Program-made: the position numbers and the translations under genes
The notes under the pieces: model-generated
The model's input: only the letters and a program-made list of their open reading frames with translations
Databases searched by the model: none
Told to the model about the DNA's origin: nothing
Part shown: positions 1-64,000 of the stretch, piece by piece
How positions within the stretch are numbered: position 1 is the first letter of the stretch
Layout of the letters: each line of letters opens with the position of its first letter
Source: Candidatus Palauibacter sp.
GTDB lineage: Bacteria; Gemmatimonadota; Gemmatimonadetes; Palauibacterales; Palauibacteraceae
Assembly: GCF_965222475.1 (NCBI RefSeq)
Contig: NZ_CBDCUB010000001.1
Coordinates: 1,002,982 to 1,066,981, forward strand
DNA length: 64,000 nt
Direction: 5' to 3'

Positions 1-44
1 CGGGGTCGACCTCCCCATGCTCGAGTAGCCCCGGACGCCCGCCC

Positions 45-1286
45 ATGCCCCGGCTCGAGAACATCGGGTGCCTCGCCACCTGCGCGAATCCATCCGGGCA
101 GGACGACATCGGGCTCATCCGGGATGCGGCGCTCGTGTGGAAGGACGGGATCGTGCGCTGGGCGGGATCGGCGGCCGCGCTCCCGCCGGAGTACGCAGAG
201 GAGCCCGCGTGGGACGCCGGGGGGCGCCTCGTGATCCCCGGGCTCGTCGACGCCCATACGCACCTCGCCTTCGGCGGCTGGCGGGCGGACGAGTTCTCCG
301 ACCGCATCCGGGGCCGAAGCTACCTTGAGATCGCGGGCGCGGGCGGCGGGATCGCCTCCACCGTGCGCGCCACGCGCGCCCTCGACGAAGAGGCGCTCCT
401 GGTACGCTCGCGACGCTTCCTGTCCGGGATGGTGGCACTCGGCGTCACGACGGTCGAGGCCAAGAGCGGGTACGGGCTGGACCTCGAGACGGAACTGCGC
501 CTCCTGCGCGTTTACCGACGACTCGACGAGATGGGCCCGGCGCGCGTCGTCGCGACCTGTCTGGCCGCGCATGTGGTCCCCCGGGAGTGGGCGGCGGACC
601 GGACCGGCTACGTGCGACTCATCATCGACGAGATTCTTCCCGCCGTGGCGGAGCGCGGGCTGGCCGATTTCGTGGATGTCTTCGTCGAGGAGGCTGCCTT
701 CTCGGCCGACCAAGCGCGACGCATCTGCAAGCGCGGGCGCGCGCTGGGGCTACGGCCGAAGCTGCACGTCGACCAGCTGAGCGGAGGTGGCGGGGCGGAA
801 CTCGCGGCCGAAGTGGACGCCGTGTCGGCCGACCACCTGGAATCCGTCTCGGAGGCCGGGATCGCCGCGCTCGCCGAGGCTGGTGCGGTCGCCGTCACGC
901 TGCCCCTCGCGACCCTCTACCTGGACCAGGCGCCACCCCCGGCCCGCGCGCTCATCGACGCCGGCGTGGCGGTGGCCGTCGCCACCGACTTCAACCCCGG
1001 CACCGCTCCCTCGTATCACCTCCCCTTCGCCATGACGCTCGCCTGCGTGCGACAGCGCATGACGCCGGCCGAAGTGCTGAAGGGCACGACCCGGTATGCG
1101 GCCCGGGCCGTCGGCCTCGAAGGCACAGTGGGGTCGCTGGAACCGGGAGCCGCCGCAGACTTCGCGCTCATCGACGCGCCGAGCGCGGAACACTGGCTCT
1201 ACCACCTTCGACCCAACGCGTGCGTGGCCACGGTGGTCGGCGGCACGATCCGGCACGGACACCCCGCGGCGGCCTGGCTGCCATAG
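45..1286 (+). CDS. hutI: imidazolonepropionase (histidine utilisation)
   Basis: 413-aa ORF; amidohydrolase metal-binding motif DAHTHL and overall HutI-like layout. Confidence 0.8.
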   Translation: MPRLENIGCLATCANPSGQDDIGLIRDAALVWKDGIVRWAGSAAALPPEYAEEPAWDAGGRLVIPGLVDAHTHLAFGGWRADEFSDRIRGRSYLEIAGAGGGIASTVRATRALDEEALLVRSRRFLSGMVALGVTTVEAKSGYGLDLETELRLLRVYRRLDEMGPARVVATCLAAHVVPREWAADRTGYVRLIIDEILPAVAERGLADFVDVFVEEAAFSADQARRICKRGRALGLRPKLHVDQLSGGGGAELAAEVDAVSADHLESVSEAGIAALAEAGAVAVTLPLATLYLDQAPPPARALIDAGVAVAVATDFNPGTAPSYHLPFAMTLACVRQRMTPAEVLKGTTRYAARAVGLEGTVGSLEPGAAADFALIDAPSAEHWLYHLRPNACVATVVGGTIRHGHPAAAWLP

Positions 1287-1328
1287 CTGGCGTCCGTCCC
1301 GAGTCCCCGGCGCCGTCCCGCGATGCCG

Positions 1329-2465
1329 TCACGAGCCGTCGCCTCGTGCGGGACAGCCTGAGGCGGGAGCGGCCAAGTCGTCAGGGACGCGGTATCGCGC
1401 AACGTGGGGGATGCCGAGGGCGGTCCGAGCCGCCGCGTACAGGGCCTGGCCTGCCACGGCGTGGACCCACGCTTCCCGCGGCAACGACACCGAGCCCAGA
1501 TACGCCAGATCACAATCGTGAACATCCCACATCTGCAGACGGGGATCGCCCTGCCGGAACGTGCGCAACCACACGCGGGCTCCGTCCCCGGAGACGATCA
1601 TTCGGGCGAAGGCCGGCTTGAGGCGGGGGACCGGAATGGGCATTCTCGGGTCCAGGTCGACCCGCTCATCGAGGTCGGCGATGGTCTTGCGGATGCTTTC
1701 ACGTTCGGCGGCATGCAAAGGAGGCCTCGGGAAGTCGTGCGAGACGTCGCCGGCGGGATGTGCCCTTCCGTCTCTCACCACGAAGCGGTGGATGCGGTAC
1801 TCGCCGCCGAACCCGCGCAGGATCTCGGGACCGCGGCTGTCCCACACGCCGCTCGGTCCGTACGGCGCCCGAACCTGGGTGAGCCCCGGTCCGCCGAAGC
1901 GGGCCGCCAGCGCGCGGTACCTCACTTGAACGACGCTCGAATCCACCCAGGTGGCCACGGTGTCCACGATCTCTCCCGGCGGGCGGACGAGGTTCAGGTA
2001 GACCTCGTCATAGCGTCGGGTTTCGAACGGGTCCCTCAGGGCCCGGCGCTCCACAGCCAGCACGTCGTCCCCGACCGACGACAACTCGAAGACCGATGTC
2101 CAGAGGGGGTCCGTCCAGGTGTCCCGTAACGCTCCGCTCCGGTCGAACACCGAGATCCGGAGGGCCTGACGATCGAGAACGGCGAGATCCTCGCCGTTCC
2201 ACGCGAGCCGGTGCGGCGACACGAACTCGCCGGGGCCCTCCCCTTCCCGCCCGATGGCGAGCCTGAACCGGCCCTCCCGATCGAAGATGGCGACGCGACG
2301 CGCGCCTCGATCGAGGATGTACATGTTCCCCTCGGCATCAGCCTCGATGTCCCCAACCTCCTCGAATTCATGGGGATCCCCCTCTGCCAGGCCGATTGTG
2401 AGGTCCCGGGCGAGCACAGGGGGCGGTGGCCCAGAGCGGGCTCTCCCCCGTCCCCGCCAGCGCAC
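1329..2465 (-). CDS. NHL-repeat / 6-bladed beta-propeller lipoprotein. The propeller domain is in this frame; the signal peptide is in another frame (see findings).
   Basis: Repeated ...ILDR..R..IFDR.G / ...AVLDR..LRISVFDRSG NHL-like blades; upstream in a different frame a lipoprotein signal MRITRPRAHAVVGLVLLVGACAGG starts with GTG at 2524, overlapping the upstream stop as GTGA. Confidence 0.55.
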   Translation of the reverse strand: MRWRGRGRARSGPPPPVLARDLTIGLAEGDPHEFEEVGDIEADAEGNMYILDRGARRVAIFDREGRFRLAIGREGEGPGEFVSPHRLAWNGEDLAVLDRQALRISVFDRSGALRDTWTDPLWTSVFELSSVGDDVLAVERRALRDPFETRRYDEVYLNLVRPPGEIVDTVATWVDSSVVQVRYRALAARFGGPGLTQVRAPYGPSGVWDSRGPEILRGFGGEYRIHRFVVRDGRAHPAGDVSHDFPRPPLHAAERESIRKTIADLDERVDLDPRMPIPVPRLKPAFARMIVSGDGARVWLRTFRQGDPRLQMWDVHDCDLAYLGSVSLPREAWVHAVAGQALYAAARTALGIPHVARYRVPDDLAAPASGCPARGDGS

Positions 2466-2520
2466 GCACCCACCAGGAGGACCAGGCCGACAACGGCATG
2501 CGCCCGCGGCCGAGTGATTC

Positions 2521-3852
2521 TCACCTGTTCGCCAGCCCCGCCTCCGGCGCGGGCCCGAGGGGTCGCGGGTCGCCCGCGAAGCCGACCGCGAACCGGTTCC
2601 AGCCGCCTCCGGGCCGGCGCGCGAGGAGGAGCATCTCCGCGGCCGCGTCGAGGAGGTCGACCGCGATCAGCCTGCCTCCGTAGCTCTGCCGGATCGTGCG
2701 AACCGGCGTGTGGCCGACCACATGAACGTCTGCCCCGAAATGGTCGAGGACGGCGTCGAGGTGCGCGCCCAGCGTGTCGGTCAGCACGAGGTCCCGGTAC
2801 CAGAGCACGCTCTCGGGCGCGAAGAAAAATTCGTAGCGGCGATAGACCTGGGCAGAGTCGAGCGACGTCGCGCGGGGGAACTCCTCCAGGAACGCCGGGG
2901 CATGCCACCCCGTGAACAGCGGTTCCGAGATGAAGGTTCCGAGCGTGTCCTGATAACTCTGGACAGAGTATTCCAGATAAGGGGGACTCACGCCCCCGTG
3001 CGCGAGCAGCAGGTCGCCGAGCCGGGCGAGGCCGGGTTTCCCGGCGAGCCAGCGGCCGAGGATGGATGTCGCCGGGTCGAAGAGCTTCTGGTAGGACATG
3101 TCGTGCCGCTCGGCGATCCCCGCCTCCTTGGGCGACACGTAACGGAGGTCCCCGGACATGACCATCGCCTCGTGGTTGCCGAGCAGCGTGAGGACGCGCC
3201 CTCCGGCGGCCTCGGCCTCCCGCTCCAGCCGGTACACGAACCAGAGGAGGCGGGTCACGTCGTTCCCCCGGTCGAACAGGTCTCCGAGCAGCGCGAGCGT
3301 GGCGTGCCCGCCCGTCCAGCGCAGTTCGGCGTCGATGAGGCCGGCGCGGGCGAGAAGTTGCAGGACGCGGTCGAACTCGCCGTGCACGTCTCCGAACACG
3401 AATACCGAATCCGACCCCGGCAGGTCGACCGCGGGACGTGGCGGAGGACCCAGCCGGATCTCGGTGCGGTGGAGGCGGTCCGCCCCGTCCGCGCCGTACT
3501 CGATCGTGACGACCGGGGCATCCACACTCAGCCGTGCCTCATGTGTGTCACTCCGCGCCGTCCTCTGCTCGTCCACGACCCTGCCGTCCACGATCGCGCG
3601 CCCGAGCCCGGGAGCCGGTTCCTCCGTGAGCCAGCGGACCTCCAGCCCGGCGGAGTCGAGCCCGATGTAGAGCCCGTACTCGCCCTCGAAGCGCCACGCG
3701 GTCTGCCCCGGCCCGGCGGGCGGCGCGATCGGCGGGGACGTGTGCCCGACCGGCGTCCCGGGGCCGCCCAGCCATCCGAGCCCCGCCGCCGCCACGGCGC
3801 ATCCCGCCAGCCCCGGGCGGCCGGGTCCCGAATCGTCCCGCATCACGGACAT
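2521..3852 (-). CDS. calcineurin-like metallophosphoesterase (secreted/lipoprotein-like N-terminus)
   Basis: Motifs GDVHGEF ... GDLFDRG ... GNHE; start set at ATG 3852 (MSVMRDDS) because it follows the upstream gene stop at 3867; the ORF-track N-terminal extension is rejected. Confidence 0.7.
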   Translation of the reverse strand: MSVMRDDSGPGRPGLAGCAVAAAGLGWLGGPGTPVGHTSPPIAPPAGPGQTAWRFEGEYGLYIGLDSAGLEVRWLTEEPAPGLGRAIVDGRVVDEQRTARSDTHEARLSVDAPVVTIEYGADGADRLHRTEIRLGPPPRPAVDLPGSDSVFVFGDVHGEFDRVLQLLARAGLIDAELRWTGGHATLALLGDLFDRGNDVTRLLWFVYRLEREAEAAGGRVLTLLGNHEAMVMSGDLRYVSPKEAGIAERHDMSYQKLFDPATSILGRWLAGKPGLARLGDLLLAHGGVSPPYLEYSVQSYQDTLGTFISEPLFTGWHAPAFLEEFPRATSLDSAQVYRRYEFFFAPESVLWYRDLVLTDTLGAHLDAVLDHFGADVHVVGHTPVRTIRQSYGGRLIAVDLLDAAAEMLLLARRPGGGWNRFAVGFAGDPRPLGPAPEAGLANR

Positions 3853-3866
3853 TGGAGGCCGCGCGT

Positions 3867-4847
3867 TCAGGGGATCAGCCCGTAACGGCCGTCGTCGACC
3901 CACTCGAGCAGTCGAACGATGCGCCGATGGATGGCCCGGACCTCCGATTCGGTGAGCCCGAGCTGGACCCGCTCCTCGCCGTGGCGGACGCCGCGGCCGG
4001 GGTCGAGGTTCTCGGTCGGCTCCACCTCCGTGAAGTTCCCGTCCCGTATCTCGAACTGGACGAGGACCCCGAGACGCGCCTGCAACTGCTCGAGCGAAAC
4101 GCGGCGCAGCCGGTCGATGGCCGAGGCCGGGTATCGGTCGAGCCGCAGGTCGCGCCACCGCGTGCCGCGGTCGCTCTCCTCGCTCGCAAACGCCACCCCG
4201 TTGTCCACGCTGAACACGCGCGGCCAGGCGGGATCCAGCGACTGCACGAAGTTCCCCGGGTTCGAATCGCTGTGGCGGATGATGTAGGTGAACAGGTTGA
4301 AGGTCCCCAGCAGGCGCTCGTAGACCTCGTCTTCCTCGATCCGGTCTCGATCCTCCAGTTCGTCCGGGACCTCGACGTTGAACAGCCAGTACTGGAGCGC
4401 GACGAGCGTCATCCGCCACTCGTCGAATGTCTGCTCGGGAGGGTTGGCCGCGTCCCCCGCCCGCGCGACCGTGGCCCGGACCTCGTCGAGGGGGAACGCC
4501 CGGATCGCGGTCGGGGGGACCACCCATTCCCGCTCGTCCAGGAAGAGATCCTGGAGGGCGTAGGCCGCCAACTCGTACCGCGGCCGGTTGTTGAACTCAT
4601 CCGCGCCCTCAGCGGCGGGGGCGTACTTGATCTGGAGGACCCGGTCCCCGGACTGCAGCGTCACCCGGTAGGTGCGTTCTCCAGGGAGGCCGCGGGACGG
4701 CTGCACGTCGATGACCTCGATCTCACCCTCGCGCAGGATGCGGTCGATCTCCGCGACGGGGAGGAGGAAGTTCGCGTCCTGGGCCGCGACGGCGGCCGGC
4801 GCGCCCGCGACCACGACCGCGGTGCGCAGGACATCACGGAGTCGCAT
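3867..4847 (-). CDS. secreted hypothetical protein (signal peptide, unknown function)
   Basis: Start chosen at ATG 4847 preceded by AAGGAGG; N-terminus MRLRDVLRTAVVVAGAPAAVAAQD is signal-peptide-like. Confidence 0.55.
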   Translation of the reverse strand: MRLRDVLRTAVVVAGAPAAVAAQDANFLLPVAEIDRILREGEIEVIDVQPSRGLPGERTYRVTLQSGDRVLQIKYAPAAEGADEFNNRPRYELAAYALQDLFLDEREWVVPPTAIRAFPLDEVRATVARAGDAANPPEQTFDEWRMTLVALQYWLFNVEVPDELEDRDRIEEDEVYERLLGTFNLFTYIIRHSDSNPGNFVQSLDPAWPRVFSVDNGVAFASEESDRGTRWRDLRLDRYPASAIDRLRRVSLEQLQARLGVLVQFEIRDGNFTEVEPTENLDPGRGVRHGEERVQLGLTESEVRAIHRRIVRLLEWVDDGRYGLIP

Positions 4848-5640
4848 CCGAGTCCTCCTTTCGCGTGGTATCTCCGGGCGGCCGAAGCGGCAGGTACACG
4901 TCGAACGTCGTCCCCCGCCCCGGCTCGCTCTCGACCGAGATTTGGCCCCCGTGCTGGTGGACGATCTGGAGCACGATCGCGAGTCCGAGCCCCATCCCGA
5001 TGCGTTCGCCCTTGGTGGTGAAGCCGGGCTCGAAGATCTCCCCGATGACCTCGGGCGCGATGCCGCGGCCCGTGTCCGCCACGCGGACATGCACGCGGTC
5101 TCCCTCCGCCCGCGTCCGGACCGTCAGCAAACCGCCGTCGGGCATCGCCTGGGCGGCGTTGTGTACGAGGTTCATGAATATCTGGTTGACCCGATTCGGG
5201 TGGCAGACCACCGGCGGGAGATCCCCGAAGTCCCGCACGACCTCGATCTCCTTCAGGGCGTGCCCCAACAGGACCAGCGTGCCTTCCAGCCCCTCGTGCA
5301 GATCCACCGGCCGGGCCTCCGATGCCGTGGGCCGCCCGAAGTTCCGCAGGCTCTGCACGAGCCGCACCATGCGGTCGACCGCGATCCGGTTCGTCCGCAG
5401 CACGGACTCGGTGGCCCGCACGACCCGGCGTACCTCGTCGAGTTCATCGGGGGTCACGACCTCGTCTTCGAGGATCACCCCCAGCTTGAGCAGGGCGCGC
5501 TCGATCACATGGTGGTTGCTGTGGAGCGCCCCCAGCGGCGTATTGAGTTCGTGCGCGATCCCGGCGACGAGGGTGCCGAGCGTGGCGAGCCTCGCCTGCG
5601 TGATCTCCCTGGCCTTGGCCTCGGCTGCGGACCCCGTCAC
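4834..5640 (-). CDS. sensor-less cytoplasmic histidine kinase (HisKA + HATPase_c)
   Basis: H-box AGIAHELNTPL, N-box NLVHNA, G-boxes DTGRGI/GMGLGL; GTG start at 5640 overlaps the REC stop (GTGA). Confidence 0.7.
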   Translation of the reverse strand: MTGSAAEAKAREITQARLATLGTLVAGIAHELNTPLGALHSNHHVIERALLKLGVILEDEVVTPDELDEVRRVVRATESVLRTNRIAVDRMVRLVQSLRNFGRPTASEARPVDLHEGLEGTLVLLGHALKEIEVVRDFGDLPPVVCHPNRVNQIFMNLVHNAAQAMPDGGLLTVRTRAEGDRVHVRVADTGRGIAPEVIGEIFEPGFTTKGERIGMGLGLAIVLQIVHQHGGQISVESEPGRGTTFDVYLPLRPPGDTTRKEDSDATP

Positions 5641-6128
5641 AGGAACGCGTGGATCCAGCGTTCGCGGAGTCCCGCCAGCTCTTCGTGCGCGGCCTCCAAC
5701 TCTGCCATTCGGTCGCTCAGCGCCCGAAACAGAAGACTGCGTTCCACCCCGTTCCGGATGGCGAACCCGAGCGCGTCGTTGTCCCACGGCTTCTCGATGT
5801 ACTGGAAGAGGCCTGCCTCGTTGATCGCGCGGATCGCGTTTTCCTTGTCCGCGTAGCCGGTGAGGAGGATGCGCGTCGCCTCCGGCCGCACCTTCCGGGC
5901 CCGGGTCAGGAACTCGACCCCGTCCAGTTCCGGCATCATCAAGTCGGCGACGATCGTGTGCACGGTCTCCTCGCGGAGCCGCTCGAGCGCCGCCCGCGGC
6001 GACGTGAAGGGGAGCACGCGGTGATCCGTCTCCAGCTCCAGGAACCCCCGGATGGCCTCGACGACCATGGCTTCGTCGTCGACGACCATGACCGTGCCGG
6101 CGCCGCGGTTCAGTTCATCTCTCTTCAT
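5637..6128 (-). CDS. single-domain response regulator (CheY-like REC)
   Basis: VMVVDDEAMV ... ADLMMPELDG ... LTGY receiver motifs; no output domain. Confidence 0.8.
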   Translation of the reverse strand: MKRDELNRGAGTVMVVDDEAMVVEAIRGFLELETDHRVLPFTSPRAALERLREETVHTIVADLMMPELDGVEFLTRARKVRPEATRILLTGYADKENAIRAINEAGLFQYIEKPWDNDALGFAIRNGVERSLLFRALSDRMAELEAAHEELAGLRERWIHAFL

Positions 6129-6134
6129 ACGGCA

Positions 6135-9100
6135 TCATGCCACGGCCAGGCCGCGGACGCGACTCGCAAGCCCGCGGAGGAGGTCGAGGCCGAGTTCGGG
6201 GTGGTCGATGAGGAGGTCGCGGAAGTCCTCCCGGGTGATGCGGAGGACGCGCGTCGGGCGGGTAGCCCGCGCCTCGACGAGGCTCGGGTGTTCGTCGATC
6301 AGCGCCCAGGTGCCGAACGCCTGCCCATCCGCGATCGTCACCGAACCCTGCCCGACCCCCTCGAGCGAGACTTCGCCGTGGATGACGAGGTAGAGGGCGT
6401 CCGTCGGTTCTCCCTTGCGGATGAACACCGCCCCGTCTCGCGCCTCGACTTCCCGCGCGATGGATCCGAGGAGGGCCAGTTGCCGGCTCTTCACGCCGGA
6501 GAGCAGGTCCACGTTCTGCAGGCGGAACACCTTCTCGATCAGTTCCATCTCTTCTCCCTCGACATCCGGCCGGATGTCTGTTTCGATCTGCGCGGATACC
6601 CGGAGGGCGCATGTCCCGATCCAGTCGTCCTCGTCATCCCGGAGGTCTCGCAGTGCCTCCTGCGGCGACGTGCGGGCGTCCGCCGGGGCGTCGTCCGCCA
6701 GGAAGGGCTCGAGCCGCGAGAAGACCCCGTGACCCACCGTGCTCTCGATCCATTCCAGAGCGTTGGCCCGCCGCCGCGGGTCGTCGCTGTCGAGCGCAAG
6801 ATAGCTGCGACGCATGGACCGTTCGGGATACACGAGCCCCAGCCAGCGGAACACGCCGGCCCGCCGGTCGCGACGAGCTTCCTCGAGTGCCCGCAGGAGG
6901 AGGGTGCGCGGCGTCGAGGCGTCCACTTCGCGCAGCGCCTCACAGGCGCGTGCGTAGCGCGCGGAAGTCCGCAGCTCGCGATCCACCGCCTCGAGCACAC
7001 GGTCCTCGGGAAACGACAGGTGATCGTGCGTCGTGCGGAGGCGGTGCAGCGCGACGAGGGCCTGGTCATCGAGCGCCTGTTCCGTCTCCGGCAGGAGGTA
7101 CGACGTGATGAGCGCGTCCACGGTCGCGGGCGTCGCGATCTCGCCCAGCACGCTCGCCACCCCGCGCCGCACCCACGGGTCGGCCGTCGGGTCGGCCAGG
7201 GCCCGCAGGAGCGGCGCCACGATCTCCTCGCCTCGCAGCGCGAGCCCGTCTCGCGCGGCGGCGCGGGTCCGGGGGTGGGCCAGAGCGGCGATGGCGACCT
7301 GAACGAGGCTCGGCTGCGGGAGCCGGGCGGCGCTGCGGACGGCGGCTGCCGCGACCTCGTCGTCCGCGTGGGTCGCAAACTCCCGCACGACCTCCTCCAC
7401 TGCCGGGTGGCGCGGCACGAGGCCCGCCGCCGAGGCCAGCTCGAACGCACCCTCGCGGTCGAGCGCGCCCCCGGCCCGCCGTTGGAGGAGCTTCTCGAAC
7501 TTGGGCGTGGCGATGCGCTCGGCCCGGGCGGAGCTGAAATCGTGCGAGAGACACGCGAGCGCGGCGGTCCGGATCGCACCCGACTCCGCGTCGAGGAGGG
7601 GGAGCAGGATGTCCCGGGGCGCGGGCCCCGCCCTGAAGGCGAGCACGCGGACCGCGGCCTCCCGGACGCGTGCGCTCTCGTCCGCGAGGCGCGCGCGGAT
7701 CGCGGCTTCGTCCTCGATCGAGGGGACTCGCAGCAGCGCCCCGAGCGCTCGGGCCCGCAGGTCGGGGCTCTCGTGTTCGAGGAGCCGGTACAGTTCGGGG
7801 GAGAGCGCCGCGACGTCCTCGGGCGTGGAAGCGCTCAGCAGGTCGAAGGCGAAGGCCACCTTGAGCGGCCGCCCATCCCGCAGCGCCTCGCGGGCGAGAT
7901 CCAGCGCCCCCGCGTCGGCCATGGAGACGAACGTTCCCCGCAGGCTCGCGAACCGGCCCTCGAACGATCGGGCGAGGCTGGTCACGTATTCCCGCCGAAC
8001 CTTCAGGAACGCGATGAGGAGCGCGACGGCGAAACCCAGTCCGAGGACTCCGATGAGGAGGAGACGGCCGGTGAGCGAGACGGAGGCGAGCGCGAGCGAG
8101 GGGATGGCGATGAGGGCGCCGGAGAGGGCCTTCCCCAGCCCCTTCTCGATCGCCACATCGATGTAGGACTTGGCCTTGAGCTTGATGTCCTCCGGGACGG
8201 GGACATAGAGGATCTCGCGCCCGGTCCGTTCCGCGGAATACCGGAACACCTTCTCGGTCGTGCGCGCGCCCGTCGCCACGGCGAGGGCCCCGACCGAGAG
8301 CCACACGGCCGCCGCGAGCGCGCCGGTCGCGAGCATCACGGCGACCGGGAAGATGATGACCGCCACCGCCGCCCCCCAGCGCCGCAGGATCGGCCGCAAA
8401 GCGAGGAGGACGAGGATCGGCATCCACTGCGTGAGGGCGTCGACGAGACCCAGGAAGCCGGCGATGGCGCCTACGTCGGTGAAGACCTCCCGGGTGAGCG
8501 TGTTGTACTGGTAGTCGATGAACTGCTTGACCACGATCGTCAGGAGAACGGTCGCCGCGATGAGCCGCACCTGGGGATTCGCGGCCATGCGGCGGAGTTC
8601 ACCGCTCTCCAACTCGGGGTCGTCCCGCCGCGCCGGCGCCGGCGGTGCCTCCGGCGCTTCGCGAGCCCATACGGCCGCGATTCCGAACGCGAGGATGAGG
8701 AGCGCGACGCCGGCGACCAGGAGCAGGTTCTCCGAGCCGCCACCTCCGGGCCACACGACGTGCGTGAAGGCGCCCAGCGTCGCCCCGCCCGAGCCCGCCG
8801 CGATGACCACGGGATAGGCGCGCTTGGCGTCGCGCGCGTTGTAGAAGATCTGCGTGGCAATGTAGAACTGCGTGACGAGCGAAGCCGCCAGCAGGTCGTA
8901 CCAGCCGTAGAAGACGAGCCCGAACCACGCGGTGCCGGGCTGGTAGAGCAACCGGAAGACCACCATGCTCGCGGCGAAGAAGGCCGCGGTGGCCGGGATG
9001 AGCCGGCGCCACGACATCCGGTCCGACAGGTAGTTGTAAATCGGGGCGACGACGATGACGGCCGCGCTCACGAAGTAGACCTGGTAGAAATCGCCCACCG

Positions 9101-9236
9101 CGAGCCCGGAGAGGGCGAAGGCGCTCCGCAGGGGCCGCAGGATCCCGATGACGAACAGGACGAGGGCCGCCAGGCCCATCATCGCCAGCAGCTTCCCCGT
9201 CCCCGGCCGCCGCTCGAAGGCCCCTCGGAACCTCAT
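6135..9236 (-). CDS. multidomain membrane protein: TLC/MFS-like transporter + HEAT repeats + C-terminal cyclic-nucleotide-binding domain
   Basis: N-terminal ~450 aa with about 11-12 hydrophobic helices; central PELYRLLEHESPDLRARALGALLRV / DESARVREAAVRVL HEAT-like repeats; C-terminal FGTWALID...RATRPTRVLRITREDF cNMP-binding-like; ATG 9236 preceded by AAGGAGA. Confidence 0.65.
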   Translation of the reverse strand: MRFRGAFERRPGTGKLLAMMGLAALVLFVIGILRPLRSAFALSGLAVGDFYQVYFVSAAVIVVAPIYNYLSDRMSWRRLIPATAAFFAASMVVFRLLYQPGTAWFGLVFYGWYDLLAASLVTQFYIATQIFYNARDAKRAYPVVIAAGSGGATLGAFTHVVWPGGGGSENLLLVAGVALLILAFGIAAVWAREAPEAPPAPARRDDPELESGELRRMAANPQVRLIAATVLLTIVVKQFIDYQYNTLTREVFTDVGAIAGFLGLVDALTQWMPILVLLALRPILRRWGAAVAVIIFPVAVMLATGALAAAVWLSVGALAVATGARTTEKVFRYSAERTGREILYVPVPEDIKLKAKSYIDVAIEKGLGKALSGALIAIPSLALASVSLTGRLLLIGVLGLGFAVALLIAFLKVRREYVTSLARSFEGRFASLRGTFVSMADAGALDLAREALRDGRPLKVAFAFDLLSASTPEDVAALSPELYRLLEHESPDLRARALGALLRVPSIEDEAAIRARLADESARVREAAVRVLAFRAGPAPRDILLPLLDAESGAIRTAALACLSHDFSSARAERIATPKFEKLLQRRAGGALDREGAFELASAAGLVPRHPAVEEVVREFATHADDEVAAAAVRSAARLPQPSLVQVAIAALAHPRTRAAARDGLALRGEEIVAPLLRALADPTADPWVRRGVASVLGEIATPATVDALITSYLLPETEQALDDQALVALHRLRTTHDHLSFPEDRVLEAVDRELRTSARYARACEALREVDASTPRTLLLRALEEARRDRRAGVFRWLGLVYPERSMRRSYLALDSDDPRRRANALEWIESTVGHGVFSRLEPFLADDAPADARTSPQEALRDLRDDEDDWIGTCALRVSAQIETDIRPDVEGEEMELIEKVFRLQNVDLLSGVKSRQLALLGSIAREVEARDGAVFIRKGEPTDALYLVIHGEVSLEGVGQGSVTIADGQAFGTWALIDEHPSLVEARATRPTRVLRITREDFRDLLIDHPELGLDLLRGLASRVRGLAVA

Positions 9237-9322
9237 GTCTTCTCCTTCACGGCCGCGGGGTGGCTTCCACCTCCGCGAGTGCTTTTGCCACGGGGTCCCG
9301 CATGGTCCATCTTCCCACCCTT

Positions 9323-9396
9323 CGGGGCGTGGCGCAGTCCGGTAGCGCACCTGCTTTGGGAGCAGGGGGTCGCCGGTTCAAATCCGGCCGCCCCGA
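9323..9396 (+). tRNA. tRNA-Pro (anticodon TGG)
   Basis: CGGGGCG acceptor paired with CGCCCCG, D-arm GCGCAGTCCGGTAGCGC, anticodon loop TTTGGGA, T-arm GCCGGTTCAAATCCGGC, discriminator A. Confidence 0.85.
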
Positions 9397-10034
9397 CTTC
9401 GCAGGACATGCGTTTCGATCCACCCCCCGGCCCGCCGCACCGCGGCCGACCGGTGGCTCGTCTCCGCCTTGACCCCCTCCGGCAACTCCGCATAGGTGCG
9501 ATCGTAACCCGCGGGCACGAAGAGCGGGTCGTAGCCGAAACCGCCCTCACCGCGAGGCTCGCGTACGATGCGCCCGCGCGCGACGCCTTCCACGACTTCG
9601 TGCCGCAGCTCGTCCGTCAGGGCGACCGCGCACCGATAGTGCGCCTCCCTGTCCCCATCCGCCACGCCGGCCAGACGTTCCAGCAGCCACCGGTTGTTGG
9701 CCTCGGCCCGTCCCCAGCGGTCCGCCCATTCGGCGGGGGCGAAGCGCCGGGTCCGGACACCGGGGCCGCCGTCGAGCGCGTCCACGCACAGACCGGAGTC
9801 ATCGGCCAGGACCGGAAGCCCCGACCGCGCGTGAAAGTACTTCGCCTTGGAGAGCGCGTTGCGCGCGAAAGTGTCGAAGGGCTCGAGGTCCCCTTCCTCC
9901 TCCCGCTCGGGAAGGCCCAACTCCGCCGGCCCGAGCAGCCGGACCGGCACATCGGCGAGAAGATCCCGGATTTCCCGGAGCTTGTGAGCGCTGCGCGTGG
10001 CGACCAGAACCGGAGGCGGGTTCAGTCCGCCCAA
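9378..10034 (-). CDS. rdgB: non-canonical purine NTP pyrophosphatase (RdgB/Ham1 family)
   Basis: Ham1 motifs VLVATRSAHKLREI ... FGYDPLF ... SHRS; TTG start proposed at 10034; 3' end overlaps tRNA-Pro on the opposite strand by 19 nt. Confidence 0.65.
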   Translation of the reverse strand: MGGLNPPPVLVATRSAHKLREIRDLLADVPVRLLGPAELGLPEREEEGDLEPFDTFARNALSKAKYFHARSGLPVLADDSGLCVDALDGGPGVRTRRFAPAEWADRWGRAEANNRWLLERLAGVADGDREAHYRCAVALTDELRHEVVEGVARGRIVREPRGEGGFGYDPLFVPAGYDRTYAELPEGVKAETSHRSAAVRRAGGWIETHVLRSRGGRI

Positions 10035-10978
10035 ATGCGCTCCGCCGTGACACGCTTCGCGAGTTCGGGGTGCGCTCTCCACAGATAGGCGACCATGACG
10101 AGCGCCGCGAAGACGTTCCCGACGAGGATGGACCACCACGCGAGTGCCTGGAGGATCCAGCCGCCCAACATCGCCACCATCGCGATGAAGAAGACCTCGA
10201 ACACAACGAACAGGACCAGGATTCCCAGCACGAGCGGCGGAAACCTGGCCGCCTGTTTCGCGAGACCCGAAACGATGACCCCGAACAGTACGAAGAAGGC
10301 GAAGTGGGCCAAGCTGTAGCCGAGGACCGGGCCTGCGGCGATCTCCACTCCGGTGGCGGCCGGGGCTCCTCGGAAAAGTACCGTCGCCAGCGCCGCGGGC
10401 GTGTAGAAGGGCTCGCGCAGGATCGTGTCGATGATCAGGAACCAGACCGCGACGACGAGGGCGCCCAGCAACCCGGCGTAGATCCCGTGCCGGGTGACTT
10501 CGTGCGTCCGGAGGAAGTTCACCACGCCCACCACCCCCGGTTCGGAACTCACCCAGTGCATATGGGTGAACATCACGACCCCGGCGAGCGCGTTCCCGAA
10601 GAAGACGGCGGGCCAGCCCGGCGCGGAGAGGACGAGCGACGACGGCGCCCGAAGCAGGCCGGCGTAGAACGCGAGCGAGCAGACGAAGAGGCCGTACAGG
10701 GCGCCGATCAGCACGTTCCGCGGCAGGCCGGCCCAGCGAACCAGCGCCGCGGCCAGCATCCCGAGCCCGCCCCACACCGCGAAGTGGATGACCGTGAATC
10801 CTGCGATGATTCCCGCGCTGGGCTCGACCTCGGCACGGCTCACGATCGCCCCCCACAGGAACGCGGGGGTGCGCAGCGGCGTCCCCTGGCCGAGGTCGTA
10901 GAAGTAGAAGAGGACGGCGAGGACGAAGCCGCCCAGCAGCCCGCCAACGAGCCCGTGCCGGACGCGGCGCGTCAGCAT
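10022..10978 (-). CDS. polytopic membrane protein of unknown function (internal two-fold repeat)
   Basis: 318 aa, about 8 hydrophobic helices, repeated FY..P...A...G motif halves. Confidence 0.5.
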   Translation of the reverse strand: MLTRRVRHGLVGGLLGGFVLAVLFYFYDLGQGTPLRTPAFLWGAIVSRAEVEPSAGIIAGFTVIHFAVWGGLGMLAAALVRWAGLPRNVLIGALYGLFVCSLAFYAGLLRAPSSLVLSAPGWPAVFFGNALAGVVMFTHMHWVSSEPGVVGVVNFLRTHEVTRHGIYAGLLGALVVAVWFLIIDTILREPFYTPAALATVLFRGAPAATGVEIAAGPVLGYSLAHFAFFVLFGVIVSGLAKQAARFPPLVLGILVLFVVFEVFFIAMVAMLGGWILQALAWWSILVGNVFAALVMVAYLWRAHPELAKRVTAERIWAD

Positions 10979-10991
10979 CGCCGCGTCCCGC

Positions 10992-11195
10992 TCAGCATGT
11001 GGAATCCGCGTCGGCGGCCTGGGCCGTCTCCCACTCCCGCTGCTCCTTCAGCGCCATCTCGACCTCTCGCTCGCGCTGGCGCCGCCGGGCGCGGAAGATC
11101 CCGCCACCGATGACGACCAGGAGGAGGTACGGCATCGCCGCCATGAGGACGAACATCCACACGTATCCCGCCTGCTGGTCGGGCGTATGCTGCAT
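10992..11195 (-). CDS. small membrane protein (one TM helix + charged tail), possibly caa3-associated
   Basis: Start moved to ATG 11195 (MQHTPDQQAGYVWMFVLMAAMPYLLLVV...) to avoid overlap with ctaB. Confidence 0.3.
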   Translation of the reverse strand: MQHTPDQQAGYVWMFVLMAAMPYLLLVVIGGGIFRARRRQREREVEMALKEQREWETAQAADADSTC

Positions 11196-11272
11196 CTGGA
11201 GCGTCGCCTCGACGGCGTAGACATATGTGGCTGTAACGTTCAGCACGGGCTCGACGATGACGGCGATGTGAG

Positions 11273-12193
11273 TCAGACCTTGTCCATCACGAGGATGGCC
11301 ATCAGCAGTGGAAGATACAGGATGGAGGCCCGGAACAAACGCCTGGCCCGCGCCGCCGACGCCTCGCGACCGAACCGCAGCGCCGCCCACAGGAAGCCTC
11401 CGCCCAGAACGAGCGCGGCCGCGAAGTAGACGGGACCCGTGAGGCCGAGCACGCTCGGCATCACACTCACGGGGATCAGGGTGAGCGTGTACAGGACCGT
11501 CTGGCGCCGTGTCTGCCGCCCCCCGGGATCGCCGACCGAGAGCATGCGCAGCCCCGCCGCCCCGTAGTCATCGCGCAGCAGCCACGCGAGGGCGAGGAAG
11601 TGCGGCAGTTGCCAGACGAAGAGGATCCCGAACAGGACCCATCCGCCCGGGCCCAGCTCCCCCGTGGCGGCGGTCCAGCCTCCGAGGATCGGGAGCGCTC
11701 CCGGGACCGCCCCCACGACGGTCGAAAGCGAGTGTACCCGCTTGAGCGGCGTGTAGACGAAGTCGTAGGAGACGAACGTCGCGGCCGCGAGCACGGCCGT
11801 GACCGGATTGACCGCCACCGCCAGCCAGGCGATGCCCGCCGCGGCCAGGCCGCCCGAGAAGATGGCAGCGGGGAGCGTGTCGAGGCGCCCGGCCGGGAGC
11901 GGCCGGGAGCGGGTGCGGCCCATGAGGGCGTCCACGTCCCGCTCCAGCACCTGGTTCATCGCGCTCGTGCCGGCCGCCACCAGGGCGACCCCGATCATCG
12001 TGTGCGCGAAGAGGGCGAAGTCGAAGCTCACCGTGCCCAGGAGGAAGCCGGCCGCCGCGCTCGCCAGCACGAGCGCCGTGATCCGCGGCTTCGTGAGCTC
12101 GAGGTAGTCCTTCAGCGCCCTCCGGCCGACGCCGCGCGCCGCCGCGCCGCCGCGCGGCATTGCGGGAACCGTGGGGATGCTCTTCGCTTCCAA
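11273..12193 (-). CDS. ctaB: protoheme IX farnesyltransferase (heme O synthase)
   Basis: UbiA-family motifs YLELTKPRI, NQVLERDVDALMGRT, tail of caa3 cluster. Confidence 0.85.
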   Translation of the reverse strand: MEAKSIPTVPAMPRGGAAARGVGRRALKDYLELTKPRITALVLASAAAGFLLGTVSFDFALFAHTMIGVALVAAGTSAMNQVLERDVDALMGRTRSRPLPAGRLDTLPAAIFSGGLAAAGIAWLAVAVNPVTAVLAAATFVSYDFVYTPLKRVHSLSTVVGAVPGALPILGGWTAATGELGPGGWVLFGILFVWQLPHFLALAWLLRDDYGAAGLRMLSVGDPGGRQTRRQTVLYTLTLIPVSVMPSVLGLTGPVYFAAALVLGGGFLWAALRFGREASAARARRLFRASILYLPLLMAILVMDKV

Positions 12194-12212
12194 CGTCGGC
12201 TCCGGAAGCAGG

Positions 12213-12518
12213 CTATACGTACTCCATCATGATCGCGATGATCATGATGGCCACCGCCGGAAGGGGCGCCAGCGCCACCAGCCGCAATCGGTTGGGTTCG
12301 AACTTCAGGTGCATGTAGTAGAGCGCGACCAGCAGCGCCTTCCACACGGCCATGATGAGCAGCGATACGACGATCATCCACTTGGAGATCCCGAGGAACG
12401 CGACGAACACCTCGAGGACCGTGAGGATGAACAGGTACAGCCAGATGAGCATGTACCTCGGATGCTCGTGTCCGTGATCTTCCACGGCGTCCGCCGCGTG
12501 CGCTCCAGCTTCACTCAT
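12213..12518 (-). CDS. ctaF: caa3-type cytochrome c oxidase subunit IV
   Basis: 101 aa, 3 TM helices, YYMHLKFE motif, position after ctaE. Confidence 0.65.
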   Translation of the reverse strand: MSEAGAHAADAVEDHGHEHPRYMLIWLYLFILTVLEVFVAFLGISKWMIVVSLLIMAVWKALLVALYYMHLKFEPNRLRLVALAPLPAVAIMIIAIMMEYV

Positions 12519-12555
12519 TCGTTCGCTCCGTAGCTCCGGGCCGCAGCCGCAAGTG

Positions 12556-13170
12556 CTAGATCAGGTAGACGATGGTGAACAGGATGATCCACACGAGATC
12601 GACGAAGTGCCAGTACAGGCCGAGCACTTCGATCCCGTGCGTATTGTCCGCGCCCCAGTGGCCTCGATGGGCGCGGATCGTGGCCCACGCCAGGCAGATG
12701 ACACCGAGCAGGACGTGGAAGCCGTGGAACCCGGTCATGGTGAAGAACGTCGCGCCGTAGAGTCCGGCGGCCGGCGTGAACCCGTGGCTGTCCTGCCATG
12801 ACGCGTGCAGGACGAGTTCGGTGTACTCGTAGACCTGCACGCCCAGGAAGAGGGCCCCCAGCAGGGTCGTCAACAGGAGGTAGAGCTTGATCCCCCTCTG
12901 ATCCCCCTCCTGCGCGGCCGCGAAAGCCTTCACCATCGTCACCGAACTGCAGATGAGGATGAAGGTATTCACGGCCGTCACGGGGACGTTCAGTACGTCC
13001 CCCGGGTTCGCCCACGTGTCGGCGGCCCCGAACCGAAGTACCACATACGAACCGATGAGGCCCGCGAAGAACATCACCTCCGAGCACAGAAACACCCACA
13101 TTCCGACTTTCTGGGTGTAGACATCGATCCCTCGTTCGGGGACTCTGCCTGCCGTCGCGGCGTGTGCCAT
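12556..13170 (-). CDS. ctaE: cytochrome c oxidase subunit III
   Basis: 204 aa; YWHFVDLVWIILF C-terminal COX3 signature. Confidence 0.85.
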   Translation of the reverse strand: MAHAATAGRVPERGIDVYTQKVGMWVFLCSEVMFFAGLIGSYVVLRFGAADTWANPGDVLNVPVTAVNTFILICSSVTMVKAFAAAQEGDQRGIKLYLLLTTLLGALFLGVQVYEYTELVLHASWQDSHGFTPAAGLYGATFFTMTGFHGFHVLLGVICLAWATIRAHRGHWGADNTHGIEVLGLYWHFVDLVWIILFTIVYLI

Positions 13171-13212
13171 CTGGTCTGTTCCCTTCCTATCCGATCTCGA
13201 TCTGATCGACTC

Positions 13213-14979
13213 TCAGTGGCTGTCCGGGGCGGGACTTACGACATCGGGCCGTTCATTCTGCGCCAGCCAGTCCTTGTCCTCCACATCCGGGTGGCTGTAC
13301 TCGTGCGGGCCGTGATAGACGACGGGGATCTCCTCCCAGTTGCCGTGCTTGGGCGGCGAGGGCGTCTGCCACTCCAGCGTCGTCGCGTTCCATGGGTTCG
13401 CCCCGGCTTTTTTCCCCTTCTTCAGACTCCAGAAGAAGTTGAACGCGAACAGGAAGCCGGAGGCGAAGAGTACGAACGCCGACCACGTGATGATCGCGTT
13501 CGTGTCCTCGATCCCCTGCAGGTGCGCGTAGCCGGTGGAGTCGTAGATGCGCCGCATCATCCCCACCATCCCCACGCCGTGCATGGGGAAGAAGACCAGG
13601 TTGAAGAAGACGAAGGTGAGCCAGAAGTGGATCTTGCCCAGCGTCTCGTTCATCACCCGGCCGAACATCTTCGGATACCAGAAGTAGATCGCGCCGAAGA
13701 GAGCGAACAGGCTCCCGCCGAAGAGCACATAGTGGATGTGCGCCACGATGAAGTACGTGTCGTGGATATAGATATCGACCGGTGTCGAAGCCATGAAGAC
13801 GCCCGACAGACCTCCGATCGCGAACATGGCCACGAACCCGATCGCGAACAGCATGGCCGAGTGGAGCTGGAGGTTCCCGCGCCACATCGTGCCCATCCAG
13901 TTGAACGTCTTGATCGCCGAGGGCACGGCGATGAAGAGCGTCGAAACCGTGAACGTAAGCCCCAGCATCGGGTTCATCCCGCTCTGGAACATGTGGTGGC
14001 CCCACACGATGAAGCCGAGGAAGGCGATCGAGACGAGCGCCAGCACCATCGCGTTGTAGCCGAACACCGGCTTCCGCGACCCCACCGAGAGGATCTCCGA
14101 CGTAAAACCCATCGCCGGGAGGATCAGGATGTAGACCTCCGGGTGGCCGAAGAACCAGAACAGGTGCTGCCACAGGAGCGGCTGTCCACCGCCCTCCGGG
14201 AGGAAGAAGCTCGTACCGATCGTCTGGTCGAAGATGAGCATGATCCCCGCGGCCGACAGCACCGGCATGGCGAGCAGTGCGAGAATCGCCGTGATGAACA
14301 GCGACCAGATCGTGAGCGGCATGCGCATCCAGGTCATCCCGGGCGCCCGCAGGTTGATCACCGTGGTGATGTAGTTCACCGACCCGAGAATCGACGACAG
14401 CCCGACGAAAACGAGCGCCGCCAGCCACATGGTCTGGCCCAGCGCGACGCCCGACAGGTCGGGACGCGCGCTGAGCGGCGCATAGAGCGTCCAGCCGGCC
14501 CCCGCCGCGCCCCCCACCACGAAGAAGCTGGCCAGGGTCAGGATGCCCGCCGGGACCATCGCCCAGAAGGAGAGCATGTTGAGCCGCGGGAACGCCATGT
14601 CGTGCGTCCCCAGCTGCAACGGGATGAGATAGTTCGCCCATACGCCCACGAGCATCGGCATGATGGCGAGGAAGACCATCACCGAACCGTGCATCGTGAC
14701 GAGCGAATTGTAGAACTCCGGCAGGATGTACCCGCTCGCGACCATGCTCTCGGGGAAGATCCCGCCCAGCGGCAGCTGGCCCCGCGCCGGCCACGCGATC
14801 TGGTATCGCATGAGCATCGCGAGCAGTCCGCCGATCATGAGGAAGAACAGCGTGTAGAACAGGAACTGGAGCGCGATGACCTTGTGGTCGGTCGAGAACA
14901 GGTATTTGCGCAGGAACGACTGCTCGTGCTCTTCGTGCAGGATCGCCTGCCCGGTCGCCTCCGCGATGATCGTCGCCAT
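13213..14979 (-). CDS. ctaD: cytochrome c oxidase subunit I (heme-copper oxidase catalytic subunit)
   Basis: 588 aa; GHPEVYILILP, WAHHMF, HDTYFIVAHFHY-like motifs. Confidence 0.9.
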   Translation of the reverse strand: MATIIAEATGQAILHEEHEQSFLRKYLFSTDHKVIALQFLFYTLFFLMIGGLLAMLMRYQIAWPARGQLPLGGIFPESMVASGYILPEFYNSLVTMHGSVMVFLAIMPMLVGVWANYLIPLQLGTHDMAFPRLNMLSFWAMVPAGILTLASFFVVGGAAGAGWTLYAPLSARPDLSGVALGQTMWLAALVFVGLSSILGSVNYITTVINLRAPGMTWMRMPLTIWSLFITAILALLAMPVLSAAGIMLIFDQTIGTSFFLPEGGGQPLLWQHLFWFFGHPEVYILILPAMGFTSEILSVGSRKPVFGYNAMVLALVSIAFLGFIVWGHHMFQSGMNPMLGLTFTVSTLFIAVPSAIKTFNWMGTMWRGNLQLHSAMLFAIGFVAMFAIGGLSGVFMASTPVDIYIHDTYFIVAHIHYVLFGGSLFALFGAIYFWYPKMFGRVMNETLGKIHFWLTFVFFNLVFFPMHGVGMVGMMRRIYDSTGYAHLQGIEDTNAIITWSAFVLFASGFLFAFNFFWSLKKGKKAGANPWNATTLEWQTPSPPKHGNWEEIPVVYHGPHEYSHPDVEDKDWLAQNERPDVVSPAPDSH

Positions 14980-14994
14980 ATCAGCCTTTCTCGA

Positions 14995-15663
14995 TCACTG
15001 GGCAGACGCCTGGCCGGCCAGCCAGGCATCGAAGTCCGCCGCGCTGTGCACGGTTACGCTCGCCTGCATGTAGTAGTGGCCGAGGCCACACAACTCGGCG
15101 CACGCGATCTCGAAGTCCCCGGTCTGGGTCGCGTCGAACCACACCGGGATCGTCATGCCCGGCACCGCGTCCTGCTTCACGCGGAGTTCGGGGATGAAGA
15201 AGGAGTGGATCACATCCTCGGATTCGAGCAGGATCGTGATATCCTCGTTCACCGGGAAGTGGAACTGGTTGCGGACGGTGAAGTTGTCGTCTTCCGTCTC
15301 GATGTCCCGGTCGGCCCCCGGGTAGGTGATGTTCCACTCGAACTGCTTGCCGACGACCCGGAACTCGAGCGCGTCCTCCGGCCGGTTGGACGCCCCCTTG
15401 ATGTCCTGCCAGACCGCGGCGGAATAGGCGCCGAGGATGGCGATGATGATGGCCGGGACGATCGTCCATATGACTTCGAGCCGGTTCGAGCCGTGGGTGT
15501 AGTGCGCCCTCGCCCCCTCACGCCCGCGGTACCTGAGGCAGAACCAGAGGATGCCGCCTTCGACGAGAAGGAACGCGATCCCGGTGATGACGAGGATGAT
15601 CCAGAACAGCTGGTCGATCACGACGCCGAATGTCGAGTAGTTCGGGGGCAGCGCCCAATCCAC
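14995..15663 (-). CDS. ctaC: cytochrome c oxidase subunit II (CuA)
   Basis: CuA motif HSFFIPEL ... CAELCGLGHYYM; GTG start at 15663 preceded by GGAAGGAGA. Confidence 0.8.
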   Translation of the reverse strand: MDWALPPNYSTFGVVIDQLFWIILVITGIAFLLVEGGILWFCLRYRGREGARAHYTHGSNRLEVIWTIVPAIIIAILGAYSAAVWQDIKGASNRPEDALEFRVVGKQFEWNITYPGADRDIETEDDNFTVRNQFHFPVNEDITILLESEDVIHSFFIPELRVKQDAVPGMTIPVWFDATQTGDFEIACAELCGLGHYYMQASVTVHSAADFDAWLAGQASAQ

Positions 15664-15754
15664 GAGCTCTCTCCTTCCAGGTGAGCCTTCGGGTATCCGG
15701 GGCGGGGAGCGGGACCCGGCGGCGCGGCGGCCGTCCGGTCCCGCCCCGCTGGCG

Positions 15755-16612
15755 TTACTGCTGCGCGCGCTCGACCCGGATGCGGTTCGTGCCGTGCCCG
15801 ACGACGAGCGCGTCACCCATGGGGACATCGGCGCCCGACATCTCGGCGTTGTAGTCGAAAGAGGCCTCGGCCATCTCGCCGGCCGTGACGGTCACGCTCG
15901 CCGTCATCGTGCCGAACTCCTCGTGCCACGCCGTCAGCGTGTAGTCACCGGCCGGCACGTTCGCGATCGAGTAGCTCCCGTCGGCGCCGGTCACCGCGAA
16001 GTAGGGGTGGTCGACGACGCCGATGTACGCCTGCATCCAGCCGTGCACATCGCAGCGGACCGGCACCATCACTTCGGCCACCTGGAAACGCTGCGTGCTC
16101 GTGATCCCGGCGCGGGGCTGGCTGATGTTGAAGCCCCGGTTCTCGGTCGGCGTGGCGTTGATGTTGTGGAGCAGGTTGTCGCTGTTCGTGATCTCGATGT
16201 CCTGCCCGCTCCGGACGCCAAGCACATGCGGCGCGTAGCGGCAGTTGGACTGGTCGAGCATCGCCGCGCCCGAGGCCGCCGGGGCCGCGGAGACGCCTTC
16301 GCTCAGATACACGAACACGTTGGCCAGGCCGCCGTTGGACACGAGGACGTTCTGGGCCATGGGCCCGTCTCCGCCGTACCCCGCCGCGCAGTCCTCCTCG
16401 GCCGACATGTCGATCGGCGCCATGGTCGGGACCATGCCGCCGAAGTTCGCCATGCCCGAGATGGTTCCGACCGTGGCCGGGTCCACCGCCGCCGCGGCCG
16501 GCGCCGCTTCGTCCGCCTCGTCCTCCGACGAACCGCCGCCCCCGCCGCCGCACGCGGCCATCGCCGCGATGGCCACGAAGGCCGCTGAACGGTTCCAGAA
16601 ATGCGATCGCAT
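15755..16612 (-). CDS. lipoprotein with cupredoxin (type-1 copper) domain and C-terminal CarboxypepD_reg-like domain
   Basis: Lipobox AMAAC; plastocyanin-like P.VLGV.SG..I.ITNSD.LLHN then C-DV-H-GW-M ligand pattern; C-terminal VTGADGSYSIANVPAGDYTLTAWHEEFG. Confidence 0.5.
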   Translation of the reverse strand: MRSHFWNRSAAFVAIAAMAACGGGGGGSSEDEADEAAPAAAAVDPATVGTISGMANFGGMVPTMAPIDMSAEEDCAAGYGGDGPMAQNVLVSNGGLANVFVYLSEGVSAAPAASGAAMLDQSNCRYAPHVLGVRSGQDIEITNSDNLLHNINATPTENRGFNISQPRAGITSTQRFQVAEVMVPVRCDVHGWMQAYIGVVDHPYFAVTGADGSYSIANVPAGDYTLTAWHEEFGTMTASVTVTAGEMAEASFDYNAEMSGADVPMGDALVVGHGTNRIRVERAQQ

Positions 16613-16702
16613 TGACTTACCTCCGTACCAGAAACTCTGCGTTGATTCCCACCGGAATTGACACCGGAATCGCTACCGAAACTACCATCGAAGGCGCCGT
16701 CG

Positions 16703-17167
16703 TCACTCCCTCCCTCGATCCTGCGCCCGGCGCACGAGAACGAGACCGAAGGCCCCCGTCAAGAGCATGGCCAGCAGCGGCGTGACCACCACCGTGCTCG
16801 ACGCCGGTGGTTCGAGGAGGACGTAGTACCATGTGCTCACCGAACTGCGCTTCCCGACCTCGGCGCTCGACCCATCCCACGCCTGAAACGCGATGGGCGT
16901 GGGCAGCCCCTCCGCGAAGTCCAAACCCTCGCTCTCGACCTCGATCGGGCGGCGCAGGTACAGCGTCCAGCGGCCCTCCTCCCAGGTCGCTTCCCCGCTC
17001 ACGGGATCTTCTTCGAGCGGCTCGACCGATTCGAGTCCCCGGCCGCGGCCGGCGCCGACTCCGCCCTCGGAGTCCCACGTCCAGAGGTAGACCGGGTTCC
17101 GCGTGTCCCCCATCAGGAAGTACGGGCGCTCCGTGCCTTCGGGCGGTTCGAACGGGAACTGGAGCAT
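16703..17167 (-). CDS. EB_dh/DOMON-like heme-binding domain fragment with C-terminal TM anchor; possibly the 3' part of the upstream cytochrome c gene
   Basis: 154-aa ORF starting at an ATG that overlaps the upstream stop; together with the C-terminal ~90 aa of the upstream ORF it makes one EB_dh-sized domain. Confidence 0.45.
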   Translation of the reverse strand: MLQFPFEPPEGTERPYFLMGDTRNPVYLWTWDSEGGVGAGRGRGLESVEPLEEDPVSGEATWEEGRWTLYLRRPIEVESEGLDFAEGLPTPIAFQAWDGSSAEVGKRSSVSTWYYVLLEPPASSTVVVTPLLAMLLTGAFGLVLVRRAQDRGRE

Positions 17168-18261
17168 CAGCGCGTCCGGGGGCGCATGGTCGGCGCGCCG
17201 GCGCTGTCGAGCGCGATCGGCTTCGCCCCGTCGAGGTCCAGCGCGGCGGTGATCTTGTCCTGCCACTCGTCCCAGGCCGGATCCGGGCTCTCCGACGGGT
17301 CGTTCCACTGCACCCGCAACGCGAGGTCGCTTCCATCGTGCAGCCCCTGCACCCAGAGGCCGTCCACCGTCGGCGCGAAGTTGCGCGGCACCTGGATGAT
17401 CTGGCCCGAGAGCGGGAAGTAGAACGGCTCGACGCCTTCCCACGCCTCCTCGGAGCCATCGGCCGGGAGCCCTCCCTCGGCGCGCCCCACGCGGATCACA
17501 TCGCGCAGCTGGGGCATCTCGCCCGGGCCCATCGAGGCGATGTAGTGCGCGAGCTGCCAGACCTCGTCCGGGGACACGACGCCCGAGTTCATGGCGTCGA
17601 TCGCCGATGGCATGGGGGTTCCGTCCAGCCCGGTCAGCATCCTGGTGTGTATGTCCTCGACGCTGCCGCCGCCGTTCAGATACCATGCCTCGGTGAGGTC
17701 GGCCGCGCGAATCGGGAGACCTCGCCAGTCCTCCAGCGTCGGCGCCGAGGTCCCGTCGCCGCGTCCCGACAAGCCGTGGCATTCCTCGCACAGCATGGTG
17801 AGGTACGCCGCCGCCCCCGCCTCGAGGGCCGCGGGACCGCCGCCGGGGTCCGACCCGAAGTCCAGCGGCTCGGGCGCGGGTCCCTGGCCGAAGAACCTCG
17901 AGAAGGTCTTGAGGTAGACGATGAGGTCGTCGATTTCGCCATCGGTGAGGTTCGGCCAGCCGGGCATCGTCGTGCCGGGGAGCCCGTTCTCGATCGCGGC
18001 CCGCATGTCCGCGTCCGTCGGGAGTTGCCCGCTCCCGGTCGTCCGGACCTGGTACAGGGCCTGGGTGAAGTCGCGGGGCCGCGGCAGCATGGACTCGGCG
18101 GCCGAGCCGTCCCCCTGCCCCGTCGCGCCGTGGCATTCCGCACACCAGCGGTCGTACACGAGCTTGCCCGCGGCGGCCGCGTCTTCCTGTCCCGCCAGCG
18201 CCGTCGCGCCTCCCGCGATGCACGTCAGGAGGACGATCCCCGTGAGACGCAGCGTCCTCAT
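17167..18261 (-). CDS. dihaem c-type cytochrome with C-terminal partial EB_dh-like domain
   Basis: Signal peptide MRTLRLTGIVLLTCIAGGATALA; two CxxCH sites (CAECHG, CEECHG); ATG 18261 overlaps upstream stop (ATGA). Confidence 0.7.
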   Translation of the reverse strand: MRTLRLTGIVLLTCIAGGATALAGQEDAAAAGKLVYDRWCAECHGATGQGDGSAAESMLPRPRDFTQALYQVRTTGSGQLPTDADMRAAIENGLPGTTMPGWPNLTDGEIDDLIVYLKTFSRFFGQGPAPEPLDFGSDPGGGPAALEAGAAAYLTMLCEECHGLSGRGDGTSAPTLEDWRGLPIRAADLTEAWYLNGGGSVEDIHTRMLTGLDGTPMPSAIDAMNSGVVSPDEVWQLAHYIASMGPGEMPQLRDVIRVGRAEGGLPADGSEEAWEGVEPFYFPLSGQIIQVPRNFAPTVDGLWVQGLHDGSDLALRVQWNDPSESPDPAWDEWQDKITAALDLDGAKPIALDSAGAPTMRPRTR

Positions 18262-19055
18262 TCGTGGCCCCCTTCCCCTTCTTCCTCCCACGTCCGCGGC
18301 GTGAATCCCGACTGCTCGTAGAGGTAGAGAATGACGGCCCAGATCTCTTCTTTCTCGAGGATCGGCTCCCACGCCGGCATGGCCGAATCCCACGGCGTCC
18401 CCTCGCGCGGCAGACCGGGTCCGCCCTTCGCGATGCGCCAGAACACGAAGCTCTCCGTGAGCTGCGGGAGGGCCCCCGAACTCGTGAAGTCGGCGGGGAC
18501 CGGGTTGAAGGCGGGCGCGAAGTGCCCCTGCCCGTCGAGCAGGTCGCCGTGGCAGGGCACGCAGTTGCGGACGTAGATCGCCTTGCCGACCTGCAGGTGC
18601 TCCTCCATCGAACCCTCGGAGCGGAGCGGGTTCTCGAGGCCCGTCAGCTCCATCGACTCGCCGCGGAAGGTGATCTGGTTCGGCGGCGCCGGGTGAATGG
18701 CGCGCAGCGTGGCCGGCGCGGCGTAGCTCGGCTTCACGTTCTGGTAGGCGAGCCAGCCGACCATGACCGGGAGCGCCACCATGAGGATTCCGCGCAGCGT
18801 CTTCCGGTCCCGGGCCACCATCGTGGTGCGGATCGGTTCGCGGAAGCTCTTCCAGCGCGCCTCGTCCGCGCTCATGTAGAGGAGGATGCCGACGAGCACG
18901 ATGAGCATGTACTCGAGGATGACCGAACTCGGCACCGGCGCGCTCGGCACGCCGATCAGCGGTAGCAGGTACCCGATCCCGTAATCGAGCGCCATATAGG
19001 ACGCGACCACGACGATCACGCCCTGCCAGAACGGATGAGCCGGAAATCGTCTCAT
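18258..19055 (-). CDS. membrane-anchored monohaem c-type cytochrome (3 TM + cyt c domain)
   Basis: Three N-terminal hydrophobic helices, then CVPCHG heme-binding site. Confidence 0.7.
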   Translation of the reverse strand: MRRFPAHPFWQGVIVVVASYMALDYGIGYLLPLIGVPSAPVPSSVILEYMLIVLVGILLYMSADEARWKSFREPIRTTMVARDRKTLRGILMVALPVMVGWLAYQNVKPSYAAPATLRAIHPAPPNQITFRGESMELTGLENPLRSEGSMEEHLQVGKAIYVRNCVPCHGDLLDGQGHFAPAFNPVPADFTSSGALPQLTESFVFWRIAKGGPGLPREGTPWDSAMPAWEPILEKEEIWAVILYLYEQSGFTPRTWEEEGEGGHE

Positions 19056-19912
19056 CGGCTCCCTCCCGTGCTGTCGGCCGGTGCCGCCGCACTGTCCGCC
19101 GCCGCGTCCGGGGTCTCACCCGTACCCTCCGCGGGGGCGGCAGCCCCTCCCGTCGCCAGGAAGTTCACCAGAGCGTCGAGTTCCGCGGGTGCCATCATCT
19201 GAGCCAGCGTCGGCGACATGGTACCGGCAAAGTCCCGGTATTCTTCGTTGATGCTCGCGTTCGGGTCGACGATGCTCTCCCGGATGAACGCGGGATCCCG
19301 GCCCTGCAGGTCCTCCAACGGCGGCGCGACCATCCCGCCCTGCCCGCCCAGGGCGTGGCAGGCGAGGCAACCCGTCATGGTGATCACCGCCATCACATCC
19401 ACCTGGCTCGGGTCCGTCACGACCGGCGCCGCGGGCGCCGCCGCGGCCGCGTCGTCGGCGGCCAGCGCGGCGGCGAAGTCGTCCGCGTTCACGGTGATCT
19501 CGCCCCCCTGCGCCTCCAGGAAGGCGACGAGCGTCCACAGCTCCGCCTGCGACAGGATCCGGCTCTGGTCGAGCATGATGGGCTCGAAGCCCTCCACGAT
19601 GTAGGAAAGCGGGCTGACGAGCGACTCCCACAGGTAGTCCTTGCAGCTCTGCCCCGGGACGCGCGTCTCGCACACCGTCCCCGCCACCCCGACGATGTCC
19701 GGGGCGCGGGTGCCGAGCCCGTGACACGCCGTGCAGCCGCCGACCCCGGCGTAGATGTCCTCGCCGATGGCCGCCAGTTCTTCGGGCGGCATGTCCGCGC
19801 TGAGCACGATCTCCTCGGGCACCGCCGACTGCACCTGCGGGATCACGTTCGCCACGAAGGTGAACACCGCCAGCGTCGCCACGACCGTGAACAGGATCTT
19901 CAGGTTCGTCAT
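19052..19912 (-). CDS. dihaem c-type cytochrome (signal-anchored)
   Basis: CTACHG and CLACHA motifs; N-terminal TM/signal MTNLKILFTVVATLAVFTFVANV. Confidence 0.7.
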   Translation of the reverse strand: MTNLKILFTVVATLAVFTFVANVIPQVQSAVPEEIVLSADMPPEELAAIGEDIYAGVGGCTACHGLGTRAPDIVGVAGTVCETRVPGQSCKDYLWESLVSPLSYIVEGFEPIMLDQSRILSQAELWTLVAFLEAQGGEITVNADDFAAALAADDAAAAAPAAPVVTDPSQVDVMAVITMTGCLACHALGGQGGMVAPPLEDLQGRDPAFIRESIVDPNASINEEYRDFAGTMSPTLAQMMAPAELDALVNFLATGGAAAPAEGTGETPDAAADSAAAPADSTGGSR

Positions 19913-21685
19913 CTATCCTCGCCTGTCCTGGTAGACCGACCGTTCGGCCAGCCCGCCGAGCCAGAAGATGAACCCGACGAGCGCGAAGAAGATGATCACG
20001 CAGATGCTGATCATCGTCGCCGCCGGGCCGAGCGCCGGCGTGAACGCCTGCTCGCTCGTGTCGCGGATGACCTCGTAGACGTGCCAGTGCTGCCGGATCC
20101 CGCTGCGGGCGAAGCCCATGAGCCCCATGAGCCAGGTGAACGTCACGGCGAGGATGAGCAGCGCGTACTGCGACCGCTCGGGCATCTGCCCCCAGCGGAT
20201 CTCGCCGCGGGACTTCGCGCCGCGGAGCATCGCCATGTCGAGGCCGATCACGAACAGGATCGTCGCCAGCACCGCCAGGACCTGGTAGACCGAGAACCCG
20301 ATGCGGACGATCGCGGTCACGAAGTAGCCGTACACGCCGTAGAAGACGACCACGATCGCGGCGACCGCGAAGGCCGCGCCCTGCAGCATGGTTCCGGCGC
20401 GCACCCATGGCACCACCGGATCCTTGTTCGCCCGCCGGTACATCAGAAACGACAGGAACGTCGTCAGGATCATCAGGTTCACGGCGGTGTTCTTGGCGCT
20501 CATCACGCCCAGCACCTGCAGGAAGGGGTGCCGGATCCCGCCCATGGCCGCGATCTCGTCGCGGTCGGCGATCATCGTGTTGGGCGTGGCCCACACGATC
20601 ACGCCGAGGACGAGCACGAGGAGCATCCACTTGATGTAGGGCTGGAAGCGCTCCGCGCCCGGGATCCTCCCCATCCCGACCCACAGGTAGTAGTTGCCGG
20701 CGAGGAAGAGGATGCCGATGAGGAAGGCCTGGATGATCCAGAGCCAGCTCATGAAGCCGCCCATCATCGTGATCCCCATCTGCTGGCTGAACTCGTAGAT
20801 CTCGCGGCCGAGGTAGTATCCGGCGAAGGGGAGGACGATGAGAGCGCCGATCGCGATCAGGTTGCCGGTGTAGCCCATCCAGTCGTAGTGGGCCCGCTCC
20901 TCGTCGGTCTTGCTCGTGAGGAACCGGTACGCCGCATAGGCGCCGACGATCGCGCCGCCGAAGACGACGTTGGCCAGGAGCCGGTGGATGTTGATCGGCA
21001 TCCAGGTCGCGTTGTTGATCGCGCTCCACAGCTGGACGGTCTGCGGCGCCGTGTCCACCGTGAGATCGGCCGGAGGGCTCATCATGTAGGTGAGCCAGCC
21101 GTTCGCGATGAACATGACGATCGTGCCCCACACGTTGAGCATGATCCCCAGGCACCAGTGGGCCTTCTTCGCCGCGCCCTTCTTCCACGCGTCCCAGCCG
21201 TAGTAGTACAGGTAGAGCGTGAAGGACTCGAGGAAGAACATGCCCGCGTACACCCACATCGACGGGGCGAAGACGGCCGTCAGGTACGCCCAGAAGCGCG
21301 GATAGAGGGTCGAGAGGAAGAAGACGAGGACCGCGCCCCAGATCGCCGTCGCGCTGTACGCCACGAGCAGGAGGCGGGTGAACTCCTTGGCGAGTTTGTC
21401 GTACTTCTCGTCGCCGCCGAACATCCCGATCGCCTCGATGACGACGGCGAACATCGGCACGCCGAGCACGAAGGCCGCGAACAGCAGGTGGAGCTGGGCC
21501 GCGATCCAGACCGCGCCGCGACGGTCGAGGCCCAGAAAGCTGAACTCGCCGTAGTCGGGCCCCGCGGCCTGCGCCAGCAGCGGCATCGCCACCACCAGCG
21601 CGAGGGCGGCGAGCACCGCGCCGCGGGTCATCCAGCGGAGCGGCCCGCGATCTCCCGCGAGCCTTCCGGACCGGTCGAGCGTCAT
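19913..21685 (-). CDS. cytochrome bd-family subunit I-like protein (CydA-like, no Q-loop, no CydB partner seen)
   Basis: N-terminus aligns to CydA helix 1 (HLLFAAFVLGVPMFAVVIEAIGMF vs MYHFLFVPLTLGMAFLLAIME); FFLESFTLYLYYYGWD vs CydA FFLESTFVGLFFFGWD; C-terminal G.RQ.W..EV vs GRQPW; ATG 21685 preceded by GGAGAGAAG. Confidence 0.65.
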   Translation of the reverse strand: MTLDRSGRLAGDRGPLRWMTRGAVLAALALVVAMPLLAQAAGPDYGEFSFLGLDRRGAVWIAAQLHLLFAAFVLGVPMFAVVIEAIGMFGGDEKYDKLAKEFTRLLLVAYSATAIWGAVLVFFLSTLYPRFWAYLTAVFAPSMWVYAGMFFLESFTLYLYYYGWDAWKKGAAKKAHWCLGIMLNVWGTIVMFIANGWLTYMMSPPADLTVDTAPQTVQLWSAINNATWMPINIHRLLANVVFGGAIVGAYAAYRFLTSKTDEERAHYDWMGYTGNLIAIGALIVLPFAGYYLGREIYEFSQQMGITMMGGFMSWLWIIQAFLIGILFLAGNYYLWVGMGRIPGAERFQPYIKWMLLVLVLGVIVWATPNTMIADRDEIAAMGGIRHPFLQVLGVMSAKNTAVNLMILTTFLSFLMYRRANKDPVVPWVRAGTMLQGAAFAVAAIVVVFYGVYGYFVTAIVRIGFSVYQVLAVLATILFVIGLDMAMLRGAKSRGEIRWGQMPERSQYALLILAVTFTWLMGLMGFARSGIRQHWHVYEVIRDTSEQAFTPALGPAATMISICVIIFFALVGFIFWLGGLAERSVYQDRRG

Positions 21686-23094
21686 CGCTTCTCTCCTCGC
21701 CCCACGCCCCGCCGCCTCCGGGCGAAGAAGGGCATTCGCTTGGAGAAGTCCACCGGCATGGCGCGGCGGACCTCCTGCATCACATCGAGCGTCACTTCGG
21801 CGTGGCCGTGCTCGCGGGCGAACGTCTCGACCCGCTCCGCCACGACCCCGCGCACGAAACTCGGGATGGCGTTCAGCCGCGCCTCGGCGTCCGGACTCCA
21901 GCGGAGACGGACCTCGGCGGCGGAACCATACGTGACCTCGCGAGGCGGCTGGAGGGCTTCGGCGACCCCGGGGGCCGGCTCGTAGGCGCAGGCCGGATCG
22001 GGGCCGAGGAAGTCGCCGTCCACCGCGTAGGCGCGCGCCCGGCAGCCGCCGCACAGCGTCCGGTATTCGCAGCGCCCGCACTTGCCGCCCAGTTCCCCCT
22101 CGCGCAGGAGGCGAAACACGGTCGCCTCGCGCCAGATTTCCCGGAAGGAGGTTGTCGCGAGATCCCCCGCCACCTCCGGCATGTAGGGGCAGGGCGTCAC
22201 CTTCCCCTCGGGCGTGATGCGGCAGTACTGCACGCCGCACGGGCAGCGGGTCCGGTAGTTGAGCAGCGGGGACTCCGGGTCGCGCTCGTACACGTGGCGC
22301 ATGAGCTGCGGCTGGCACTTCGAGCGGATCATGAGCCGACCCCGGTACTCGCGCTGGAGTTCGGCGAGCCGGGCCACGAGTTCGTCGTTCTCCCCGGGCG
22401 CGAGGCCGCGCATCCCTTCGCCCCGGCCGGTCTCGACGAGGAAGTAGACGTTGAGGCAGACCGCGCCACGGTCGTCCGCCCACGCCGCCATGGCGTCGAG
22501 TTCGTGGCGGTTCCCGCGCGTGACCGTGAACTGGATGAGGAAATCGAGCCCGTGCGCCCCCAGCCGGTCGACGGCGGCGAGCGTGTCCTCGAGCGCGCCC
22601 TCCCCGTGCCGGAAGCGGTCGTGATAGCGCGGATCGAGGGAGTCGACGCTCAGCGCCACCCCCTGCACCCCCGCGTCCATGAGGGACCGGATGCGCTCAT
22701 CGGTGAGCCCGGTCCCGTTCGTCCCCACGGTCACGGTCGCACCGCGCTCCGAGGCATGGGCCGCGATCTCCTCGAGGTCGGAGCGGACGAGCGGCTCTCC
22801 TCCGCTGAGGATGAGGAGAGGAGACGGGTTCACCTCGAGGATCTGATCGATGATGGCGCGGCAGGCGGAGGTGTCGAGTTCGTTCTCGGCTTGATGCCAG
22901 GCACCGGCCGAGATGTAGCAGTGGGCGCAGGCGAGGTTGCAGCGGCGCGTGAGGTTCCAGGCGATGACGTGCGGCAGCGCGGCATCCGGTCCGTCGTGGG
23001 GAGAGGCGGCGGCCGGAGCCCCCGCCCACAGGGCCCCCGGCGCAGCGGAAGGACGTTGCGCCACAGCTTCCGCGCCCCGCAACGCCTCGATCAC
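21682..23094 (-). CDS. radical SAM/SPASM protein of the NirJ/AhbC/AhbD tetrapyrrole-modifying family, with C-terminal PCP_red-like domain
   Basis: IAWNLTRRCNLACAHCY (CxxxCxxC), LSGGEPL, TNGT, C-terminal Cys-rich SPASM region CGRCEY..CGGCRARA, ending PDPACAYEP like NirJ; extra C-terminal domain EVRLRWSPDAEARLNAIPSFVRG.V...VE.FARE.G. GTG start at 23094 overlaps upstream stop (GTGA). Confidence 0.7.
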   Translation of the reverse strand: MIEALRGAEAVAQRPSAAPGALWAGAPAAASPHDGPDAALPHVIAWNLTRRCNLACAHCYISAGAWHQAENELDTSACRAIIDQILEVNPSPLLILSGGEPLVRSDLEEIAAHASERGATVTVGTNGTGLTDERIRSLMDAGVQGVALSVDSLDPRYHDRFRHGEGALEDTLAAVDRLGAHGLDFLIQFTVTRGNRHELDAMAAWADDRGAVCLNVYFLVETGRGEGMRGLAPGENDELVARLAELQREYRGRLMIRSKCQPQLMRHVYERDPESPLLNYRTRCPCGVQYCRITPEGKVTPCPYMPEVAGDLATTSFREIWREATVFRLLREGELGGKCGRCEYRTLCGGCRARAYAVDGDFLGPDPACAYEPAPGVAEALQPPREVTYGSAAEVRLRWSPDAEARLNAIPSFVRGVVAERVETFAREHGHAEVTLDVMQEVRRAMPVDFSKRMPFFARRRRGVGRGEKR

Positions 23095-25280
23095 GCCTCG
23101 CGCGACCCCGGTTCCGAATCCTGTGCCGCGAACTTCTCCACGGCGGCCTGTGCCTCCTCGGGGGAGACCAGCTTGAAGTCGACGGGACAGTCCGCCGCCT
23201 GTTGCTCGATGTCGCGGATCGGACAGCGCGTGACGCCGGAGGCCTTCGCCTCCTCGATGAAGCGCTTCATCTCCTCGCTCATCCCGTCCACGCCGGCGGC
23301 TTCGGCCCGGGCCTGTTTCGCCTTCAGCTCGTTGAACATCACGAGCATCGTGTCGAGATCGAACTCGTCCGCCGCGATCATGGCGTCCTTGTTCTCGTCC
23401 ATGACCGGCGTCGTGACGCGCCACATCTCCTGATCGCGGGCGAAGCGTTCGACCGTATTGCGCGCGAGGGGTCGCGCGATGAGCGGCACGCGGCCGAGGC
23501 GTTCGAACGCCTCGCGGGTCCACACGATCGGGTCCGCCGCAGTGCGATCGCGCGGGATCCGGTTGTCCGTGACGGGGCACTTCGCCATCACCGGCAGCGG
23601 CGCATCGAAGACATCGTCGTCGCTCGTTTCGACGACCGTCCGCTTCATCGCCTCGCCGGCCTTGACCTCCGCGAGGGCGAGTTCCTCCGCGTCTCCGATC
23701 CCCATCACGAGCTGCATGTGGGTCGGCAGGAGCTTCTTGATCGCCTCGTCCAGCCGCTCGTTCGTGACGACGGGCAGTTGATCCCGGTTCCAGAGTTCGG
23801 GCTTCGCCCCGTTCGGATCCCCGCCGTTCGCGGCGTCCACGACATCCGATATCGACGGGGCCGCGCCTCCGGCCAGGGCCTCGCGGGCCACCTTCGCGGT
23901 CCCTTTCGCCTCCGTGCGGTATCCCTTCTCATCCTTCGGGTTCGGCACGAACGCCGCGGCGTAGCGGCTCCCGGGCCCGTAGTGCTCGAGGACGAACTCC
24001 TCGACGGCCTTGCGCGCGATCCCGAGCGCGAAGGGCGGCACGCGCAGGATCCTGACCTCGGCCTCGGGCGCCCACTCGAGCCCGGCCTCGCCGTCCTCCT
24101 CGATCCACGGGATCTCCTCGGGCCGTACGTTCTCCGTCCCGATGAGGAGGATGTTCGCATCCGCGAGGTGGACGAGGTTGTCGGCCTGCGAGCCGATGTC
24201 CGTGCCTTCGATCCGGTGCGATCCGTGGCGGGCGATGATGAGCAGCGACGGGTCGATCTCCTCCGCCCACTTCAGCATCACGTCGAAGGGCTTCCCGATG
24301 AGGACCTGGGTCTCGACCTCGACATCGGGATGTTCGCTCGCCATCACCTCGGCCCGCTTGATGTTCGCCTTGCAGAGGCGGAGCAGGCCCTTGTCGATGA
24401 TGTTGTTATGCAGCTCTTCCTGTTCCTCGAACTTGAACACCTTCGAGGCCTGCACCGAGAGCACGTCCTTGATGTTGTGGAACACGACGTGGTGGTACTG
24501 GACGTCGAAGGCGCTCCCGATGTAGAGCTTCGCCCCGTATTTCCGCGCCATCTCGAGCGCGATCCGCAGCCCCTTGTAGGCGTAGGCCGAGCCGTCCACG
24601 CCGATGAGCCACTTCCCGCCCTCGAGGGGTCGGTCGTTGCGGACGATGAGCGCGTCCTTCCGGAGGCCCCGCAGCGCCCGGGCCACGACGCCGCCGAGCC
24701 GACTGCGCTCCTGGCGGCCGAGGCCGTGGGCCCCGATGGCCACGAGGTCGTAGTCGCGGCCGGAGGTCCCCGCGAGCTTGTCCTCCTGCTCCTCGTCCTC
24801 CGCCACGAGACGGCCGTTCTCGCCCAGACGGACGTCGGCGCGCTGCTTCTCGCTCCCGTCGTAGTTGTGGGCGATGTTGGGATCGAACCCGATCAGGCTC
24901 GGGAGGCGTCCGCCGCCCCGGTTCGCCTCATTGATGATCTCCTCGTAGTTGATCCCCTCGAGGAGCTGCCGGGTGATGGTGACCCCCGCCTCGCTGCAGC
25001 GCCGGTGCAGCTGGTCGAGGAAGCTGTCGGAGATGAGCTGGAGCCCCTTCTCGATCAGCTTGTCGTGGATCTTCCGCTGTCGGCGGATCTCGGCCGGTTC
25101 CTGGAACTGGGCCGGGAGCCCGATCTCGAGCTGGCGAAAGCGGATGTCGTGCAGGCGCGCAGCGTAGACGTGTGAGCCCGTGATCCGGCCCTCCGAACGG
25201 GCGCAGATCTCTATGGCCCGGTCCACGGCCCAGTCGGACTCGCGCGAATTGTCGACCGGGACGAACAGTTCTCGATACAT
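23091..25280 (-). CDS. tandem universal-stress-protein (UspA) domains + C-terminal PCP_red-like domain protein
   Basis: Two Usp-like alpha/beta ATP-binding-type modules; C-terminal IVWTREAFERLGRVPLIARPLARNTVERFAR PCP_red-like; start preferred at ATG 25280 (GGAG 5 nt upstream) rather than GTG 25316. Confidence 0.6.
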   Translation of the reverse strand: MYRELFVPVDNSRESDWAVDRAIEICARSEGRITGSHVYAARLHDIRFRQLEIGLPAQFQEPAEIRRQRKIHDKLIEKGLQLISDSFLDQLHRRCSEAGVTITRQLLEGINYEEIINEANRGGGRLPSLIGFDPNIAHNYDGSEKQRADVRLGENGRLVAEDEEQEDKLAGTSGRDYDLVAIGAHGLGRQERSRLGGVVARALRGLRKDALIVRNDRPLEGGKWLIGVDGSAYAYKGLRIALEMARKYGAKLYIGSAFDVQYHHVVFHNIKDVLSVQASKVFKFEEQEELHNNIIDKGLLRLCKANIKRAEVMASEHPDVEVETQVLIGKPFDVMLKWAEEIDPSLLIIARHGSHRIEGTDIGSQADNLVHLADANILLIGTENVRPEEIPWIEEDGEAGLEWAPEAEVRILRVPPFALGIARKAVEEFVLEHYGPGSRYAAAFVPNPKDEKGYRTEAKGTAKVAREALAGGAAPSISDVVDAANGGDPNGAKPELWNRDQLPVVTNERLDEAIKKLLPTHMQLVMGIGDAEELALAEVKAGEAMKRTVVETSDDDVFDAPLPVMAKCPVTDNRIPRDRTAADPIVWTREAFERLGRVPLIARPLARNTVERFARDQEMWRVTTPVMDENKDAMIAADEFDLDTMLVMFNELKAKQARAEAAGVDGMSEEMKRFIEEAKASGVTRCPIRDIEQQAADCPVDFKLVSPEEAQAAVEKFAAQDSEPGSREA

Positions 25281-25542
25281 GACGCTCCGCTGGGTGGCGT
25301 GCTCCGACCGGCTCACGATCCTCCGGCCATTGTTCGCTGGGCCGTGCGATCCGGGCGTGCGCGGGGCGTCAAGATCGGTCGCGGACAGGGATTCCGGCGA
25401 CGTGGCTCCACGGTTTTCGGGATCGCCCGGAGGTCCCGGGCCTCCGCTTTTGCGCCAAGAAGTTGCGCGAGCCCTCCGGGAAAGTCAAACGAGCCCCGGG
25501 CGCCGCGAAGGCGCGGCGAGGCGCGGGTGCCGGAGGACCCCG

Positions 25543-26250
25543 TCACGGAGTCCGGGGCCAGCGAAGACGGCGACTCCAGATGGTCGGGAAGGCCGCCGCG
25601 CCGAGCGTGACCACGAGCACGACGAGGAGGCTCCGAACCCACGCAGACGGGTCCGCGGGAGCCGCCCCCACGCCGGCGCCGAGGGCCGCCCGCAGGGGCA
25701 TGTAGGGATTCCAGGCGGCCGCGATCTCGTTCCAGCCCGGAACCGGCGTTCTGAAGAAGCCCGCGAGGTGGAGGAGGAGCAGGGAGAGCGCGGCGGAAGC
25801 GAGGGCCGCCTCGGCCAGCGAGCGGACGGCGGCGGCGACGAGGGGGCCGATGAGGTTCGCGAACCAGAGCGCGACGAGGGTGGCGATGAGAACGACGGGC
25901 CCGGCCCCGAGCCCGCCGGCGGACCAGAGCAGCACGAGCAGCACCGGCAGGAGTTGCGCCGTGTCGATGGCGGTGCGCGCCAGCGTACGCTCGAGGAGCC
26001 AGCGGGGCGCGGGGTAGCCGGCGCGCAGCACTTCGTCGAGCCAGCCGTCGCGCGCATCCCGGACGGCCGGAATCGCCGAGCCGAACGCGCCGAAGAAAAC
26101 GAGGAAGACGCCGAATACGGCGACCCGGTGCGGAGCGGCGGCCTCGCTGAGGGCGACCGGCGTGAGCAGGACGAGCGGGACCGCGATGTTCCACGCGAGG
26201 AGCCGTCGCCGCCGGAGGGCCGAGCGCCACGCGAGACGCCAGACCGTCAC
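25543..26250 (-). CDS. ABC-2 permease, CcmB-like (heme exporter protein B family)
   Basis: 6 TM; CcmB signature VRDARDGWLDEVL (compare E. coli FRDDLQDGSLEQL); GTG 26250 overlaps ATPase stop. Confidence 0.55.
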   Translation of the reverse strand: MTVWRLAWRSALRRRRLLAWNIAVPLVLLTPVALSEAAAPHRVAVFGVFLVFFGAFGSAIPAVRDARDGWLDEVLRAGYPAPRWLLERTLARTAIDTAQLLPVLLVLLWSAGGLGAGPVVLIATLVALWFANLIGPLVAAAVRSLAEAALASAALSLLLLHLAGFFRTPVPGWNEIAAAWNPYMPLRAALGAGVGAAPADPSAWVRSLLVVLVVTLGAAAFPTIWSRRLRWPRTP

Positions 26251-27245
26251 GCGCCCTCCTCCTCGAGCCGCCGGCCCGCGAGGATGAGGAACGCGTCGGC
26301 GAGGGTCGGTTCGCGGACATCGACCGACGTCACGGAAGCGCCCCCTCGAAGGACCCAGGTGAGGGCCTCGGGGAGCACGGTGCGCGGGTCCTCGACCTCG
26401 AGGATCACGGCGCCCTCGCGCCACGCCGCCGAGAGGACGCCGGACGGAGGCGGGGGGCATGTCTCGACGTCCGGGAGGGTGGAACCCGCGAAACGGATCT
26501 CCACGCGGGGACGGACGCCGACCCGCTGGAGGAGGCGGGCCGGCGTGTCCACCGCCTCGCACCGACCATCGACGATGAACCCCACCCGGTCGCAGTGCGC
26601 CGCCGCGAAGGCGGGGTCGTGCGCGGAAAGCACGGTGGTACGGCCCATCTCGCCCTGACCGGCGAGGGCCTCTGCGAGGAGGGCGCGGCCGGCGGGGTCG
26701 AGTCCGGCCAGCGGCTCGTCGAGCAGCAGGAGCCGCGCCTCGGCGGCGAAGGCGACCGCGAGCGCGAGCCGCCGCCGCATCCCGCTGGAGTAGGCGCCGG
26801 CCGGCCGTTCCGCGTCCCCCGCCAGTCCGAAGCGCGCAAGCCAGGTCGTGGCCTCGGCGCGGGCCTGCACAGGCGAGGCGCCCCGCAACTCGAGCAGGAC
26901 GGCCGCGTTTTCGCGCCCGGTGAGCCAGGGGCGGAAGACCGGCTGGTCCGGCACGAACCAGCGGTCGAGGGTGCCGTCGACCTCCCGCGCGAGGCGGAGA
27001 CCGGGCGCACCGTCCCCGGCCAGGAGCCGGAGGAAGGTCGATTTTCCCGACCCGTTGGGCCCGAGGAGTCCGAGTCGTTCACCGTCGCGTACCTCGAGCG
27101 AGAGGCCGCGGAGCGCGGGACTCCCATCCGGATAGGTCCAGGCGAGGGCCTCTGCGGCGACGAGCGGGTGACCCCCGCGCGGGCCGCGAGTTTCCGCGCC
27201 CTCAGCGGGGTCGGGCCCGGCGCGGGCGGGCCGGCTGCGGTTCAC
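26247..27245 (-). CDS. ABC transporter ATP-binding protein, CcmA-like with ~120-aa C-terminal extension
   Basis: Walker A GPNGSGKST, signature YSSGMRRRL, Walker B LLLLDEP. Confidence 0.7.
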   Translation of the reverse strand: MNRSRPARAGPDPAEGAETRGPRGGHPLVAAEALAWTYPDGSPALRGLSLEVRDGERLGLLGPNGSGKSTFLRLLAGDGAPGLRLAREVDGTLDRWFVPDQPVFRPWLTGRENAAVLLELRGASPVQARAEATTWLARFGLAGDAERPAGAYSSGMRRRLALAVAFAAEARLLLLDEPLAGLDPAGRALLAEALAGQGEMGRTTVLSAHDPAFAAAHCDRVGFIVDGRCEAVDTPARLLQRVGVRPRVEIRFAGSTLPDVETCPPPPSGVLSAAWREGAVILEVEDPRTVLPEALTWVLRGGASVTSVDVREPTLADAFLILAGRRLEEEGA

Positions 27246-27514
27246 GGGATGATCTCGACTCCGTCCTCCCAGACGGTGATCGCATCGACCGGGCAGGACG
27301 CGCAGGCTTCCACGAAGCGCTTTCTCGACGCGTGCTCGGGCGTCGTGAACACCGCCACACCGTCCTCGTCGAGATCGAACGCCTCCGGGGCCTCCTCTAT
27401 GCAGTCACCGAACCCCACACACAGATCCCGGTCGATGACGGCGCGCAGGCCGTGCACCTCGCGTTCGACCATCGGGTCCGTCACCGTTTCTCCGCCCTCC
27501 GCCGTCATCGCCAT
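27242..27514 (-). CDS. small ferredoxin (single [3Fe-4S]/[4Fe-4S] type)
   Basis: 90 aa; ID.D.C.GFGDC...AP..F.....G ... CASCPVDAI pattern. Confidence 0.65.
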   Translation of the reverse strand: MAMTAEGGETVTDPMVEREVHGLRAVIDRDLCVGFGDCIEEAPEAFDLDEDGVAVFTTPEHASRKRFVEACASCPVDAITVWEDGVEIIP

Positions 27515-27520
27515 GGGCCG

Positions 27521-27961
27521 CTACATCCCCTCCAGTCCGAGATCCGTGCGCGCCCGATCCATGACGGCCGGCGTCATCTCCTCGATCCCCCGTTCCCGTG
27601 CATATTCCGTGTAGATCTTCTTCACCATTCCGCGTACGAACGAAGGCACGTGCCCGAGGCGCTCGACCGCGTCCACGCTCCAGCGGACGGTCGAGGGACG
27701 GGTCGGGAGTGGCGACTCGAACGCCTCGTCTCGTCCCGATGCCACGCCGGTTCGGACCCCCTCGAGGTTCGCCTCCGGCACGGTCCGGCCGCCGACCTTC
27801 ACGCCGAGCGAACTCACGAGCTGCGTCTCCATCGGATTGGCCAGCATCGCGGTCTTCCGGCCGCAGGCAGGACAGCGGAACACGGCGGCCATCGTGCCAT
27901 CGCCGGGCACGGCCCGCTCCTCGAAGCTCATCTGCCGGTCGCAGTCGACGCAGAGGAACTT
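27521..27961 (-). CDS. zinc-ribbon + PCP_red-like domain protein
   Basis: N-terminal C..C...C..C (CVDCD ... CPACG); C-terminal TVRWSVDAVERLGHVPSFVRGMVKKIYTEYARERGIEE matches the PCP_red-like domains of the radical SAM and USP proteins. Confidence 0.5.
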   Translation of the reverse strand, partial: KFLCVDCDRQMSFEERAVPGDGTMAAVFRCPACGRKTAMLANPMETQLVSSLGVKVGGRTVPEANLEGVRTGVASGRDEAFESPLPTRPSTVRWSVDAVERLGHVPSFVRGMVKKIYTEYARERGIEEMTPAVMDRARTDLGLEGM

Positions 27962-28857
27962 CATGTTCCTTCTCCGGCTCCCGCGGGGCGCAGCTTCGCG
28001 GCCAACTCCGCGAGCCGATCCGCCTCCGGGCCCGCGTCGGCAAACCACGCATCGAGGGTCCCTTCGTCCGCGGCGGTAGCCAGGCGGCGGTCGAACGGGA
28101 TGCGGGCGAGGAGCGGGATGCCGAAGCGGCGCGCGAGATCCTCGCCGGCGCTCCCCGCGTGCAGGGGGGCGAGGGCTCCGCATTCGTCGCAGCGTGCGCC
28201 GGCCATGTTCTCGACCACGCCGTGGACCCGGATGCCGCGCGTTACCGCCAGGTCCAGCGAGCGGGCCACGGCATCCCGCGAGGCGGCGCTCGGGATCGTC
28301 ACCGCGAGAGCACCCGCAAGGCCGGGGACGAGCCCGTGCAGTTCCGCGAGGCGCTGGGTGCCGGGCGGCAGGTCGACGAGCAGCGTGTCCAGGGGTCCCC
28401 AGGCCACATCCGACAGGAATTCGCGAACGGCCCCCCGCTCCTGGGCGCCCCGCCACACGAAGCCCGCGTCGGCGGCGTCCTTCCACGTGAGCGCACGGTC
28501 CGGCTCGAGCAGGAGCGCCATCGACATGAGGCGGATCCCCGCCGGCGACACGGCCGGTTCGAGTCCATCCGGGCCGTCGACGAGAGGCCCCGGTTCGACG
28601 CCGAGCAGGCCCGCGGCGCTGGGGCCGTTGAGGTCCGCGTCGATCAAGCCCACCCGCTCGCCGCGACGGGCCAGGGCCGTCGCGAGGAGAGCCGCAAGGA
28701 GGCTCTTCCCCACCCCGCCCTTGCCGCTCATCACGGCCACGACCCGTGACACGGACGCGAGCCGGGCGGCCAACCGCTCGTCCTGCGCCGCGATCTGGTC
28801 GGGCAGTTCGGAGCGGAGTTCGTCCACTTCGTGGTAGGTGCGGATTCCGGGACTCAT
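27961..28857 (-). CDS. apbC: Mrp/NBP35-family Fe-S cluster carrier ATPase
   Basis: Deviant Walker A SGKGGVGKS, CDECG-type C-terminal Cys pair; 3' end overlaps next start. Confidence 0.8.
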   Translation of the reverse strand: MSPGIRTYHEVDELRSELPDQIAAQDERLAARLASVSRVVAVMSGKGGVGKSLLAALLATALARRGERVGLIDADLNGPSAAGLLGVEPGPLVDGPDGLEPAVSPAGIRLMSMALLLEPDRALTWKDAADAGFVWRGAQERGAVREFLSDVAWGPLDTLLVDLPPGTQRLAELHGLVPGLAGALAVTIPSAASRDAVARSLDLAVTRGIRVHGVVENMAGARCDECGALAPLHAGSAGEDLARRFGIPLLARIPFDRRLATAADEGTLDAWFADAGPEADRLAELAAKLRPAGAGEGT

Positions 28858-28979
28858 CGCGCGGCAAGCTCCCACGGGGTCGGCAGGGGGTCAACCGCCG
28901 TGCATCGGCGAAGTTTCGGCCCCGGTCCCGTTATCGTACGATGTCGAGGTCGGTCGGAGCTATCCAAAACGGACATCGC

Positions 28980-29186
28980 ATGTCGATCATCGGCTTTCAC
29001 CGCTTCCTCATCGCCACGGCCATCGTCTTCTGCGCGGTATTCGCCGCGTGGGAGTTCCGTATCTTCTCCGCCAGCGGCGGCCTCGGGCCCCTCGCCCTCG
29101 GCGTCCTGTTCGCCCTCGCGGCGGCGGCGCTGGCCTATTACCTGGCCAACCTGGCCCGCTTCCTGAACAGGGAAACGCTTCAGTAG
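28980..29186 (+). CDS. small 2-TM membrane protein, unknown
   Basis: 68-aa ORF MSIIGFHRFLIATAIVFCAVFAAW...; weak support. Confidence 0.25.
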   Translation: MSIIGFHRFLIATAIVFCAVFAAWEFRIFSASGGLGPLALGVLFALAAAALAYYLANLARFLNRETLQ

Positions 29187-29191
29187 GCGCC

Positions 29192-29827
29192 GTGCGCGTG
29201 GAAAGTCGGGAGAATGCCGGGGCACGACGGCCGGTCGGGCTGTATCTCGCCGGGGTCATCTTCCTCCTCGTCATCATCGTCGTCGTCGCGGGCTCTTTCG
29301 TACGGCCCGACCCGCTGACCTTCGTGCCGACTCCGGTCGTTCCCCGGCCTCCTGCGGAATATTTCGTGGTGGACACCGTGACGGTCGACGCACGCGACGG
29401 CTCCGAGTGGGTCTATTTCGACTTCGACAAGGGGAGCGCGGTCGCCGGGCCGCTGGCGGGCTGGGACCTCGCGGTCAACCGGTACCACATCATCGTGAAC
29501 GGGGGGGCGGGATACGCGGGGGCCGGCGGGGCCATCGCCACGAGCGTGCCGTGGGCGGCCGTGACCGAGGCGCCCGCGGGCGGCTACGCGACCACCGAGG
29601 GAACGGTCGACGAGGGGGCCGCCACGCCGGGGCTCGAGCACTGGTACCAGTACGGGTTCTTCTCCCACCTCCTCGAACCGAAGGATGAGACGTACGTCAT
29701 CCGGACGGCGGAGGGGCGCTACGCCAAGCTCAGGATCCTCAGCTACTACTGCCCGCAGGCGACGCCCGGTTGCATGACCCTCCTGTACGGGTACCAGGGG
29801 GACGGGACGCGCCGCCTCACGGGCTGA
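29192..29827 (+). CDS. signal-anchored HmuY-like (putative heme-binding) beta-sandwich protein
   Basis: N-terminal anchor GLYLAGVIFLLVIIVVV; motifs WDLAVNRYHIIVNGG ... RYAKLRILSYY...LLYGYQ reminiscent of the HmuY family; start (GTG 29192/29198) uncertain. Confidence 0.35.
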   Translation: MRVESRENAGARRPVGLYLAGVIFLLVIIVVVAGSFVRPDPLTFVPTPVVPRPPAEYFVVDTVTVDARDGSEWVYFDFDKGSAVAGPLAGWDLAVNRYHIIVNGGAGYAGAGGAIATSVPWAAVTEAPAGGYATTEGTVDEGAATPGLEHWYQYGFFSHLLEPKDETYVIRTAEGRYAKLRILSYYCPQATPGCMTLLYGYQGDGTRRLTG

Positions 29828-30776
29828 GCCGGCGGGCGCGCTCGACGAGGGCGGCCGCGCCCGCTTCCAGCATGCGTTCCGCCAGGCACCGACCCACGTG
29901 GGCCGCTTCGGACGCCGGCCCCGACGCGGCATCCTCGATCGGCGGGCCACCGCCCACGTCATAGACCGCGGCTTCGAGCCGCAGCCCGTCCCCGGTTCGC
30001 CGGGCGCGGGCGGCGATGGGCACGCGGCAGCCCCCTTCGAGGGCAGCAAGGAGGGCCCGTTCGGCCGTCGCCTCGACCCTCGCGCCCGGGTCGTCCAGCG
30101 CCCGGACCCGGGCCATCACGCGCTCGTCGCCCGCGCGGCATTGCAGGCCGAGCGCGCCCTGCCCCGGCGCGGGAAGCCATCCCTCGTCGAGCACGGCCGC
30201 GCCGCGCGGCCAGAGGCGGAGCCGCCGCAGCCCCGCGGCGGCCAGAACCAGCGCCTCGAAGGCACCCTCCTCGAGTTTCCGCAGGCGCGTGTCGACGTTG
30301 CCTCGTACGGGCCTCGGTTCGAAGTCCGGCCGGTACGCCCGGAGTTGGGCGGCGCGCCGCAGGGACGACGTGCCGACGCGCGCGGCGGCGGGCAGGCGTT
30401 CGAGTGCGTCCAAACCGCGCTCCGGAGCATCGACCGGCGCGAACGAATCCCGAACCACCACGACATCGCGCGGGTCCTCGCGCTCCGGCACCGCCCCGAG
30501 ATCGAGTCCCTCGGGCGGATCCACGGGAAGGTCCTTCAGCGAATGCACGGCGACGTCGATGCGCCCCTCCCGAAGCGCCCGCTCGAGGTCTTCCGTGAAC
30601 AGCCCTTTGCCCCCGATCGCCGGGAGGGGGGTCTTCCGGTCGCGATCCCCGGCCGTGGAGATGAAGTCGTAGTCGACGGACAGGTCGGGCCAGCGTTCGC
30701 GCAGCCGCTCCCCGACCCACTTGGCCTGCGCGCGAGAAAGCGGAGACCGCCGGGCTCCGACGACCAGTTGCCTCAC
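29817..30776 (-). CDS. hemC: hydroxymethylbilane synthase (porphobilinogen deaminase)
   Basis: VGTSSLRR, cofactor-binding Cys region GGCRVPIAA. Confidence 0.85.
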   Translation of the reverse strand: MRQLVVGARRSPLSRAQAKWVGERLRERWPDLSVDYDFISTAGDRDRKTPLPAIGGKGLFTEDLERALREGRIDVAVHSLKDLPVDPPEGLDLGAVPEREDPRDVVVVRDSFAPVDAPERGLDALERLPAAARVGTSSLRRAAQLRAYRPDFEPRPVRGNVDTRLRKLEEGAFEALVLAAAGLRRLRLWPRGAAVLDEGWLPAPGQGALGLQCRAGDERVMARVRALDDPGARVEATAERALLAALEGGCRVPIAARARRTGDGLRLEAAVYDVGGGPPIEDAASGPASEAAHVGRCLAERMLEAGAAALVERARRLSP

Positions 30777-31270
30777 TCCGGGCCCGCTCCCGGCCCGCCC
30801 AGCACCTCCGGAAGCCGCGCCCGGTCGACCTTACCCACCCCGTTCAGCGGCATCTCCTCCACCAGCACGATCCGCCTGGGGTGGGCATAGGCGGGACCCT
30901 TCACCGCATCACCCCACGATGCGTCCGACACCGAGATGGTGCGGCCGTGGCGCCGCAGGCGGGCCGTGGCGAGGAGCCGGGGACCGGTGCAGGGGCGCAG
31001 GTAGTCGACCCGCAGCGAGATGGTGGGCACTCCGCCCCCGGCCCGCACCGCGACGACCATGTCCCCGGCGATGTCGATCAGCGACGCGACCGGACCGCCG
31101 TGATAGATCGTGCCGTCGCGGGTGAGATCGGGCCGCATGGTCATCCCGACGACCACCGTGTCCCCGCCCACCCCCTCGAAGGTGATTCCGAGTGCGACGA
31201 TCGCCTCGAAGCCCGCGAGGATGGACTCGATCAGGGTCCGGGAAGCGGCGTCACCTCCCCTACCTCGCAT
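30773..31270 (-). CDS. hotdog-fold thioesterase (PaaI/4HBT-like)
   Basis: GGP..SLIDIAGDMVV ... hotdog pattern; start moved to ATG 31270. Confidence 0.55.
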   Translation of the reverse strand: MRGRGGDAASRTLIESILAGFEAIVALGITFEGVGGDTVVVGMTMRPDLTRDGTIYHGGPVASLIDIAGDMVVAVRAGGGVPTISLRVDYLRPCTGPRLLATARLRRHGRTISVSDASWGDAVKGPAYAHPRRIVLVEEMPLNGVGKVDRARLPEVLGGPGAGPE

Positions 31271-32969
31271 AGTAGAGCAGAAGGAGGACGCCGAGCAGGA
31301 CGGCGACCCAGATGACGGACGCGCCGGTAGGCCAGGTGCGGGCCAGAACGCCGCTGGGACCCATGTACCGCCGGGCCGACCGCACCGCGCTCCCGGCCGT
31401 CGCCACGCCGCGTGCCGCCACACCGCCCCGCAGGGCCCAGGCGAGACGCCCCACGCCGAGCGCCAGGGCCTTGCCCGGCCGGCGATAGAGCCAGTCCGCG
31501 TCGAGGTTCGTCGATGGCAGCTCGTGCGGCTCGCGGTCCGACAGCCTCAGCCACACGAACGCCAGGACGGCGAAGAAGACGAGCTGCAGCTGGCTGATCA
31601 CGTGCGCGGAAGTGAAGGGCACATACGCCACTTCGTACGGCAGGTTCGGATACAGGAACAGCTGCGGGAAGCTCCCGTTGAAGACGCACAGGAAGGCCGC
31701 GATCCCCATCGCGATCAACATGCTCCGCGGGGCTTCCTTGACCCGAATCCCGGAGTCCGGCGCGAAGAAGCCGTAGAACGGGATCTTGATCCCCGCGTGG
31801 TGGAGCACGCCGGCGGAGGCGAAGAGCAGGAAGAGCCAGACGACGTCGAGGTTCTGCTCCAGGGCCGCCGCCATCACCATCGACTTGCTCACGAAGCCGC
31901 TGAACAGCGGGAAGGCGGAGATCGACGCGGCGCCGACGATGCAGAGTCCCGCCGTCTTCGGCATGCTCTTGTAGAGCCCGCCCAGGTCGCTGCACTTCGT
32001 GGTGCCGGTCCGGTACAGCACGGCCCCCATCGACATGAACAGGAGCCCCTTGAACAGCACGTCGTTGAAGGCGTGGGCCACGGCCCCGTTCACGGCCAGC
32101 TCGGTGCCGATCCCGATCCCGCACACCATGAAGCCGATCTGGTTGATCATGCTGTAGCCCAGCACCCGGCGCAGGTCGTTCTCGATCACCGCGTAGAAGA
32201 TCGGGAACAGCGTCATGAGGACGCCGACGTAGATCAGGAGTTCGGTCCCCGCGTACCCCCGCGCCAGCGCGTACACGGCCACCTTGGTCGTGAACGCGCT
32301 CAGGAAGACGGCGCCGCTGTACGTGGCCTCGGGATAGGCGTCTGTGAGCCAGTTGTGGAGAAGCGGGAAGGCCGCCTTGATGCCGAATCCGAGGAGGATG
32401 AGGTTCGTCCCCAGCGTCCCCGTCCCCAGGTGGTCGAAGGCGACCGACCCGGTCGCGCGCGCGTGTGCGATGATCCCCGCCAGGAGGATGACCCCCGACC
32501 CGACCTGCACGATGAGGTAGCGCATCCCGGCCCGGTAGGAGCGCTCCGTGCCGCGCGCCCACACGAGGAAGACGGAACTCAGCGCCAGCAGTTCCCAGAA
32601 CACGAACAGCGTGATCAGGTCGCCCGCTCCGACGGCCCCGATCGCGGCGCCGGCGTAGATCAGCGCCGAAGCGTCCTCGAGCGCGCTTCCCGCCCGGCGG
32701 GCGAAGATGAGTCCGATGAGGGCGGCGACGTGGAACAACCACCCGAAGAGCCGGCTCAGCCCGTCCACGCGCACGAGGGTCAGCTCGTACGAGAAGATCG
32801 AGATCCGCCCGAACTCCCCTTCCCCGAGCGACACCAGCCAGATGAGGCTGGCGACCGGCAGGAGGAGGACCCAGGCCGTGCGGGCGCGGCCCCGGAAGGC
32901 AGGCACGAGCAGCGCCCCGAGGATCATCACCGCGGCGGGCGGGAGGCCGCCCGGGAGACTACCGATCAT
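31260..32969 (-). CDS. Mrp antiporter / complex I NuoL/M/N-like proton-pumping subunit (MrpD/A-like, third paralogue)
   Basis: 569 aa, about 14 TM, WLTDAYPEATYSGAVFLSAFTTKVAVYALAR-type conserved helices. Confidence 0.75.
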   Translation of the reverse strand: MIGSLPGGLPPAAVMILGALLVPAFRGRARTAWVLLLPVASLIWLVSLGEGEFGRISIFSYELTLVRVDGLSRLFGWLFHVAALIGLIFARRAGSALEDASALIYAGAAIGAVGAGDLITLFVFWELLALSSVFLVWARGTERSYRAGMRYLIVQVGSGVILLAGIIAHARATGSVAFDHLGTGTLGTNLILLGFGIKAAFPLLHNWLTDAYPEATYSGAVFLSAFTTKVAVYALARGYAGTELLIYVGVLMTLFPIFYAVIENDLRRVLGYSMINQIGFMVCGIGIGTELAVNGAVAHAFNDVLFKGLLFMSMGAVLYRTGTTKCSDLGGLYKSMPKTAGLCIVGAASISAFPLFSGFVSKSMVMAAALEQNLDVVWLFLLFASAGVLHHAGIKIPFYGFFAPDSGIRVKEAPRSMLIAMGIAAFLCVFNGSFPQLFLYPNLPYEVAYVPFTSAHVISQLQLVFFAVLAFVWLRLSDREPHELPSTNLDADWLYRRPGKALALGVGRLAWALRGGVAARGVATAGSAVRSARRYMGPSGVLARTWPTGASVIWVAVLLGVLLLLYYAR

Positions 32970-33261
32970 AGTAGTCCTCGTCCCGCATGACGCCCTTCCT
33001 GAGCGCCTTCGCCGTGTAGACGATCGCCGTGTAGGCGAGGAAGCCGTAAAACGCGTAGAAGCCGGGCCACCCCTCCCAGTCGCGCTCCTGGTGGCGCCAC
33101 TCGTGCCACCCCAGCTCCTTCTGGATGAGGCTCGCGACGTCGAGCGCGACGACGACGGCGCACACGATGAACAGGATCGCGATGAGCCTCTTCCAGCGCT
33201 TCGGATCGTCGAAGTAGTGTTTCCGTCCGCCCGTATCCGGTCTTTCCGGGGCCATGGCCAT
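32959..33261 (-). CDS. small membrane protein inside the mrp operon
   Basis: 100 aa (MAMAPERPDT...), two hydrophobic helices; tight coupling to flanking mrpD genes. Confidence 0.4.
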   Translation of the reverse strand: MAMAPERPDTGGRKHYFDDPKRWKRLIAILFIVCAVVVALDVASLIQKELGWHEWRHQERDWEGWPGFYAFYGFLAYTAIVYTAKALRKGVMRDEDYYDR

Positions 33262-33263
33262 GA

Positions 33264-34730
33264 CTAACCTCCGCCCAGGGGAGCGAGCAGGCGATACACA
33301 TCGTCCGCGAGGAAGAAGAGGACGATGCAGCCCAGCGCGGTGAAGGAGAGCGCGGCGACGCAGAAGGCCGGCGCCTCCTTGAAGCGCGGCGGCTCCGATC
33401 CGTCGGCGGGCTTCGAGAAGAAGGCCCGGATGGGGATCGGGATGAGGTACGCGATGTTGAGCAGCGAACTGATCATGAGCACGGCCACGAATACGATCTG
33501 GCCCGCGTCCAGCGCCCCCAGCGCGAGATACCACTTGCTCCAGCTCCCCCCGAGCGGAGGCACGCCGATGACGCTGAGGGCGCCGATGAGGAACGCCGCC
33601 ATCGTGATCGGCATCGCCCGCCCCAGCCCCCGCATGTCGCTGATCTCGGTCTTGTGCGCGGCGACGTAGATCGCGCCGGCGCAGAAGAAGAGGGTGATCT
33701 TGCCGAAGGCGTGCATCACGATGTGCATGCTTCCGCCCACCACGCCCCACGCGTTGGCGAGCGCCGCGCCCAGCACGATGTAGGAGAGCTGGCTCACGGT
33801 GGAGTAGGCGAGTCGGCGCTTGAGGTTGTCCTGCGCCATGGCCACGAGGGAGCCGACGATGACCGTGATCCCGGCCGCGTACATCAGCCACACGCTGATC
33901 CCGGTCGAAGACAGCAGGTCGAGACCGAAGATGTAGACGACGACCTTCATCACCGTGAACACGCCCGCCTTCACGACGGCGACCGCGTGCAGGAGTGCGC
34001 TTACCGGGGTCGGCGCCACCATCGCGGCCGGGAGCCAGCGGTGGAAGGGCATCAACGCCGCCTTGCCCGTCCCGAAGACGTAGAGCACGAGCAGCGTGAG
34101 GAGCACCGGTTCGCTTGCCCGTCCCTCGAGGATGCCCCCGGCCCGGAAGTCGAGCGTGCCCGCGATGACCCAGGTCCACACGACCGCGAGGAGCAGGAAA
34201 CCGACGGAGGTCGTGACCAGGACCCCCAGATACGTGCGGGCGCCCCTCATCGCCTTGGGCGTCCCGTGGTGCGAGACGAGCGGGTAGGTCGAGAGGGTCA
34301 GGACCTCGTAAAAGAGGAAGAGCGTGAGCATGTTGCTGGCGAGCGCCACGCCCATGGCCGCGCAGATGGAAACAGCGAAGCACACGTAGAAGCGGGTCTG
34401 GTGCCGCTCCCTGTGCCCGCGCATGTAGCCGATCGAGTAGATTGAGGTGACGATCCAGAGGCCGGAGGCCACCAGCGCGAAGAGCAGCCCCAGCGGCTCG
34501 AGCCGCAGCACCAGGCCCAGGCCACCCGGAAGCAGCCACACGAGCAGGACGGCAGGGTTCGACCCGCCGGTCACATGTGGGATGAGAGAGACGACGAACC
34601 CGAAGAGCGCCAGCCCGGTGACGACCGTGGCGGTGTCCCGCGCGTTCGGCCAGCGGCCGAGCGCGGCAATGACCACCGCCCCGGCGAGGGGGATCAGCAG
34701 CGCGAAGTGGAGGGGGACGATCCCGCTCAC
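33264..34730 (-). CDS. mrpD: Na+/H+ antiporter subunit D-like (NuoN/M family)
   Basis: 488 aa multi-TM; WLPAAMVAPTPVSALLHAVAVVKAGV motif. Confidence 0.75.
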   Translation of the reverse strand: MSGIVPLHFALLIPLAGAVVIAALGRWPNARDTATVVTGLALFGFVVSLIPHVTGGSNPAVLLVWLLPGGLGLVLRLEPLGLLFALVASGLWIVTSIYSIGYMRGHRERHQTRFYVCFAVSICAAMGVALASNMLTLFLFYEVLTLSTYPLVSHHGTPKAMRGARTYLGVLVTTSVGFLLLAVVWTWVIAGTLDFRAGGILEGRASEPVLLTLLVLYVFGTGKAALMPFHRWLPAAMVAPTPVSALLHAVAVVKAGVFTVMKVVVYIFGLDLLSSTGISVWLMYAAGITVIVGSLVAMAQDNLKRRLAYSTVSQLSYIVLGAALANAWGVVGGSMHIVMHAFGKITLFFCAGAIYVAAHKTEISDMRGLGRAMPITMAAFLIGALSVIGVPPLGGSWSKWYLALGALDAGQIVFVAVLMISSLLNIAYLIPIPIRAFFSKPADGSEPPRFKEAPAFCVAALSFTALGCIVLFFLADDVYRLLAPLGGG

Positions 34731-36208
34731 CGTAGGCCCCCGAGCACCGCTTCCGCCGCCCGGCTCGCGACGCCGGCCGAATACGACGTGTAGATGCCGA
34801 AGAAGACCGTCGCCGCGAGGAGCACCCAGGTCGGAATCAGCATCGATAACGGCGCCTCGCGCGCCTCGCGCGCGCGCTCACTCGGCTCGCGGAAGAACGC
34901 GATCTCCAGGACCCGCCATACGTAGACGAGCGCGAGGAGCGAACTGAACAGCACGATGACGGCGACGAGCATGCTGTAGTCCTCCAGCGCCGCCTGGATG
35001 AGATACCACTTGCTGATGAAGCCGGCCGTGGCCGGCACGCCGATGAGCCCCAGGCCGCCGAGCGCCCAGGCGGCCATCGTCCACGGCATCGCGCGCCCGA
35101 TCCCGGCCATGTCCTCGAGGTCGACCGAGTGCAGCCGCAGCATGATGCACCCCATCGCCATGAACAGGCCGCCCTTGATGAGCGCGTGGTTGAACAGGTG
35201 CACGATGCCGCCCGTGAGCCCGGTCGCGGTGGCGAAGCTGATCCCGAGCACCATGTAGCCGATCTGGGCCACCGAGGAATAGGCGAGCATCCGTTTCACG
35301 TTGCGCTGGAAGATCGCCACCGTGGAGGCGATCACGATCCCGGCGAGCGCGAGCGGCATGAGCGCGCGCCCGAGCCCGAGTTCCTCGAACGAGAACTCGA
35401 TGCCGAACACGCTGAACATGAAGCGCAGCAGGATGTAGACGGAGACCTTCGTCGCCGTCGCCGCGATGAAGGCGCTCACCACGGACGGCGCGTACGCGTA
35501 GGCGTTCGGCAGCCAGACGTGCAGCGGGAAGAGCGCCATCTTGAGGGCGATCCCCACCGTAAGGAACCCGAACGCGACGAGCGCCGTGCGACTGCCCCCG
35601 GCCGCCGGCAGCCGCGCGGCCATGTCCGCCATGTTCAGCGTCCCCGTCATCTGGTACATGAGACCGATGCCGATGAGGATGAACGTGGCTCCGATCGTCC
35701 CCATGACGAGGTACTGGAAGGCGGCCGGAAGCGCCTGCCGGCGCCCCCCCTGGGCGATGAGCGCGTAGGAGGAGAGCGCCGAGATCTCGAGGAAGACGAA
35801 GACGTTGAACAGGTCCCCGGTGATCGCGATCCCGAGCAGGCCCGTGAGGCAGAGCAGGTACAGGGTGCAGAACAGGTAGTGCCGCGAGGCGGGGATCTCG
35901 TCCGCCAGGCTCCGCGGCGCATATGTGAGGACGAGGGCGCCGAGCCCCGATACGAAGAGGAGCACGAAGGCGCTCAGCGCATCGACGCGGTACTCGATCC
36001 CCCACGGCGCGGACCAGCCCCCGAGTTCGTACGTGATGACGCCGCTCGCGAGCACCTCGCCGAGGAGGGCCACGGAGACGGCGAAGGTGATCCAGCAGAC
36101 GCCGATCGCGAACGGCAGCACGAGCGCGCGGCGGCGCAGGATGATGCACAGGGGGGCCGCGATGAGCGGGATGACGACCTGCAGGACCGGAAGCTGTCCG
36201 CCGATCAT
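34727..36208 (-). CDS. Na+/H+ antiporter subunit D/A-like (NuoL/M family)
   Basis: 493 aa multi-TM; WLPNAYAYAPSVVSAFIAATATKVSVY motif. Confidence 0.75.
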   Translation of the reverse strand: MIGGQLPVLQVVIPLIAAPLCIILRRRALVLPFAIGVCWITFAVSVALLGEVLASGVITYELGGWSAPWGIEYRVDALSAFVLLFVSGLGALVLTYAPRSLADEIPASRHYLFCTLYLLCLTGLLGIAITGDLFNVFVFLEISALSSYALIAQGGRRQALPAAFQYLVMGTIGATFILIGIGLMYQMTGTLNMADMAARLPAAGGSRTALVAFGFLTVGIALKMALFPLHVWLPNAYAYAPSVVSAFIAATATKVSVYILLRFMFSVFGIEFSFEELGLGRALMPLALAGIVIASTVAIFQRNVKRMLAYSSVAQIGYMVLGISFATATGLTGGIVHLFNHALIKGGLFMAMGCIMLRLHSVDLEDMAGIGRAMPWTMAAWALGGLGLIGVPATAGFISKWYLIQAALEDYSMLVAVIVLFSSLLALVYVWRVLEIAFFREPSERAREAREAPLSMLIPTWVLLAATVFFGIYTSYSAGVASRAAEAVLGGLR

Positions 36209-36576
36209 CGCACCTCGTCCTGCGCCTGGATCTCGTCCTCCTCGATCGTCTCGTACGCCTCGCGGATGCGCACGACGAGAGCGAGCGCCACGGCCGTCGT
36301 CGCCACGCCGACCACGATCGCGGTCAGGATGAGGACGCTGGGGAGCGGGTTGCTGTACACCTCGAACCCCTCGGCGAGGATCGGCGCGCTGCCGCCCGAC
36401 ACCTTCCCCACCGTGATGTACATGAGGAAGACCGAACTCTGGAAGATGTTGAGCCCGATCACCTTCTTGATGAGGTTCCCGCGCGAGATGACGATGTAGA
36501 ACCCCGTCATCATCAGGAAGATGACGACCCAGTAGTTGTAGAGGCCGAGGACGGAATCGAGGGCGGTCTCGGTCAT
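36205..36576 (-). CDS. mrpC: Na+/H+ antiporter subunit C (NuoK-like)
   Basis: 123 aa, 3 TM, MTETALDSVLGLYNYWVVIFLMMTGFYIV. Confidence 0.75.
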   Translation of the reverse strand: MTETALDSVLGLYNYWVVIFLMMTGFYIVISRGNLIKKVIGLNIFQSSVFLMYITVGKVSGGSAPILAEGFEVYSNPLPSVLILTAIVVGVATTAVALALVVRIREAYETIEEDEIQAQDEVR

Positions 36577-36995
36577 GCGCGACCCCGTCCCGCGAAGGTC
36601 GAGTAGATCGCGATCATCACCGCCGCCACCGTCATCCCCACGCCCAGTTCGACGACGAGGATGCCGTAGTGCTGCCCCGACGACGGGTGCGCGGGGGCCA
36701 GGACGCCGTACTCGAGGAAGTTCCCGCCCAGGAGCATCGTCGCGACGCCGGTCCCGGCGAACACGAGGACGCCCGTCGCGATGAGGAGTTCGATCATGCG
36801 CGCGGGCGCGACGCGGCGCACCTCGGTGAGCCCGAAGATCAGCCCGTACAGCACGAAACCGGCCGCGAAGATCACTCCCGCCTGGAAGCCGCCGCCGGGC
36901 CCGTAGTCGCCGTGGAACTGCACGTAGAGGGCGAACAGGAGGACGTACGGGATCAGGAGCTTGCTCACGACGCGGAGGATCGTGTAGTAGGTCAT
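36573..36995 (-). CDS. mrpB: Na+/H+ antiporter subunit B (MnhB)
   Basis: 140 aa, 4 TM, GGGFQAGVIFAAGFVLY motif. Confidence 0.65.
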   Translation of the reverse strand: MTYYTILRVVSKLLIPYVLLFALYVQFHGDYGPGGGFQAGVIFAAGFVLYGLIFGLTEVRRVAPARMIELLIATGVLVFAGTGVATMLLGGNFLEYGVLAPAHPSSGQHYGILVVELGVGMTVAAVMIAIYSTFAGRGRA

Positions 36996-37573
36996 GCCGC
37001 GTCCTCCTCTTCGACATCGATCGGCCGGCGTTTGCGGCTGCCCCGGAGGAGGACGAGCACGGCGATCCCGGCCGTGAAGATGACCACGGTCTCCCCCAGC
37101 GTGTCGTAGCCCCGATAGCTGGCCAGCACCGCGGTGACCACGTTCGGGATGTGGATGTCCTCCTCGGTGCGCTCGACGTAGGAGGGGTGCGGGTAGTTGC
37201 TCGCCGGCGCCTCCGGATCGCCGAAGCGCGGCATGTCGAGCGTGCCGTACACGAGCGCGGCGCCCGTGATGGCGACGACGGCGAGCGGGAGCGCCGGCGG
37301 GCGCACGGGCCGCTTCGCCCTGCGGGTCGTGAGCGCGAGCGTGGCGAGCGCGAGGATGGTCGAGATCCCGGCGCCGACCGCCGCCTCCGTGAAGGCGACA
37401 TCGGGGGCATCGAGCAGGAGCATCCAGCCGGCCCCGAGGAAGCTGAAGATGCCCATCAGCATCACCGCCGCGAACAGGCCCCGCATGCGCACGACGGCGA
37501 TCGCCGTCAGGCAGAGCAGCGTCAGGAGGAGCGCCGTGACGATCTGGACCTCGAGCGCCACCGCCTCGATCAC
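36992..37573 (-). CDS. MnhB-related / MrpA C-terminal-domain-like membrane protein
   Basis: 193 aa multi-TM, operon context. Confidence 0.55.
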   Translation of the reverse strand: MIEAVALEVQIVTALLLTLLCLTAIAVVRMRGLFAAVMLMGIFSFLGAGWMLLLDAPDVAFTEAAVGAGISTILALATLALTTRRAKRPVRPPALPLAVVAITGAALVYGTLDMPRFGDPEAPASNYPHPSYVERTEEDIHIPNVVTAVLASYRGYDTLGETVVIFTAGIAVLVLLRGSRKRRPIDVEEEDAA

Positions 37574-37881
37574 GCGTCCTCCGTTTCGTCGACCCGCGGC
37601 CGGAGCCCCGCCCCGAGCGCCGCGTTGGCGAGCGCGTGCGTGGACGTGGGGCTCGTGATCCAGAGGAAGATGAGGATCGCGACGAGCTTCACGGTCACGA
37701 GGCCGTGCGGAGGGAGGAACATCAGCCCGATGAGGATGAGCCCCGCACCGAGCGTGTCCGTGAGCCCCGCGCCGTGGATGCGGGAGAAGAAGTCCGGGAG
37801 GCGGAGGAGCCCGATCCCCCCGATGAGCGCGAAGAGGGCACCCGACAGCACGAGGACGGCGCTCACGATCTCGAGGATCAT
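37570..37881 (-). CDS. mrpG: Na+/H+ antiporter subunit G
   Basis: 103 aa; MILEIVSAVLVLSGALFALIGGIGLLRLPDFFSRIHGAGLTDTLG. Confidence 0.7.
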   Translation of the reverse strand: MILEIVSAVLVLSGALFALIGGIGLLRLPDFFSRIHGAGLTDTLGAGLILIGLMFLPPHGLVTVKLVAILIFLWITSPTSTHALANAALGAGLRPRVDETEDA

Positions 37882-38159
37882 GTGGCCTCCTCGCGGTCCT
37901 GGTCGGCGAAGGTGCCGTACTTCGAGAATCTGAGCACGGCGATCACGCCGATGAAGTTGATGAGGGCGTACACGAGCCCGAGGTCGAGGAAGTCCGGGCG
38001 GCCGGTGACGAACCCGATCACGGCGATGAGGAGCACCGTCTTCGTCCCGAACATGTTCAGCGCCAGGATGCGGTCGAAGACGGTGGGTCCCCGCGCCGCC
38101 CGCAGGAGCGCGAGTCCCATCGTGACGATGATCGCGGCGACGGCGGCGGCGAGGATCAT
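37878..38159 (-). CDS. mrpF: Na+/H+ antiporter subunit F
   Basis: 93 aa; GPTVFDRILALNMFGTKTVLLIAV. Confidence 0.7.
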   Translation of the reverse strand: MILAAAVAAIIVTMGLALLRAARGPTVFDRILALNMFGTKTVLLIAVIGFVTGRPDFLDLGLVYALINFIGVIAVLRFSKYGTFADQDREEAT

Positions 38160-38632
38160 CCGGACCCCTCGACGCCCGCGACGCGCCGGTCCATCTCGCC
38201 CGTGAGGACACCGTCGGCGGCCTCGCGCGTGAGGGCGTGGATGGTCAGTTCGTCGCCGTCCGCAGCGATCGTCACGGTGCCGGGCGTGAGCGTGATCGAG
38301 TTGGCGTAGATCGCCCGGCCGACATCCGTGCGCTGTCCGGCCCGCACCTTGAACACGCGCGGGCTGATCGGCAGCCCGGGCCTCAGGATGCGCAACGCCA
38401 CGTCGACATTCGCCTTCGCGATCTCGAGGAAGAGCCACGGCAGGTAGAGGACGAGCCCGAGCGGCAGCTGGACCGGCGCGCCCTCGTCGTCCACGATCCG
38501 CATCCGGATGGAGATCGCGAGGACGAGCGCCAGCGAGACGGCACCGAAGCTCAGGAGCAGTGGGTCGTAGTGGCCCGACCAGAGGAGCCACACGGCCGCC
38601 ATGACGACGACGAGCCCGGCGATGTACTTCAC
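38156..38632 (-). CDS. mrpE: Na+/H+ antiporter subunit E
   Basis: 158 aa; two TM then soluble domain, first gene of mrp array. Confidence 0.6.
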   Translation of the reverse strand: MKYIAGLVVVMAAVWLLWSGHYDPLLLSFGAVSLALVLAISIRMRIVDDEGAPVQLPLGLVLYLPWLFLEIAKANVDVALRILRPGLPISPRVFKVRAGQRTDVGRAIYANSITLTPGTVTIAADGDELTIHALTREAADGVLTGEMDRRVAGVEGSG

Positions 38633-38819
38633 GCGCGGCCCCTGCGCGGCGGCTTGTGAAGTCGGGCGAAGGACCCGTCGGCTCGAGTGGTTGGCGGCAT
38701 GTGGCGGTCGGAAGCTGAGTGAACGTTCGGACTGCCCGCGTCGGTCGCCGACAGAATGGCGAACCTCTCGCGCGAGCGCGAGGGGTCGTCGCCCGGGGGG
38801 GCCGGGATCGCCGGTCAGT

Positions 38820-39332
38820 CTACCATTGGGATTGGGCGCCGTCGACGATCTGCTGCACGAGGTTCTCCAGCGCCACGAGCAGGGCCTGCTCCTCCGTCTC
38901 GTCGCCGGGCTGGTATTCCCCGGTGCCGGTCAGGCTCTGCGTGCTCCAGATGATGAGGTTCTCCGCCACGTCGAGGATCTCCACCGAGACGCTCACCGTC
39001 ACGCGGCGCTGGAATACGTCCGCGCCCACCCCGTCGACCGCGTTGAAGTTGACCGCCTCATCCGCATACCTGCGGATCTGCGCCGTGATGACCGCGTCCG
39101 CTTCCTCCTCGGACGAGAGGCGCAGGCCGAGACGCTGGCGCGCCGCGGTGAGGAGTTCCTCAGTCAGGGACTCGGCGAGCCCGAACTGGGTACTCTCGTT
39201 CTCGATCGGCGCCACGTAGACGGTGCGCATGTGACTGGGCAGACCGCCGCCTCCGGAGAAGCTGTAGCAACCCGCCAGCGCCGCGACGACGGCGAGCCCG
39301 ATCATCATCCCGGATCGGATTCGGCAAGACAT
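38820..39332 (-). CDS. LptE-like outer-membrane lipoprotein (tentative)
   Basis: Lipobox VAALAGC; N.T....L...LT..L pattern loosely like LptE; neighbours ybgC and lpxH. Confidence 0.35.
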   Translation of the reverse strand: MSCRIRSGMMIGLAVVAALAGCYSFSGGGGLPSHMRTVYVAPIENESTQFGLAESLTEELLTAARQRLGLRLSSEEEADAVITAQIRRYADEAVNFNAVDGVGADVFQRRVTVSVSVEILDVAENLIIWSTQSLTGTGEYQPGDETEEQALLVALENLVQQIVDGAQSQW

Positions 39333-39990
39333 AGAACCTCTCTTCGTAAGGCCGCGACTCCGCCGTCGCGCTCACCAACCGCCACCGGACCCCGGTCTCC
39401 TCCACCGCGTCCCGGTACTCGGCCTCGCTCGGCCAGCCGGGATCCGCCCCCCAGTCCAACTCGATCCACCGCTCCCGCCGCGGCCCCAGCCGCTCCTCGA
39501 CCCGGGTCAGGCGGTCGCCGGAGAGATGAAAGTAGCGCCTCCTCCCCTCCCCGGCTTCGAACTCGAGTACCCGGAGATCGTCGCTCTCGAACCCGCTCGC
39601 CGGGGGAGCGTCCCCTGGCCGAAAGACGCCCGCCATCGCGTAGAGGAAGACGCTGGGGGGCAACTCGACGCCCTCGAGGTCTCCGGAGGTCGCGAGATCG
39701 CCGTCGACGAGGGTCGCCTGCAGGCTTCCCTCCCCCGTCGAGAAGAGGTCGAGCCGGAAGCGGTCCGGGGGGTTCACGCGCGCGACCCCATCGCCCTTGA
39801 AGCTGCCCCGCTCGTCCGCGTACTCCCACTCGAACTCGACCCGGGTCGGCTGTTCGGCACCGGACGCCGCCCGGGCCCGGCTCGCGACCTCCTCCGCGTC
39901 GGCGATCGGGGCGCCGAGTTCGAAGCCCCCGGTGCAGGCCGCGCTTCCGAGCAGCACGGGCCACAGCGCCCGTCCCGGGACGCGCCTCAC
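39160..39990 (-). CDS. lipoprotein of unknown function (LolB/DUF4292-like fold guessed); 3' end uncertain
   Basis: GTG 39990 preceded by GGGGAGGAG and overlapping the ybgC stop; lipobox LLGSAAC; ORF runs 170 nt into the lptE-like gene. Confidence 0.4.
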   Translation of the reverse strand: MRRVPGRALWPVLLGSAACTGGFELGAPIADAEEVASRARAASGAEQPTRVEFEWEYADERGSFKGDGVARVNPPDRFRLDLFSTGEGSLQATLVDGDLATSGDLEGVELPPSVFLYAMAGVFRPGDAPPASGFESDDLRVLEFEAGEGRRRYFHLSGDRLTRVEERLGPRRERWIELDWGADPGWPSEAEYRDAVEETGVRWRLVSATAESRPYEERFYVLPNPIRDDDRARRRRGAGGLLQLLRRRRSAQSHAHRLRGADREREYPVRARRVPD

Positions 39991-40433
39991 GCGGCCGACT
40001 CCTCCCCGGCGGCGACCGCCGCGATTTCCCCCAGCCGCCGCTTCACTTCCTCGGGAAAACGCCGGGGGCGGCCCCGGCCATCCGCGCATACGAGCCAGGT
40101 CCGGGCGCGGGCCAGCGTCGCGTCGTCCTGCGCGCGCGCGATCCGGTACGCGAAGACGATCTCCCGGCTCCGCAGCCGCTCGAGCCGCGTGTGGATCCGC
40201 ACGCGCTCATCGTAGCCGACGGGCACGCGGTACTCGACCTCGACCCGCGAGACGGGCAGCAGGAGCCCGTCCCGCTGCAGCTCCGCGTAGGAGATGCCGT
40301 GCGCCCGCATGAGCGTGGTCCGCCCCAGTTCGCACCACACGAGGTAGTGGCGGTGGTGAGCCCGGCCCATCTGGTCGGTTTCCGCGTAGCGGACCCGGAC
40401 CTCCACCGTCCCGGCGTCGTCTATCGGTCGCAT
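39987..40433 (-). CDS. ybgC: acyl-CoA thioester hydrolase, YbgC/4HBT family
   Basis: VRYAETDQMGRAHHRHYLVWCE hotdog thioesterase signature. Confidence 0.7.
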   Translation of the reverse strand: MRPIDDAGTVEVRVRYAETDQMGRAHHRHYLVWCELGRTTLMRAHGISYAELQRDGLLLPVSRVEVEYRVPVGYDERVRIHTRLERLRSREIVFAYRIARAQDDATLARARTWLVCADGRGRPRRFPEEVKRRLGEIAAVAAGEESAA

Positions 40434-40534
40434 CGGTCCAACATATGCGTGCCCCGCAACGGGCGCCGAAACGTCGACCTCCGCCCGCTTCCCCCGGTTT
40501 GACGCGTCGTGCCCCGCCCGACGAGCTTCGGCGC

Positions 40535-41296
40535 ATGTCCGAGCGCACCGTGGTCGTGTCCGACATCCACCTCGGCGCCGTGGCGGCGGAGAACGAGCGG
40601 GCCTTTCTCGCGTTCCTCGCCGAGGCGCAGCGCTGGGGCGACGAGTTGCTCATCAACGGGGACCTGTTCGACTTCTGGTTCGAGTATCGACAGGTGGTGC
40701 CGCGCGGACAGCTCGACGCCCTCGCGCGGCTCCGCGCGCTGGTCGAACGCGGGATGCGGATCCGCTTCATCGGGGGAAACCACGACGCATGGGGCGGGAG
40801 CTTCCTGCGGGAGGAAGTCGGGATCGAGGTCCTCGACGGGCCGGTGCGGCTCACCGTCGGCGGGCGGCGCGCGTACGTCGCGCACGGGGACGGCCTCGGC
40901 GGCGCGGACCGGGGCTACCGCGCGCTCAAGTGGGCGGCTCGCAGTCGCTGGGGGTCGGGCCTGTTTCGCTGGGTCCACCCGGATCTCGGGGTGCCGCTCG
41001 CACGGCTTGCCAGCGGCACGAAACGGGCCCAGGCCCGCGAGAACGGGGGAGACTCGCCCCGCGCGGACCGGCTCGCCGCCTGCGCGCGCCAGGTGCTGGC
41101 CGCGAACGCCGACGTCGACCTCGTCGTGTTCGGCCACGCGCACAGACCCGAGCTGTCGGAGGTGGCGCCGGGCCGATTCTATCTCAATGCCGGCGACTGG
41201 CTGCACCACAACAGCTTCGCCGTCGTCACCCCGGCAGAGATCCGACTCGAGTCCTACGCGCCCCAGCGCCCTCCGGTCACGGGAATGCCACCTTGA
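40535..41296 (+). CDS. lpxH: UDP-2,3-diacylglucosamine hydrolase-like metallophosphoesterase
   Basis: VVSDIHLG ... INGDLFDFW ... GNHD ... GHAHRP. Confidence 0.65.
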   Translation: MSERTVVVSDIHLGAVAAENERAFLAFLAEAQRWGDELLINGDLFDFWFEYRQVVPRGQLDALARLRALVERGMRIRFIGGNHDAWGGSFLREEVGIEVLDGPVRLTVGGRRAYVAHGDGLGGADRGYRALKWAARSRWGSGLFRWVHPDLGVPLARLASGTKRAQARENGGDSPRADRLAACARQVLAANADVDLVVFGHAHRPELSEVAPGRFYLNAGDWLHHNSFAVVTPAEIRLESYAPQRPPVTGMPP

Positions 41297-41764
41297 AGCC
41301 GACCGTGATCCCCAGCGACCCATCGGGCGGCGGAGCGACGATCGGCTCGAAGTCCCAGAAGTGGGTGGACACCCAGGCGTCGAGGCCGCTCAGGAAGGCG
41401 ATGAAGCCGGCGAGGACGATCCAGTTCTCGCGCTGTCCGGTGCGGTTCGAGATCCGCTCCTCGTTCTGGGGGACCTCCTCCTTCGCCGCCGAGAGTCGCG
41501 CGTCGGACTTGAAGACCATGAACAGAAAAACCGCCTCCGCCGTGAAGTAGAAGGCGCCGCGCGACGGCTGCCCGACCTCGAACTGCCCCCAGCCGGGGAG
41601 GATCAGGGAGCGGCCGAAGGCGCCGAGGGGAGAGATCGGCGGGCGCTGCTCGGCGGTCAGGGCGTCCGCGACCGCGACCGTGTCGGCCGTCGCCACCGTG
41701 TCGGCCACCGCCCCGGGGGGTGGAGGATCCTGCGCCGACAACGGCCCCGGTTCCGCGGCGCCGC
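41277..41764 (-). CDS. hypothetical protein (weak)
   Basis: Only the part of ORF 41277..42512 downstream of tRNA-Sec can be coding; hydrophobic segments; GTG 41764 tentative. Confidence 0.2.
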
Positions 41765-41772
41765 AGCAGAGC

Positions 41773-41868
41773 ACGACGAAGATGGCGGGAACGTGTGGGA
41801 ATCGAACCCACCCGGGACGCGCGAACGCCCCGTAACGGTTTTGAAGACCGCAGGCGACACCAGTCACC
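41773..41868 (-). tRNA. selC: tRNA-Sec (selC), anticodon TCA
   Basis: 96 nt incl. CCA; anticodon loop CTTCAAA; long variable arm; GTCCCGGGTGGGTTCGATTCCCACACGTTCCCGCCA is near-identical in layout to the E. coli selC 3' half; 8-nt acceptor GGGAGCGG/ACGTTCCC. Confidence 0.8.
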
Positions 41869-41890
41869 ATCCGCTCCCGTTCATCCGTCG

Positions 41891-42286
41891 TCAGGCGGGG
41901 CGCGGGCGCGCGATCACCTCGATCTCGACCCGGGCCCCGAGCGGGAGCGCGCCCACGGCCACGGTGGAGCGCGCCGGGTACGGCGGATCGAAGCACTTCG
42001 CATAGATCTCGTTCACTGCGCCGAAATCCCCCATGTCCGACAGAAAGATCGTCGTCTTCACGACATCGGCGAAGGTGAGGCCCGCTTCGTCGAGCACCTC
42101 CCGCAGGTTCGCCATGACGCGCTCGGCCTGGGAGGTGATATCGCCTCCTGCCATCGAGCCGGTGGCGGGATCCAGCCCGACCTGTCCGGCCGAGTAGAAC
42201 ACCTCGCCGGCCCAGTATCCCTGCGAATACGGGCCCACGGCCGCAGGGGCGTGATCCGTGTGAACGGGTCCGGTCTGCATTTGCAT
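41891..42286 (-). CDS. ridA: RidA/YjgF-family reactive intermediate deaminase
   Basis: 131 aa; GPYSQG ... motifs. Confidence 0.8.
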   Translation of the reverse strand: MQMQTGPVHTDHAPAAVGPYSQGYWAGEVFYSAGQVGLDPATGSMAGGDITSQAERVMANLREVLDEAGLTFADVVKTTIFLSDMGDFGAVNEIYAKCFDPPYPARSTVAVGALPLGARVEIEVIARPRPA

Positions 42287-42384
42287 GGTCTCCTTTCGGG
42301 ACGGGCGAGCGGCTTACGGCTTCTTGCATCGCAGTGGTGGGAACGGGTAACGTCGCCCGTACGCCCCTTCGCTGAAGGTCGATC

Positions 42385-43281
42385 TTGCGTTCGAGCGCGT
42401 CGTGGCGGTCGGGCGAAGATACGTCTATCCCCGGAAGAGCGCCAAGCAACGTGCCGGAGGCCTCCGCCAGACGATTTGCGGCAAGACTCGTGCGCGACGC
42501 CGTCGTCGGCATCGCGCTCTCCGTACAGGCCTACTTCGCTCTTGCCCTGCGGCTGCTCAAAGCCTGCGTGAGCCAACCGTTCTACAGGGCCGACCTGGTT
42601 CAGCAGATGGACACGATCGGGGTCGGCTCCCTCTTCATCGTCATACTCACCGGCCTCTTCACGGGCATGGTCCTGGCCCTTCAGGCTTCGTTCGAGATGG
42701 CGCGTTTCGGGGCGGAGATCTACATCGGGCGTCTCGTCGGCGCGAGCACGATCCGCGAACTGGGCCCGGTCCTCACGGCGCTCATCGTGACCGGACGGGC
42801 CGGGGCCGGCATGGCGGCGGCCATCGGGGCCATGCGGGTGACCGAACAGGTCGATGCGCTGCGCACCATGGGCGTGGATCCCGTCCGCAAGCTGGTCGCG
42901 CCCCGCTTCCTCGCCGCCCTCGTGATGCTCCCGGTGCTCACGATCATCGGAGACCTCGTCGCGATCATCGGAGGCCTCCTGATCGCCGTCCTCAAGCTGG
43001 ACCTGACGGCGCAACTCTATCTGACGTCACTGTATGACAACCTCGCCCAAACCGGCTTCGTGTTCGGAGTGATCCCCTCCGATCTGGTCCAGGGGCTGGC
43101 AAAGCCCTTCGCCTTCGGCGGCCTGATGGCGCTCACGAGTTGCTTCCACGGGCTGAGGACGCAGGGCGGCACGGAGGGGGTCGGCCGCGCGACGACGAAC
43201 GCCGTGGTCACCACGTCGATCCTCGTCCTCGCCGCGGACTACTTCATCACCCAGATCCTCATCGTCATCTTTCCCCAATGA
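42385..43281 (+). CDS. mlaE: phospholipid ABC transporter permease (MlaE family); start uncertain
   Basis: Multi-TM permease GVGSLFIVILTGLFTGMVLALQ; stop overlaps mlaF start (ATGA). Confidence 0.65.
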   Translation: MRSSASWRSGEDTSIPGRAPSNVPEASARRFAARLVRDAVVGIALSVQAYFALALRLLKACVSQPFYRADLVQQMDTIGVGSLFIVILTGLFTGMVLALQASFEMARFGAEIYIGRLVGASTIRELGPVLTALIVTGRAGAGMAAAIGAMRVTEQVDALRTMGVDPVRKLVAPRFLAALVMLPVLTIIGDLVAIIGGLLIAVLKLDLTAQLYLTSLYDNLAQTGFVFGVIPSDLVQGLAKPFAFGGLMALTSCFHGLRTQGGTEGVGRATTNAVVTTSILVLAADYFITQILIVIFPQ

Positions 43282-44132
43282 GCGAGCAGCGGAGCGAGCG
43301 GCGGAGCCCCGGCGGAGCGGAGCCGGGGACGGAGGCCTTCGAGGCCGAACTTCGCGAAGAGATCCGCCGCGAACTGGGGACGCAGCGGCGCGCCCCGGAG
43401 CGGCCGGAAGAGGTCGAACTGCGGGATGTGTGGCTCTCGTTCGGAAGGCACGAGGTCCTTCGCGGGGTCTCGCTGGGCGTGGCCCGGGGGGGTACGCTCT
43501 GCATTCTCGGGGGCTCCGGGGTCGGAAAGTCCACGGTGCTGCGCCTGATGCTCCGCCTGCTCCTCCCCGACCGCGGCGAGGTCCTCATCGAGGGCCGCGA
43601 CATCAGCGCGGTCTCGCGAATCGAAGCGCTCGCGCTCCGTGAACGGATGGGCATGGTCTTCCAGGGCTCGGCGCTGTTCGATTCGCTGAACGTGTTCGAC
43701 AACGTCGCCTTCCCGATGTACGAGCACACCGCACTCGGAGAGGAGGAGATCCGCGAGCGGGTGGGGGAGGTCCTGTCCTTCGTCGATCTGGAGCCGGCCG
43801 AGGTCCTCGGGCTGCTTCCCTCCGAACTCTCCGGAGGCATGCGAAAGCGGGTGGCCATCGCGCGCGCCATCGTGCATAAACCCCCGATTCTCCTCTTCGA
43901 TGAGCCGACGAGCGGCCTCGACCCCATCACGACCCGTACGATCGACGAGTTGATCATGAAACTCCGCCGCGAGTTGCATGTTTGTGCGGTGGTCGTCACG
44001 CACGATGTGCGCTCCGCGTCGCGGATCGCGACCGAGACCGCGCTCCTGAAGGACGGAGAGATTATCTTCCAGGGGACGCCGGAGGAGATGCACGTGTCGC
44101 ATGACCGCTATGTTCGCGAGTTTCGGAGCTAG
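43278..44132 (+). CDS. mlaF: phospholipid ABC transporter ATP-binding protein
   Basis: Walker A GGSGVGKST, LSGGMRKRV, LLFDEPTSGLD. Confidence 0.8.
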   Translation: MSEQRSERRSPGGAEPGTEAFEAELREEIRRELGTQRRAPERPEEVELRDVWLSFGRHEVLRGVSLGVARGGTLCILGGSGVGKSTVLRLMLRLLLPDRGEVLIEGRDISAVSRIEALALRERMGMVFQGSALFDSLNVFDNVAFPMYEHTALGEEEIRERVGEVLSFVDLEPAEVLGLLPSELSGGMRKRVAIARAIVHKPPILLFDEPTSGLDPITTRTIDELIMKLRRELHVCAVVVTHDVRSASRIATETALLKDGEIIFQGTPEEMHVSHDRYVREFRS

Positions 44133-44207
44133 CGGCGCGGAGGGACCCCGCGCCGGACGGGGCGAGACGACCCGCGAGACCTGTCGTCAGGACGACGGAG
44201 CCGGACG

Positions 44208-45188
44208 ATGAGACGATCCAAACCGATTACGTGGGATCAGATCCGGGTGGGGATCGTCCTGATCTTCGGACTCGTGGTGCTCGCCGTGGGCGTCTTCTTC
44301 ATCGGCGAGGTCGGGGATGTGTTCTCGGAACGGTACCGGCTCGTCACGCTGATGGAGTCGGCCTCGGGGCTCCAGCCCGGGGCGGTCGTGCAGGTGGCCG
44401 GGCGCAACGTGGGCCAGGTGGAGCGCGTGGAGTTCATCCCTCCGGCCACCCGCGGAGAATCGGACATGGCGATCGCGATCTGGATGGGGGTGAACGTGTC
44501 GGTGCGAGAGCAGATTCGGCACGACTCGCGCGCCCGCGTGCGGACGCTGGGGCTGCTCGGAGACCGGATCATCGATATCGAACCGGGCTCCGCCGACTTC
44601 GCCGCGCTCGCGCCCGGAGATACCGTCGAGTCCGCGCCGGCGCTGAGCTTCGACGAACTCCTCGGCGAGGCAGCCGACGCCGTGCGGAGCCTCACGGACC
44701 TCTCGAACGGCCTCGGGGCCACGCTGACGCGCGTCTCGGACGGCGAGGGCTCGCTGGGCCGCCTCCTCGTGGACGAGACGCTCTACGAGGGTCTCGTGGA
44801 GCTGAACGCGCAGCTCGGGACCGTGTTGGGTCCGGTCGCGAAAGGCGAGGGCCTGCTGGGCCGCCTGCTCGGCGACGAGGCCATCTACGACCGGCTCCTC
44901 GCCGCGACGGCGCGCCTCGACACCGTGACCGGGGCCATGGCGTCGGGCGAGGGAACGCTGGGGCGACTGTTTGCCTCCGACTCCCTCTACCGGGCTCTCG
45001 CCTCCTCCGCCACCCGGGCCGACTCGCTCCTCGGTCTCATCGAGGGCGGCGAGGGAGCCATCGGCCGCCTGGTCGGCGAGGACGTGCTGTACGAGGAGTT
45101 GCTCAAGGTCGTGGTCGACCTGAACGCGTTCCTCGCGGAGGTGCGGGCGAACCCGGGCAGGTTCATCCCCCCCGTGAGGGTCTTCTAG
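44208..45188 (+). CDS. mlaD: MCE-domain periplasmic substrate-binding protein
   Basis: N-terminal TM then Mce domain (VQVAGRNVGQVERVEF) and repeated GEGSLGRLL.D coiled segments. Confidence 0.75.
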   Translation: MRRSKPITWDQIRVGIVLIFGLVVLAVGVFFIGEVGDVFSERYRLVTLMESASGLQPGAVVQVAGRNVGQVERVEFIPPATRGESDMAIAIWMGVNVSVREQIRHDSRARVRTLGLLGDRIIDIEPGSADFAALAPGDTVESAPALSFDELLGEAADAVRSLTDLSNGLGATLTRVSDGEGSLGRLLVDETLYEGLVELNAQLGTVLGPVAKGEGLLGRLLGDEAIYDRLLAATARLDTVTGAMASGEGTLGRLFASDSLYRALASSATRADSLLGLIEGGEGAIGRLVGEDVLYEELLKVVVDLNAFLAEVRANPGRFIPPVRVF

Positions 45189-45673
45189 CCAGCAGTCCGT
45201 GGCTGCTGGAGGTCGTGCAGGGTCTCGAAGCCGATGACCTCGAACTCGCGCGCGCCGGCCGGCAGAATCACGCTTACGGACTCACCCTTCTTCTTGCCCA
45301 GCAGTGCGCGGCCGATGGGCGACTCCATCGAGATGTCGTTGTTGTCGAAGTCGATGTTGTCACCGATCGTGAGGTTGAAGCACTCGATCTCGTCGTCCGC
45401 GACGTCCCTCACCCGGACCTTCGATCCGAAGCCGACGCGGTCGGTCGGGACATGTTCGATGTCGATCTCGCCGAGTTGCGACATCCGCCGCGCCAGGTAG
45501 TCGAGCCGCGCGCGCACGAAGCCCTGCCGCTCGAGCGCCGCCGTGTATTCGGAGTTCTCCCGCAGGTCGCCCTGTGCGACCGCCTTCTCGATCTCTCCGG
45601 GGAGGATCACGTTCAGTTCGTGGAGCAGCGTCTCCGCCTCTTCCCCGATCTTCTGCTGAAGCTCCTCGATCAT
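45185..45673 (-). CDS. greA: transcription elongation factor GreA
   Basis: LPGEIEKAVAQGDLRENSEY GreA N-terminus; ATG 45673 preceded by AAGGAGG. Confidence 0.85.
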   Translation of the reverse strand: MIEELQQKIGEEAETLLHELNVILPGEIEKAVAQGDLRENSEYTAALERQGFVRARLDYLARRMSQLGEIDIEHVPTDRVGFGSKVRVRDVADDEIECFNLTIGDNIDFDNNDISMESPIGRALLGKKKGESVSVILPAGAREFEVIGFETLHDLQQPRTAG

Positions 45674-45697
45674 CCGAACCTCCTTCGACTCTCGCGG

Positions 45698-45745
45698 GCC
45701 GGCCGAAAAAAAGCCGAGGCGCTCCCCTGAGGGGAGACGCCCCGG
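45698..45745 (-). terminator. rho-independent terminator downstream of ssrA
   Basis: GC-rich hairpin GGCGTCTCCCCTCAGGGGAGCGCC followed by T7 run (minus-strand sense). Confidence 0.55.
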
Positions 45746-45751
45746 GCCGAG

Positions 45752-46117
45752 TGGAGGCGGCGGGAATCGAACCCGCGTCCGCGAGCCCATCCGCCACGGC
45801 ATCTACGTGCGTAGTTCGCGATCAGGTCTCGTCCCGTACGGGTTCACGAACGACCCCTCCCGGGACCAGCCGCGTATACGGCTTGCGCCGCGTCTCGCCA
45901 CCCAGGCTCACGGCCCGCCCGGATGGCCAGCCCGATTTGTCGACGTCCGCCGGGAGGTCCTCGGGCCCGGACCTCCTGGAGACGGGCTACGCAGTATTAC
46001 GCAGCCAGAGCCAATCCTTCGTCGGCACTTGAAGTTTTCCCGGTGTTTTACGAGGCCCCGGGCACCTCGGCACGCTTCCGCGGCTTCCAGTTCACGCGTC
46101 GAAGCCGTGTCGCCCCC
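45752..46117 (-). ncRNA. ssrA: tmRNA (ssrA)
   Basis: 5' GGGGGCGACACGGCTTCGACG and 3' GGACGCGGGTTCGATTCCCGCCGCCTCCA form a tRNA-Ala-like acceptor with G3:U70; internal resume region GCC GAC GAA GGA TTG GCT CTG GCT GCG TAA predicts tag (A)DEGLALAA. Confidence 0.8.
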
Positions 46118-46290
46118 GTTGGTACATTGTACGGTCGTTTCTCTTCGCGTCGCGCGCAAGTTGCGCCGATTCTTTGACAGCCGGAAAGCGCCACGGGTAT
46201 ACTCGAAGCTCGCGCTCGCCGGGTCCGGTCGAGTTTTCCGATCAGCACCGATTGTCCCCGCGGGTTCGCGGGGAGGAGACATAGATCCAA

Positions 46291-46743
46291 GTGCATCTTC
46301 GAGAATTGTTCGTACCGTCCGCCATCAAGCTCGACCTGGCGGCCGAAACGAAGGACGAGGCCCTGAAGGAGTTGGTGTCGTGTCTGGGTATCGACGAGAA
46401 GTCCGAGGGGATCCTGTTCAAGATGTTGAAGCGACGGGAGAACCTCGGGTCCACCGGGATCGGGCGCGGCATCGCGATTCCGCACTGCCGATCCCTCGTG
46501 GTGACACGGTTGCGCGTCGCCTTCGGGCGGAAGTTGTCGGGGCTTGACTTCAAGGCGATCGACGAGAAACCGGTGCGGTACGTCTTCCTGATCGTCGCCC
46601 CGCCGCTCGAGGTCTCCCACCAGTACTTGCCGGTCCTGGGAAAGATCGCGCAGTTCGGGAAGGAGCCCGATGTGCCGGACGCGCTCGCTGAGCTCTCGAC
46701 GCCCGAAGAGTTCATCGAGCTGCTGGATTCGAAGGATGTCTGA
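46291..46743 (+). CDS. ptsN: PTS EIIA-Ntr-like regulatory protein
   Basis: GTG start with GGGAGGAG upstream; EIIA type-2 motif GIAIPHCRS. Confidence 0.7.
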   Translation: MHLRELFVPSAIKLDLAAETKDEALKELVSCLGIDEKSEGILFKMLKRRENLGSTGIGRGIAIPHCRSLVVTRLRVAFGRKLSGLDFKAIDEKPVRYVFLIVAPPLEVSHQYLPVLGKIAQFGKEPDVPDALAELSTPEEFIELLDSKDV

Positions 46744-46793
46744 GTCCCTCCCGACATCGCCCGATCGCCCGCAGCAGGAGATCTGAAATCACC

Positions 46794-47150
46794 ATGCACC
46801 CGCAACTCGAGCTGCTCCTCGAGATCCAGGACCTTCGGATGCAGCGCCGCGGTCTCGCCGATGGCACCCTCACGGATCTGGAGGCGGACGTCTTCGACAT
46901 CAAGATCGAGGACGCCATTCGATCGCTCGACGAAAAGGTCGAAGAGTTGGAGGGGCGTCTGGACCGCGGTGTCCGTGCACGCTACCACCGGATCGCCGAC
47001 AGCGCCCCGCGCGTCGTGGCGCCCGTCCTGAACGGGATCTGCTACGGGTGTTTCGTGGCCCTCTCGACGGCGCGGGCTTCCGAAGCGGACCGAAATCTGC
47101 GCGTGGATTCCTGCGAATACTGCGGCTGCTTCCTGTACCACCTGGAGTGA
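46794..47150 (+). CDS. coiled-coil + C4 zinc-ribbon protein (zf-RING_7/DUF164-like, short)
   Basis: C-terminal CYGC...CEYCG zinc ribbon after coiled-coil. Confidence 0.45.
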   Translation: MHPQLELLLEIQDLRMQRRGLADGTLTDLEADVFDIKIEDAIRSLDEKVEELEGRLDRGVRARYHRIADSAPRVVAPVLNGICYGCFVALSTARASEADRNLRVDSCEYCGCFLYHLE

Positions 47151-47153
47151 TGC

Positions 47154-49049
47154 TCAGCTGCGGGCCGCGAGCACCCTCCCCTCGGCCGTCCGCCGCGTCA
47201 CCCCTTCCCGGTCCAGGAATTCCAGCAGCGGGATCAGGTACTTGCGCGACAGTGTGAACGCCTCCTTGAAGCGGGTCGGCCCCGCCGGTGCGCCGTCGGC
47301 GAGGAGTTCCCGCACGCGCGCCTCGAGGGCTTCGAGAGCCGCCACGGAGACGTGGAGTTCGGGGGTGACGGCCCTCGTCGTTCCGGCCTCCCGAAGGAGA
47401 CGCAGCAGGTCATCGAGGAGCGGGCGGGCGAGTCGGAGCGTCTTGCCCAACTCGGTAACGAGCGGCGGCTGCAGACCGGCCTCCACGATCATCGCGGCGA
47501 GTCGGTCGCGCGCCGCCTCTTCCGCCTCGGTGAGCCGCGGGAGGTAGTCGGGAAGCGCGAGGCGCGGGCCGCTCTCGACCAGGCGGCCCTCCGCCAGCAG
47601 CCGTCGCACGGCCCGCTCGACCAGCTCGCCATCGCAGACATCCGTGAGAGCCGACCGCACGGCTTCCTTCGACACGGCGGCGGCGCGGCGGTCGGCCGCG
47701 TGCAGGCGCGAAACCGCCCGCTCCACGGCCCGCATGGCTTCGTCCGCCGCTTCGGCCGAGAACCAGCGGGCGCCGATGCGCACGCAACCCGCCTCGTCGG
47801 CCGCGGCCTCCAGCTCGGCGGGGGGGCGGCCGAGCCTTACCGGCGCGGGCACCACGAGGAGGCCGAGCAGCCCTTCGAGCCCTACGCTCGCGGTCAGAGC
47901 CTCCCCGGCGGTGCCATCGAGCACGCGACGCCACGCGGTCGTCCGCTCCGGCCAGTCGGGCGGCGGATCGAGTTCCGCGATGCGCACCCCGCCGATCGTC
48001 GACACCGGCGAGTAGAAGCGGAGGATCGCCCGGTCGCGCCCGCGGGCGAGCAGCGGCGCCTCCAGCGCGAGTACGGCCCAGGCGGCTTCGCCCGGCGGGA
48101 TCGGTGCCCGGTCCGCCGTATGCAACCGGGCCATGACTTCGCGCGTTCCGAGGTAGACGCGCAGACGCTGGCCATGCGTGAGCGGCCGGTCGCGAGCGGC
48201 CAGCGCCCGCACGCGCACGCCGAGCCGGTCGCTCGGCCTCCACTCCGCGCGCTCGACGAGCACGCTGCCTCGCTCCACGGCGCCCGCCGAGACGCCGACG
48301 AGCGCGACGGCGCACCGTCGACCCGCCGCCACCCGTGGCCGGGGATCCTCATGCACCTGGAGGCCGCGTACCCGTGCGGACGCGTCCCCGGGGAAGAGAC
48401 GCAGTGTATCGCCCACGCGCACGCAGCCGCTCCACACCGTGCCCGTGACGACCGTCCCCGTACCCCGAATGGAGAACGACCGGTCGACCGGGAGACGGAA
48501 GAGATCGTCCTCGCTCCGCCGGTGGACCCCGGCCACCAGGGACTGCAGGGAGCTTCGAAGCGTCTCGATCCCCTGCCCCGTGACGGAGGATACGGGGACG
48601 ATCTGCCAGGAAGCGCGAGCCGAGTCCTCATCCAGGAGTTCCCGCGTCGTCTCGGTCGCGAGTTCGAGCCACTCGGCGTCCACCCGGTCGCTCTTGGTGA
48701 GGGCTACGACCCCCCTCTTCACGTCCAGGAGCCGCACGATCGCCAGGTGTTCCCGCGTCTGCGGCATCGGCCCCTCGTCCGCCGCCACGACGAGGAGCAG
48801 CACGTCGATCCCCGTCGCCCCGGCGAGCATGTTCTTGAGGAAATCCTCGTGGCCCGGGACGTCGACGATGCCCGTCTCGAGGTCGGGATCGAGGTCGAGC
48901 CGCGCGAAACCGAGGTCGATCGTGAGTCCCCGGCGGCGCTCCTCGAGCCAGCGGTCCGTCTCGATCCCCGTCAGCGCCCGGACGAGGGCCGTCTTGCCAT
49001 GGTCCACATGGCCGGCCGTCCCGATGACGATCCCGCGACGGTCGCTCAC
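47154..49049 (-). CDS. selB: selenocysteine-specific translation elongation factor
   Basis: N-terminal EF-Tu-like GTPase [25 protein letters not shown]; about 300-aa C-terminal winged-helix extension typical of bacterial SelB. Confidence 0.8.
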
Positions 49050-49056
49050 GACGCCT

Positions 49057-49788
49057 TCACGTGAGGCGGCTCAGGAAGGGGAGCGATTTCAGCGTGGAGC
49101 CTTCCGCGAGATGGTGACGGATGAACTCGGCCAGCCAGAGACCCTGTTTCCCGACGGATCCGGCGTCCGCGGCGGGGAGCCCCTCCACCAGCCTTCGAAG
49201 GGTGTCGAGTTCGCCCGGGGCGAGTTGCGGACCGCCGGGTCCGCACGACGCGCACCGGAGTCCGCCGACCGCGAAATCGAAGCGGACGGACCCGCCGCCG
49301 ATCGGCCGCCGGCAGCCGACGCACCGATCGAGTTCGGGTCGGAAGCCGAGCACGTCGACGAGCCCCCATACATGCTCCAGACCGCCCGCCGGATCGCCTT
49401 CCCGCACGTTCCGGTGCAGCCCGTCCAGGCCCCGCGTCAACATCCGGTACAGTTCGATGTCGCGATGCTCCGGGGCGAGCCGCATCACGAGTTCGCACAG
49501 GACGGAGGCGACCGTGAACAGTGCGATGGACCGGTCGAGTCCACGACGGGCTCGCACCAGTTCGAAATCCGAGAGCGTGTGCAGGTCGCGCCCGTCCTTC
49601 GTGAAGAACGTCGCTTCCCCCTCCACGAACGGTTCGAGCAGACCTCCGAAGCGGCTCTTCGGGCGCAGAGCTCCCCGAGCCAGCGCCGAGCACGGCCCGA
49701 GTTCCCACGTCATCAGCCGCAGGATCTTGCTGGTTTCGCTATACCGGTACGTCTGGAGGACGACCGCGCGGGTGGTGACGAGGCTCAC
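49057..49788 (-). CDS. recO: DNA repair protein RecO
   Basis: N-terminal OB-fold [19 protein letters not shown]; C-terminal C..C...C..C zinc motif CVGC...CASCG. Confidence 0.8.
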
Positions 49789-49812
49789 CCGTCTCGCTGC
49801 TCCGGTCCTGCC

Positions 49813-50940
49813 TCAGCGCATCAGGATGTCGGTCGTTCCCGCCCCGACCGCGACGTCGGCGATGAACTCGCCCGTCGCTTCGAGGAGGACGAGGCGTCCC
49901 TGAGACGCCGTTTCGTAGGTGGCACAGAGCACCTGGCTGTCGACGAACGAGGTGGCGACCCGGCAACTGAGGTTCGACCCATCCCGGTCGAGCGGCTGAA
50001 GGGGGTTGTCCGGCCCGCGGTCGAAGTTCCGGGTGGAGAAGTTGAACGACAGGATGTCGGTCTCCGCCGTCCCCGGCCCCTTGGTCCGTACGACGTAAAT
50101 GAGGCCGTTCCGACCCGGCTCCATCGAGACGCCGTTCCCGCCGAGTACGTGCACGTCCTGCACGTCGCGGCTGGCCATGTCGATTTCCACCAGGTGGCCA
50201 TCGCCCGCGGGGGCGGCCATCACGGAATCCAGACCTCCCCCGGCCAGGAAGAGGAGGTTTTCCTGGAGCGCGAGGGCCTCTGTCGCTCCCACGATCCCCT
50301 CCGGAAGCCTCACCTCATCGAAATAGCTGCCGCTCACGAATTCGTGAAGCACCACGCGGGATGGGCCGATGGGCCGACCATCTCCTTCGTCATCGAGGTT
50401 GCCGTCCATCGAGACGATGTAGAGACCCGCCGGCACGGCCCGTTCCGGGAAGGTGCCGACGCCCTCGATGAGCAGCTGCGCGGTCGGGCTGCCCGGAAAC
50501 GCGATATAGATCCCGTCCCGCCCGCGGGAGGGCACGAGGGCCCCGAGCGTCCCGCTCGCGTCCGCGATCACCGTCGGCTTGGCCGGGTCCACGGCGGCGT
50601 TGTCCGGGAACATCGCGATCGCCTGCTCGCCGGTCGAGAAGGATCCGAAGATGACCTGGCTGCCCCCCGGCGACTCCGAGGTCGTCACCCACAGATCCTG
50701 GAGGAAGTCCGCGGTTTGACCGTTGAACCCGGCACCCAGCTGGATATCCCGGCCGAACGGAACGAGGCGCCCGTCGATCCGATTGAACTGCTGCAGCGTA
50801 CCCGAAATCGAATTGAGGACCGCCACCTCGGATCTGTCCGGCGTGATCGGGCCCCCGTTCCCGTCCGGCCCGGTCGATTCGTTGCAGCCGGCCGCGACGG
50901 CGGCCAGCAAGCATACCCGCACCCATTCGCGCTTCCGCAT
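49813..50940 (-). CDS. lipoprotein, beta-propeller-like, unknown function
   Basis: Lipobox LLAAVAAGC; repetitive beta-rich sequence. Confidence 0.45.
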
Positions 50941-51068
50941 TCTCTTCTCCTCTTGTGGCCCGATGTCGCAGGTACGCGTTCATCCGCCGCGCACGGGACG
51001 GGGCGCGCCGCATGCGGCAACCTCCGGCCCCGAAGTGTGGCCGCCCGAGACGTTCCTCGCGACCCCCG

Positions 51069-51932
51069 TCAAGTGTAACGTCCGACGACCCCCAAGTCGC
51101 GACGCGGCTCCCGCGAGGCGGCCTCCCGGGACCGCGCCCGGACAGGCAGCACCGAATGGCCCAGCTCCCCCAGCGGCTGAACGCTGACATCGCAACCATA
51201 GGCCTCGCCCAGCGCGGGTGAGAGCAGGACCTCACCGGGGCGGCCTGCCCCGACGACCCGCCCCCGGGAAAGGAGGATCAGCCGGTCGGCGTACCGGCTC
51301 GCGAGCTGCATGTCGTGCGTGATGCAGATGACGGTGAGCGCTTCGTCGCGCACCCGGGCCCGGAGCGCATCGAACACCCAGAGCGCGTGCCGGAAGTCGA
51401 GGTGCGCGGAGGGTTCGTCAAGGACGAGGACGCCGGGCTCCTGCGCGAGCGCGCGGGCAAGCTTGGCGCGCTGGCGTTCTCCCCCGGAGAGTTGAGCGAG
51501 CGGACGCGACGCGAGGCGATCGAGGTCCGCCCACGCGAGTACGCGGTCCGTGACCTCCCGGTCTCGGGCTCCAAGTGCCGCCCAGGGACTCACGTACGGG
51601 TTGCGACCGAGTTCCACGTAGGCCCGCAGGCTGATGCGGAGGGCCTCGGGCGGCGCGTCCTGGGACACCACCGCGACGCGGCGGGCCAGCGCCCGGCGAC
51701 TCCACTCCGGGAGGGACCGGTCGTCGAGCCGCACGGAACCCGCCGTGGGCGCGAGGATGCCCCCCAACAGGCGCACCAGGGTGCTCTTCCCGGCCCCGTT
51801 CGGACCGATGATGGCGGTAAACGCCGCCTCGCGGAGTTCCAGCGTGACATCCCGAACGGCCGCGGCCGCGGCGCCCGGATACCGGAACGTCACGCCATCG
51901 AGACCGTACGCCGTCCGGACGCCTTCAGCCAT
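51069..51932 (-). CDS. btuD: ABC transporter ATPase, iron-siderophore/cobalamin type
   Basis: [24 protein letters not shown]; downstream of a B12 riboswitch. Confidence 0.75.
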
Positions 51933-52914
51933 GGGTCCGCTTGAGGAGCACGAGGAAGAGCGGTACGCCGATGAGGGCGGTCACGACGCCGACCGGGAGT
52001 TCCAGCGGCCGGAGCGCGGTTCGGGCGACCATGTCCGCCAGAACGAGGGCGGCGGCGCCTCCGAGCGCACCGAGCGGGAGAAGCGTGCGGTGGTCACCGC
52101 CCCACAGCATGCGGGCGCCGTGCGGCACGACGAGGCCGACGAAACCGATCACCCCCGCCGTGCTCACCGCCACCGCGGCCAGCAGCGATGCGATCAGGTA
52201 GGCCGCACGGTTGATCAGTTCCACGCGGGCGCCCAGGTACGCGGCCGCTTCCTCTCCGAGCGCGAGCGCGTTGAGATGCCGCGACATCCCGAAGGCGAGC
52301 GCCCCGCCGCCGAGCACCGTCGCGGCGAGGATGGTCGTCGACTCCCATCCCACCCGCTCGAGGCTCCCCATCGTCCACAGGATGGCGGACCGGGTCGCAT
52401 CCGCCTCGGCCACGGAGAGCAGGAGCATCACGCCCGCCCCGAAGAAGGCGGCAACGACGACCCCCGCGAGGATGAGCACATGCGTATCCAGACGACCGAC
52501 CCCGAGGGCGACGCGAAACACGATCGCGATTGCGACCAGCGCACCCGCCAGCGCGAAACCCGCCGTGCCCGCGGGGCCGAGCGCCCCGCCCAGCACGGTC
52601 AGCGCGAGGACCGCACCCAGCGCCGCGCCCGACGAGACGCCGAGCAGGTATGGCTCCGCGAGCGGGTTGCGAAGGAGGGCCTGGAACAGGGTACCGGATA
52701 CCGCCAGCGCGATCCCGGTGAGCGCGGCGGCCACCACCCGGGGGAGACGCAGCGAGAGGACGATCGTCCGGGACGAGGGATCGACATCGAGACCCGCGAA
52801 CGCCCGCCACACCTCCGCCGGAGACACGGTCGCCGCACCGAACAGGAGCCCGAGGAGCATCGCCCCCGCGAGGAGGAGGAAGAGGAGGAGCGCCCCGCGG
52901 CCGGGCCGCCTCAC
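51925..52914 (-). CDS. btuC: FecCD-family permease
   Basis: 329 aa multi-TM FecCD permease; GTG start overlaps btuF stop (GTGA). Confidence 0.75.
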   Translation of the reverse strand: MRRPGRGALLLFLLLAGAMLLGLLFGAATVSPAEVWRAFAGLDVDPSSRTIVLSLRLPRVVAAALTGIALAVSGTLFQALLRNPLAEPYLLGVSSGAALGAVLALTVLGGALGPAGTAGFALAGALVAIAIVFRVALGVGRLDTHVLILAGVVVAAFFGAGVMLLLSVAEADATRSAILWTMGSLERVGWESTTILAATVLGGGALAFGMSRHLNALALGEEAAAYLGARVELINRAAYLIASLLAAVAVSTAGVIGFVGLVVPHGARMLWGGDHRTLLPLGALGGAAALVLADMVARTALRPLELPVGVVTALIGVPLFLVLLKRTHG

Positions 52915-53831
52915 GATCGGCAGGGAGGGTCGGAGGGCGCCGGAACGTACGGGAGGACCCCGTGCAGCGCCCCGGCGATGGCCCACGCCGCCTCGGCCAC
53001 GCGCGGACCGAGGCGGGTCACGACGTCCCGGTCCAGCGTAGTGATGCGCCCGGCCGAAACCGCGGGGATGCGCTCCCAGCCGTTCCGGGCGGCGAAGTCG
53101 GGTTGCCTGTCCAGCGCCTCCCCCGGCACCGCGGCGAGGATGCGTTCCGGATCCCGCTCGATGATCGCCTCGAGGCTGACCCGAGGCGAGGCCGCGTCGA
53201 GATCGCCGAAGACGTTCGCCGCGCCCGCGATCGCGAGGAGCGAATCGATGAAGCTGCCGCGCCCGATCGTCATCGGCGGCTCCGCCCAGGCGTCGTAGTA
53301 GACGCGGATGGGCAGCCGGCCCTTCGTCGCCGCCGACACCGCCGCGAGCCCGCGCTCGATCCGGTCGACCAGCACGCGCCCGCCCGCCGGACACCCGACG
53401 ACCTCACCCAGGCGCAGGATGTTGCGCCGCAGGTCCTCCAGGGTGTCATGACGCAAGGCGAGGGTGGGCACCCCCAGCCGCCCGAGCCGCTCCCGGCTCG
53501 TTCGGTTCGCCTCCCCATCGTAGAGGATGACGAGATCCGGATTCCGCGCGACAACGGCCTCCATGGCGGGATGGATTCCGTCGCCCACATCCGGGATGCG
53601 CCGCGCCGCGGGCGGATACACCCCCCAGCGCGTGCGGCCCACGATCCGGTCTCCGGCTCCGAGACCGAAGAGGATCTCCGTCGCCGCGGGCACGAGGGAA
53701 ACGATGCGACGGGGGTCGGCGGCCGGCTGTGCTCCCTCGGGCTGCCCGCGCCCGCCCGGTTGCGGAGCGGCGCAGGCGGCTGCGGCAACGGCCAGCACAA
53801 GGTGCGAAGCGAATCCGGCGTGTCGTCTCAT
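52911..53831 (-). CDS. btuF: periplasmic cobalamin/siderophore-binding protein
   Basis: Signal/lipobox LAVAAAACAA; RIVSLVPAATEILFGLGAGDRIVG class III PBP start. Confidence 0.7.
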   Translation of the reverse strand: MRRHAGFASHLVLAVAAAACAAPQPGGRGQPEGAQPAADPRRIVSLVPAATEILFGLGAGDRIVGRTRWGVYPPAARRIPDVGDGIHPAMEAVVARNPDLVILYDGEANRTSRERLGRLGVPTLALRHDTLEDLRRNILRLGEVVGCPAGGRVLVDRIERGLAAVSAATKGRLPIRVYYDAWAEPPMTIGRGSFIDSLLAIAGAANVFGDLDAASPRVSLEAIIERDPERILAAVPGEALDRQPDFAARNGWERIPAVSAGRITTLDRDVVTRLGPRVAEAAWAIAGALHGVLPYVPAPSDPPCRS

Positions 53832-53879
53832 CCCCGCTCCCGAATCGAGCGGGGCGCCGCGATGGCCCACACGGCGGCA

Positions 53880-54050
53880 GGCCGGCCCCGCTCTTCCCGC
53901 GAAGAGCTTGCGTAGGGGGCATGGAGGAGCACGTCTCCTGGCTCGAGGCTCTTTCCGCGCTGCGACGCGGGCCTCTCACAGTGGCGGGGCCGCGCCGGAT
54001 TCTCACCGGCTTCCGTTTGCCCGTCCATGTCTCCGAGCGTGGCCGGAAGA
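53880..54050 (-). promoter_or_regulatory. cobalamin (AdoCbl) riboswitch in the btuFCD leader
   Basis: Minus-strand sense GGAAGCCGGTGAGAATCCGGCGCGGCCCCGCCACTGTGAGAGG ... GCCAGGAGAC: B12-box GCCACTG and conserved core. Confidence 0.7.
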
Positions 54051-54095
54051 TGCGCGCGCCGCGGCGGGACCCGCAAGCGCGCGCCGCCGGGCCGC

Positions 54096-54656
54096 TCAGG
54101 GCTCGAAGCGTCCGAAGTCCTCCGGATCCAGGCTCTTGAGGTAGTCGCTGAGCGCCTCCTCCGAACGCTCCGCCTCCCCGGTCCCGGAGACACCTCGCGG
54201 GTCGTCGGCGGGGTCCTCCGCGGCGTCCTCCAGCCCCCCCTCCGCGATTCCGAAGGGAGAGGTCTCCAGCAGACCCTCCTCCGCATAGATCGGGGCCTCG
54301 GCCCGGAGGGCGAGCGCAATGCTGTCGCTGGGGCGCGAATCGATGGAGATGAACTCGCCGTTCCGGCGGAAGACGAGGGATGCGTAGTACGTGTTGTCGA
54401 TGACCTTCGTGATGAGGACGCGCACGAACGCGCTTCCGAGCCCGCGAACGACGGCGTTGAACAGATCGTGCGTGAGGGGGCGGGCGAACCGGACGCCGGC
54501 CAGTTCCATCGCGATCGCGGACGCCTCCCCCGGCCCGATCCAGATCGGGAGGATGCGCTCCCCCTCCTTCTCCTTCAGGATGACGACCGGCGCCCCCGAG
54601 GTCCGGTCGACCCCGAGGCTGGCCACCGTGACCTCGCACATGGTGCTCTCACTCAC
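54096..54656 (-). CDS. bifunctional nuclease (BFN/DUF151) domain protein
   Basis: VVILKEKEGERILPIWIGPGEASAIAMELAG ... typical BFN core. Confidence 0.55.
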   Translation of the reverse strand: MSESTMCEVTVASLGVDRTSGAPVVILKEKEGERILPIWIGPGEASAIAMELAGVRFARPLTHDLFNAVVRGLGSAFVRVLITKVIDNTYYASLVFRRNGEFISIDSRPSDSIALALRAEAPIYAEEGLLETSPFGIAEGGLEDAAEDPADDPRGVSGTGEAERSEEALSDYLKSLDPEDFGRFEP

Positions 54657-54677
54657 GCGGACGCCCTCCGACCGCCG

Positions 54678-55838
54678 TCATCCCGCGAGCGCCTCGACCT
54701 GATCCGTGCGTTCCCACGTGAACTCTCCGTCCTTCGCGCGGCGACCGAAATGACCGTAGGTGGCCGTCCGGCGGTAGATCGGGCGGCGCAGCCCCAACCG
54801 CTCGATGATCGCACCCGGTCTCAGGTCGAAGACTCTCGATACGCGGCGGGCCAGTTCGTCGTCGCTCACGTTTCCGGTACCGAAGCTGTCGACCATGACG
54901 CTCACGGGTTCCGCAACTCCGATCGCATACGCGAGTTGGACCTCGACCCGCTGGACGAGACCCGCCGCCACCAGGTTCTTGGCGATCCAGCGCGCCGCGT
55001 AGGCCGCGGACCGGTCCACCTTCGAGGGGTCCTTGCCGGAGAAGGCGCCGCCCCCGTGCCGCCCCATGCCCCCGTACGTGTCCACAATGATCTTCCGGCC
55101 CGTGAGCCCGGCGTCCCCCTGCGGTCCCCCGATCTCGAACCGGCCCGTCGGGTTGATGTGATATCGGACTTCGTTCCGGTCGTACAGCTCCGGGGGGAGC
55201 ACCGGGGTGATGACGCCGTCGATGATCGCCTCCGCGATCGCGTCCTGCCCGACACCCTCGTCGTGCTGGGCCGAGACCACGACGGTGTCGACCCGGACGG
55301 GCTCCCCGTCGCGGTACACGACGGACACCTGGGCCTTGCCGTCCGGCCGGAGCCACGGGATTTTGCCGGACTTCCGAACTTCGGCGAGACGCCGCACCAG
55401 CCCGTGTGCCAGCATGATGGGCCGCGGCATCAATTCGGGCGTCTCATCCGTCGCATACCCGAACATCATGCCCTGGTCGCCGGCACCGCCGACGTCCACG
55501 CCCCGCGCGATGTTCTGTGACTGCTCGTCGATCGCGGTGAGGACGCTGCACTGGTCGCACTGGATGCCGTGCTCGGCCCGCGTGTATCCGATATCCCGCA
55601 ACACCGAACGGGCGATCTCGGAGATGTTGATCTTCGCGCGGGTCGTGATCTCTCCCGTAATCAGGACGAGTCCGGTCGTCACGAGTGTCTCGCAGGCGAC
55701 CCGGCCCTCGGGGTCTTCCGACAGGATCCCATCGAGGACCGCGTCGGAGATCTGGTCGGCGATCTTGTCGGGATGGCCCTCGGTGACCGATTCCGAGGAG
55801 AACGGTTGTGTCCCCTTGACCAAACTGGCTCTCCGCAT
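54678..55838 (-). CDS. metK: S-adenosylmethionine synthetase
   Basis: [45 protein letters not shown]. Confidence 0.9.
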
Positions 55839-55942
55839 CAGAGGTTTGCGCCGTGACGCTGCTTTGCGCGGGGCGGCCAAGATAGTGGCCGCCGGGCACC
55901 CCCCAGGCAACGTGGCCACGGACGGCCACCCGCCGCGGGCGG

Positions 55943-57691
55943 TCAGGGCATCGAGAGCGACGGTGGACTCGAGGGGACCACCTCCGCGAGATAGCCGCGC
56001 AGTTGTCGGCGCAGTTCCGCCCCTCCATCCGCGAGGCCGCCGCGGGCCCAGACCCGCTCCAGCTTCGCCGTGGAAAGCAGGCCCACGAGTTCGCGCACCT
56101 CCGGGATCGACGCGGGGGCGAGGCTGAAGTCCCGGTAGCCGAGAGCGAGCAGCAGGGCGAGGCCGATGGGGTCGGCCGCCAGATCGCCGCACACCCCGAT
56201 CTCGAGCTCCAGGTCGCCCGCGGCGTCGAACACGCGGCGATAGCTGCGCACCATCGCCGGGTGAAGCGGGTCCGACAGGTGCTGCAGTCTGGCGTTCCCG
56301 CGGTCCACGGCGAGCGAATACTGGGTTAGATCGTTCGTACCGAGGCTGATGAAGTCGAGGTGGCGTCCGACCAGATCGAGCGTCTCCGCCAGGGCCGGCG
56401 TCTCCACCATGACGCCGAACGGAACCCGCCCCGGATGACCGAGTTCCTCCCGCACGCCGTGCACGATCTCCTTCGTGCGCAGGATCTCCAGCTCGGAAAT
56501 GACGAAGGGGACGAGGATCCGCATGCGGCTCCCCTCCCCGCCCGCCCGGATCGCGGCGCGCAGCTGGTTCCGGAACAGCACCGGCTGGTCCAGGCACACC
56601 CGGATGGCGCGCCACCCCAGATACGGGTTTTCCTCGGGTGGAATGTCGAGGAAGAGGGGGAACTTGTCGCCGCCTATGTCGAACGTGCGCAGCGTCACCG
56701 GATGTCCCGGGAAGCCCTCGACGACCTCGCGGTAGGCCTCGTACTGCTCCTCCTCGCTCGGGATCACGCGCCGGCCGATGACGAGGAACTCGGACCGGAA
56801 CAGGCCGACCCCCTCCGCGCCCACGCGACGCGCGGCGGGGACGTCGTGGGGCTGGTCGATGTTCGCCCGCAGGTGCACGCGCACCCCATCGGCCGTGAAC
56901 AACGGGCCCGGGCCGCACTCGAACCCGACGTCCGGCACTTCCGAAAAGCGCCGGACCCTCTGGAGGTGCGCCGCCACTTCGGCGGCCTCCGGCCTCAGGA
57001 CGACCCGGCCGGTGCCGCCATCGAGGAGCACCGCATCCCCGTCCGCGACGCTCGCGAGATCGCTCCCGAGTCCGACGACCGCCGGGATGCCGAGCGACCG
57101 CGCGAGGAGCGTGCTGTGCGACGTCCGGGACCCGGACCCGCTCGCGACGCCCAGCACGAGATCCGGATCGAGCCGGACCGCGACCTGCGGCGTGAGGTCT
57201 TCCGTCACGATCACCGCCTCCTCCTTCGGGAGCGCGAGCGGGTCTCCCTCGTGACCGGCGAGACGGGCGAGCACGCGGGAGCGGATGTCCCGCAGGTCGG
57301 CGAGGCGGTCCACGACCATGAGGTGTCCCACGTCCAGGATCGCGGTGCGGAGTTCCGTCAGGCGCCAATCGAAGGCGCGCTCCGCGGAGAGGAAGTTCTC
57401 GCGGATGTAGCGGATGGTGCCCGACACGAGCTCCGGATCCGAGAGGATGAGGATCTGGGGGTCGAAGATATTCGCCTCGACCTCTCCCAGCGAACGGGAG
57501 GCGCGCTCGCGCGTGTCACGGATGCGGTCGGCGGCCCACCGGAGCGCTTCCTCCAACCGTTCGACCTCGCGTTCCACCGCGTCCGCGGCGATGGTCCGGT
57601 GCTCGGGACGCCACGGGTGTGCCTCGAGCCGCCGGACCGTCCCCAGGGCCCGGCCCGGAGAAGCGCCGATGCCGTGGATTATCTCTCGCAC
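55943..57691 (-). CDS. ptsI: phosphoenolpyruvate-protein phosphotransferase (PTS enzyme I)
   Basis: GIGASPG N-terminus, GGRTSHSAILAR-like ...[25 protein letters not shown]-utilising C-terminal domain; GTG 57691. Confidence 0.8.
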
Positions 57692-57996
57692 GGGGGCTCC
57701 GTACCGGCTCCGTCCGTGACGAGTTCCTCGGAAAAGCCCGACGTCACGAGCGCCATGAGGGCGTCCACCGCCGACGCCGCATCGGACCCCTCCGCCCGGA
57801 TGCGAATCGAGGACCCGGCCTCCGCGGCGAGCATCATCACGCCCATGATGCTCTTCCCGTTCACTTTCACCTCCTCCTTCTCCACCCACACTTCGGCATC
57901 GAACCGGCTGGCCAGTTTCACGAACTCGGCCGCCGGGCGGGCGTGCAATCCCAGCCGGTTCCGAATATGAACCGCTCCTTCGTGTCGTGTCTTCAC
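57679..57996 (-). CDS. ptsH: phosphocarrier protein HPr
   Basis: HIRNRLGLHARPAAEFV (active-site His + Ser region); GTG 57996 after GGAG. Confidence 0.7.
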   Translation of the reverse strand: MKTRHEGAVHIRNRLGLHARPAAEFVKLASRFDAEVWVEKEEVKVNGKSIMGVMMLAAEAGSSIRIRAEGSDAASAVDALMALVTSGFSEELVTDGAGTEPPCER

Positions 57997-58075
57997 AGAT
58001 ACCCTTCGCTCCGGTCGAGCGAACGATTGGTTTCGGGCCGTACTTCGCCGGGGGTGCCGGCGGCCATCCACATGC

Positions 58076-58804
58076 TCACAGGAACCACGCCACACAGGCG
58101 ACGATCAGGCTCGCCAGCGCGACCCGCGAGATGTGACGGGGCACAACATAACCACTCAGCCCCGCGCCGACCGCCACCCCCACGATCCACGGCGACGGCG
58201 CGCCCCCCGGGACGCGTGCGACGAGGAGGGCGGCGAGGGCGCCGATGAGCACCTGGCTGGCGAGGACGAGGACGCGCGCAAGCCTCCGGAAAGGAACTCT
58301 CCTCAGCGCGGCGCCCACGCCGCGGCCCGCCTCCCATCCGCACCGCAACCCCCAGAGCCGGAGCGCGAAGTGCCCGAGGTTGTACACGACGAGGAAGCCG
58401 GCGGCCGCCGTGACGGCGTCGGATCCGAGGAGGAAGGCGATGGCCGCGGCGGTGGCGCAGAAGGGGCGCCAGCCCGCCCACACCGTTTCGTCTCCCAGCG
58501 CCCCGAGGGGCGCCCGCAACGCAGAGCGGAAGCGCAGCAGAGTGTCGGGATCTTCACCCTCGTGCTCGAGGCGCGCCAGGGCTCCGATTGCGACGGGAGC
58601 CAGGTAGGGGTGGGCGTTGAACGGGCTGGCGTGACGTTCGAGCGCCGCGTCGAGGGCAGCCGGGTCATCCGCGTGGATCCGCGTCAGGAGCGGCGAGAGG
58701 GCGAAGGCCATCCCGGGTCCGGTCATCGTGCGGTGGTTCCACGACCCCTGGATCGAAAAGCTGCGCAACAGAGCCCGGGCAAAGTCCCGGCGTCGCGGCC
58801 TCAC
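58076..58804 (-). CDS. PTS mannose/sorbose-family EIID component
   Basis: RSFSIQGSWNHRTM N-terminal EIID signature; GTG overlaps EIIC stop. Confidence 0.7.
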   Translation of the reverse strand: MRPRRRDFARALLRSFSIQGSWNHRTMTGPGMAFALSPLLTRIHADDPAALDAALERHASPFNAHPYLAPVAIGALARLEHEGEDPDTLLRFRSALRAPLGALGDETVWAGWRPFCATAAAIAFLLGSDAVTAAAGFLVVYNLGHFALRLWGLRCGWEAGRGVGAALRRVPFRRLARVLVLASQVLIGALAALLVARVPGGAPSPWIVGVAVGAGLSGYVVPRHISRVALASLIVACVAWFL

Positions 58805-59499
58805 GCGAGGACTCCCGCGAGCAGGGCGCCGAGCAGCCCGCCCGCTGCCAGGCCCGGCCAGTCGCGTCGCCGGGTGCCGAGCGCGCGCGCGGCAACCCCG
58901 CCCATGCCGGCCAGGCCGATCGCGGCGAGGGCCGGCGACCACGCGAGGCCGAAGCTGCCGGGCGGCTGCGTCGAGAGGAGGCGCACGAAGAGCACGGATG
59001 GCACGAGCAACGAGGCGACGAGGAGCCCCCCCCGGGCCGCGTCCATCAGCATGGCCAGCCTGTGGCGCCGTGCGAGCGCGGCCGCGCCCGCGCGGGCGCG
59101 GCTCGACGAGGCCGCGAGGCGAGCCGTCGCGACCCGGAGCACGGTCACCGAGTACGCTCCGGCCCAGCCGATCGCCCAGCCGCAGACGACGGCGGCCGGC
59201 ACCCCGATGACCGCACCGGTCTGGGCAATCCCGTACGCGGCGCCGGCCGTGAAGGCCGCCGGCCCGGTCTCGGCGTGCCGCGCGCCTCCGAACGGCGGGT
59301 GGCGGGACAGGACGAGTTCGAGCCAGGTGCCGACGAGGAACCCGCCGGCGGGGGCACCGAAGAGGAGCCCGCCCAGCGTGGCCGCCACGATCGGCCGTGA
59401 CCACATCACCTGGGGCCAGGACACCGCATCCAGACCGACGATGCTCCCCAGGGCGCAGGCGAGCAGCCAGTCCCCGAGCGAGAGTTCGATGCCCATCAT
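58801..59499 (-). CDS. PTS mannose/sorbose-family EIIC component
   Basis: 232 aa multi-TM; ATG overlaps EIIB stop. Confidence 0.7.
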   Translation of the reverse strand: MMGIELSLGDWLLACALGSIVGLDAVSWPQVMWSRPIVAATLGGLLFGAPAGGFLVGTWLELVLSRHPPFGGARHAETGPAAFTAGAAYGIAQTGAVIGVPAAVVCGWAIGWAGAYSVTVLRVATARLAASSSRARAGAAALARRHRLAMLMDAARGGLLVASLLVPSVLFVRLLSTQPPGSFGLAWSPALAAIGLAGMGGVAARALGTRRRDWPGLAAGGLLGALLAGVLA

Positions 59500-59975
59500 C
59501 GGGGCTCGAGATCCCTGAGCGGCACCTCGCGTGCCGTGGGCACGTCCCGGGCGGACACGACGCCGTGGCGGCCGATGGCCTTCAGATCCTCGAATTCGTC
59601 GCGGGATAGATGGAGGTAGTCGAGGACCTTCCGCCGTCCCGGTCCGTCGTGCAGGCCGCCGACGTTGACCGCCCGGCCGTCGAGGCAGCCGCACTCCGCC
59701 AGCGCCCGCATGGTGGCCGTATCCCGCGTCAGCAGAGCGCCCCGCCCCGGGCGCGCCTCGAGTTCCGCGAAGCGCCGCGCGGTCTCCAGCGCCGGAAGGA
59801 ACTCCGCGGTCGCCTCCCCGCCCAGCGCGCTGGCCCAGATCTCCTGCTCCCAGTCGCTCGCGGCGAGGACCTCGTCCACGATAACGTAGAATTGGAGCCC
59901 GAGGCGGTTGCCCCAGCCGACGATCACCTGGCCATGGATCAGCCGTTCGTCGATTCGGAAGAGTTTGAAGGGCAT
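59496..59975 (-). CDS. PTS mannose/sorbose-family EIIB component
   Basis: FRIDERLIHGQV...W phospho-His region. Confidence 0.75.
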   Translation of the reverse strand: MPFKLFRIDERLIHGQVIVGWGNRLGLQFYVIVDEVLAASDWEQEIWASALGGEATAEFLPALETARRFAELEARPGRGALLTRDTATMRALAECGCLDGRAVNVGGLHDGPGRRKVLDYLHLSRDEFEDLKAIGRHGVVSARDVPTAREVPLRDLEPR

Positions 59976-59990
59976 GCGCTTCTCCCGGAC

Positions 59991-60386
59991 TCAGCCCGTC
60001 CGGGAGAAGCCCGGGTGGGCCTGCTGCCCGCCCTGCCCCTTTCGGAGCAACCGGGCGACAAGGACGTCGAGCGGCAACTCCCGGTGGCAGACGAAGTCCA
60101 GCAGCATGGGGAGGTTGACGCCGGTGATGCAGGCGGCATCCCGGTTCTCCCTCACATGCCTGAAGCCTGCCACGGCGCAGCTTCCTCCGGCGAGGTCGAC
60201 GAAGAGGAGTGTCCCGTCGCTCCCGGCCGCCTCCCGGATGACCTCGCACAGCGCATCCGGCCCCAGCCCTTCGTTACTCACGGGTCGCAGCGCGCCGGTC
60301 ACCCCGCTGATCGTCTCCACCGCGGCCACCAGGGCGGGAGCCAGCTCCGCGTGCGCCACGACCACGCCCCGGACGCCCTCACTCAT
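59991..60386 (-). CDS. PTS mannose-family EIIA component
   Basis: VVVAHAELAPALVAAVETISG ... LFVDLAGGS EIIA-Man fold pattern. Confidence 0.7.
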   Translation of the reverse strand: MSEGVRGVVVAHAELAPALVAAVETISGVTGALRPVSNEGLGPDALCEVIREAAGSDGTLLFVDLAGGSCAVAGFRHVRENRDAACITGVNLPMLLDFVCHRELPLDVLVARLLRKGQGGQQAHPGFSRTG

Positions 60387-61335
60387 CGTCGGATTCGAGG
60401 TAGTCCCGCACCGGCCGCATGCGCTCGATGAGATCCCGTTCGAAGGCCGTCGCCGGGTCTTCCCCCGAGTACCGGAGGAGGTGGTTCATCGCCACCACCT
60501 CGGCGATGACCGTGATGTTCTTGCCCGGATTCAGAGGGATCCGGATTCTCGGCAGCTTCACACCCAGGATCTCGCACTCCTCCGTCTCGAGACCGGTCCG
60601 GTCGTAGTCGTCGCGCGACCCCCAGACCTCGAGTTCAACCACGACTTCGATCCGCTTCTGCTGCCGCACCGCCCGGATCCCGAACATCGCCCTCACATCG
60701 ATGATCCCGACCCCGCGGATCTCCATGTGATGGCGCTGGTGCTCGTGGGCCCGCCCGAGGAGAATGTCGCTCTGCCGTCGATGGACGAGGATGAGGTCGT
60801 CGGCGACGAGCCGGTGCCCGCGCTCGACGAGGTCGAGAACGCACTCGCTCTTCCCGATGCCGGATGGGCCCGTGAAGAGAAGGCCGATCCCGTACACGTC
60901 GGCGAGTGACCCGTGGATGGAGGTCCGGGGCGCGAACTCTTCCTCGAGGTAGGGCTGCAGCCGCCGATAGAAGTCACCGGTCTTGAGCGGCGTCTCCAGG
61001 AGCGTGACACCCGCGGAATCGGCTGCCGCCAGCAACTGTCGCGGCGGTTCCTGGCTCTTGGTGACGAAGGCGCACGGCACGCCGGAGCGGAAGACGAACT
61101 CGAGCGCGGAGGCGCGCTTGGACGCGGTCAAACTGTTGAGATAGGCGACCTCGGTCTGGCCGAAGATCTGGACGCGTTTCGCGACGAAGCGCTCGGTGTA
61201 TCCGGCCAGCGCCAGCCCCGGCGAAGAGACTTCCGGCACGCGGATCTCCCGTTCCAGCCCGGACTCCCCCGCGAGGACCGCGAGGGAAAAGGCCTCCTTC
61301 TTGCGCCGCAGGAGCGACGCCACGGTGAGCGTCAC
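60379..61335 (-). CDS. hprK: HPr kinase/phosphorylase
   Basis: Walker A GPSGIGKSE; HprK C-terminal domain layout. Confidence 0.8.
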   Translation of the reverse strand: MTLTVASLLRRKKEAFSLAVLAGESGLEREIRVPEVSSPGLALAGYTERFVAKRVQIFGQTEVAYLNSLTASKRASALEFVFRSGVPCAFVTKSQEPPRQLLAAADSAGVTLLETPLKTGDFYRRLQPYLEEEFAPRTSIHGSLADVYGIGLLFTGPSGIGKSECVLDLVERGHRLVADDLILVHRRQSDILLGRAHEHQRHHMEIRGVGIIDVRAMFGIRAVRQQKRIEVVVELEVWGSRDDYDRTGLETEECEILGVKLPRIRIPLNPGKNITVIAEVVAMNHLLRYSGEDPATAFERDLIERMRPVRDYLESDDE

Positions 61336-61679
61336 CCGGTCGCGCCGTCGCGGTCGAACGGACCGCCGAAGAGCTCGTCCATGGGGGGGGCCGCGTGTTC
61401 ATGGTAGCGGTCGTGATTGCGGCGCAGCTGGTTGCCCAGCTTCTCCGTGAGCCGGTCCAGCGCCGTGCGCGGATCCGGCCCCTCGGCCTCGCCGTGCACG
61501 GGCCGTCCCCGGTCGACGCTGACCACGGCTGCGGCCCGCACCGACATCTTCTCGCGCGTGAACACGATTTCGGCTCTCGAGGCGCGCGGCTCGAAACGCT
61601 CCAGGCGCTGGAAGCGCGCCTCGATGACGTCGCGAAGGTCCGACACATCCGTGTTGCGCGCGGTGATGATGGTTTTCAT
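61332..61679 (-). CDS. hpf: ribosome hibernation promoting factor
   Basis: 115 aa; RaiA/HPF beta-alpha-beta-beta-beta-alpha pattern, classic hpf-ptsN/hprK neighbourhood. Confidence 0.8.
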   Translation of the reverse strand: MKTIITARNTDVSDLRDVIEARFQRLERFEPRASRAEIVFTREKMSVRAAAVVSVDRGRPVHGEAEGPDPRTALDRLTEKLGNQLRRNHDRYHEHAAPPMDELFGGPFDRDGATG

Positions 61680-62701
61680 CGATCCTCATCAGGGTTGTCG
61701 ATTGTGTGGTAAAGGTGCGCTTCGGTCTCGTCCGCTGCACGGGACCACGAGAAACGGGCGGCGTGCGCGATACCACCCTTCCCCAGCCGGTCGCGCGTGG
61801 CCGGGTCCCCCAGAACCCGCAGGAGCGCCTGCGTCCACGACTCGACGTCTCCGTGCCGCGCGAGGAGTCCCGATCTTCCCTCGTCGACGGACTCGCGCAA
61901 CCCCTGTGAATCGCTCGCGACCACCGGCGTCCCGCAGGCGGCGGCTTCCACATTGGTCATCCCCCACCCTTCCTTCGGCGAAGGATAGACCACGGCCCAC
62001 GCCCGGCGCAGCCAGCCCACCTTCTCCTCCTCCGAGACGTACCCCAGAAGGCGCACGTCCTTCCCCGACTTCCCCGGCGAACAACGGGCCGCGAGTCGCC
62101 GGAGCCGGGCCTCGTCGCTGCCGCGCCCGGCGATCACGAGCCTGACCCCGGGGATCCGCTGCCGCAGCCGGGGGAGGACATCGAACAGGATATCGAGGCC
62201 CTTGTATCGCTTCAGCCGTCCCACATAGAGCAGCGTCGGCTCTTCCGCACGATCCCGCGGGGTCCCGGGACGATACGTGCCGTGGTCCATGCCGGGGGGG
62301 ATGACGGTGATGTCGCGCGCGAGCAGGCCGCGCTTCGTGAGATCGAGCGCGGTGCTCTCCGAGATGGCCTGGAAGGGACAACGCCGGTAGACGCGCGGGA
62401 TCGCGCGTTCCGCCGCCCACACCGCGGCCGCAACGGGAAAACGCGCCTCCGCGAAGGCGGTCGCGCCGAAGAGATGCGGGACGAGCGCGACCACGGGCAC
62501 GCCGGCCCACAGCGGCGAATAGAGCGGAATCTTGTTGATATCCTCGACCACGAGGTCCGGCGCGAAGCTCCGCACGGTGCGGACGGCCGCCCTCCGGGCC
62601 CGCGCCGCATAGCTGTACCGGCCCCCGACGCGCTCGACTTCGATTCCGTCCAGCCTCGCGAAGCGCGGCGCCCCGGGCCACCCTCCGACGACGGCGCGCA
62701 C
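61676..62701 (-). CDS. GT4-family glycosyltransferase (N-terminus probably extends upstream; no canonical start)
   Basis: C-terminal E..........G.P.V.S GT1/GT4 motif (EGWGMTNVEAAACGTPVVASD); in-frame upstream RILLLNWQDRENPEAGGAELHLHEV looks like a genuine GT4 N-terminus. Confidence 0.6.
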   Translation of the reverse strand: MRAVVGGWPGAPRFARLDGIEVERVGGRYSYAARARRAAVRTVRSFAPDLVVEDINKIPLYSPLWAGVPVVALVPHLFGATAFAEARFPVAAAVWAAERAIPRVYRRCPFQAISESTALDLTKRGLLARDITVIPPGMDHGTYRPGTPRDRAEEPTLLYVGRLKRYKGLDILFDVLPRLRQRIPGVRLVIAGRGSDEARLRRLAARCSPGKSGKDVRLLGYVSEEEKVGWLRRAWAVVYPSPKEGWGMTNVEAAACGTPVVASDSQGLRESVDEGRSGLLARHGDVESWTQALLRVLGDPATRDRLGKGGIAHAARFSWSRAADETEAHLYHTIDNPDEDR

Positions 62702-62829
62702 CTCGTGCCGCCGGTCCGCGAGGCGGCCGTAGACCTCGTGCAGGTGGAGTTCGGCTCCTCCAGCCTCCGGGTTCTCCCGATCCTGCCAGTTGAGGAGGAG
62801 GATCCGGAGCGGTCGAGCCCCGGGGTCGC

Positions 62830-63264
62830 TCAGGGCTCGACCTCTCCCGCCTTCAGGACCGCGTCGAGGACCCCGTTCAGGAAACGGGGGCTCCCGGGGC
62901 TCCCGTACCGGTGCGCCAGCTTCAGGGCCTCGTGGATCGTCACCCTGGGCGGCACATCGTCGAACCAGCGCAGTTCGGCGATCCCGATGCGAAGGATGTT
63001 TCGATCGATGGCGTGCAGGCGATCGAGTCGCCAGTTGGAGGCGTGCTGCACGATCGCGGCGTCGATCTCGGCGAGGTTTCGGCCCACCGCATCGAGCAGG
63101 CGCTCGACATGGGGCCGGTAGCGCTCGGACATCGTGCGGTGCGCCAGCGTCCGCTGCGCGTACGCCAGCGGCGTCCCGTCGCCGCCGATTTCCCAGGCGT
63201 AGAGCAGGTTCAGCGTCCAGCTGCGCGACCGCGAGCGGACGTGTGTACGAGCGGGGCGCGTCAC
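62830..63264 (-). CDS. nusB: transcription antitermination factor NusB
   Basis: 144 aa, NusB helical motifs, ribH-nusB synteny. Confidence 0.8.
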   Translation of the reverse strand: MTRPARTHVRSRSRSWTLNLLYAWEIGGDGTPLAYAQRTLAHRTMSERYRPHVERLLDAVGRNLAEIDAAIVQHASNWRLDRLHAIDRNILRIGIAELRWFDDVPPRVTIHEALKLAHRYGSPGSPRFLNGVLDAVLKAGEVEP

Positions 63265-63743
63265 GCGTTCAGCCGGCGGCGGAGAGCGGCCATCTCCAGC
63301 GCCGCCCGGGCCGCATCCACGCCCGCGTTCCCGAGTTCGCCGCCGGCTCGGGCCAGCGCCTGCTCGAGGTTGTCGGGCGTGAGGACGCCGAAGCCCACCG
63401 GGACGCCCGTGTCCAGCTGCACCCGCGCGAGGCCGTCGGCGGCCCCTCGGCTCACGTGGTCGAAATGCGCCGTCTCGCCGCGGATCACGCAGCCCAGGGC
63501 CACGATCGCATCATAGCCGCGCACGGCCGCTTCGCGAGCGGCGAAGGGCAGTTCCCACGCCCCCGGCACGAACACGGTGTCGAGGTGTTCCGCCGCCACG
63601 CCCCGCTCGACGAGGGTCCGCGCGGCGCCTTCCAGCAATCGTTCGGTCACCGCGGAGTTGAAGCGGCTCACGATGACGCAGACCCGCCGTCCGACACCGT
63701 CGACCGCCGGGTCGCCGGGGGGAGCGTCCGACTTCGTCCTCAC
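63261..63743 (-). CDS. ribH: 6,7-dimethyl-8-ribityllumazine synthase
   Basis: VIVSRFN ... VPGAWELP ... [14 protein letters not shown]. Confidence 0.85.
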
Positions 63744-64000
63744 GCGGACCCGGAGAGGTGTCCCAGCTTCTTGCGCTTGGCCTCGAGATAGGGGATCACG
63801 CGATCGTCGACGGGGCCGAGGTCCAGAGGGATGCGGTCGCTGATCACGAGACCGAAGCCCTCCAATCCGGCCAGCTTCTTTGGGTTGTTCGTCATGATCC
63901 GAATCGAATGAAGGCCGAGATCGGCGAGGATCTGCGCGCCGATGCCGTAGTTCCGGAGATCGGGCGGGAAGCCGAGAGCCTCGTTCGCCTCGACCGTGTC
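63740..64000 (-). CDS. ribBA: bifunctional DHBP synthase / GTP cyclohydrolase II, C-terminal fragment (5' end outside window)
   Basis: Reverse translation ends ...[35 protein letters not shown]...[19 protein letters not shown]; GTGA overlap with ribH start. Confidence 0.7.

Follow-up and report, generated by a model that had tools for sequence, protein, structure and literature searches.

A probable OR-N2-type cytochrome bd-like module joined to an aa3-type oxidase operon in Candidatus Palauibacter

Nitrospira, Nitrospina and Kuenenia have a NIDE0901-like "cytochrome bd-like oxidase", which belongs to the OR-N2 subfamily of the cytochrome bd superfamily (Murali et al., 2021, bioRxiv 10.1101/2021.01.16.426971); its counterpart in N. 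moscoviensis is the bd-like_3/alt_NxrC_2 cluster. The bd-like gene belongs to a four-gene module that has been described in anammox bacteria as well as in Nitrospira and Nitrospina (PMC3578206; PMC6606698). Members of the bd-like family lack the quinol-binding residues of canonical bd oxidases (PMC3578206), and the idea of a copper site in the bd-like protein has been raised in the Nitrospira literature. The OR-C branch of the same superfamily, from Desulfobacterota and others, is defined by four features: CxxCH heme c sites in subunit I, about 8 helices, a periplasmic heme c extension at the C-terminus, and a and b copies that come in pairs (bioRxiv 10.1101/2021.01.16.426971). Ever since the first Nitrospira genome, the "bd-like oxidase" has been a puzzle: it has been proposed as the terminal oxidase of major nitrifiers and also as a complex III that acts in reverse.

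We analyzed a 64-kb stretch of DNA from Candidatus Palauibacter sp., a member of the Gemmatimonadota, which is referred to as the window. At this locus, the bd-like module is found in heterotrophic Gemmatimonadota, firmly linked with a conventional aa3 oxidase and accompanied by a heme-type radical SAM (rSAM) cassette (Table 1). The genetic setting is thus simpler, and the alternatives are sharp: a second oxidase versus the missing complex III.

Table 1. Features of the bd-like module and of the genes on both sides of it, with positions in the window.
Feature	Coordinates	Strand	Remarks
Mrp/NBP35-type (MrpORP/ApbC-like) Fe-S cluster carrier ATPase	27961..28857	-	
Small PCP_red-domain protein	27521..27964	-	147 aa
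Small 4Fe-4S ferredoxin	27242..27514	-	
ABC-2 type exporter	25543..27245	-	ATPase 26247-27245, permease 25543-26250
Protein with two Usp and two PCP_red stretches	23091..25280	-	729 aa; sister-contig gene call
rSAM/SPASM enzyme, AhbD/NirJ clade	21682..23094	-	470 aa; C-terminal PCP_red domain
bd-like CydA homologue, very probably of OR-N2 type	19913..21685	-	590 aa; 14 predicted helices; no Q-loop; no CxxCH
c1, membrane-anchored diheme cytochrome c	19052..19912	-	286 aa; CxxCH at residues 60 and 182
c2, hydrophobic N-terminal region and monoheme cytochrome c domain	18258..19055	-	265 aa
c3EB, diheme cytochrome c, EbdC/NxrC-like heme b domain and C-terminal membrane anchor	16703..18261	-	
Y, lipoprotein	15755..16612	-	cupredoxin-type ligand pattern; CarboxypepD_reg-like beta-sandwich
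CoxB, heme-copper oxidase subunit II	14995..15663	-	CuA motif; no cytochrome c domain
CoxA, A-family heme-copper oxidase subunit I	13213..14979	-	COX1 E=3e-150
CoxC, oxidase subunit III	12556..13170	-	
CoxD, prokaryotic oxidase subunit IV	12213..12518	-	
UbiA-family prenyltransferase	11273..12193	-	CtaB (heme O synthase) assignment inferred from position

Homology, fold and family of the bd-like protein

A sequence-only reading of this DNA had described a membrane protein of 590 residues; its coordinates and ORF were borne out, on the minus strand. The gene starts with an ATG at 21685, before which stands GAGGAGAG, and stops at 19913–19915. The mechanical ORF is longer and extends to 22483, and third-position GC changes frame at about 21650–21700. 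An identical 590-residue gene was called on an independent sister contig, which was 99.87% identical. The CydA helix motifs named in that reading, QLHLLFAAF, FFLESFTLYLYYYGWD and GIRQHWHVYEV, were all present. The match to the Pfam family Cyt_bd_oxida_I (PF01654) had an E-value of 2e-22 and a score of 79.8 bits against a cut-off of 26.2, but covered residues 61–306 only. Solved CydA chains were also matched by the family profile (E=9e-14), with homology stopping at about residue 300. The CydA-homologous part comprises residues from about 58 to 300, and its similarity to CydA well exceeds chance. His66 aligns with His19/His21 of CydA. Moreover, when the AlphaFold model was searched with Foldseek, its top ten hits were all CydA chains and non-CydA matches began only at E=0.04, which placed the protein in the bd superfamily and led to the rejection of a transporter-like fold.

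The AlphaFold model contains 14 long helices, in agreement with hydropathy. At the position of the Q-loop, whose absence had been noticed before, the model has a link of 13 residues (300–312) that is followed by extra helices, and its longest extramembrane loop has about 27 residues. The C-terminus is a short tail that is placed in the cytoplasm by the loop charges. No CxxCH motif was found in the protein, which has only two cysteines in 590 residues. Judged from positive-inside loop charges and the helices of the model, His66, His234, His386, Met395, and His535 are near the periplasmic face, and Glu153 and His176 lie on the cytoplasmic side, an arrangement shared with bd oxidases. Confidence in the model is low (pLDDT <50) at about residues 530–547, which include Trp534 and His535, and Ser528 is just ahead of this region.

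As had been claimed, no cydB was found: there was no match to Cyt_bd_oxida_II in the tested membrane-rich ORFs of the window, and none among the genes called on the sister contig within 10 kb in both directions. A second cydA-like gene was likewise absent from the window and from those sister-contig genes. A conserved protein with seven helices encoded after ctaB (10022–10978) was checked as a possible hidden CydB-like partner and had no Pfam, NCBIfam or PDB match.

The heme-ligand positions, to which the sequence-only reading had pointed, were only partly retained. The equivalents of E. coli His19, Glu107, His126, His186, and Met393 are kept. However, Glu99 and Glu445, which lie at the d/b595 site in the solved E. 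coli bd-I structures, are substituted by Tyr146 and Ser528, respectively, and both substitutions are invariant in the family. The published reference residues of OR-N2 are H99, Y183, E190, Y197, Y199, H213, H269, M430/N434, S563, and W569. The bd-like protein has H66, Y146, E153, Y160, Y162, H176, H234, M395, N399, S528, and W534, spaced as in the reference TKS59798.1, with offsets of 33 for the first residue, 37 for the next five and 35 for the last five. Except for Y162, these signature residues were invariant or nearly so in 63 sequences from Gemmatimonadota and Nitrospirota. Residues that were invariant across the two phyla included H66, E84, Y146, E153, Y160, H176, H234, and R235 as well as H386, M395, K398, N399, S528, R531, H535, and E538.

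The published rule for OR-N2 operons, multiple cytochromes c plus an EbdC homologue, also describes this operon, in which c1, c2 and c3EB were found. Placement in the OR-N2 clade would fit the pairwise identities of 46 and 40% to two bd-like paralogues of Nitrospirota, compared with only 35% to a more distant clade without the Glu. Gene for gene, the identities between the module and a Nitrospirota cluster, which has the same order, were 46, 22, 38, and 32%, of which 38% was that of c2. Membership in OR-N1 was rejected, given that Glu153 is present where OR-N1 has Gly (the Glu107 position) and that the operon contains no Rieske/cytochrome b genes in contrast to petA/petB/petD of OR-N1. The bd-like gene thus very probably encodes the heme-binding core, in the membrane, of a "cytochrome bd-like" complex of OR-N2 type. 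It is a further member of a known family, and the family itself is not new.

The general idea of the sequence-only reading, a bd-superfamily member that lacks a Q-loop and CydB and is found beside c-type cytochromes, was right, but its OR-C-like label was not. Similar to the bd-like protein, OR-C has no quinol site and its presumed donor is cytochrome c; the missing Q-loop and cydB, the adjoining cytochrome genes and the C-terminal CxxCH fusions of a few relatives would all suit that branch. However, the heme c within subunit I and the C-terminal periplasmic heme c domain of OR-C are both missing, the helices number 14 instead of about 8, the gene is a single copy and not one of an a/b pair, and Glu99, which OR-C retains, is replaced. 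Membership in OR-C is therefore highly improbable and is already refuted by the lack of a heme c site in subunit I, whereas OR-N2 fits every one of the listed features. Still less credible is an ordinary quinol-oxidizing cytochrome bd whose cydB and Q-loop are missing through assembly or annotation error, even though the name in public databases is "cytochrome ubiquinol oxidase subunit I". The same gene and neighbors recur on the independent contig and in about 80 species-level genomes, the best ones listed, and conservation across the listed Gemmatimonadota proteins was 76–99%. This synteny across independent assemblies contradicts an ordinary bd oxidase and led us to reject loss of cydB by mis-assembly; the missing Q-loop and the replaced Glu99 and Glu445 also argue against it. 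A KEGG survey of 326 Gemmatimonadota genomes detected cydA in 173 of them and cydB in only 95 (PMC9426454). Given this excess of cydA and the "ubiquinol oxidase subunit I" naming, claims that bd quinol oxidases are common in Gemmatimonadota are probably inflated.

The module, the aa3-type oxidase operon and the upstream cassette

The bd-like gene had been described as an orphan, which is misleading, since it heads a conserved module of four genes, which in the Palauibacter genome shares a gene string with the genes of a complete aa3-type oxidase. Its proposed translational coupling in both directions was confirmed: the stop of the upstream rSAM gene overlaps the bd-like start by 4 nt, and the start of c1, the first of the three downstream cytochrome genes, abuts the bd-like stop. 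Overlaps of 4 nt were also found at the c1/c2 and c2/c3 junctions. Promoter and terminator scans of 9.5–26 kb gave counts at chance level and were uninformative on the operon limits.

The CxxCH motifs of c1, c2 and c3 number two, one and two, respectively. A c1 homologue was found at the same position in about 75 loci among the best 80 listed. The N-terminal region of c2 had two hydropathy segments in a crude scan and up to three by eye. In the window, c3EB is frameshifted, consisting of 17167–18261 and 16703–17167 with a net −1 nt patch at 17180–17187, and it is an intact ORF of 519 residues in another locus (L003). Its diheme domain matched 6h5l_B (E=1e-46), and the protein also matched TIGR03477, the heme b subunit of type II DMSO reductases (E=3e-24). 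Finally, the ligands H149, C187, H190, and M193 of Y were conserved in at least 95% of 60 homologues.

Relatives were found by a genome scan with an alignment of 11 sequences. The best 80 of at least 595 species-level genomes with relatives were listed, and nearly all of these 80 were Gemmatimonadota; the diversity beyond this phylum rests on few loci (L076, L079–83 and L084–88). Among the best listed, the order of the genes for bd-like protein, c1, c2, c3EB, Y, and CoxBAC was kept in about 60 loci of Gemmatimonadota and four of Rokubacteria. In L080, the one Rokubacteria locus whose upstream side was inspected, the flank consists of housekeeping genes on the opposite strand, so the bd-like gene is apparently the first of the string.

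The best NCBIfam matches of the upstream rSAM protein were NirJ2 and AhbD, with 276 bits against cut-offs of 500 bits (E=5e-82) over the whole rSAM/SPASM core, and its relatives are annotated by JGI as "AdoMet-dependent heme synthase". From its sequence, it is plausibly a heme-modifying enzyme. This type of rSAM gene was always accompanied by genes for an Mrp-like ATPase and for two PCP_red proteins, one of them small and the other with Usp. Moreover, the cassette tracks the bd-like module and not the oxidase, occurring in three phyla and in three gene orders. The fusion with the aa3 operon and the rSAM cassette are contexts that were not mentioned in the bd-like/OR-N2 literature examined.

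Possible functions of the module

Our leading idea, put forward tentatively, is that the bd-like complex may be an O2 reductase fed by cytochrome c. Electrons would enter from the periplasmic side through five c hemes and probably one b heme, that of the EbdC-like domain, and the cupredoxin-like lipoprotein Y is possibly part of this entry path. They would then be passed to a low-spin heme of the b558 type, with His234 and Met395 as its putative ligands, near the outer face. Next would come a second heme that is ligated by His66 at the position of E. coli His19, where O2 would be reduced, and the protons would be taken from the cytoplasm via Glu153 and His176 (E. coli Glu107 and His126). Given that extra transmembrane helices replace the Q-loop, quinol would not be the direct donor at the canonical site. 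Similarly, given that Tyr146 and Ser528 replace Glu99 and Glu445, the active site would not be a standard b595/d pair; it may hold two hemes only or use the family-invariant His386 and His535. The module and the aa3-type oxidase would be two branches of one terminal segment, both supplied by the same membrane-bound cytochromes. OR-N enzymes are taken as cytochrome c-oxidizing O2 reductases (PMC10839748). Three cultivated Nitrospirales, N. lenta BS10, Ca. N. nitrosa COMA1 and Nitrospira sp. Kam-Ns4a, are reported to have the OR-N type but neither a canonical bd nor a cbb3 oxidase (PMC12342949). Several points, however, count against an oxidase. Glu99 and Glu445 are replaced, and the predicted model is poor around Trp534 and His535. 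The same module is found in strictly anaerobic anammox bacteria (PMC3578206), and the OR-N2 subunit of Nitrospirales is thought to pair with an OR-N1 subunit, whereas the window has no second CydA-like gene. Moreover, an operon for two terminal oxidases would be unusual, and operons of complexes III and IV are common.

The main rival to this O2 reductase is a quinol:cytochrome c (or quinol:cupredoxin) oxidoreductase that feeds the adjacent oxidase as a functional analogue of alternative complex III (ACIII), which we regard as somewhat less likely. Menaquinol would be oxidized at a new site in the bd-like protein, the electrons would reach the aa3 oxidase via c1, c2, c3EB, and Y, and the complex would run in reverse in nitrite oxidizers and anammox bacteria. 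An ACIII-like role of the bd-like module has been proposed by Lucker et al. (2013). The conserved order of module, Y and CoxBAC described above supports such a role, as does CoxB, which lacks a cytochrome c domain and therefore needs donors such as the module cytochromes. In addition, genes of complexes III and IV are often co-located, as noted for ACIII (PMC12342949). In the 326 Gemmatimonadota genomes, coxA was found in 82% and what the paper calls caa3-type oxidase in 74%, compared with petB in 23% and ACIII in <10%, although this low ACIII count is based on KEGG annotation, which may miss ACIII according to the authors, who suggested an unrecognized complex III in this phylum (PMC9426454). 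The position of the module beside an electron source, NxrA, in Nitrospirales and its occurrence in anaerobic anammox bacteria are also consistent with quinol:cytochrome c oxidoreduction, and so is the retention of the b558 ligands, b558 being the heme that takes electrons from quinol in bd oxidases. On the other hand, the canonical quinol-site residues are all absent and no alternative site was identified; the three hemes of bd oxidases lie near the outer face in solved structures, and the retained Glu153/His176 pathway on the cytoplasmic side would suit a proton-consuming reduction and not quinol oxidation. A more elaborate proposal, which seems improbable to us, brings in the cassette. Its AhbD/NirJ-like enzyme, Usp-PCP_red and small PCP_red proteins, Mrp-like carrier, ferredoxin, and ABC-2 exporter might tailor a special tetrapyrrole by an O2-independent route, and the Tyr/Ser site might hold an undescribed type of respiratory heme. 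The complex, instead of being a second oxidase, could then pass electrons from menaquinol to cytochrome c and so supply the link to the aa3 oxidase that is missing in Gemmatimonadota. This proposal is supported by the pattern noted above, in which the cassette tracks the module and not the oxidase.

It is also improbable that the module is a cytochrome c-linked heme complex with another job, either a protective sink that reduces NO, H2O2 or another oxidant or a non-catalytic membrane dock or electron hub for periplasmic enzymes. EbdC/NxrC-like subunits are membrane and electron partners of periplasmic molybdoenzymes, the module adjoins NXR genes in Nitrospirota, and the diheme domain of c3EB shares homology with an anammox protein that is the redox partner of an HAO-like enzyme, all of which would suit such a job. 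Canonical bd oxidases also detoxify (PMC10839748), and anaerobes carry the module. However, the operon of Gemmatimonadota contains no gene for a periplasmic dehydrogenase or reductase, and the strict invariance of the heme ligands and channel residues over two phyla argues for a catalytic heme site.

Comparison with known systems

The first five helices of the bd-like protein share fold and sequence with canonical CydA of the E. coli bd-I/bd-II, Geobacillus and Mycobacterium structures. Canonical CydA, however, has 9 helices, a Q-loop and CydB, whereas the bd-like protein has 14 helices, neither Q-loop nor CydB, and c-type cytochromes as partners. The upstream rSAM enzyme has its rSAM/SPASM core in common with AhbD, a heme b synthase, and with NirJ/NirJ2 of heme d1 biosynthesis, but differs from them in its additional C-terminal PCP_red domain, which is of the type found at the C-terminus of BchB.

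The operon logic is similar to that of ACIII with a downstream caa3 oxidase, for instance in Flavobacterium johnsoniae: a membrane complex with multiple c hemes is encoded directly upstream of an A-family oxidase. Neither ActB (molybdopterin-like Fe-S) nor NrfD-like ActC/ActF was found in the Palauibacter operon, and the Foldseek match between the bd-like model and 6btm_C of ACIII was insignificant (E=0.22). The likeness to ACIII, hypothetical as it is, would thus be one of function without homology.

With OR-N2 of Nitrospirota, the bd-like protein shares its 14 helices, the CydA-like N-terminal heme region, the membrane helices that replace the Q-loop, the signature residues, the four-gene module, and 46% identity over the full length. 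Different from Nitrospira-type OR-N2, however, its host is a heterotrophic member of the Gemmatimonadota (Ca. Palauibacter) and not a nitrite oxidizer. Moreover, the Palauibacter module has neither NXR nor an OR-N1 partner nearby; instead, it is joined to an aa3-type oxidase operon and has the rSAM/PCP_red cassette ahead of it.

The bd-like gene and its neighbors

Because its G+C content is about 70%, the window yielded heavily overlapping mechanical ORFs. Third-position GC by frame traced a single coding string on the minus strand that continues without a break between about 25.3 and 11.3 kb and contains the gene for the CydA homolog, hereafter the bd-like protein, with GAGGAGAG preceding its ATG. 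The ORF proposed in a sequence-only reading was confirmed: the quoted CydA motifs were present, and a gene for an identical 590-residue protein was called in the independent sister contig L003, whose DNA was 99.87% identical to the window. Database proteins with identities of 98–99% were labeled Candidatus Palauibacter, phylum Gemmatimonadota. The proposed coupling to a radical SAM gene and three cytochrome genes was also found. The start of the bd-like gene overlapped the upstream radical SAM stop by 4 nt, its stop abutted the ATG of c1, and c1/c2 and c2/c3EB each overlapped by 4 nt.

Coordinates of the bd-like gene and surrounding features in the window
Feature	Position	Strand	Description
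TLC fusion	6135–9350	minus	1071 aa; TLC ATP/ADP-transporter-like membrane domain, HEAT repeats and cyclic-nucleotide-binding domain
318-aa protein	10022–10978	minus	conserved, about 7 helices; directly after ctaB-like gene
CoxA, CoxC, CoxD, then UbiA-family gene			after CoxB; UbiA-family gene in CtaB position
CoxB (mechanical ORF)	14995–15828	minus	after Y; CuA motif, without cytochrome c domain
Y	15755–16612	minus	lipoprotein between cytochromes and coxB
c3EB	16703–18261	minus	signal peptide, diheme domain, heme b-subunit-like domain, C-terminal anchor
c2	18258–19055	minus	hydrophobic N-terminal region and one heme c domain
c1	19052–19912	minus	anchored diheme cytochrome c
bd-like gene	19913–21685	minus	CydA homolog, 590 aa
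Cassette	21682–28857		three PCP_red-domain proteins, Mrp/NBP35-like ATPase, ferredoxin; often ABC-2 exporter
hemC	29817–30776		porphobilinogen deaminase
Antiporter-like subunits	31260–36208		three complex-I/Mrp-type subunits, Pfam-confirmed
Smaller membrane ORFs	up to 37573		predicted; after antiporter-like subunits

The partner cytochromes were computed to carry five hemes c and likely one heme b. The diheme domain of c3EB was homologous to chain B of 6H5L (Kuenenia HAO; E = 1e-46), which we take to be the diheme partner of an anammox HAO-like enzyme, and another domain matched TIGR03477, the heme b subunit of type II DMSO reductases (E = 3e-24). A patch at 17180–17187, reading ATGCGCCCCC in the window and GCAAGGCCGCC in the 99.87%-identical contig (net loss of 1 nt), split c3EB into two overlapping ORFs. 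c3EB was a single ORF in that contig (519 aa) and in a more distant relative (486 aa), and the split is either a sequencing/assembly error or a strain-specific frameshift.

In Y, residues H149, C187, H190, and M193 formed a cupredoxin pattern kept in at least 95% of 60 homologs, which suggests that Y is likely a blue-copper electron carrier to CuA; the sole domain seen by Pfam was a CarboxypepD_reg-like domain. The mechanical coxB ORF carried a 55-residue Arg/Ser/Gly-rich N-terminal extension that was not protein-like, and the start called in L003 corresponded to window position 15663 (222 aa). The 318-aa protein, without a match in Pfam, NCBIfam or PDB, may be an unrecognized oxidase assembly factor. 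The domain combination of the TLC fusion is unusual. As hemC and, in L003, a HmuY-like gene between hemC and the cassette adjoin the respiratory island, it is flanked by heme-related genes.

The absence of an adjacent cydB, also claimed from the sequence, held within the window. The membrane-rich ORFs other than the bd-like gene encoded complex I/Mrp-type antiporter subunits, an MlaE permease, the TLC-type fusion, oxidase subunits and one 7-helix protein, none of which matched Cyt_bd_oxida_II. Tblastn queries with the bd-like protein, E. coli CydA (solely as a probe) and two distant members of the family found no second CydA-like gene in the window.

Fold, heme ligands and family assignment

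Pfam Cyt_bd_oxida_I matched residues 61–306 of the bd-like protein (E = 2e-22), and solved CydA chains matched residues 62–299 with a single-sequence query (E = 4e-8) and the equivalent N-terminal region with a family profile (E = 9e-14). The relationship to CydA is limited to this N-terminal part. An AlphaFold model built from 63 homologs (pLDDT 79.5, pTM 0.80) had 14 long helices, and subunit I of a bd oxidase accounted for each of its ten best PDB matches by Foldseek (E = 3e-7 to 1e-4). Other folds, transporters among them, appeared only from E of about 0.04; the grouping with non-oxidase transporters that the sequence-only reading had considered was not seen.

Clustered positive residues in alternate loops, combined with the modeled helices, predict an N-in, C-in topology that would put His66, His234, His386, Met395, and Trp534/His535 close to the periplasmic side of the membrane, with Glu153 and His176 located toward the cytoplasm. 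At the canonical Q-loop site, the model has only a 13-residue link (300–312) followed by extra helices, in agreement with the reported lack of a Q-loop. The alignment of ligand positions indicated that the b558-type heme ligands His234/Met395 and His66, the ligand of one active-site heme, were kept, as were Glu153 and His176, while Glu99 and Glu445 were lost.

Murali et al. divided the bd superfamily into qOR, OR-C, and OR-N, of which OR-C is defined by heme c sites inside subunit I, about eight helices plus a C-terminal periplasmic extension, and a/b pairs (bioRxiv 10.1101/2021.01.16.426971). The bd-like protein differed in every respect, with no CxxCH motif in 590 residues (it has two cysteines), 14 helices and no a/b pair. 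The general idea of the sequence-only reading, a bd-superfamily member that lacks a Q-loop and an adjacent CydB and is associated with c-type cytochromes, thus stood, but its family name, OR-C-like, did not. The residues tabulated for OR-N2, H99, Y183, E190, Y197, Y199, H213, H269, M430/N434, S563, and W569 (bioRxiv 10.1101/2021.01.16.426971), corresponded to H66, Y146, E153, Y160, Y162, H176, H234, M395/N399, S528, and W534, with offsets that were constant save for two small loop-length changes. Across 63 aligned proteins from Gemmatimonadota and Nitrospirota, these residues, apart from Y162, were invariant or nearly so, as were E84, R235, H386, K398, R531, H535, and E538. Membership in OR-N2 is supported by the signature residues, the architecture, the gene content of the operon and pairwise sequence identity. 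Three relatives with identities of 50–56% (P0122, P0124, and P0135; 784–889 aa) possessed one or two C-terminal CxxCH motifs, so heme c in subunit I does not cleanly divide OR-C from OR-N.

Conserved context and the radical SAM cassette

A scan with one genome per species identified at least 595 relatives, of which the best 80 were kept, and the window proteins were compared with all loci by tblastn. Every Gemmatimonadota locus of sufficient length had the four-gene module (bd-like gene, c1, c2, and c3EB) with the cassette upstream and Y and the oxidase downstream; the full order in this phylum is Mrp-like ATPase, small PCP_red protein, ferredoxin, (ABC-2 exporter), Usp-PCP_red protein, radical SAM-PCP_red enzyme, bd-like, c1, c2, c3EB, Y, CoxB, CoxA, CoxC, CoxD. 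Four Rokubacteria loci (L079, L080, L082, and L083) had the module with Y and the oxidase downstream and no cassette within 10 kb; upstream of the one inspected, L080, the flanking genes were housekeeping genes on the opposite strand. The cassette lay upstream of the module in NC10/CSP1-5 (L076), where Y and the oxidase were absent, and downstream of it in Thermoanaerobaculia of the Acidobacteriota (L086), where they were absent from the contig. Cassette, Y and oxidase were all absent from the three Nitrospirota loci (L084, L085, and L088), of which one had the bd-like gene alone, one (L085) the whole module and one the bd-like gene beside an NxrA-like gene. Beside the module, the genes of the cassette were arranged in three different ways in Gemmatimonadota, NC10/CSP1-5, and Thermoanaerobaculia (window; L076, L086, and L087), and no cassette adjoined the module in any Rokubacteria or Nitrospirota locus analyzed. 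From this distribution, the cassette therefore goes with the module rather than with the oxidase, whose link to the module is characteristic of Gemmatimonadota and Rokubacteria.

The radical SAM enzyme has three domains (rSAM core, SPASM and, at the C-terminus, PCP_red), an architecture kept in relatives with identities of 65–96%, some of which JGI names "AdoMet-dependent heme synthase". The description of the enzyme as heme-modifying is plausible: its best curated matches were NirJ2 and AhbD (both E about 5e-82, 276 bits), but these scores were well under the trusted cut-offs of 500 bits. The only matches in solved structures were to general SPASM enzymes (PqqE and SkfB) and to the BchB C-terminus. 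A tetrapyrrole-modifying role is a reasonable inference from these matches. The enzyme could instead be a plain anaerobic heme b synthase, but that its gene accompanies the module in three phyla speaks against this reading.

Possible function and relation to known systems

Electrons would enter the bd-like protein from the periplasmic cytochromes and pass to the His66 heme, where a reduction consuming protons from the cytoplasm could occur, with O2 as the obvious substrate. A putative cytochrome-fed O2 reductase is our tentative reading, held at a little under even odds. It is supported by three cultivated Nitrospirales for which no canonical bd or cbb3 oxidase is reported besides the OR-N type (PMC12342949). 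The main rival, which we consider less likely, is that the module is a putative quinol:cytochrome c oxidoreductase feeding the aa3 oxidase. Operon logic, a CoxB without a cytochrome c domain, and the fact that anaerobic anammox bacteria have the module and that it also lies beside NXR all speak for such an oxidoreductase, as does the reported scarcity of bc1 (23%) and ACIII (<10%) versus cytochrome c oxidases (74–82%) in 326 Gemmatimonadota genomes, although the ACIII figure comes from KEGG annotation that the authors of the survey doubt (PMC9426454). Against it, the bd-like protein has no visible quinol site, and a reductive site would account for its proton residues on the cytoplasmic side better than the oxidation of quinol would.

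The bd-like protein is mis-annotated in databases as a quinol oxidase subunit. Of the same 326 genomes, 173 had a KEGG assignment for cydA and only 95 one for cydB (PMC9426454 supplement). This excess probably stems largely from orphan bd-like genes, and reported "cytochrome bd oxidase" frequencies are probably inflated.

A search with a 40%-identical representative retrieved proteins named from Nitrospiria, Nitrospira tepida, and Nitrospira sp. Kam-Ns4a. Four consecutive genes of the Nitrospirota contig L085 encoded a 644-aa bd-like protein (46% identical to ours over the full length), a diheme cytochrome c, a membrane monoheme cytochrome c (38% identical to c2) and a diheme cytochrome c with an EB_dh domain (32% identical to c3EB), with a second bd-like copy a few genes away. 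The "bd-like_3/alt_NxrC_2" cluster of N. moscoviensis and its nearby duplicate show the same arrangement (PMC6606698), and the cluster was also reported from Nitrospina gracilis, Kuenenia, and Nitrospira defluvii (PMC3578206). There, the bd-like protein has 14 helices, a CydA-aligned N-terminus that keeps the heme b ligands, and membrane helices in place of the Q-loop, with all quinol-binding residues lost; an alternative complex III run in reverse was proposed as a possible role (PMC3578206). Reviews of 2024–2025 describe subunit composition and function as still unconfirmed (PMC12342949, PMC10839748). The CydA-like protein is thus no orphan, as the sequence-only reading had called it. A literature search for "bd-like" with Gemmatimonadota found no paper, and neither radical SAM genes nor a heme-copper oxidase link is mentioned in bioRxiv 10.1101/2021.01.16.426971. 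The bd-like protein belongs to a known family, and its value lies in its context, in which the module has no NXR, is fused to an aa3 oxidase and comes with a heme-type radical SAM cassette. This Gemmatimonadota context makes the old question of oxidase or complex III experimentally tractable.

Follow-up and report, generated by a model that had tools for sequence, protein, structure and literature searches.

The window analysed here, a stretch of 64,000 nucleotides, carries at positions 21682-28857 seven minus-strand genes that all run in the same direction and lie directly upstream of a CydA-like gene (19913-21685, minus strand), as a previous sequence-only reading of this DNA had described. 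Beginning with the gene furthest from the oxidase, they encode an ApbC/Mrp-type P-loop Fe-S carrier ATPase (27961-28857), a small protein of 147 aa that combines a Zn ribbon with a PCP_red domain (27521-27964), a single-cluster ferredoxin (27242-27514), a DrrA/NodI-like ABC transporter ATPase (26247-27245), an ABC-2 type permease (25543-26250), a protein of 729 aa with tandem USP and two PCP_red domains (23091-25280) and a radical SAM/SPASM/PCP_red enzyme of 470 aa, hereafter abbreviated as rSAM (21682-23094). Most of these genes are joined by start/stop overlaps of 4 nt, which read ATGA at the ApbC/Zn-ribbon and rSAM/CydA-like junctions and GTGA at the ATPase/permease and USP-PCP_red/rSAM junctions; the ferredoxin and ATPase genes overlap in the same manner. 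A gap of 262 nt (25281-25542) between the permease and USP-PCP_red genes probably divides the set into two transcription units. It contains a putative promoter, TTGACT-N17-CAACTT (25460-25488, minus strand), which was read from the sequence and was not flagged in a consensus scan; in Palauibacter-like loci the motif GTTTGACTTTCC...GCAACTTC is conserved ahead of the USP-PCP_red gene. The gaps examined contain no GC3-supported open reading frame of at least 50 aa and therefore offer no candidate precursor peptide, and no Rfam elements were found.

Pfam searches confirmed the ParA/NUBPL, Fer4_13, ABC_tran, ABC2_membrane, Usp and Cyt_bd_oxida_I domains, the combination of Radical_SAM, SPASM and PCP_red in rSAM, and the presence of PCP_red in three proteins altogether. 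The labels previously given to the ApbC/Mrp carrier, the Zn-ribbon protein, the ferredoxin (which matches Fer4_15 besides Fer4_13), the tandem-USP protein and rSAM are thus upheld, whereas those of a CcmA-like ATPase and a CcmB-like permease are not.

The CydA-like protein has 590 aa, approximately 13 hydrophobic segments and no CxxCH motif, and its match to Cyt_bd_oxida_I is limited to the N-terminal part. It is followed by three cytochrome genes (16703-19912, minus strand; Cytochrom_C, Cytochrome_CBB3 and EB_dh domains), which encode a di-haem cytochrome c, a membrane-anchored cytochrome c and a cytochrome c with an EB_dh-like domain, and which are conserved in both clades considered below. 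Relative to locus L001, the third of these genes is frameshifted near 17142-17178 in this window. Operons of the OR-N2 family of bd-like oxidases contain several cytochromes c and an EbdC homologue (Murali, Gennis and Hemp, bioRxiv 10.1101/2021.01.16.426971, supplementary file 1), and the operon in the window matches this signature; its CydA homologue likewise has many helices, no haem-c motif and no accompanying CydB. Genes for rSAM, USP, PCP_red or ApbC proteins do not figure in that description, and neither radical SAM nor universal stress proteins are named anywhere in its text and supplements. We found no account of this accessory cassette elsewhere in the literature consulted, and it appears to be unreported.

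The ABC pair proved to be of a generic kind. The best NCBIfam match of the ATPase is the DrrA subfamily (131.6 bits); CcmA was rejected, its models scoring 81-82 bits against cut-offs of 131.6 and 195. The permease, which starts with GTG at 26250 downstream of GAGGAGGAGG, matches only ABC2_membrane (PF01061); it has no NCBIfam match, and CcmB (PF03379) was rejected, as it gave no match even at E<=5. The pair resembles CcmAB of System I cytochrome c maturation in consisting of an ABC ATPase and a six-helix-type permease near cytochrome genes, but differs in having neither a CcmA equivalog score nor a CcmB domain, in the absence of ccmC-H genes and in not being conserved with the cluster. By sequence, then, we classify it as a DrrA/ABC-2 exporter; the claim of haem export by a CcmAB-like pair, which the sequence-only reading had itself made dependent on a grouping with CcmAB, is not supported.

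We then considered the conservation of the arrangement, which recurs in 80 species-level GTDB genomes, retrieved with rSAM as anchor, and in 80 metagenome loci anchored on USP-PCP_red and representing a second, Thermoanaerobaculia-like clade. Such recurrence is not due to chance. In the rSAM-anchored set the CydA-like gene lies directly downstream in 72 of 73 loci and the USP-PCP_red gene upstream in all 69, while Gemmatimonadota loci retain ApbC (63/64), the Zn-ribbon-PCP_red protein (63/64) and ferredoxin (62/64). The second clade shows a different order, namely CydA-like, three cytochromes c, USP-PCP_red, ApbC, Zn-ribbon-PCP_red and rSAM; here the CydA-like gene is present in 22 of 22 loci, ApbC in 11 of 15 and ferredoxin in none of 15, and rSAM is not adjacent in six of the 15. 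The presence of an Fe-S carrier and a ferredoxin beside rSAM, noted earlier from the window, thus holds for relatives, with ferredoxin as a lineage-specific helper in Gemmatimonadota. The ABC pair behaves differently: it occurs in 41 of 64 Gemmatimonadota loci but not in the other 23, is missing from all 15 second-clade loci and from all remaining lineages sampled, and is only 30-50% identical where cassette proteins hold 65-70%, which indicates fast evolution. Because the pair is dispensable, the functional unit is a core of four genes (ApbC, Zn-ribbon-PCP_red, USP-PCP_red and rSAM) and not the single module of seven genes proposed previously.

At least six named lineages contain this four-gene cassette, which takes several gene orders and nearly always adjoins an OR-N2-type operon with a CydA-like gene, two cytochromes c and an EbdC-like haem subunit. 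The expected synteny with CydA-like genes is therefore strong, also in the rearranged versions of other phyla, such as those of Ca. Binatia L166, L168 (divergent orientation), L171, and of L174. In the Nitrospinota and Nitrosomonadales cases no CydA-like gene was found within 10 kb of the cassette; a DUF420 gene adjoins it in Nitrospinota, and rSAM of Nitrosomonadales L164 is directly followed by a gene for a porphyrinogen oxidase of HemY type (TIGR00562, 246 bits against a cut-off of 98). Further neighbours with a tetrapyrrole link are hemC, located ~1 kb upstream in this window and likewise in 26 of 58 loci, and a HmuY-like gene that adjoins the cluster in 44 of 58. Genes of aa3-type COX are also frequent neighbours, so the client, probably the CydA-like oxidase in the window, could be another respiratory enzyme.

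Among the partner proteins, the ApbC-like ATPase (ATG start at 28857, preceded by GGGAG) matches ParA/NUBPL (PF10609) with 194 bits, contains a CDEC (CxxC) motif and scores 201 bits with the MrpORP and 121 bits with the ApbC models of NCBIfam, each below its own cut-off; it is found in Nitrospinota and L174 too. The Zn-ribbon protein, named 'PCP reductase family protein' by NCBI, has four invariant N-terminal cysteines (CxxC...CxxC) and a C-terminal PCP_red domain (PF08369, 47 bits), which in the AF2 model agrees with 2KRU and 2L09, NMR structures of PCP_red, as well as with ChlB (2YNM_D). In the USP-PCP_red protein the Usp (96 bits) and PCP_red domains each match in two stretches; as its start we prefer, over the GTG at 25316, an ATG whose GGAG ribosome-binding site is shared by orthologues. 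Its orthologues are 68-100% identical and annotated solely as 'universal stress protein', three Cys-Pro motifs are found in 70 of 70 Gemmatimonadota orthologues examined, and the AF2 model is confident for the USP domains and poorly defined at the C-terminus. Elsewhere, PCP_red forms the C-terminus of BchB/ChlB, the protochlorophyllide-reducing subunit of DPOR; we found no role for the domain in the literature consulted, even for DPOR. The cassette shares with DPOR this helical domain of ~45-60 residues, by sequence and predicted fold, and the association of a tetrapyrrole enzyme (here rSAM, putatively) with a P-loop Fe-S ATPase of the Mrp/NifH/MinD superfamily. It differs in lacking the nitrogenase-like BchN/BchB core, in having an ApbC that is not a BchL/NifH equivalog and in carrying PCP_red on the unrelated rSAM, USP and Zn-ribbon proteins.

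The family placement of rSAM agrees with the NirJ/Ahb assignment made previously. Its highest NCBIfam scores are those of NirJ2 and AhbD (276 bits each, against an equivalog cut-off of 500), followed by TIGR04053 (251) and, at no more than 153 bits, the peptide maturases; the CNLACAHC motif, of the CX3CX2C form, and the SPASM cysteines are invariant across the alignment and common to AhbD (haem b synthase) and NirJ2 of the siroheme-dependent haem pathway, which have the same fold class. Among 1.84 billion representatives searched, the best full-length relatives all bear one to four PCP_red repeats at the C-terminus, and the nearest ones without PCP_red are true NirJ2 (533 bits, above the cut-off) and proteins of AhbD type, among them an AhbD-AhbA-AhbB fusion. 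In a rough neighbour-joining tree without support values, the PCP_red-bearing enzymes form one separate clade beside AhbD and NirJ2. In contrast to the latter, which belong to haem-synthesis operons of anaerobes, they are encoded within the oxidase operons of bacteria with an aerobic or microaerobic lifestyle, always together with USP-PCP_red and, in most cases, with ApbC and the small PCP_red protein. No ahbA/B/C, ferrochelatase or chdC genes were seen in the annotated parts of the window (3.9-39.4 kb and 40.3-52 kb). As the scores are well below the AhbD/NirJ2 cut-offs and AhbD-like SPASM enzymes also include lipid modifiers, this resemblance does not fix the substrate.

On balance, we hold with moderate confidence that the cassette serves specifically for the maturation of the adjacent OR-N2-type oxidase complex and is probably directed at haem, to judge from family resemblance and neighbourhood. 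As a sister lineage of the propionate-decarboxylating enzymes AhbD and NirJ2, rSAM would apply SAM-radical chemistry to an iron tetrapyrrole, either converting coproheme to haem b for the oxidase independently of O2 and H2O2, or further modifying side chains to give the oxidase its special haem. ApbC may load or repair the three Fe-S clusters of rSAM, ferredoxin may supply the reducing electron in Gemmatimonadota, and the PCP_red domains might keep rSAM and its two partners together or pass on a common ligand. Through their translational coupling, the USP-PCP_red, rSAM and CydA-like genes would link cofactor supply to oxidase synthesis. On this account the ABC-2 pair would be a lineage-specific passenger outside the mechanism.

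Most radical SAM enzymes of the SPASM type are maturases of peptides or proteins, and PqqE and SkfB are the best solved-structure matches of rSAM, which could accordingly be pictured as installing a cross-link or protein-derived cofactor in the CydA-like protein, a cytochrome or the Zn-ribbon-PCP_red scaffold. PCP_red would then be a recognition domain akin to the RRE of RiPP systems; as in PqqE-PqqD and MftC-MftB, a SPASM enzyme and small partners have one domain in common, and in the second clade the conserved Zn-ribbon protein, sometimes in two copies, immediately precedes rSAM. We nevertheless regard this possibility as unlikely, given the much lower scores of the peptide-maturase models, the tetrapyrrole enzymes as nearest relatives in sequence space, the lack of any PqqD/RRE domain and, in the gaps examined, of a short conserved ORF, and the HemY-type neighbour in L164.

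It is quite improbable that the cassette performs no cofactor chemistry for the oxidase, being instead a unit for Fe-S repair and for regulation under low oxygen or stress, or a modifier of another small molecule such as a quinone or lipid, co-regulated with respiratory genes. In favour of this, hypoxia and stress regulons typically feature USP domains, the cassette in L163 is preceded by a regulator of the Crp/FNR type, sigma-54 regulators lie nearby in some loci, and N2O reductase genes, like those of COX, lie next to it in some; the lipid modifiers mentioned above would fit too. However, the 65-70% identity of rSAM and USP-PCP_red across phyla points to a constrained enzymatic role, and the coupling to the CydA-like gene and a linkage that outlasts repeated rearrangement also argue against this reading.

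Haem modification by all seven genes followed by export to the oxidase and cytochromes would suit their layout, the retention of the ABC pair between cassette genes in many Gemmatimonadota and an EB_dh-like haem-b domain of the oxidase operon, whose probable periplasmic location would call for haem beyond the cytoplasm, but is highly improbable in view of the type, divergence and patchy distribution of the pair and because CcmAB itself is, to our knowledge, not established as a haem exporter.

The gene contexts compared across Gemmatimonadota, a second clade of Thermoanaerobaculia-like loci and more distant bacteria identify a conserved unit of four genes, hereafter called the cassette, which encodes an ApbC-like ATPase, a small PCP_red protein, a USP-PCP_red protein and a radical SAM enzyme (rSAM) with PCP_red. 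In the window (70% G+C; 96% protein identity to complete Candidatus Palauibacter sp. chromosomes) these are found among the seven minus-strand genes that the sequence-only reading had placed between 28857 and 21682, all of which are present, with boundaries that we refined by sequence and conserved start contexts. The series begins with ApbC/Mrp (27961-28857; Pfam ParA/NUBPL) and continues with the zinc-ribbon protein carrying PCP_red, abbreviated as ZnR-PCP_red (27521-27964; PCP_red), a ferredoxin (27242-27514; Fer4_13), an ABC ATPase (26247-27245; best match the DrrA subfamily), an ABC-2 permease (25543-26250; ABC2_membrane), the tandem-USP protein with two PCP_red domains (23091-25280; Usp, PCP_red) and rSAM (21682-23094; Radical_SAM, SPASM, PCP_red), followed on the same strand by the CydA-like gene (19913-21685; PF01654 on the N-terminal part). 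Pfam thus upheld the domain labels first given to these proteins, including PCP_red in three of them, but not 'CcmA-like' and 'CcmB-like'.

Overlaps of four nucleotides (ATGA or GTGA) join ApbC to ZnR-PCP_red, the ferredoxin to the ATPase, the ATPase to the permease, USP-PCP_red to rSAM and rSAM to the CydA-like gene, which is therefore coupled to the cassette through overlapping frames. Two transcription units are probably present, the second comprising USP-PCP_red, rSAM and the oxidase genes, because the 262-nt gap before the USP gene holds a conserved promoter-like motif. This motif, TTGACT-N17-CAACTT (25460-25488, minus strand), has flanks, GTTTGACTTTCC...GCAACTTC, that are conserved among Palauibacter-like loci and points to a promoter of its own for the unit formed by USP-PCP_red, rSAM and the oxidase genes. 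A consensus promoter and terminator scan returned nothing useful, and an Rfam scan of the 16.0-31.5 kb region of the window gave no match.

To follow the cassette in related genomes, rSAM was used as the anchor with one genome per GTDB species; the best 80 of 477 stretches were kept, nearly all from Gemmatimonadota, and the window proteins were located in them by tblastn, counting only loci that were long enough. The CydA-like gene lies directly downstream of rSAM in 72 of 73 loci and USP-PCP_red upstream of it in all 69, while ApbC and ZnR-PCP_red are each present in 63 of 64 and the ferredoxin in 62 of 64; the HmuY-like gene and hemC, which neighbour the cassette in the window, were found in 44 and 26 of 58 loci, respectively. 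Synteny with CydA-like genes in relatives, on which the original proposal depended, is therefore borne out. The sole exception for the CydA-like gene is L052, a locus of Thermoanaerobaculia in which the oxidase genes stand upstream of the cassette. (Of note, locus L065 has a single USP-PCP_red/rSAM pair between two paralogous CydA-like/cytochrome sets [2283-18111], which are 54% and 79% identical to those of the window.)

Metagenomes anchored on the divergent USP-PCP_red of L052 yielded 80 loci and defined the second clade, in which the gene order is CydA-like, cytochrome c, cytochrome c, cytochrome c/EB_dh, USP-PCP_red, a weakly GNAT-like gene, ApbC, ZnR-PCP_red and rSAM. Among the loci long enough, the CydA-like gene is present in 22 of 22, ApbC and ZnR-PCP_red in 11 of 15 each, rSAM in 9 of 15 and the ferredoxin in none of 15. 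The gene with the weak GNAT signal encodes about 300 residues and separates USP-PCP_red from ApbC in 14 of 15 loci of this clade (L052, L083-L162); in L052 it spans 6724-7665, and a HepT-like toxin gene (9363-9962) is inserted before rSAM.

The rSAM query retrieved 938 matches at E<=1e-30 from 1.84 billion cluster representatives, the best full-length ones all combining radical SAM and SPASM with one to four PCP_red repeats. By their source names they come from Gemmatimonadota and Thermoanaerobaculia as well as from Nitrospinota, Ca. Binatia, Nitrosomonadales and Dehalococcoidia, and about a dozen gene contexts were compared outside Gemmatimonadota and the second clade. A Ca. Binatia locus (L166) has cytochrome c/EB_dh and, after intervening genes, USP-PCP_red and rSAM; in L168 the pair rSAM - USP-PCP_red is divergent to cytochrome c, cytochrome c/EB_dh and the CydA-like gene, and in L171 the order is USP, rSAM, CydA-like, two cytochromes c and EB_dh. 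In L174 and L175 a COX cluster is followed by rSAM, USP-PCP_red, ApbC and PCP_red; the CydA-like gene comes next in L174, and the L175 contig stops short of that position. Three Nitrospinota loci (L163, L172 and L173) show cytochrome c, DUF420, ApbC, PCP_red, USP-PCP_red and rSAM, and no CydA-like gene occurs within 10 kb in L172 and L173, L163 being only 5.6 kb long. An OR-N2 operon is thus the usual but not the constant neighbour of the cassette, and the linkage with the oxidase is kept through several rearrangements. In L172 (5899-12416) and L173 (466-6983) the cytochrome c encoded ahead of the cassette is small, the DUF420 protein has a weak Pfam match, and rSAM has three PCP_red repeats. 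A Nitrosomonadales MAG (L164, 906-11493) presents N2O reductase of the lactonase type (clade III), cytochrome c, USP-PCP_red, rSAM and a HemY-type proto/coproporphyrinogen oxidase, after which come genes for DAHP synthase and a BtuF-like binding protein.

In the operon signature of OR-N2, a family of bd-like oxygen reductases, as defined in supplementary file 1 of Murali, Gennis and Hemp (bioRxiv 10.1101/2021.01.16.426971), a CydA homologue that has neither a CydB partner nor a haem-c motif precedes several cytochromes c and a homologue of EbdC. The CydA-like protein of the window, which matches PF01654 in its N-terminal part, has no CxxCH and about 13 hydrophobic segments in a crude scan, versus some 14 helices in OR-N2. 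No CydB is present among the neighbours of its gene, and both the multiple cytochromes c and the EbdC homologue are encoded in the operon; by this signature it fits the OR-N2 type. The OR-N2 oxidase is the probable client of the cassette, whose accessory genes are not mentioned in the OR-N2 paper (bioRxiv 10.1101/2021.01.16.426971); COX genes and genes for copper chaperones likewise often lie near the cassette. Bd-like oxidases of the OR-N type occur widely, among others in Gemmatimonadota, Acidobacteriota and Nitrospirota, and have been proposed as terminal oxidases of environmentally important bacteria, so that a cassette translationally coupled to the catalytic subunit offers a concrete route to their cofactors and assembly.

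The radical SAM enzyme retains CNLACAHC and downstream cysteines invariant in 15 orthologues, corresponding to the CX3CX2C and SPASM auxiliary-cluster motifs of AhbD and NirJ2. These two are also its top NCBIfam models, with 276 bits each, below the equivalog cut-off of 500, followed by TIGR04053 (251 bits), NirJ, NirJ1 and AhbC (156-176 bits) and peptide maturases (at most 153 bits). Among representatives lacking PCP_red, the closest are a true NirJ2 (533 bits), proteins resembling AhbD (404-472 bits) and one in which AhbD is fused to AhbA and AhbB, the subunits of siroheme decarboxylase. In a neighbor-joining tree (110 core sequences and 329 columns; rough and without support values) the PCP_red enzymes form one clade beside, yet apart from, the AhbD/NirJ2-like representatives, and so are placed next to haem enzymes that decarboxylate propionates. 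With 62-70% identity across Gemmatimonadota and Thermoanaerobaculia, the enzyme is, as judged from its sequence, highly constrained. That it modifies a protein instead is rather unlikely: a PDB sequence search, in a set without an AhbD structure, returned PqqE as the best match, but the clustering with RiPP enzymes that the sequence-only reading had set against its haem hypothesis was not seen, Pfam detected no RRE domain, and the intergenic gaps examined held no GC3-supported precursor candidate of at least 50 residues.

PCP_red is an independently folding helical domain of about 50 residues, otherwise known only at the end of BchB/ChlB. While BchB/ChlB of DPOR has a nitrogenase-like core, the matches of the cassette proteins to the BchB models cover the last 60 or so positions only; the role of the domain in DPOR is not stated in the literature examined. 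A Foldseek search of the PDB with the AlphaFold model of ZnR-PCP_red recovered the PCP_red fold (2KRU, 2L09, 2YNM_D) and no functional analogue. ApbC shows the features of Mrp/ApbC carriers (PF10609, 194 bits; GKGGVGKS and the CxxC motif CDEC) and scores under the ApbC and MrpORP equivalog cut-offs. USP-PCP_red was modelled by AlphaFold with a mean pLDDT of 65.8, its C-terminal cysteine region being unresolved. It contains the Cys-Pro motifs AKCPVTD, TRCPIRD and ADCPVDF at residues 568, 686 and 698 (729-aa numbering), and the corresponding patterns xCP[VYHF], RCP[IV]RD and CPVD[FL] recur with fixed spacing (118 and 12 residues) in 70 of 70 Gemmatimonadota orthologues examined. We had considered them as haem regulatory motifs, but a lineage-specific metal site is the more likely reading, because they are mostly absent from the second clade, where an invariant CxxC-x11-CxxC ribbon occurs at another position. 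A likeness to the USP-containing MCR activation complex was also dropped, since the paper did not bear it out.

The cassette is in kind a radical-SAM cofactor maturation system, assembled from known parts in an undescribed combination: literature searches (PF08369; bd-like oxidase with radical SAM or USP) found no description of it, and its proteins carry generic database names ('universal stress protein', 'PCP reductase family protein', 'radical SAM protein'). To a role in haem-directed maturation as such we give about even credence. In such a role rSAM would act on an iron tetrapyrrole destined for the oxidase, ApbC would keep its clusters loaded and reduced, joined in Gemmatimonadota by the ferredoxin, and PCP_red would dock the three proteins together or hand on a common ligand. 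The chemistry could be the conversion of coprohaem to haem b independently of O2 and peroxide, co-expressed with the respiratory enzyme, a reading with which the HemY-type gene beside rSAM in L164 and the hemC of the window are consistent; the oxygen-independent form of this step in the coproporphyrin-dependent pathway has been described as 'yet unknown' (PMC10965808) and would thereby be filled. Alternatively, a new side-chain modification could yield a special haem, which would open a new branch of tetrapyrrole chemistry. Tentatively, the cassette may then be a multi-phylum haem-maturation system in which this sister of AhbD makes the catalytic haem of OR-N2 without O2 or H2O2 by one of these two reactions, and PCP_red is a portable domain for porphyrin hand-off or docking common to the enzyme and two chaperone-like partners; this full scheme is possible rather than probable. 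Either chemistry, if true, would give PCP_red its first function outside DPOR and bear on thousands of generically labelled proteins. A regulatory role of the cassette, or one directed to another small molecule, appears improbable.

The export of haem by a CcmAB-like pair, as originally modelled, is very improbable, the ATPase being DrrA-like and the permease devoid of the CcmB domain. As CcmA, the ATPase scores 81.3 bits on TIGR01189 (cut-off 131.6) and 82 on PRK13538 (cut-off 195), versus 131.6 bits for the DrrA subfamily, and the permease matches only PF01061 (ABC2_membrane), with PF03379 not found even at E<=5 and no NCBIfam match; the expected grouping with CcmAB thus failed. Nor does the pair show the conserved association with the cytochrome/oxidase cluster or with ccmC-H expected of System I Ccm, as it occurs in 41 of 64 Gemmatimonadota loci, 0 of 15 second-clade loci and none of the other contexts. 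Both the ABC pair and the ferredoxin are additions to the cassette that are specific to certain lineages. In four Longimicrobiales loci without the pair (L034, L037, L044 and L071), ZnR-PCP_red and USP-PCP_red are separated by about 700-800 nt in which no ORF of at least 50 residues has GC3 support, a stretch that may be a decayed remnant of the pair or a long leader.

Downstream of the CydA-like gene, the window encodes three cytochromes c, the first di-haem, the second anchored in the membrane and the third fused to an EB_dh-like domain, beyond which lie a CarboxypepD_reg protein, COX2-COX1-COX3-COX4 and haem O synthase. The third cytochrome gene (16703-18260, minus strand) shows a frame change at 17142-17178 relative to L001, whose orthologue is one ORF with about 94% DNA identity; it is a single ORF of 534-551 residues also in L020 and L027, and the change reflects either an indel in the assembly or a genuine pseudogene. 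Upstream of the cassette, in the opposite orientation, the HmuY-like gene is followed by hemC (29817-30776), a thioesterase and an Mrp antiporter. The region 28977-29827 (plus strand), transcribed divergently from ApbC, comprises a two-helix membrane ORF of about 69 residues without Pfam match and the membrane-anchored HmuY-like protein (PF14064, 63 bits). Further haem genes were not found among the annotated ORFs at 40-52 kb, nor ccm genes among the scanned window ORFs, and ahbA, ahbB, ahbC and the nir genes for haem d1 are absent from the annotated parts of the window and the sampled loci. Elsewhere the window encodes, on the minus strand, a 1080-aa protein combining a TLC ATP/ADP-transporter region, HEAT repeats and a cyclic-nucleotide-binding domain (6135-9377), and the selenocysteine elongation factor SelB (47154-49070).
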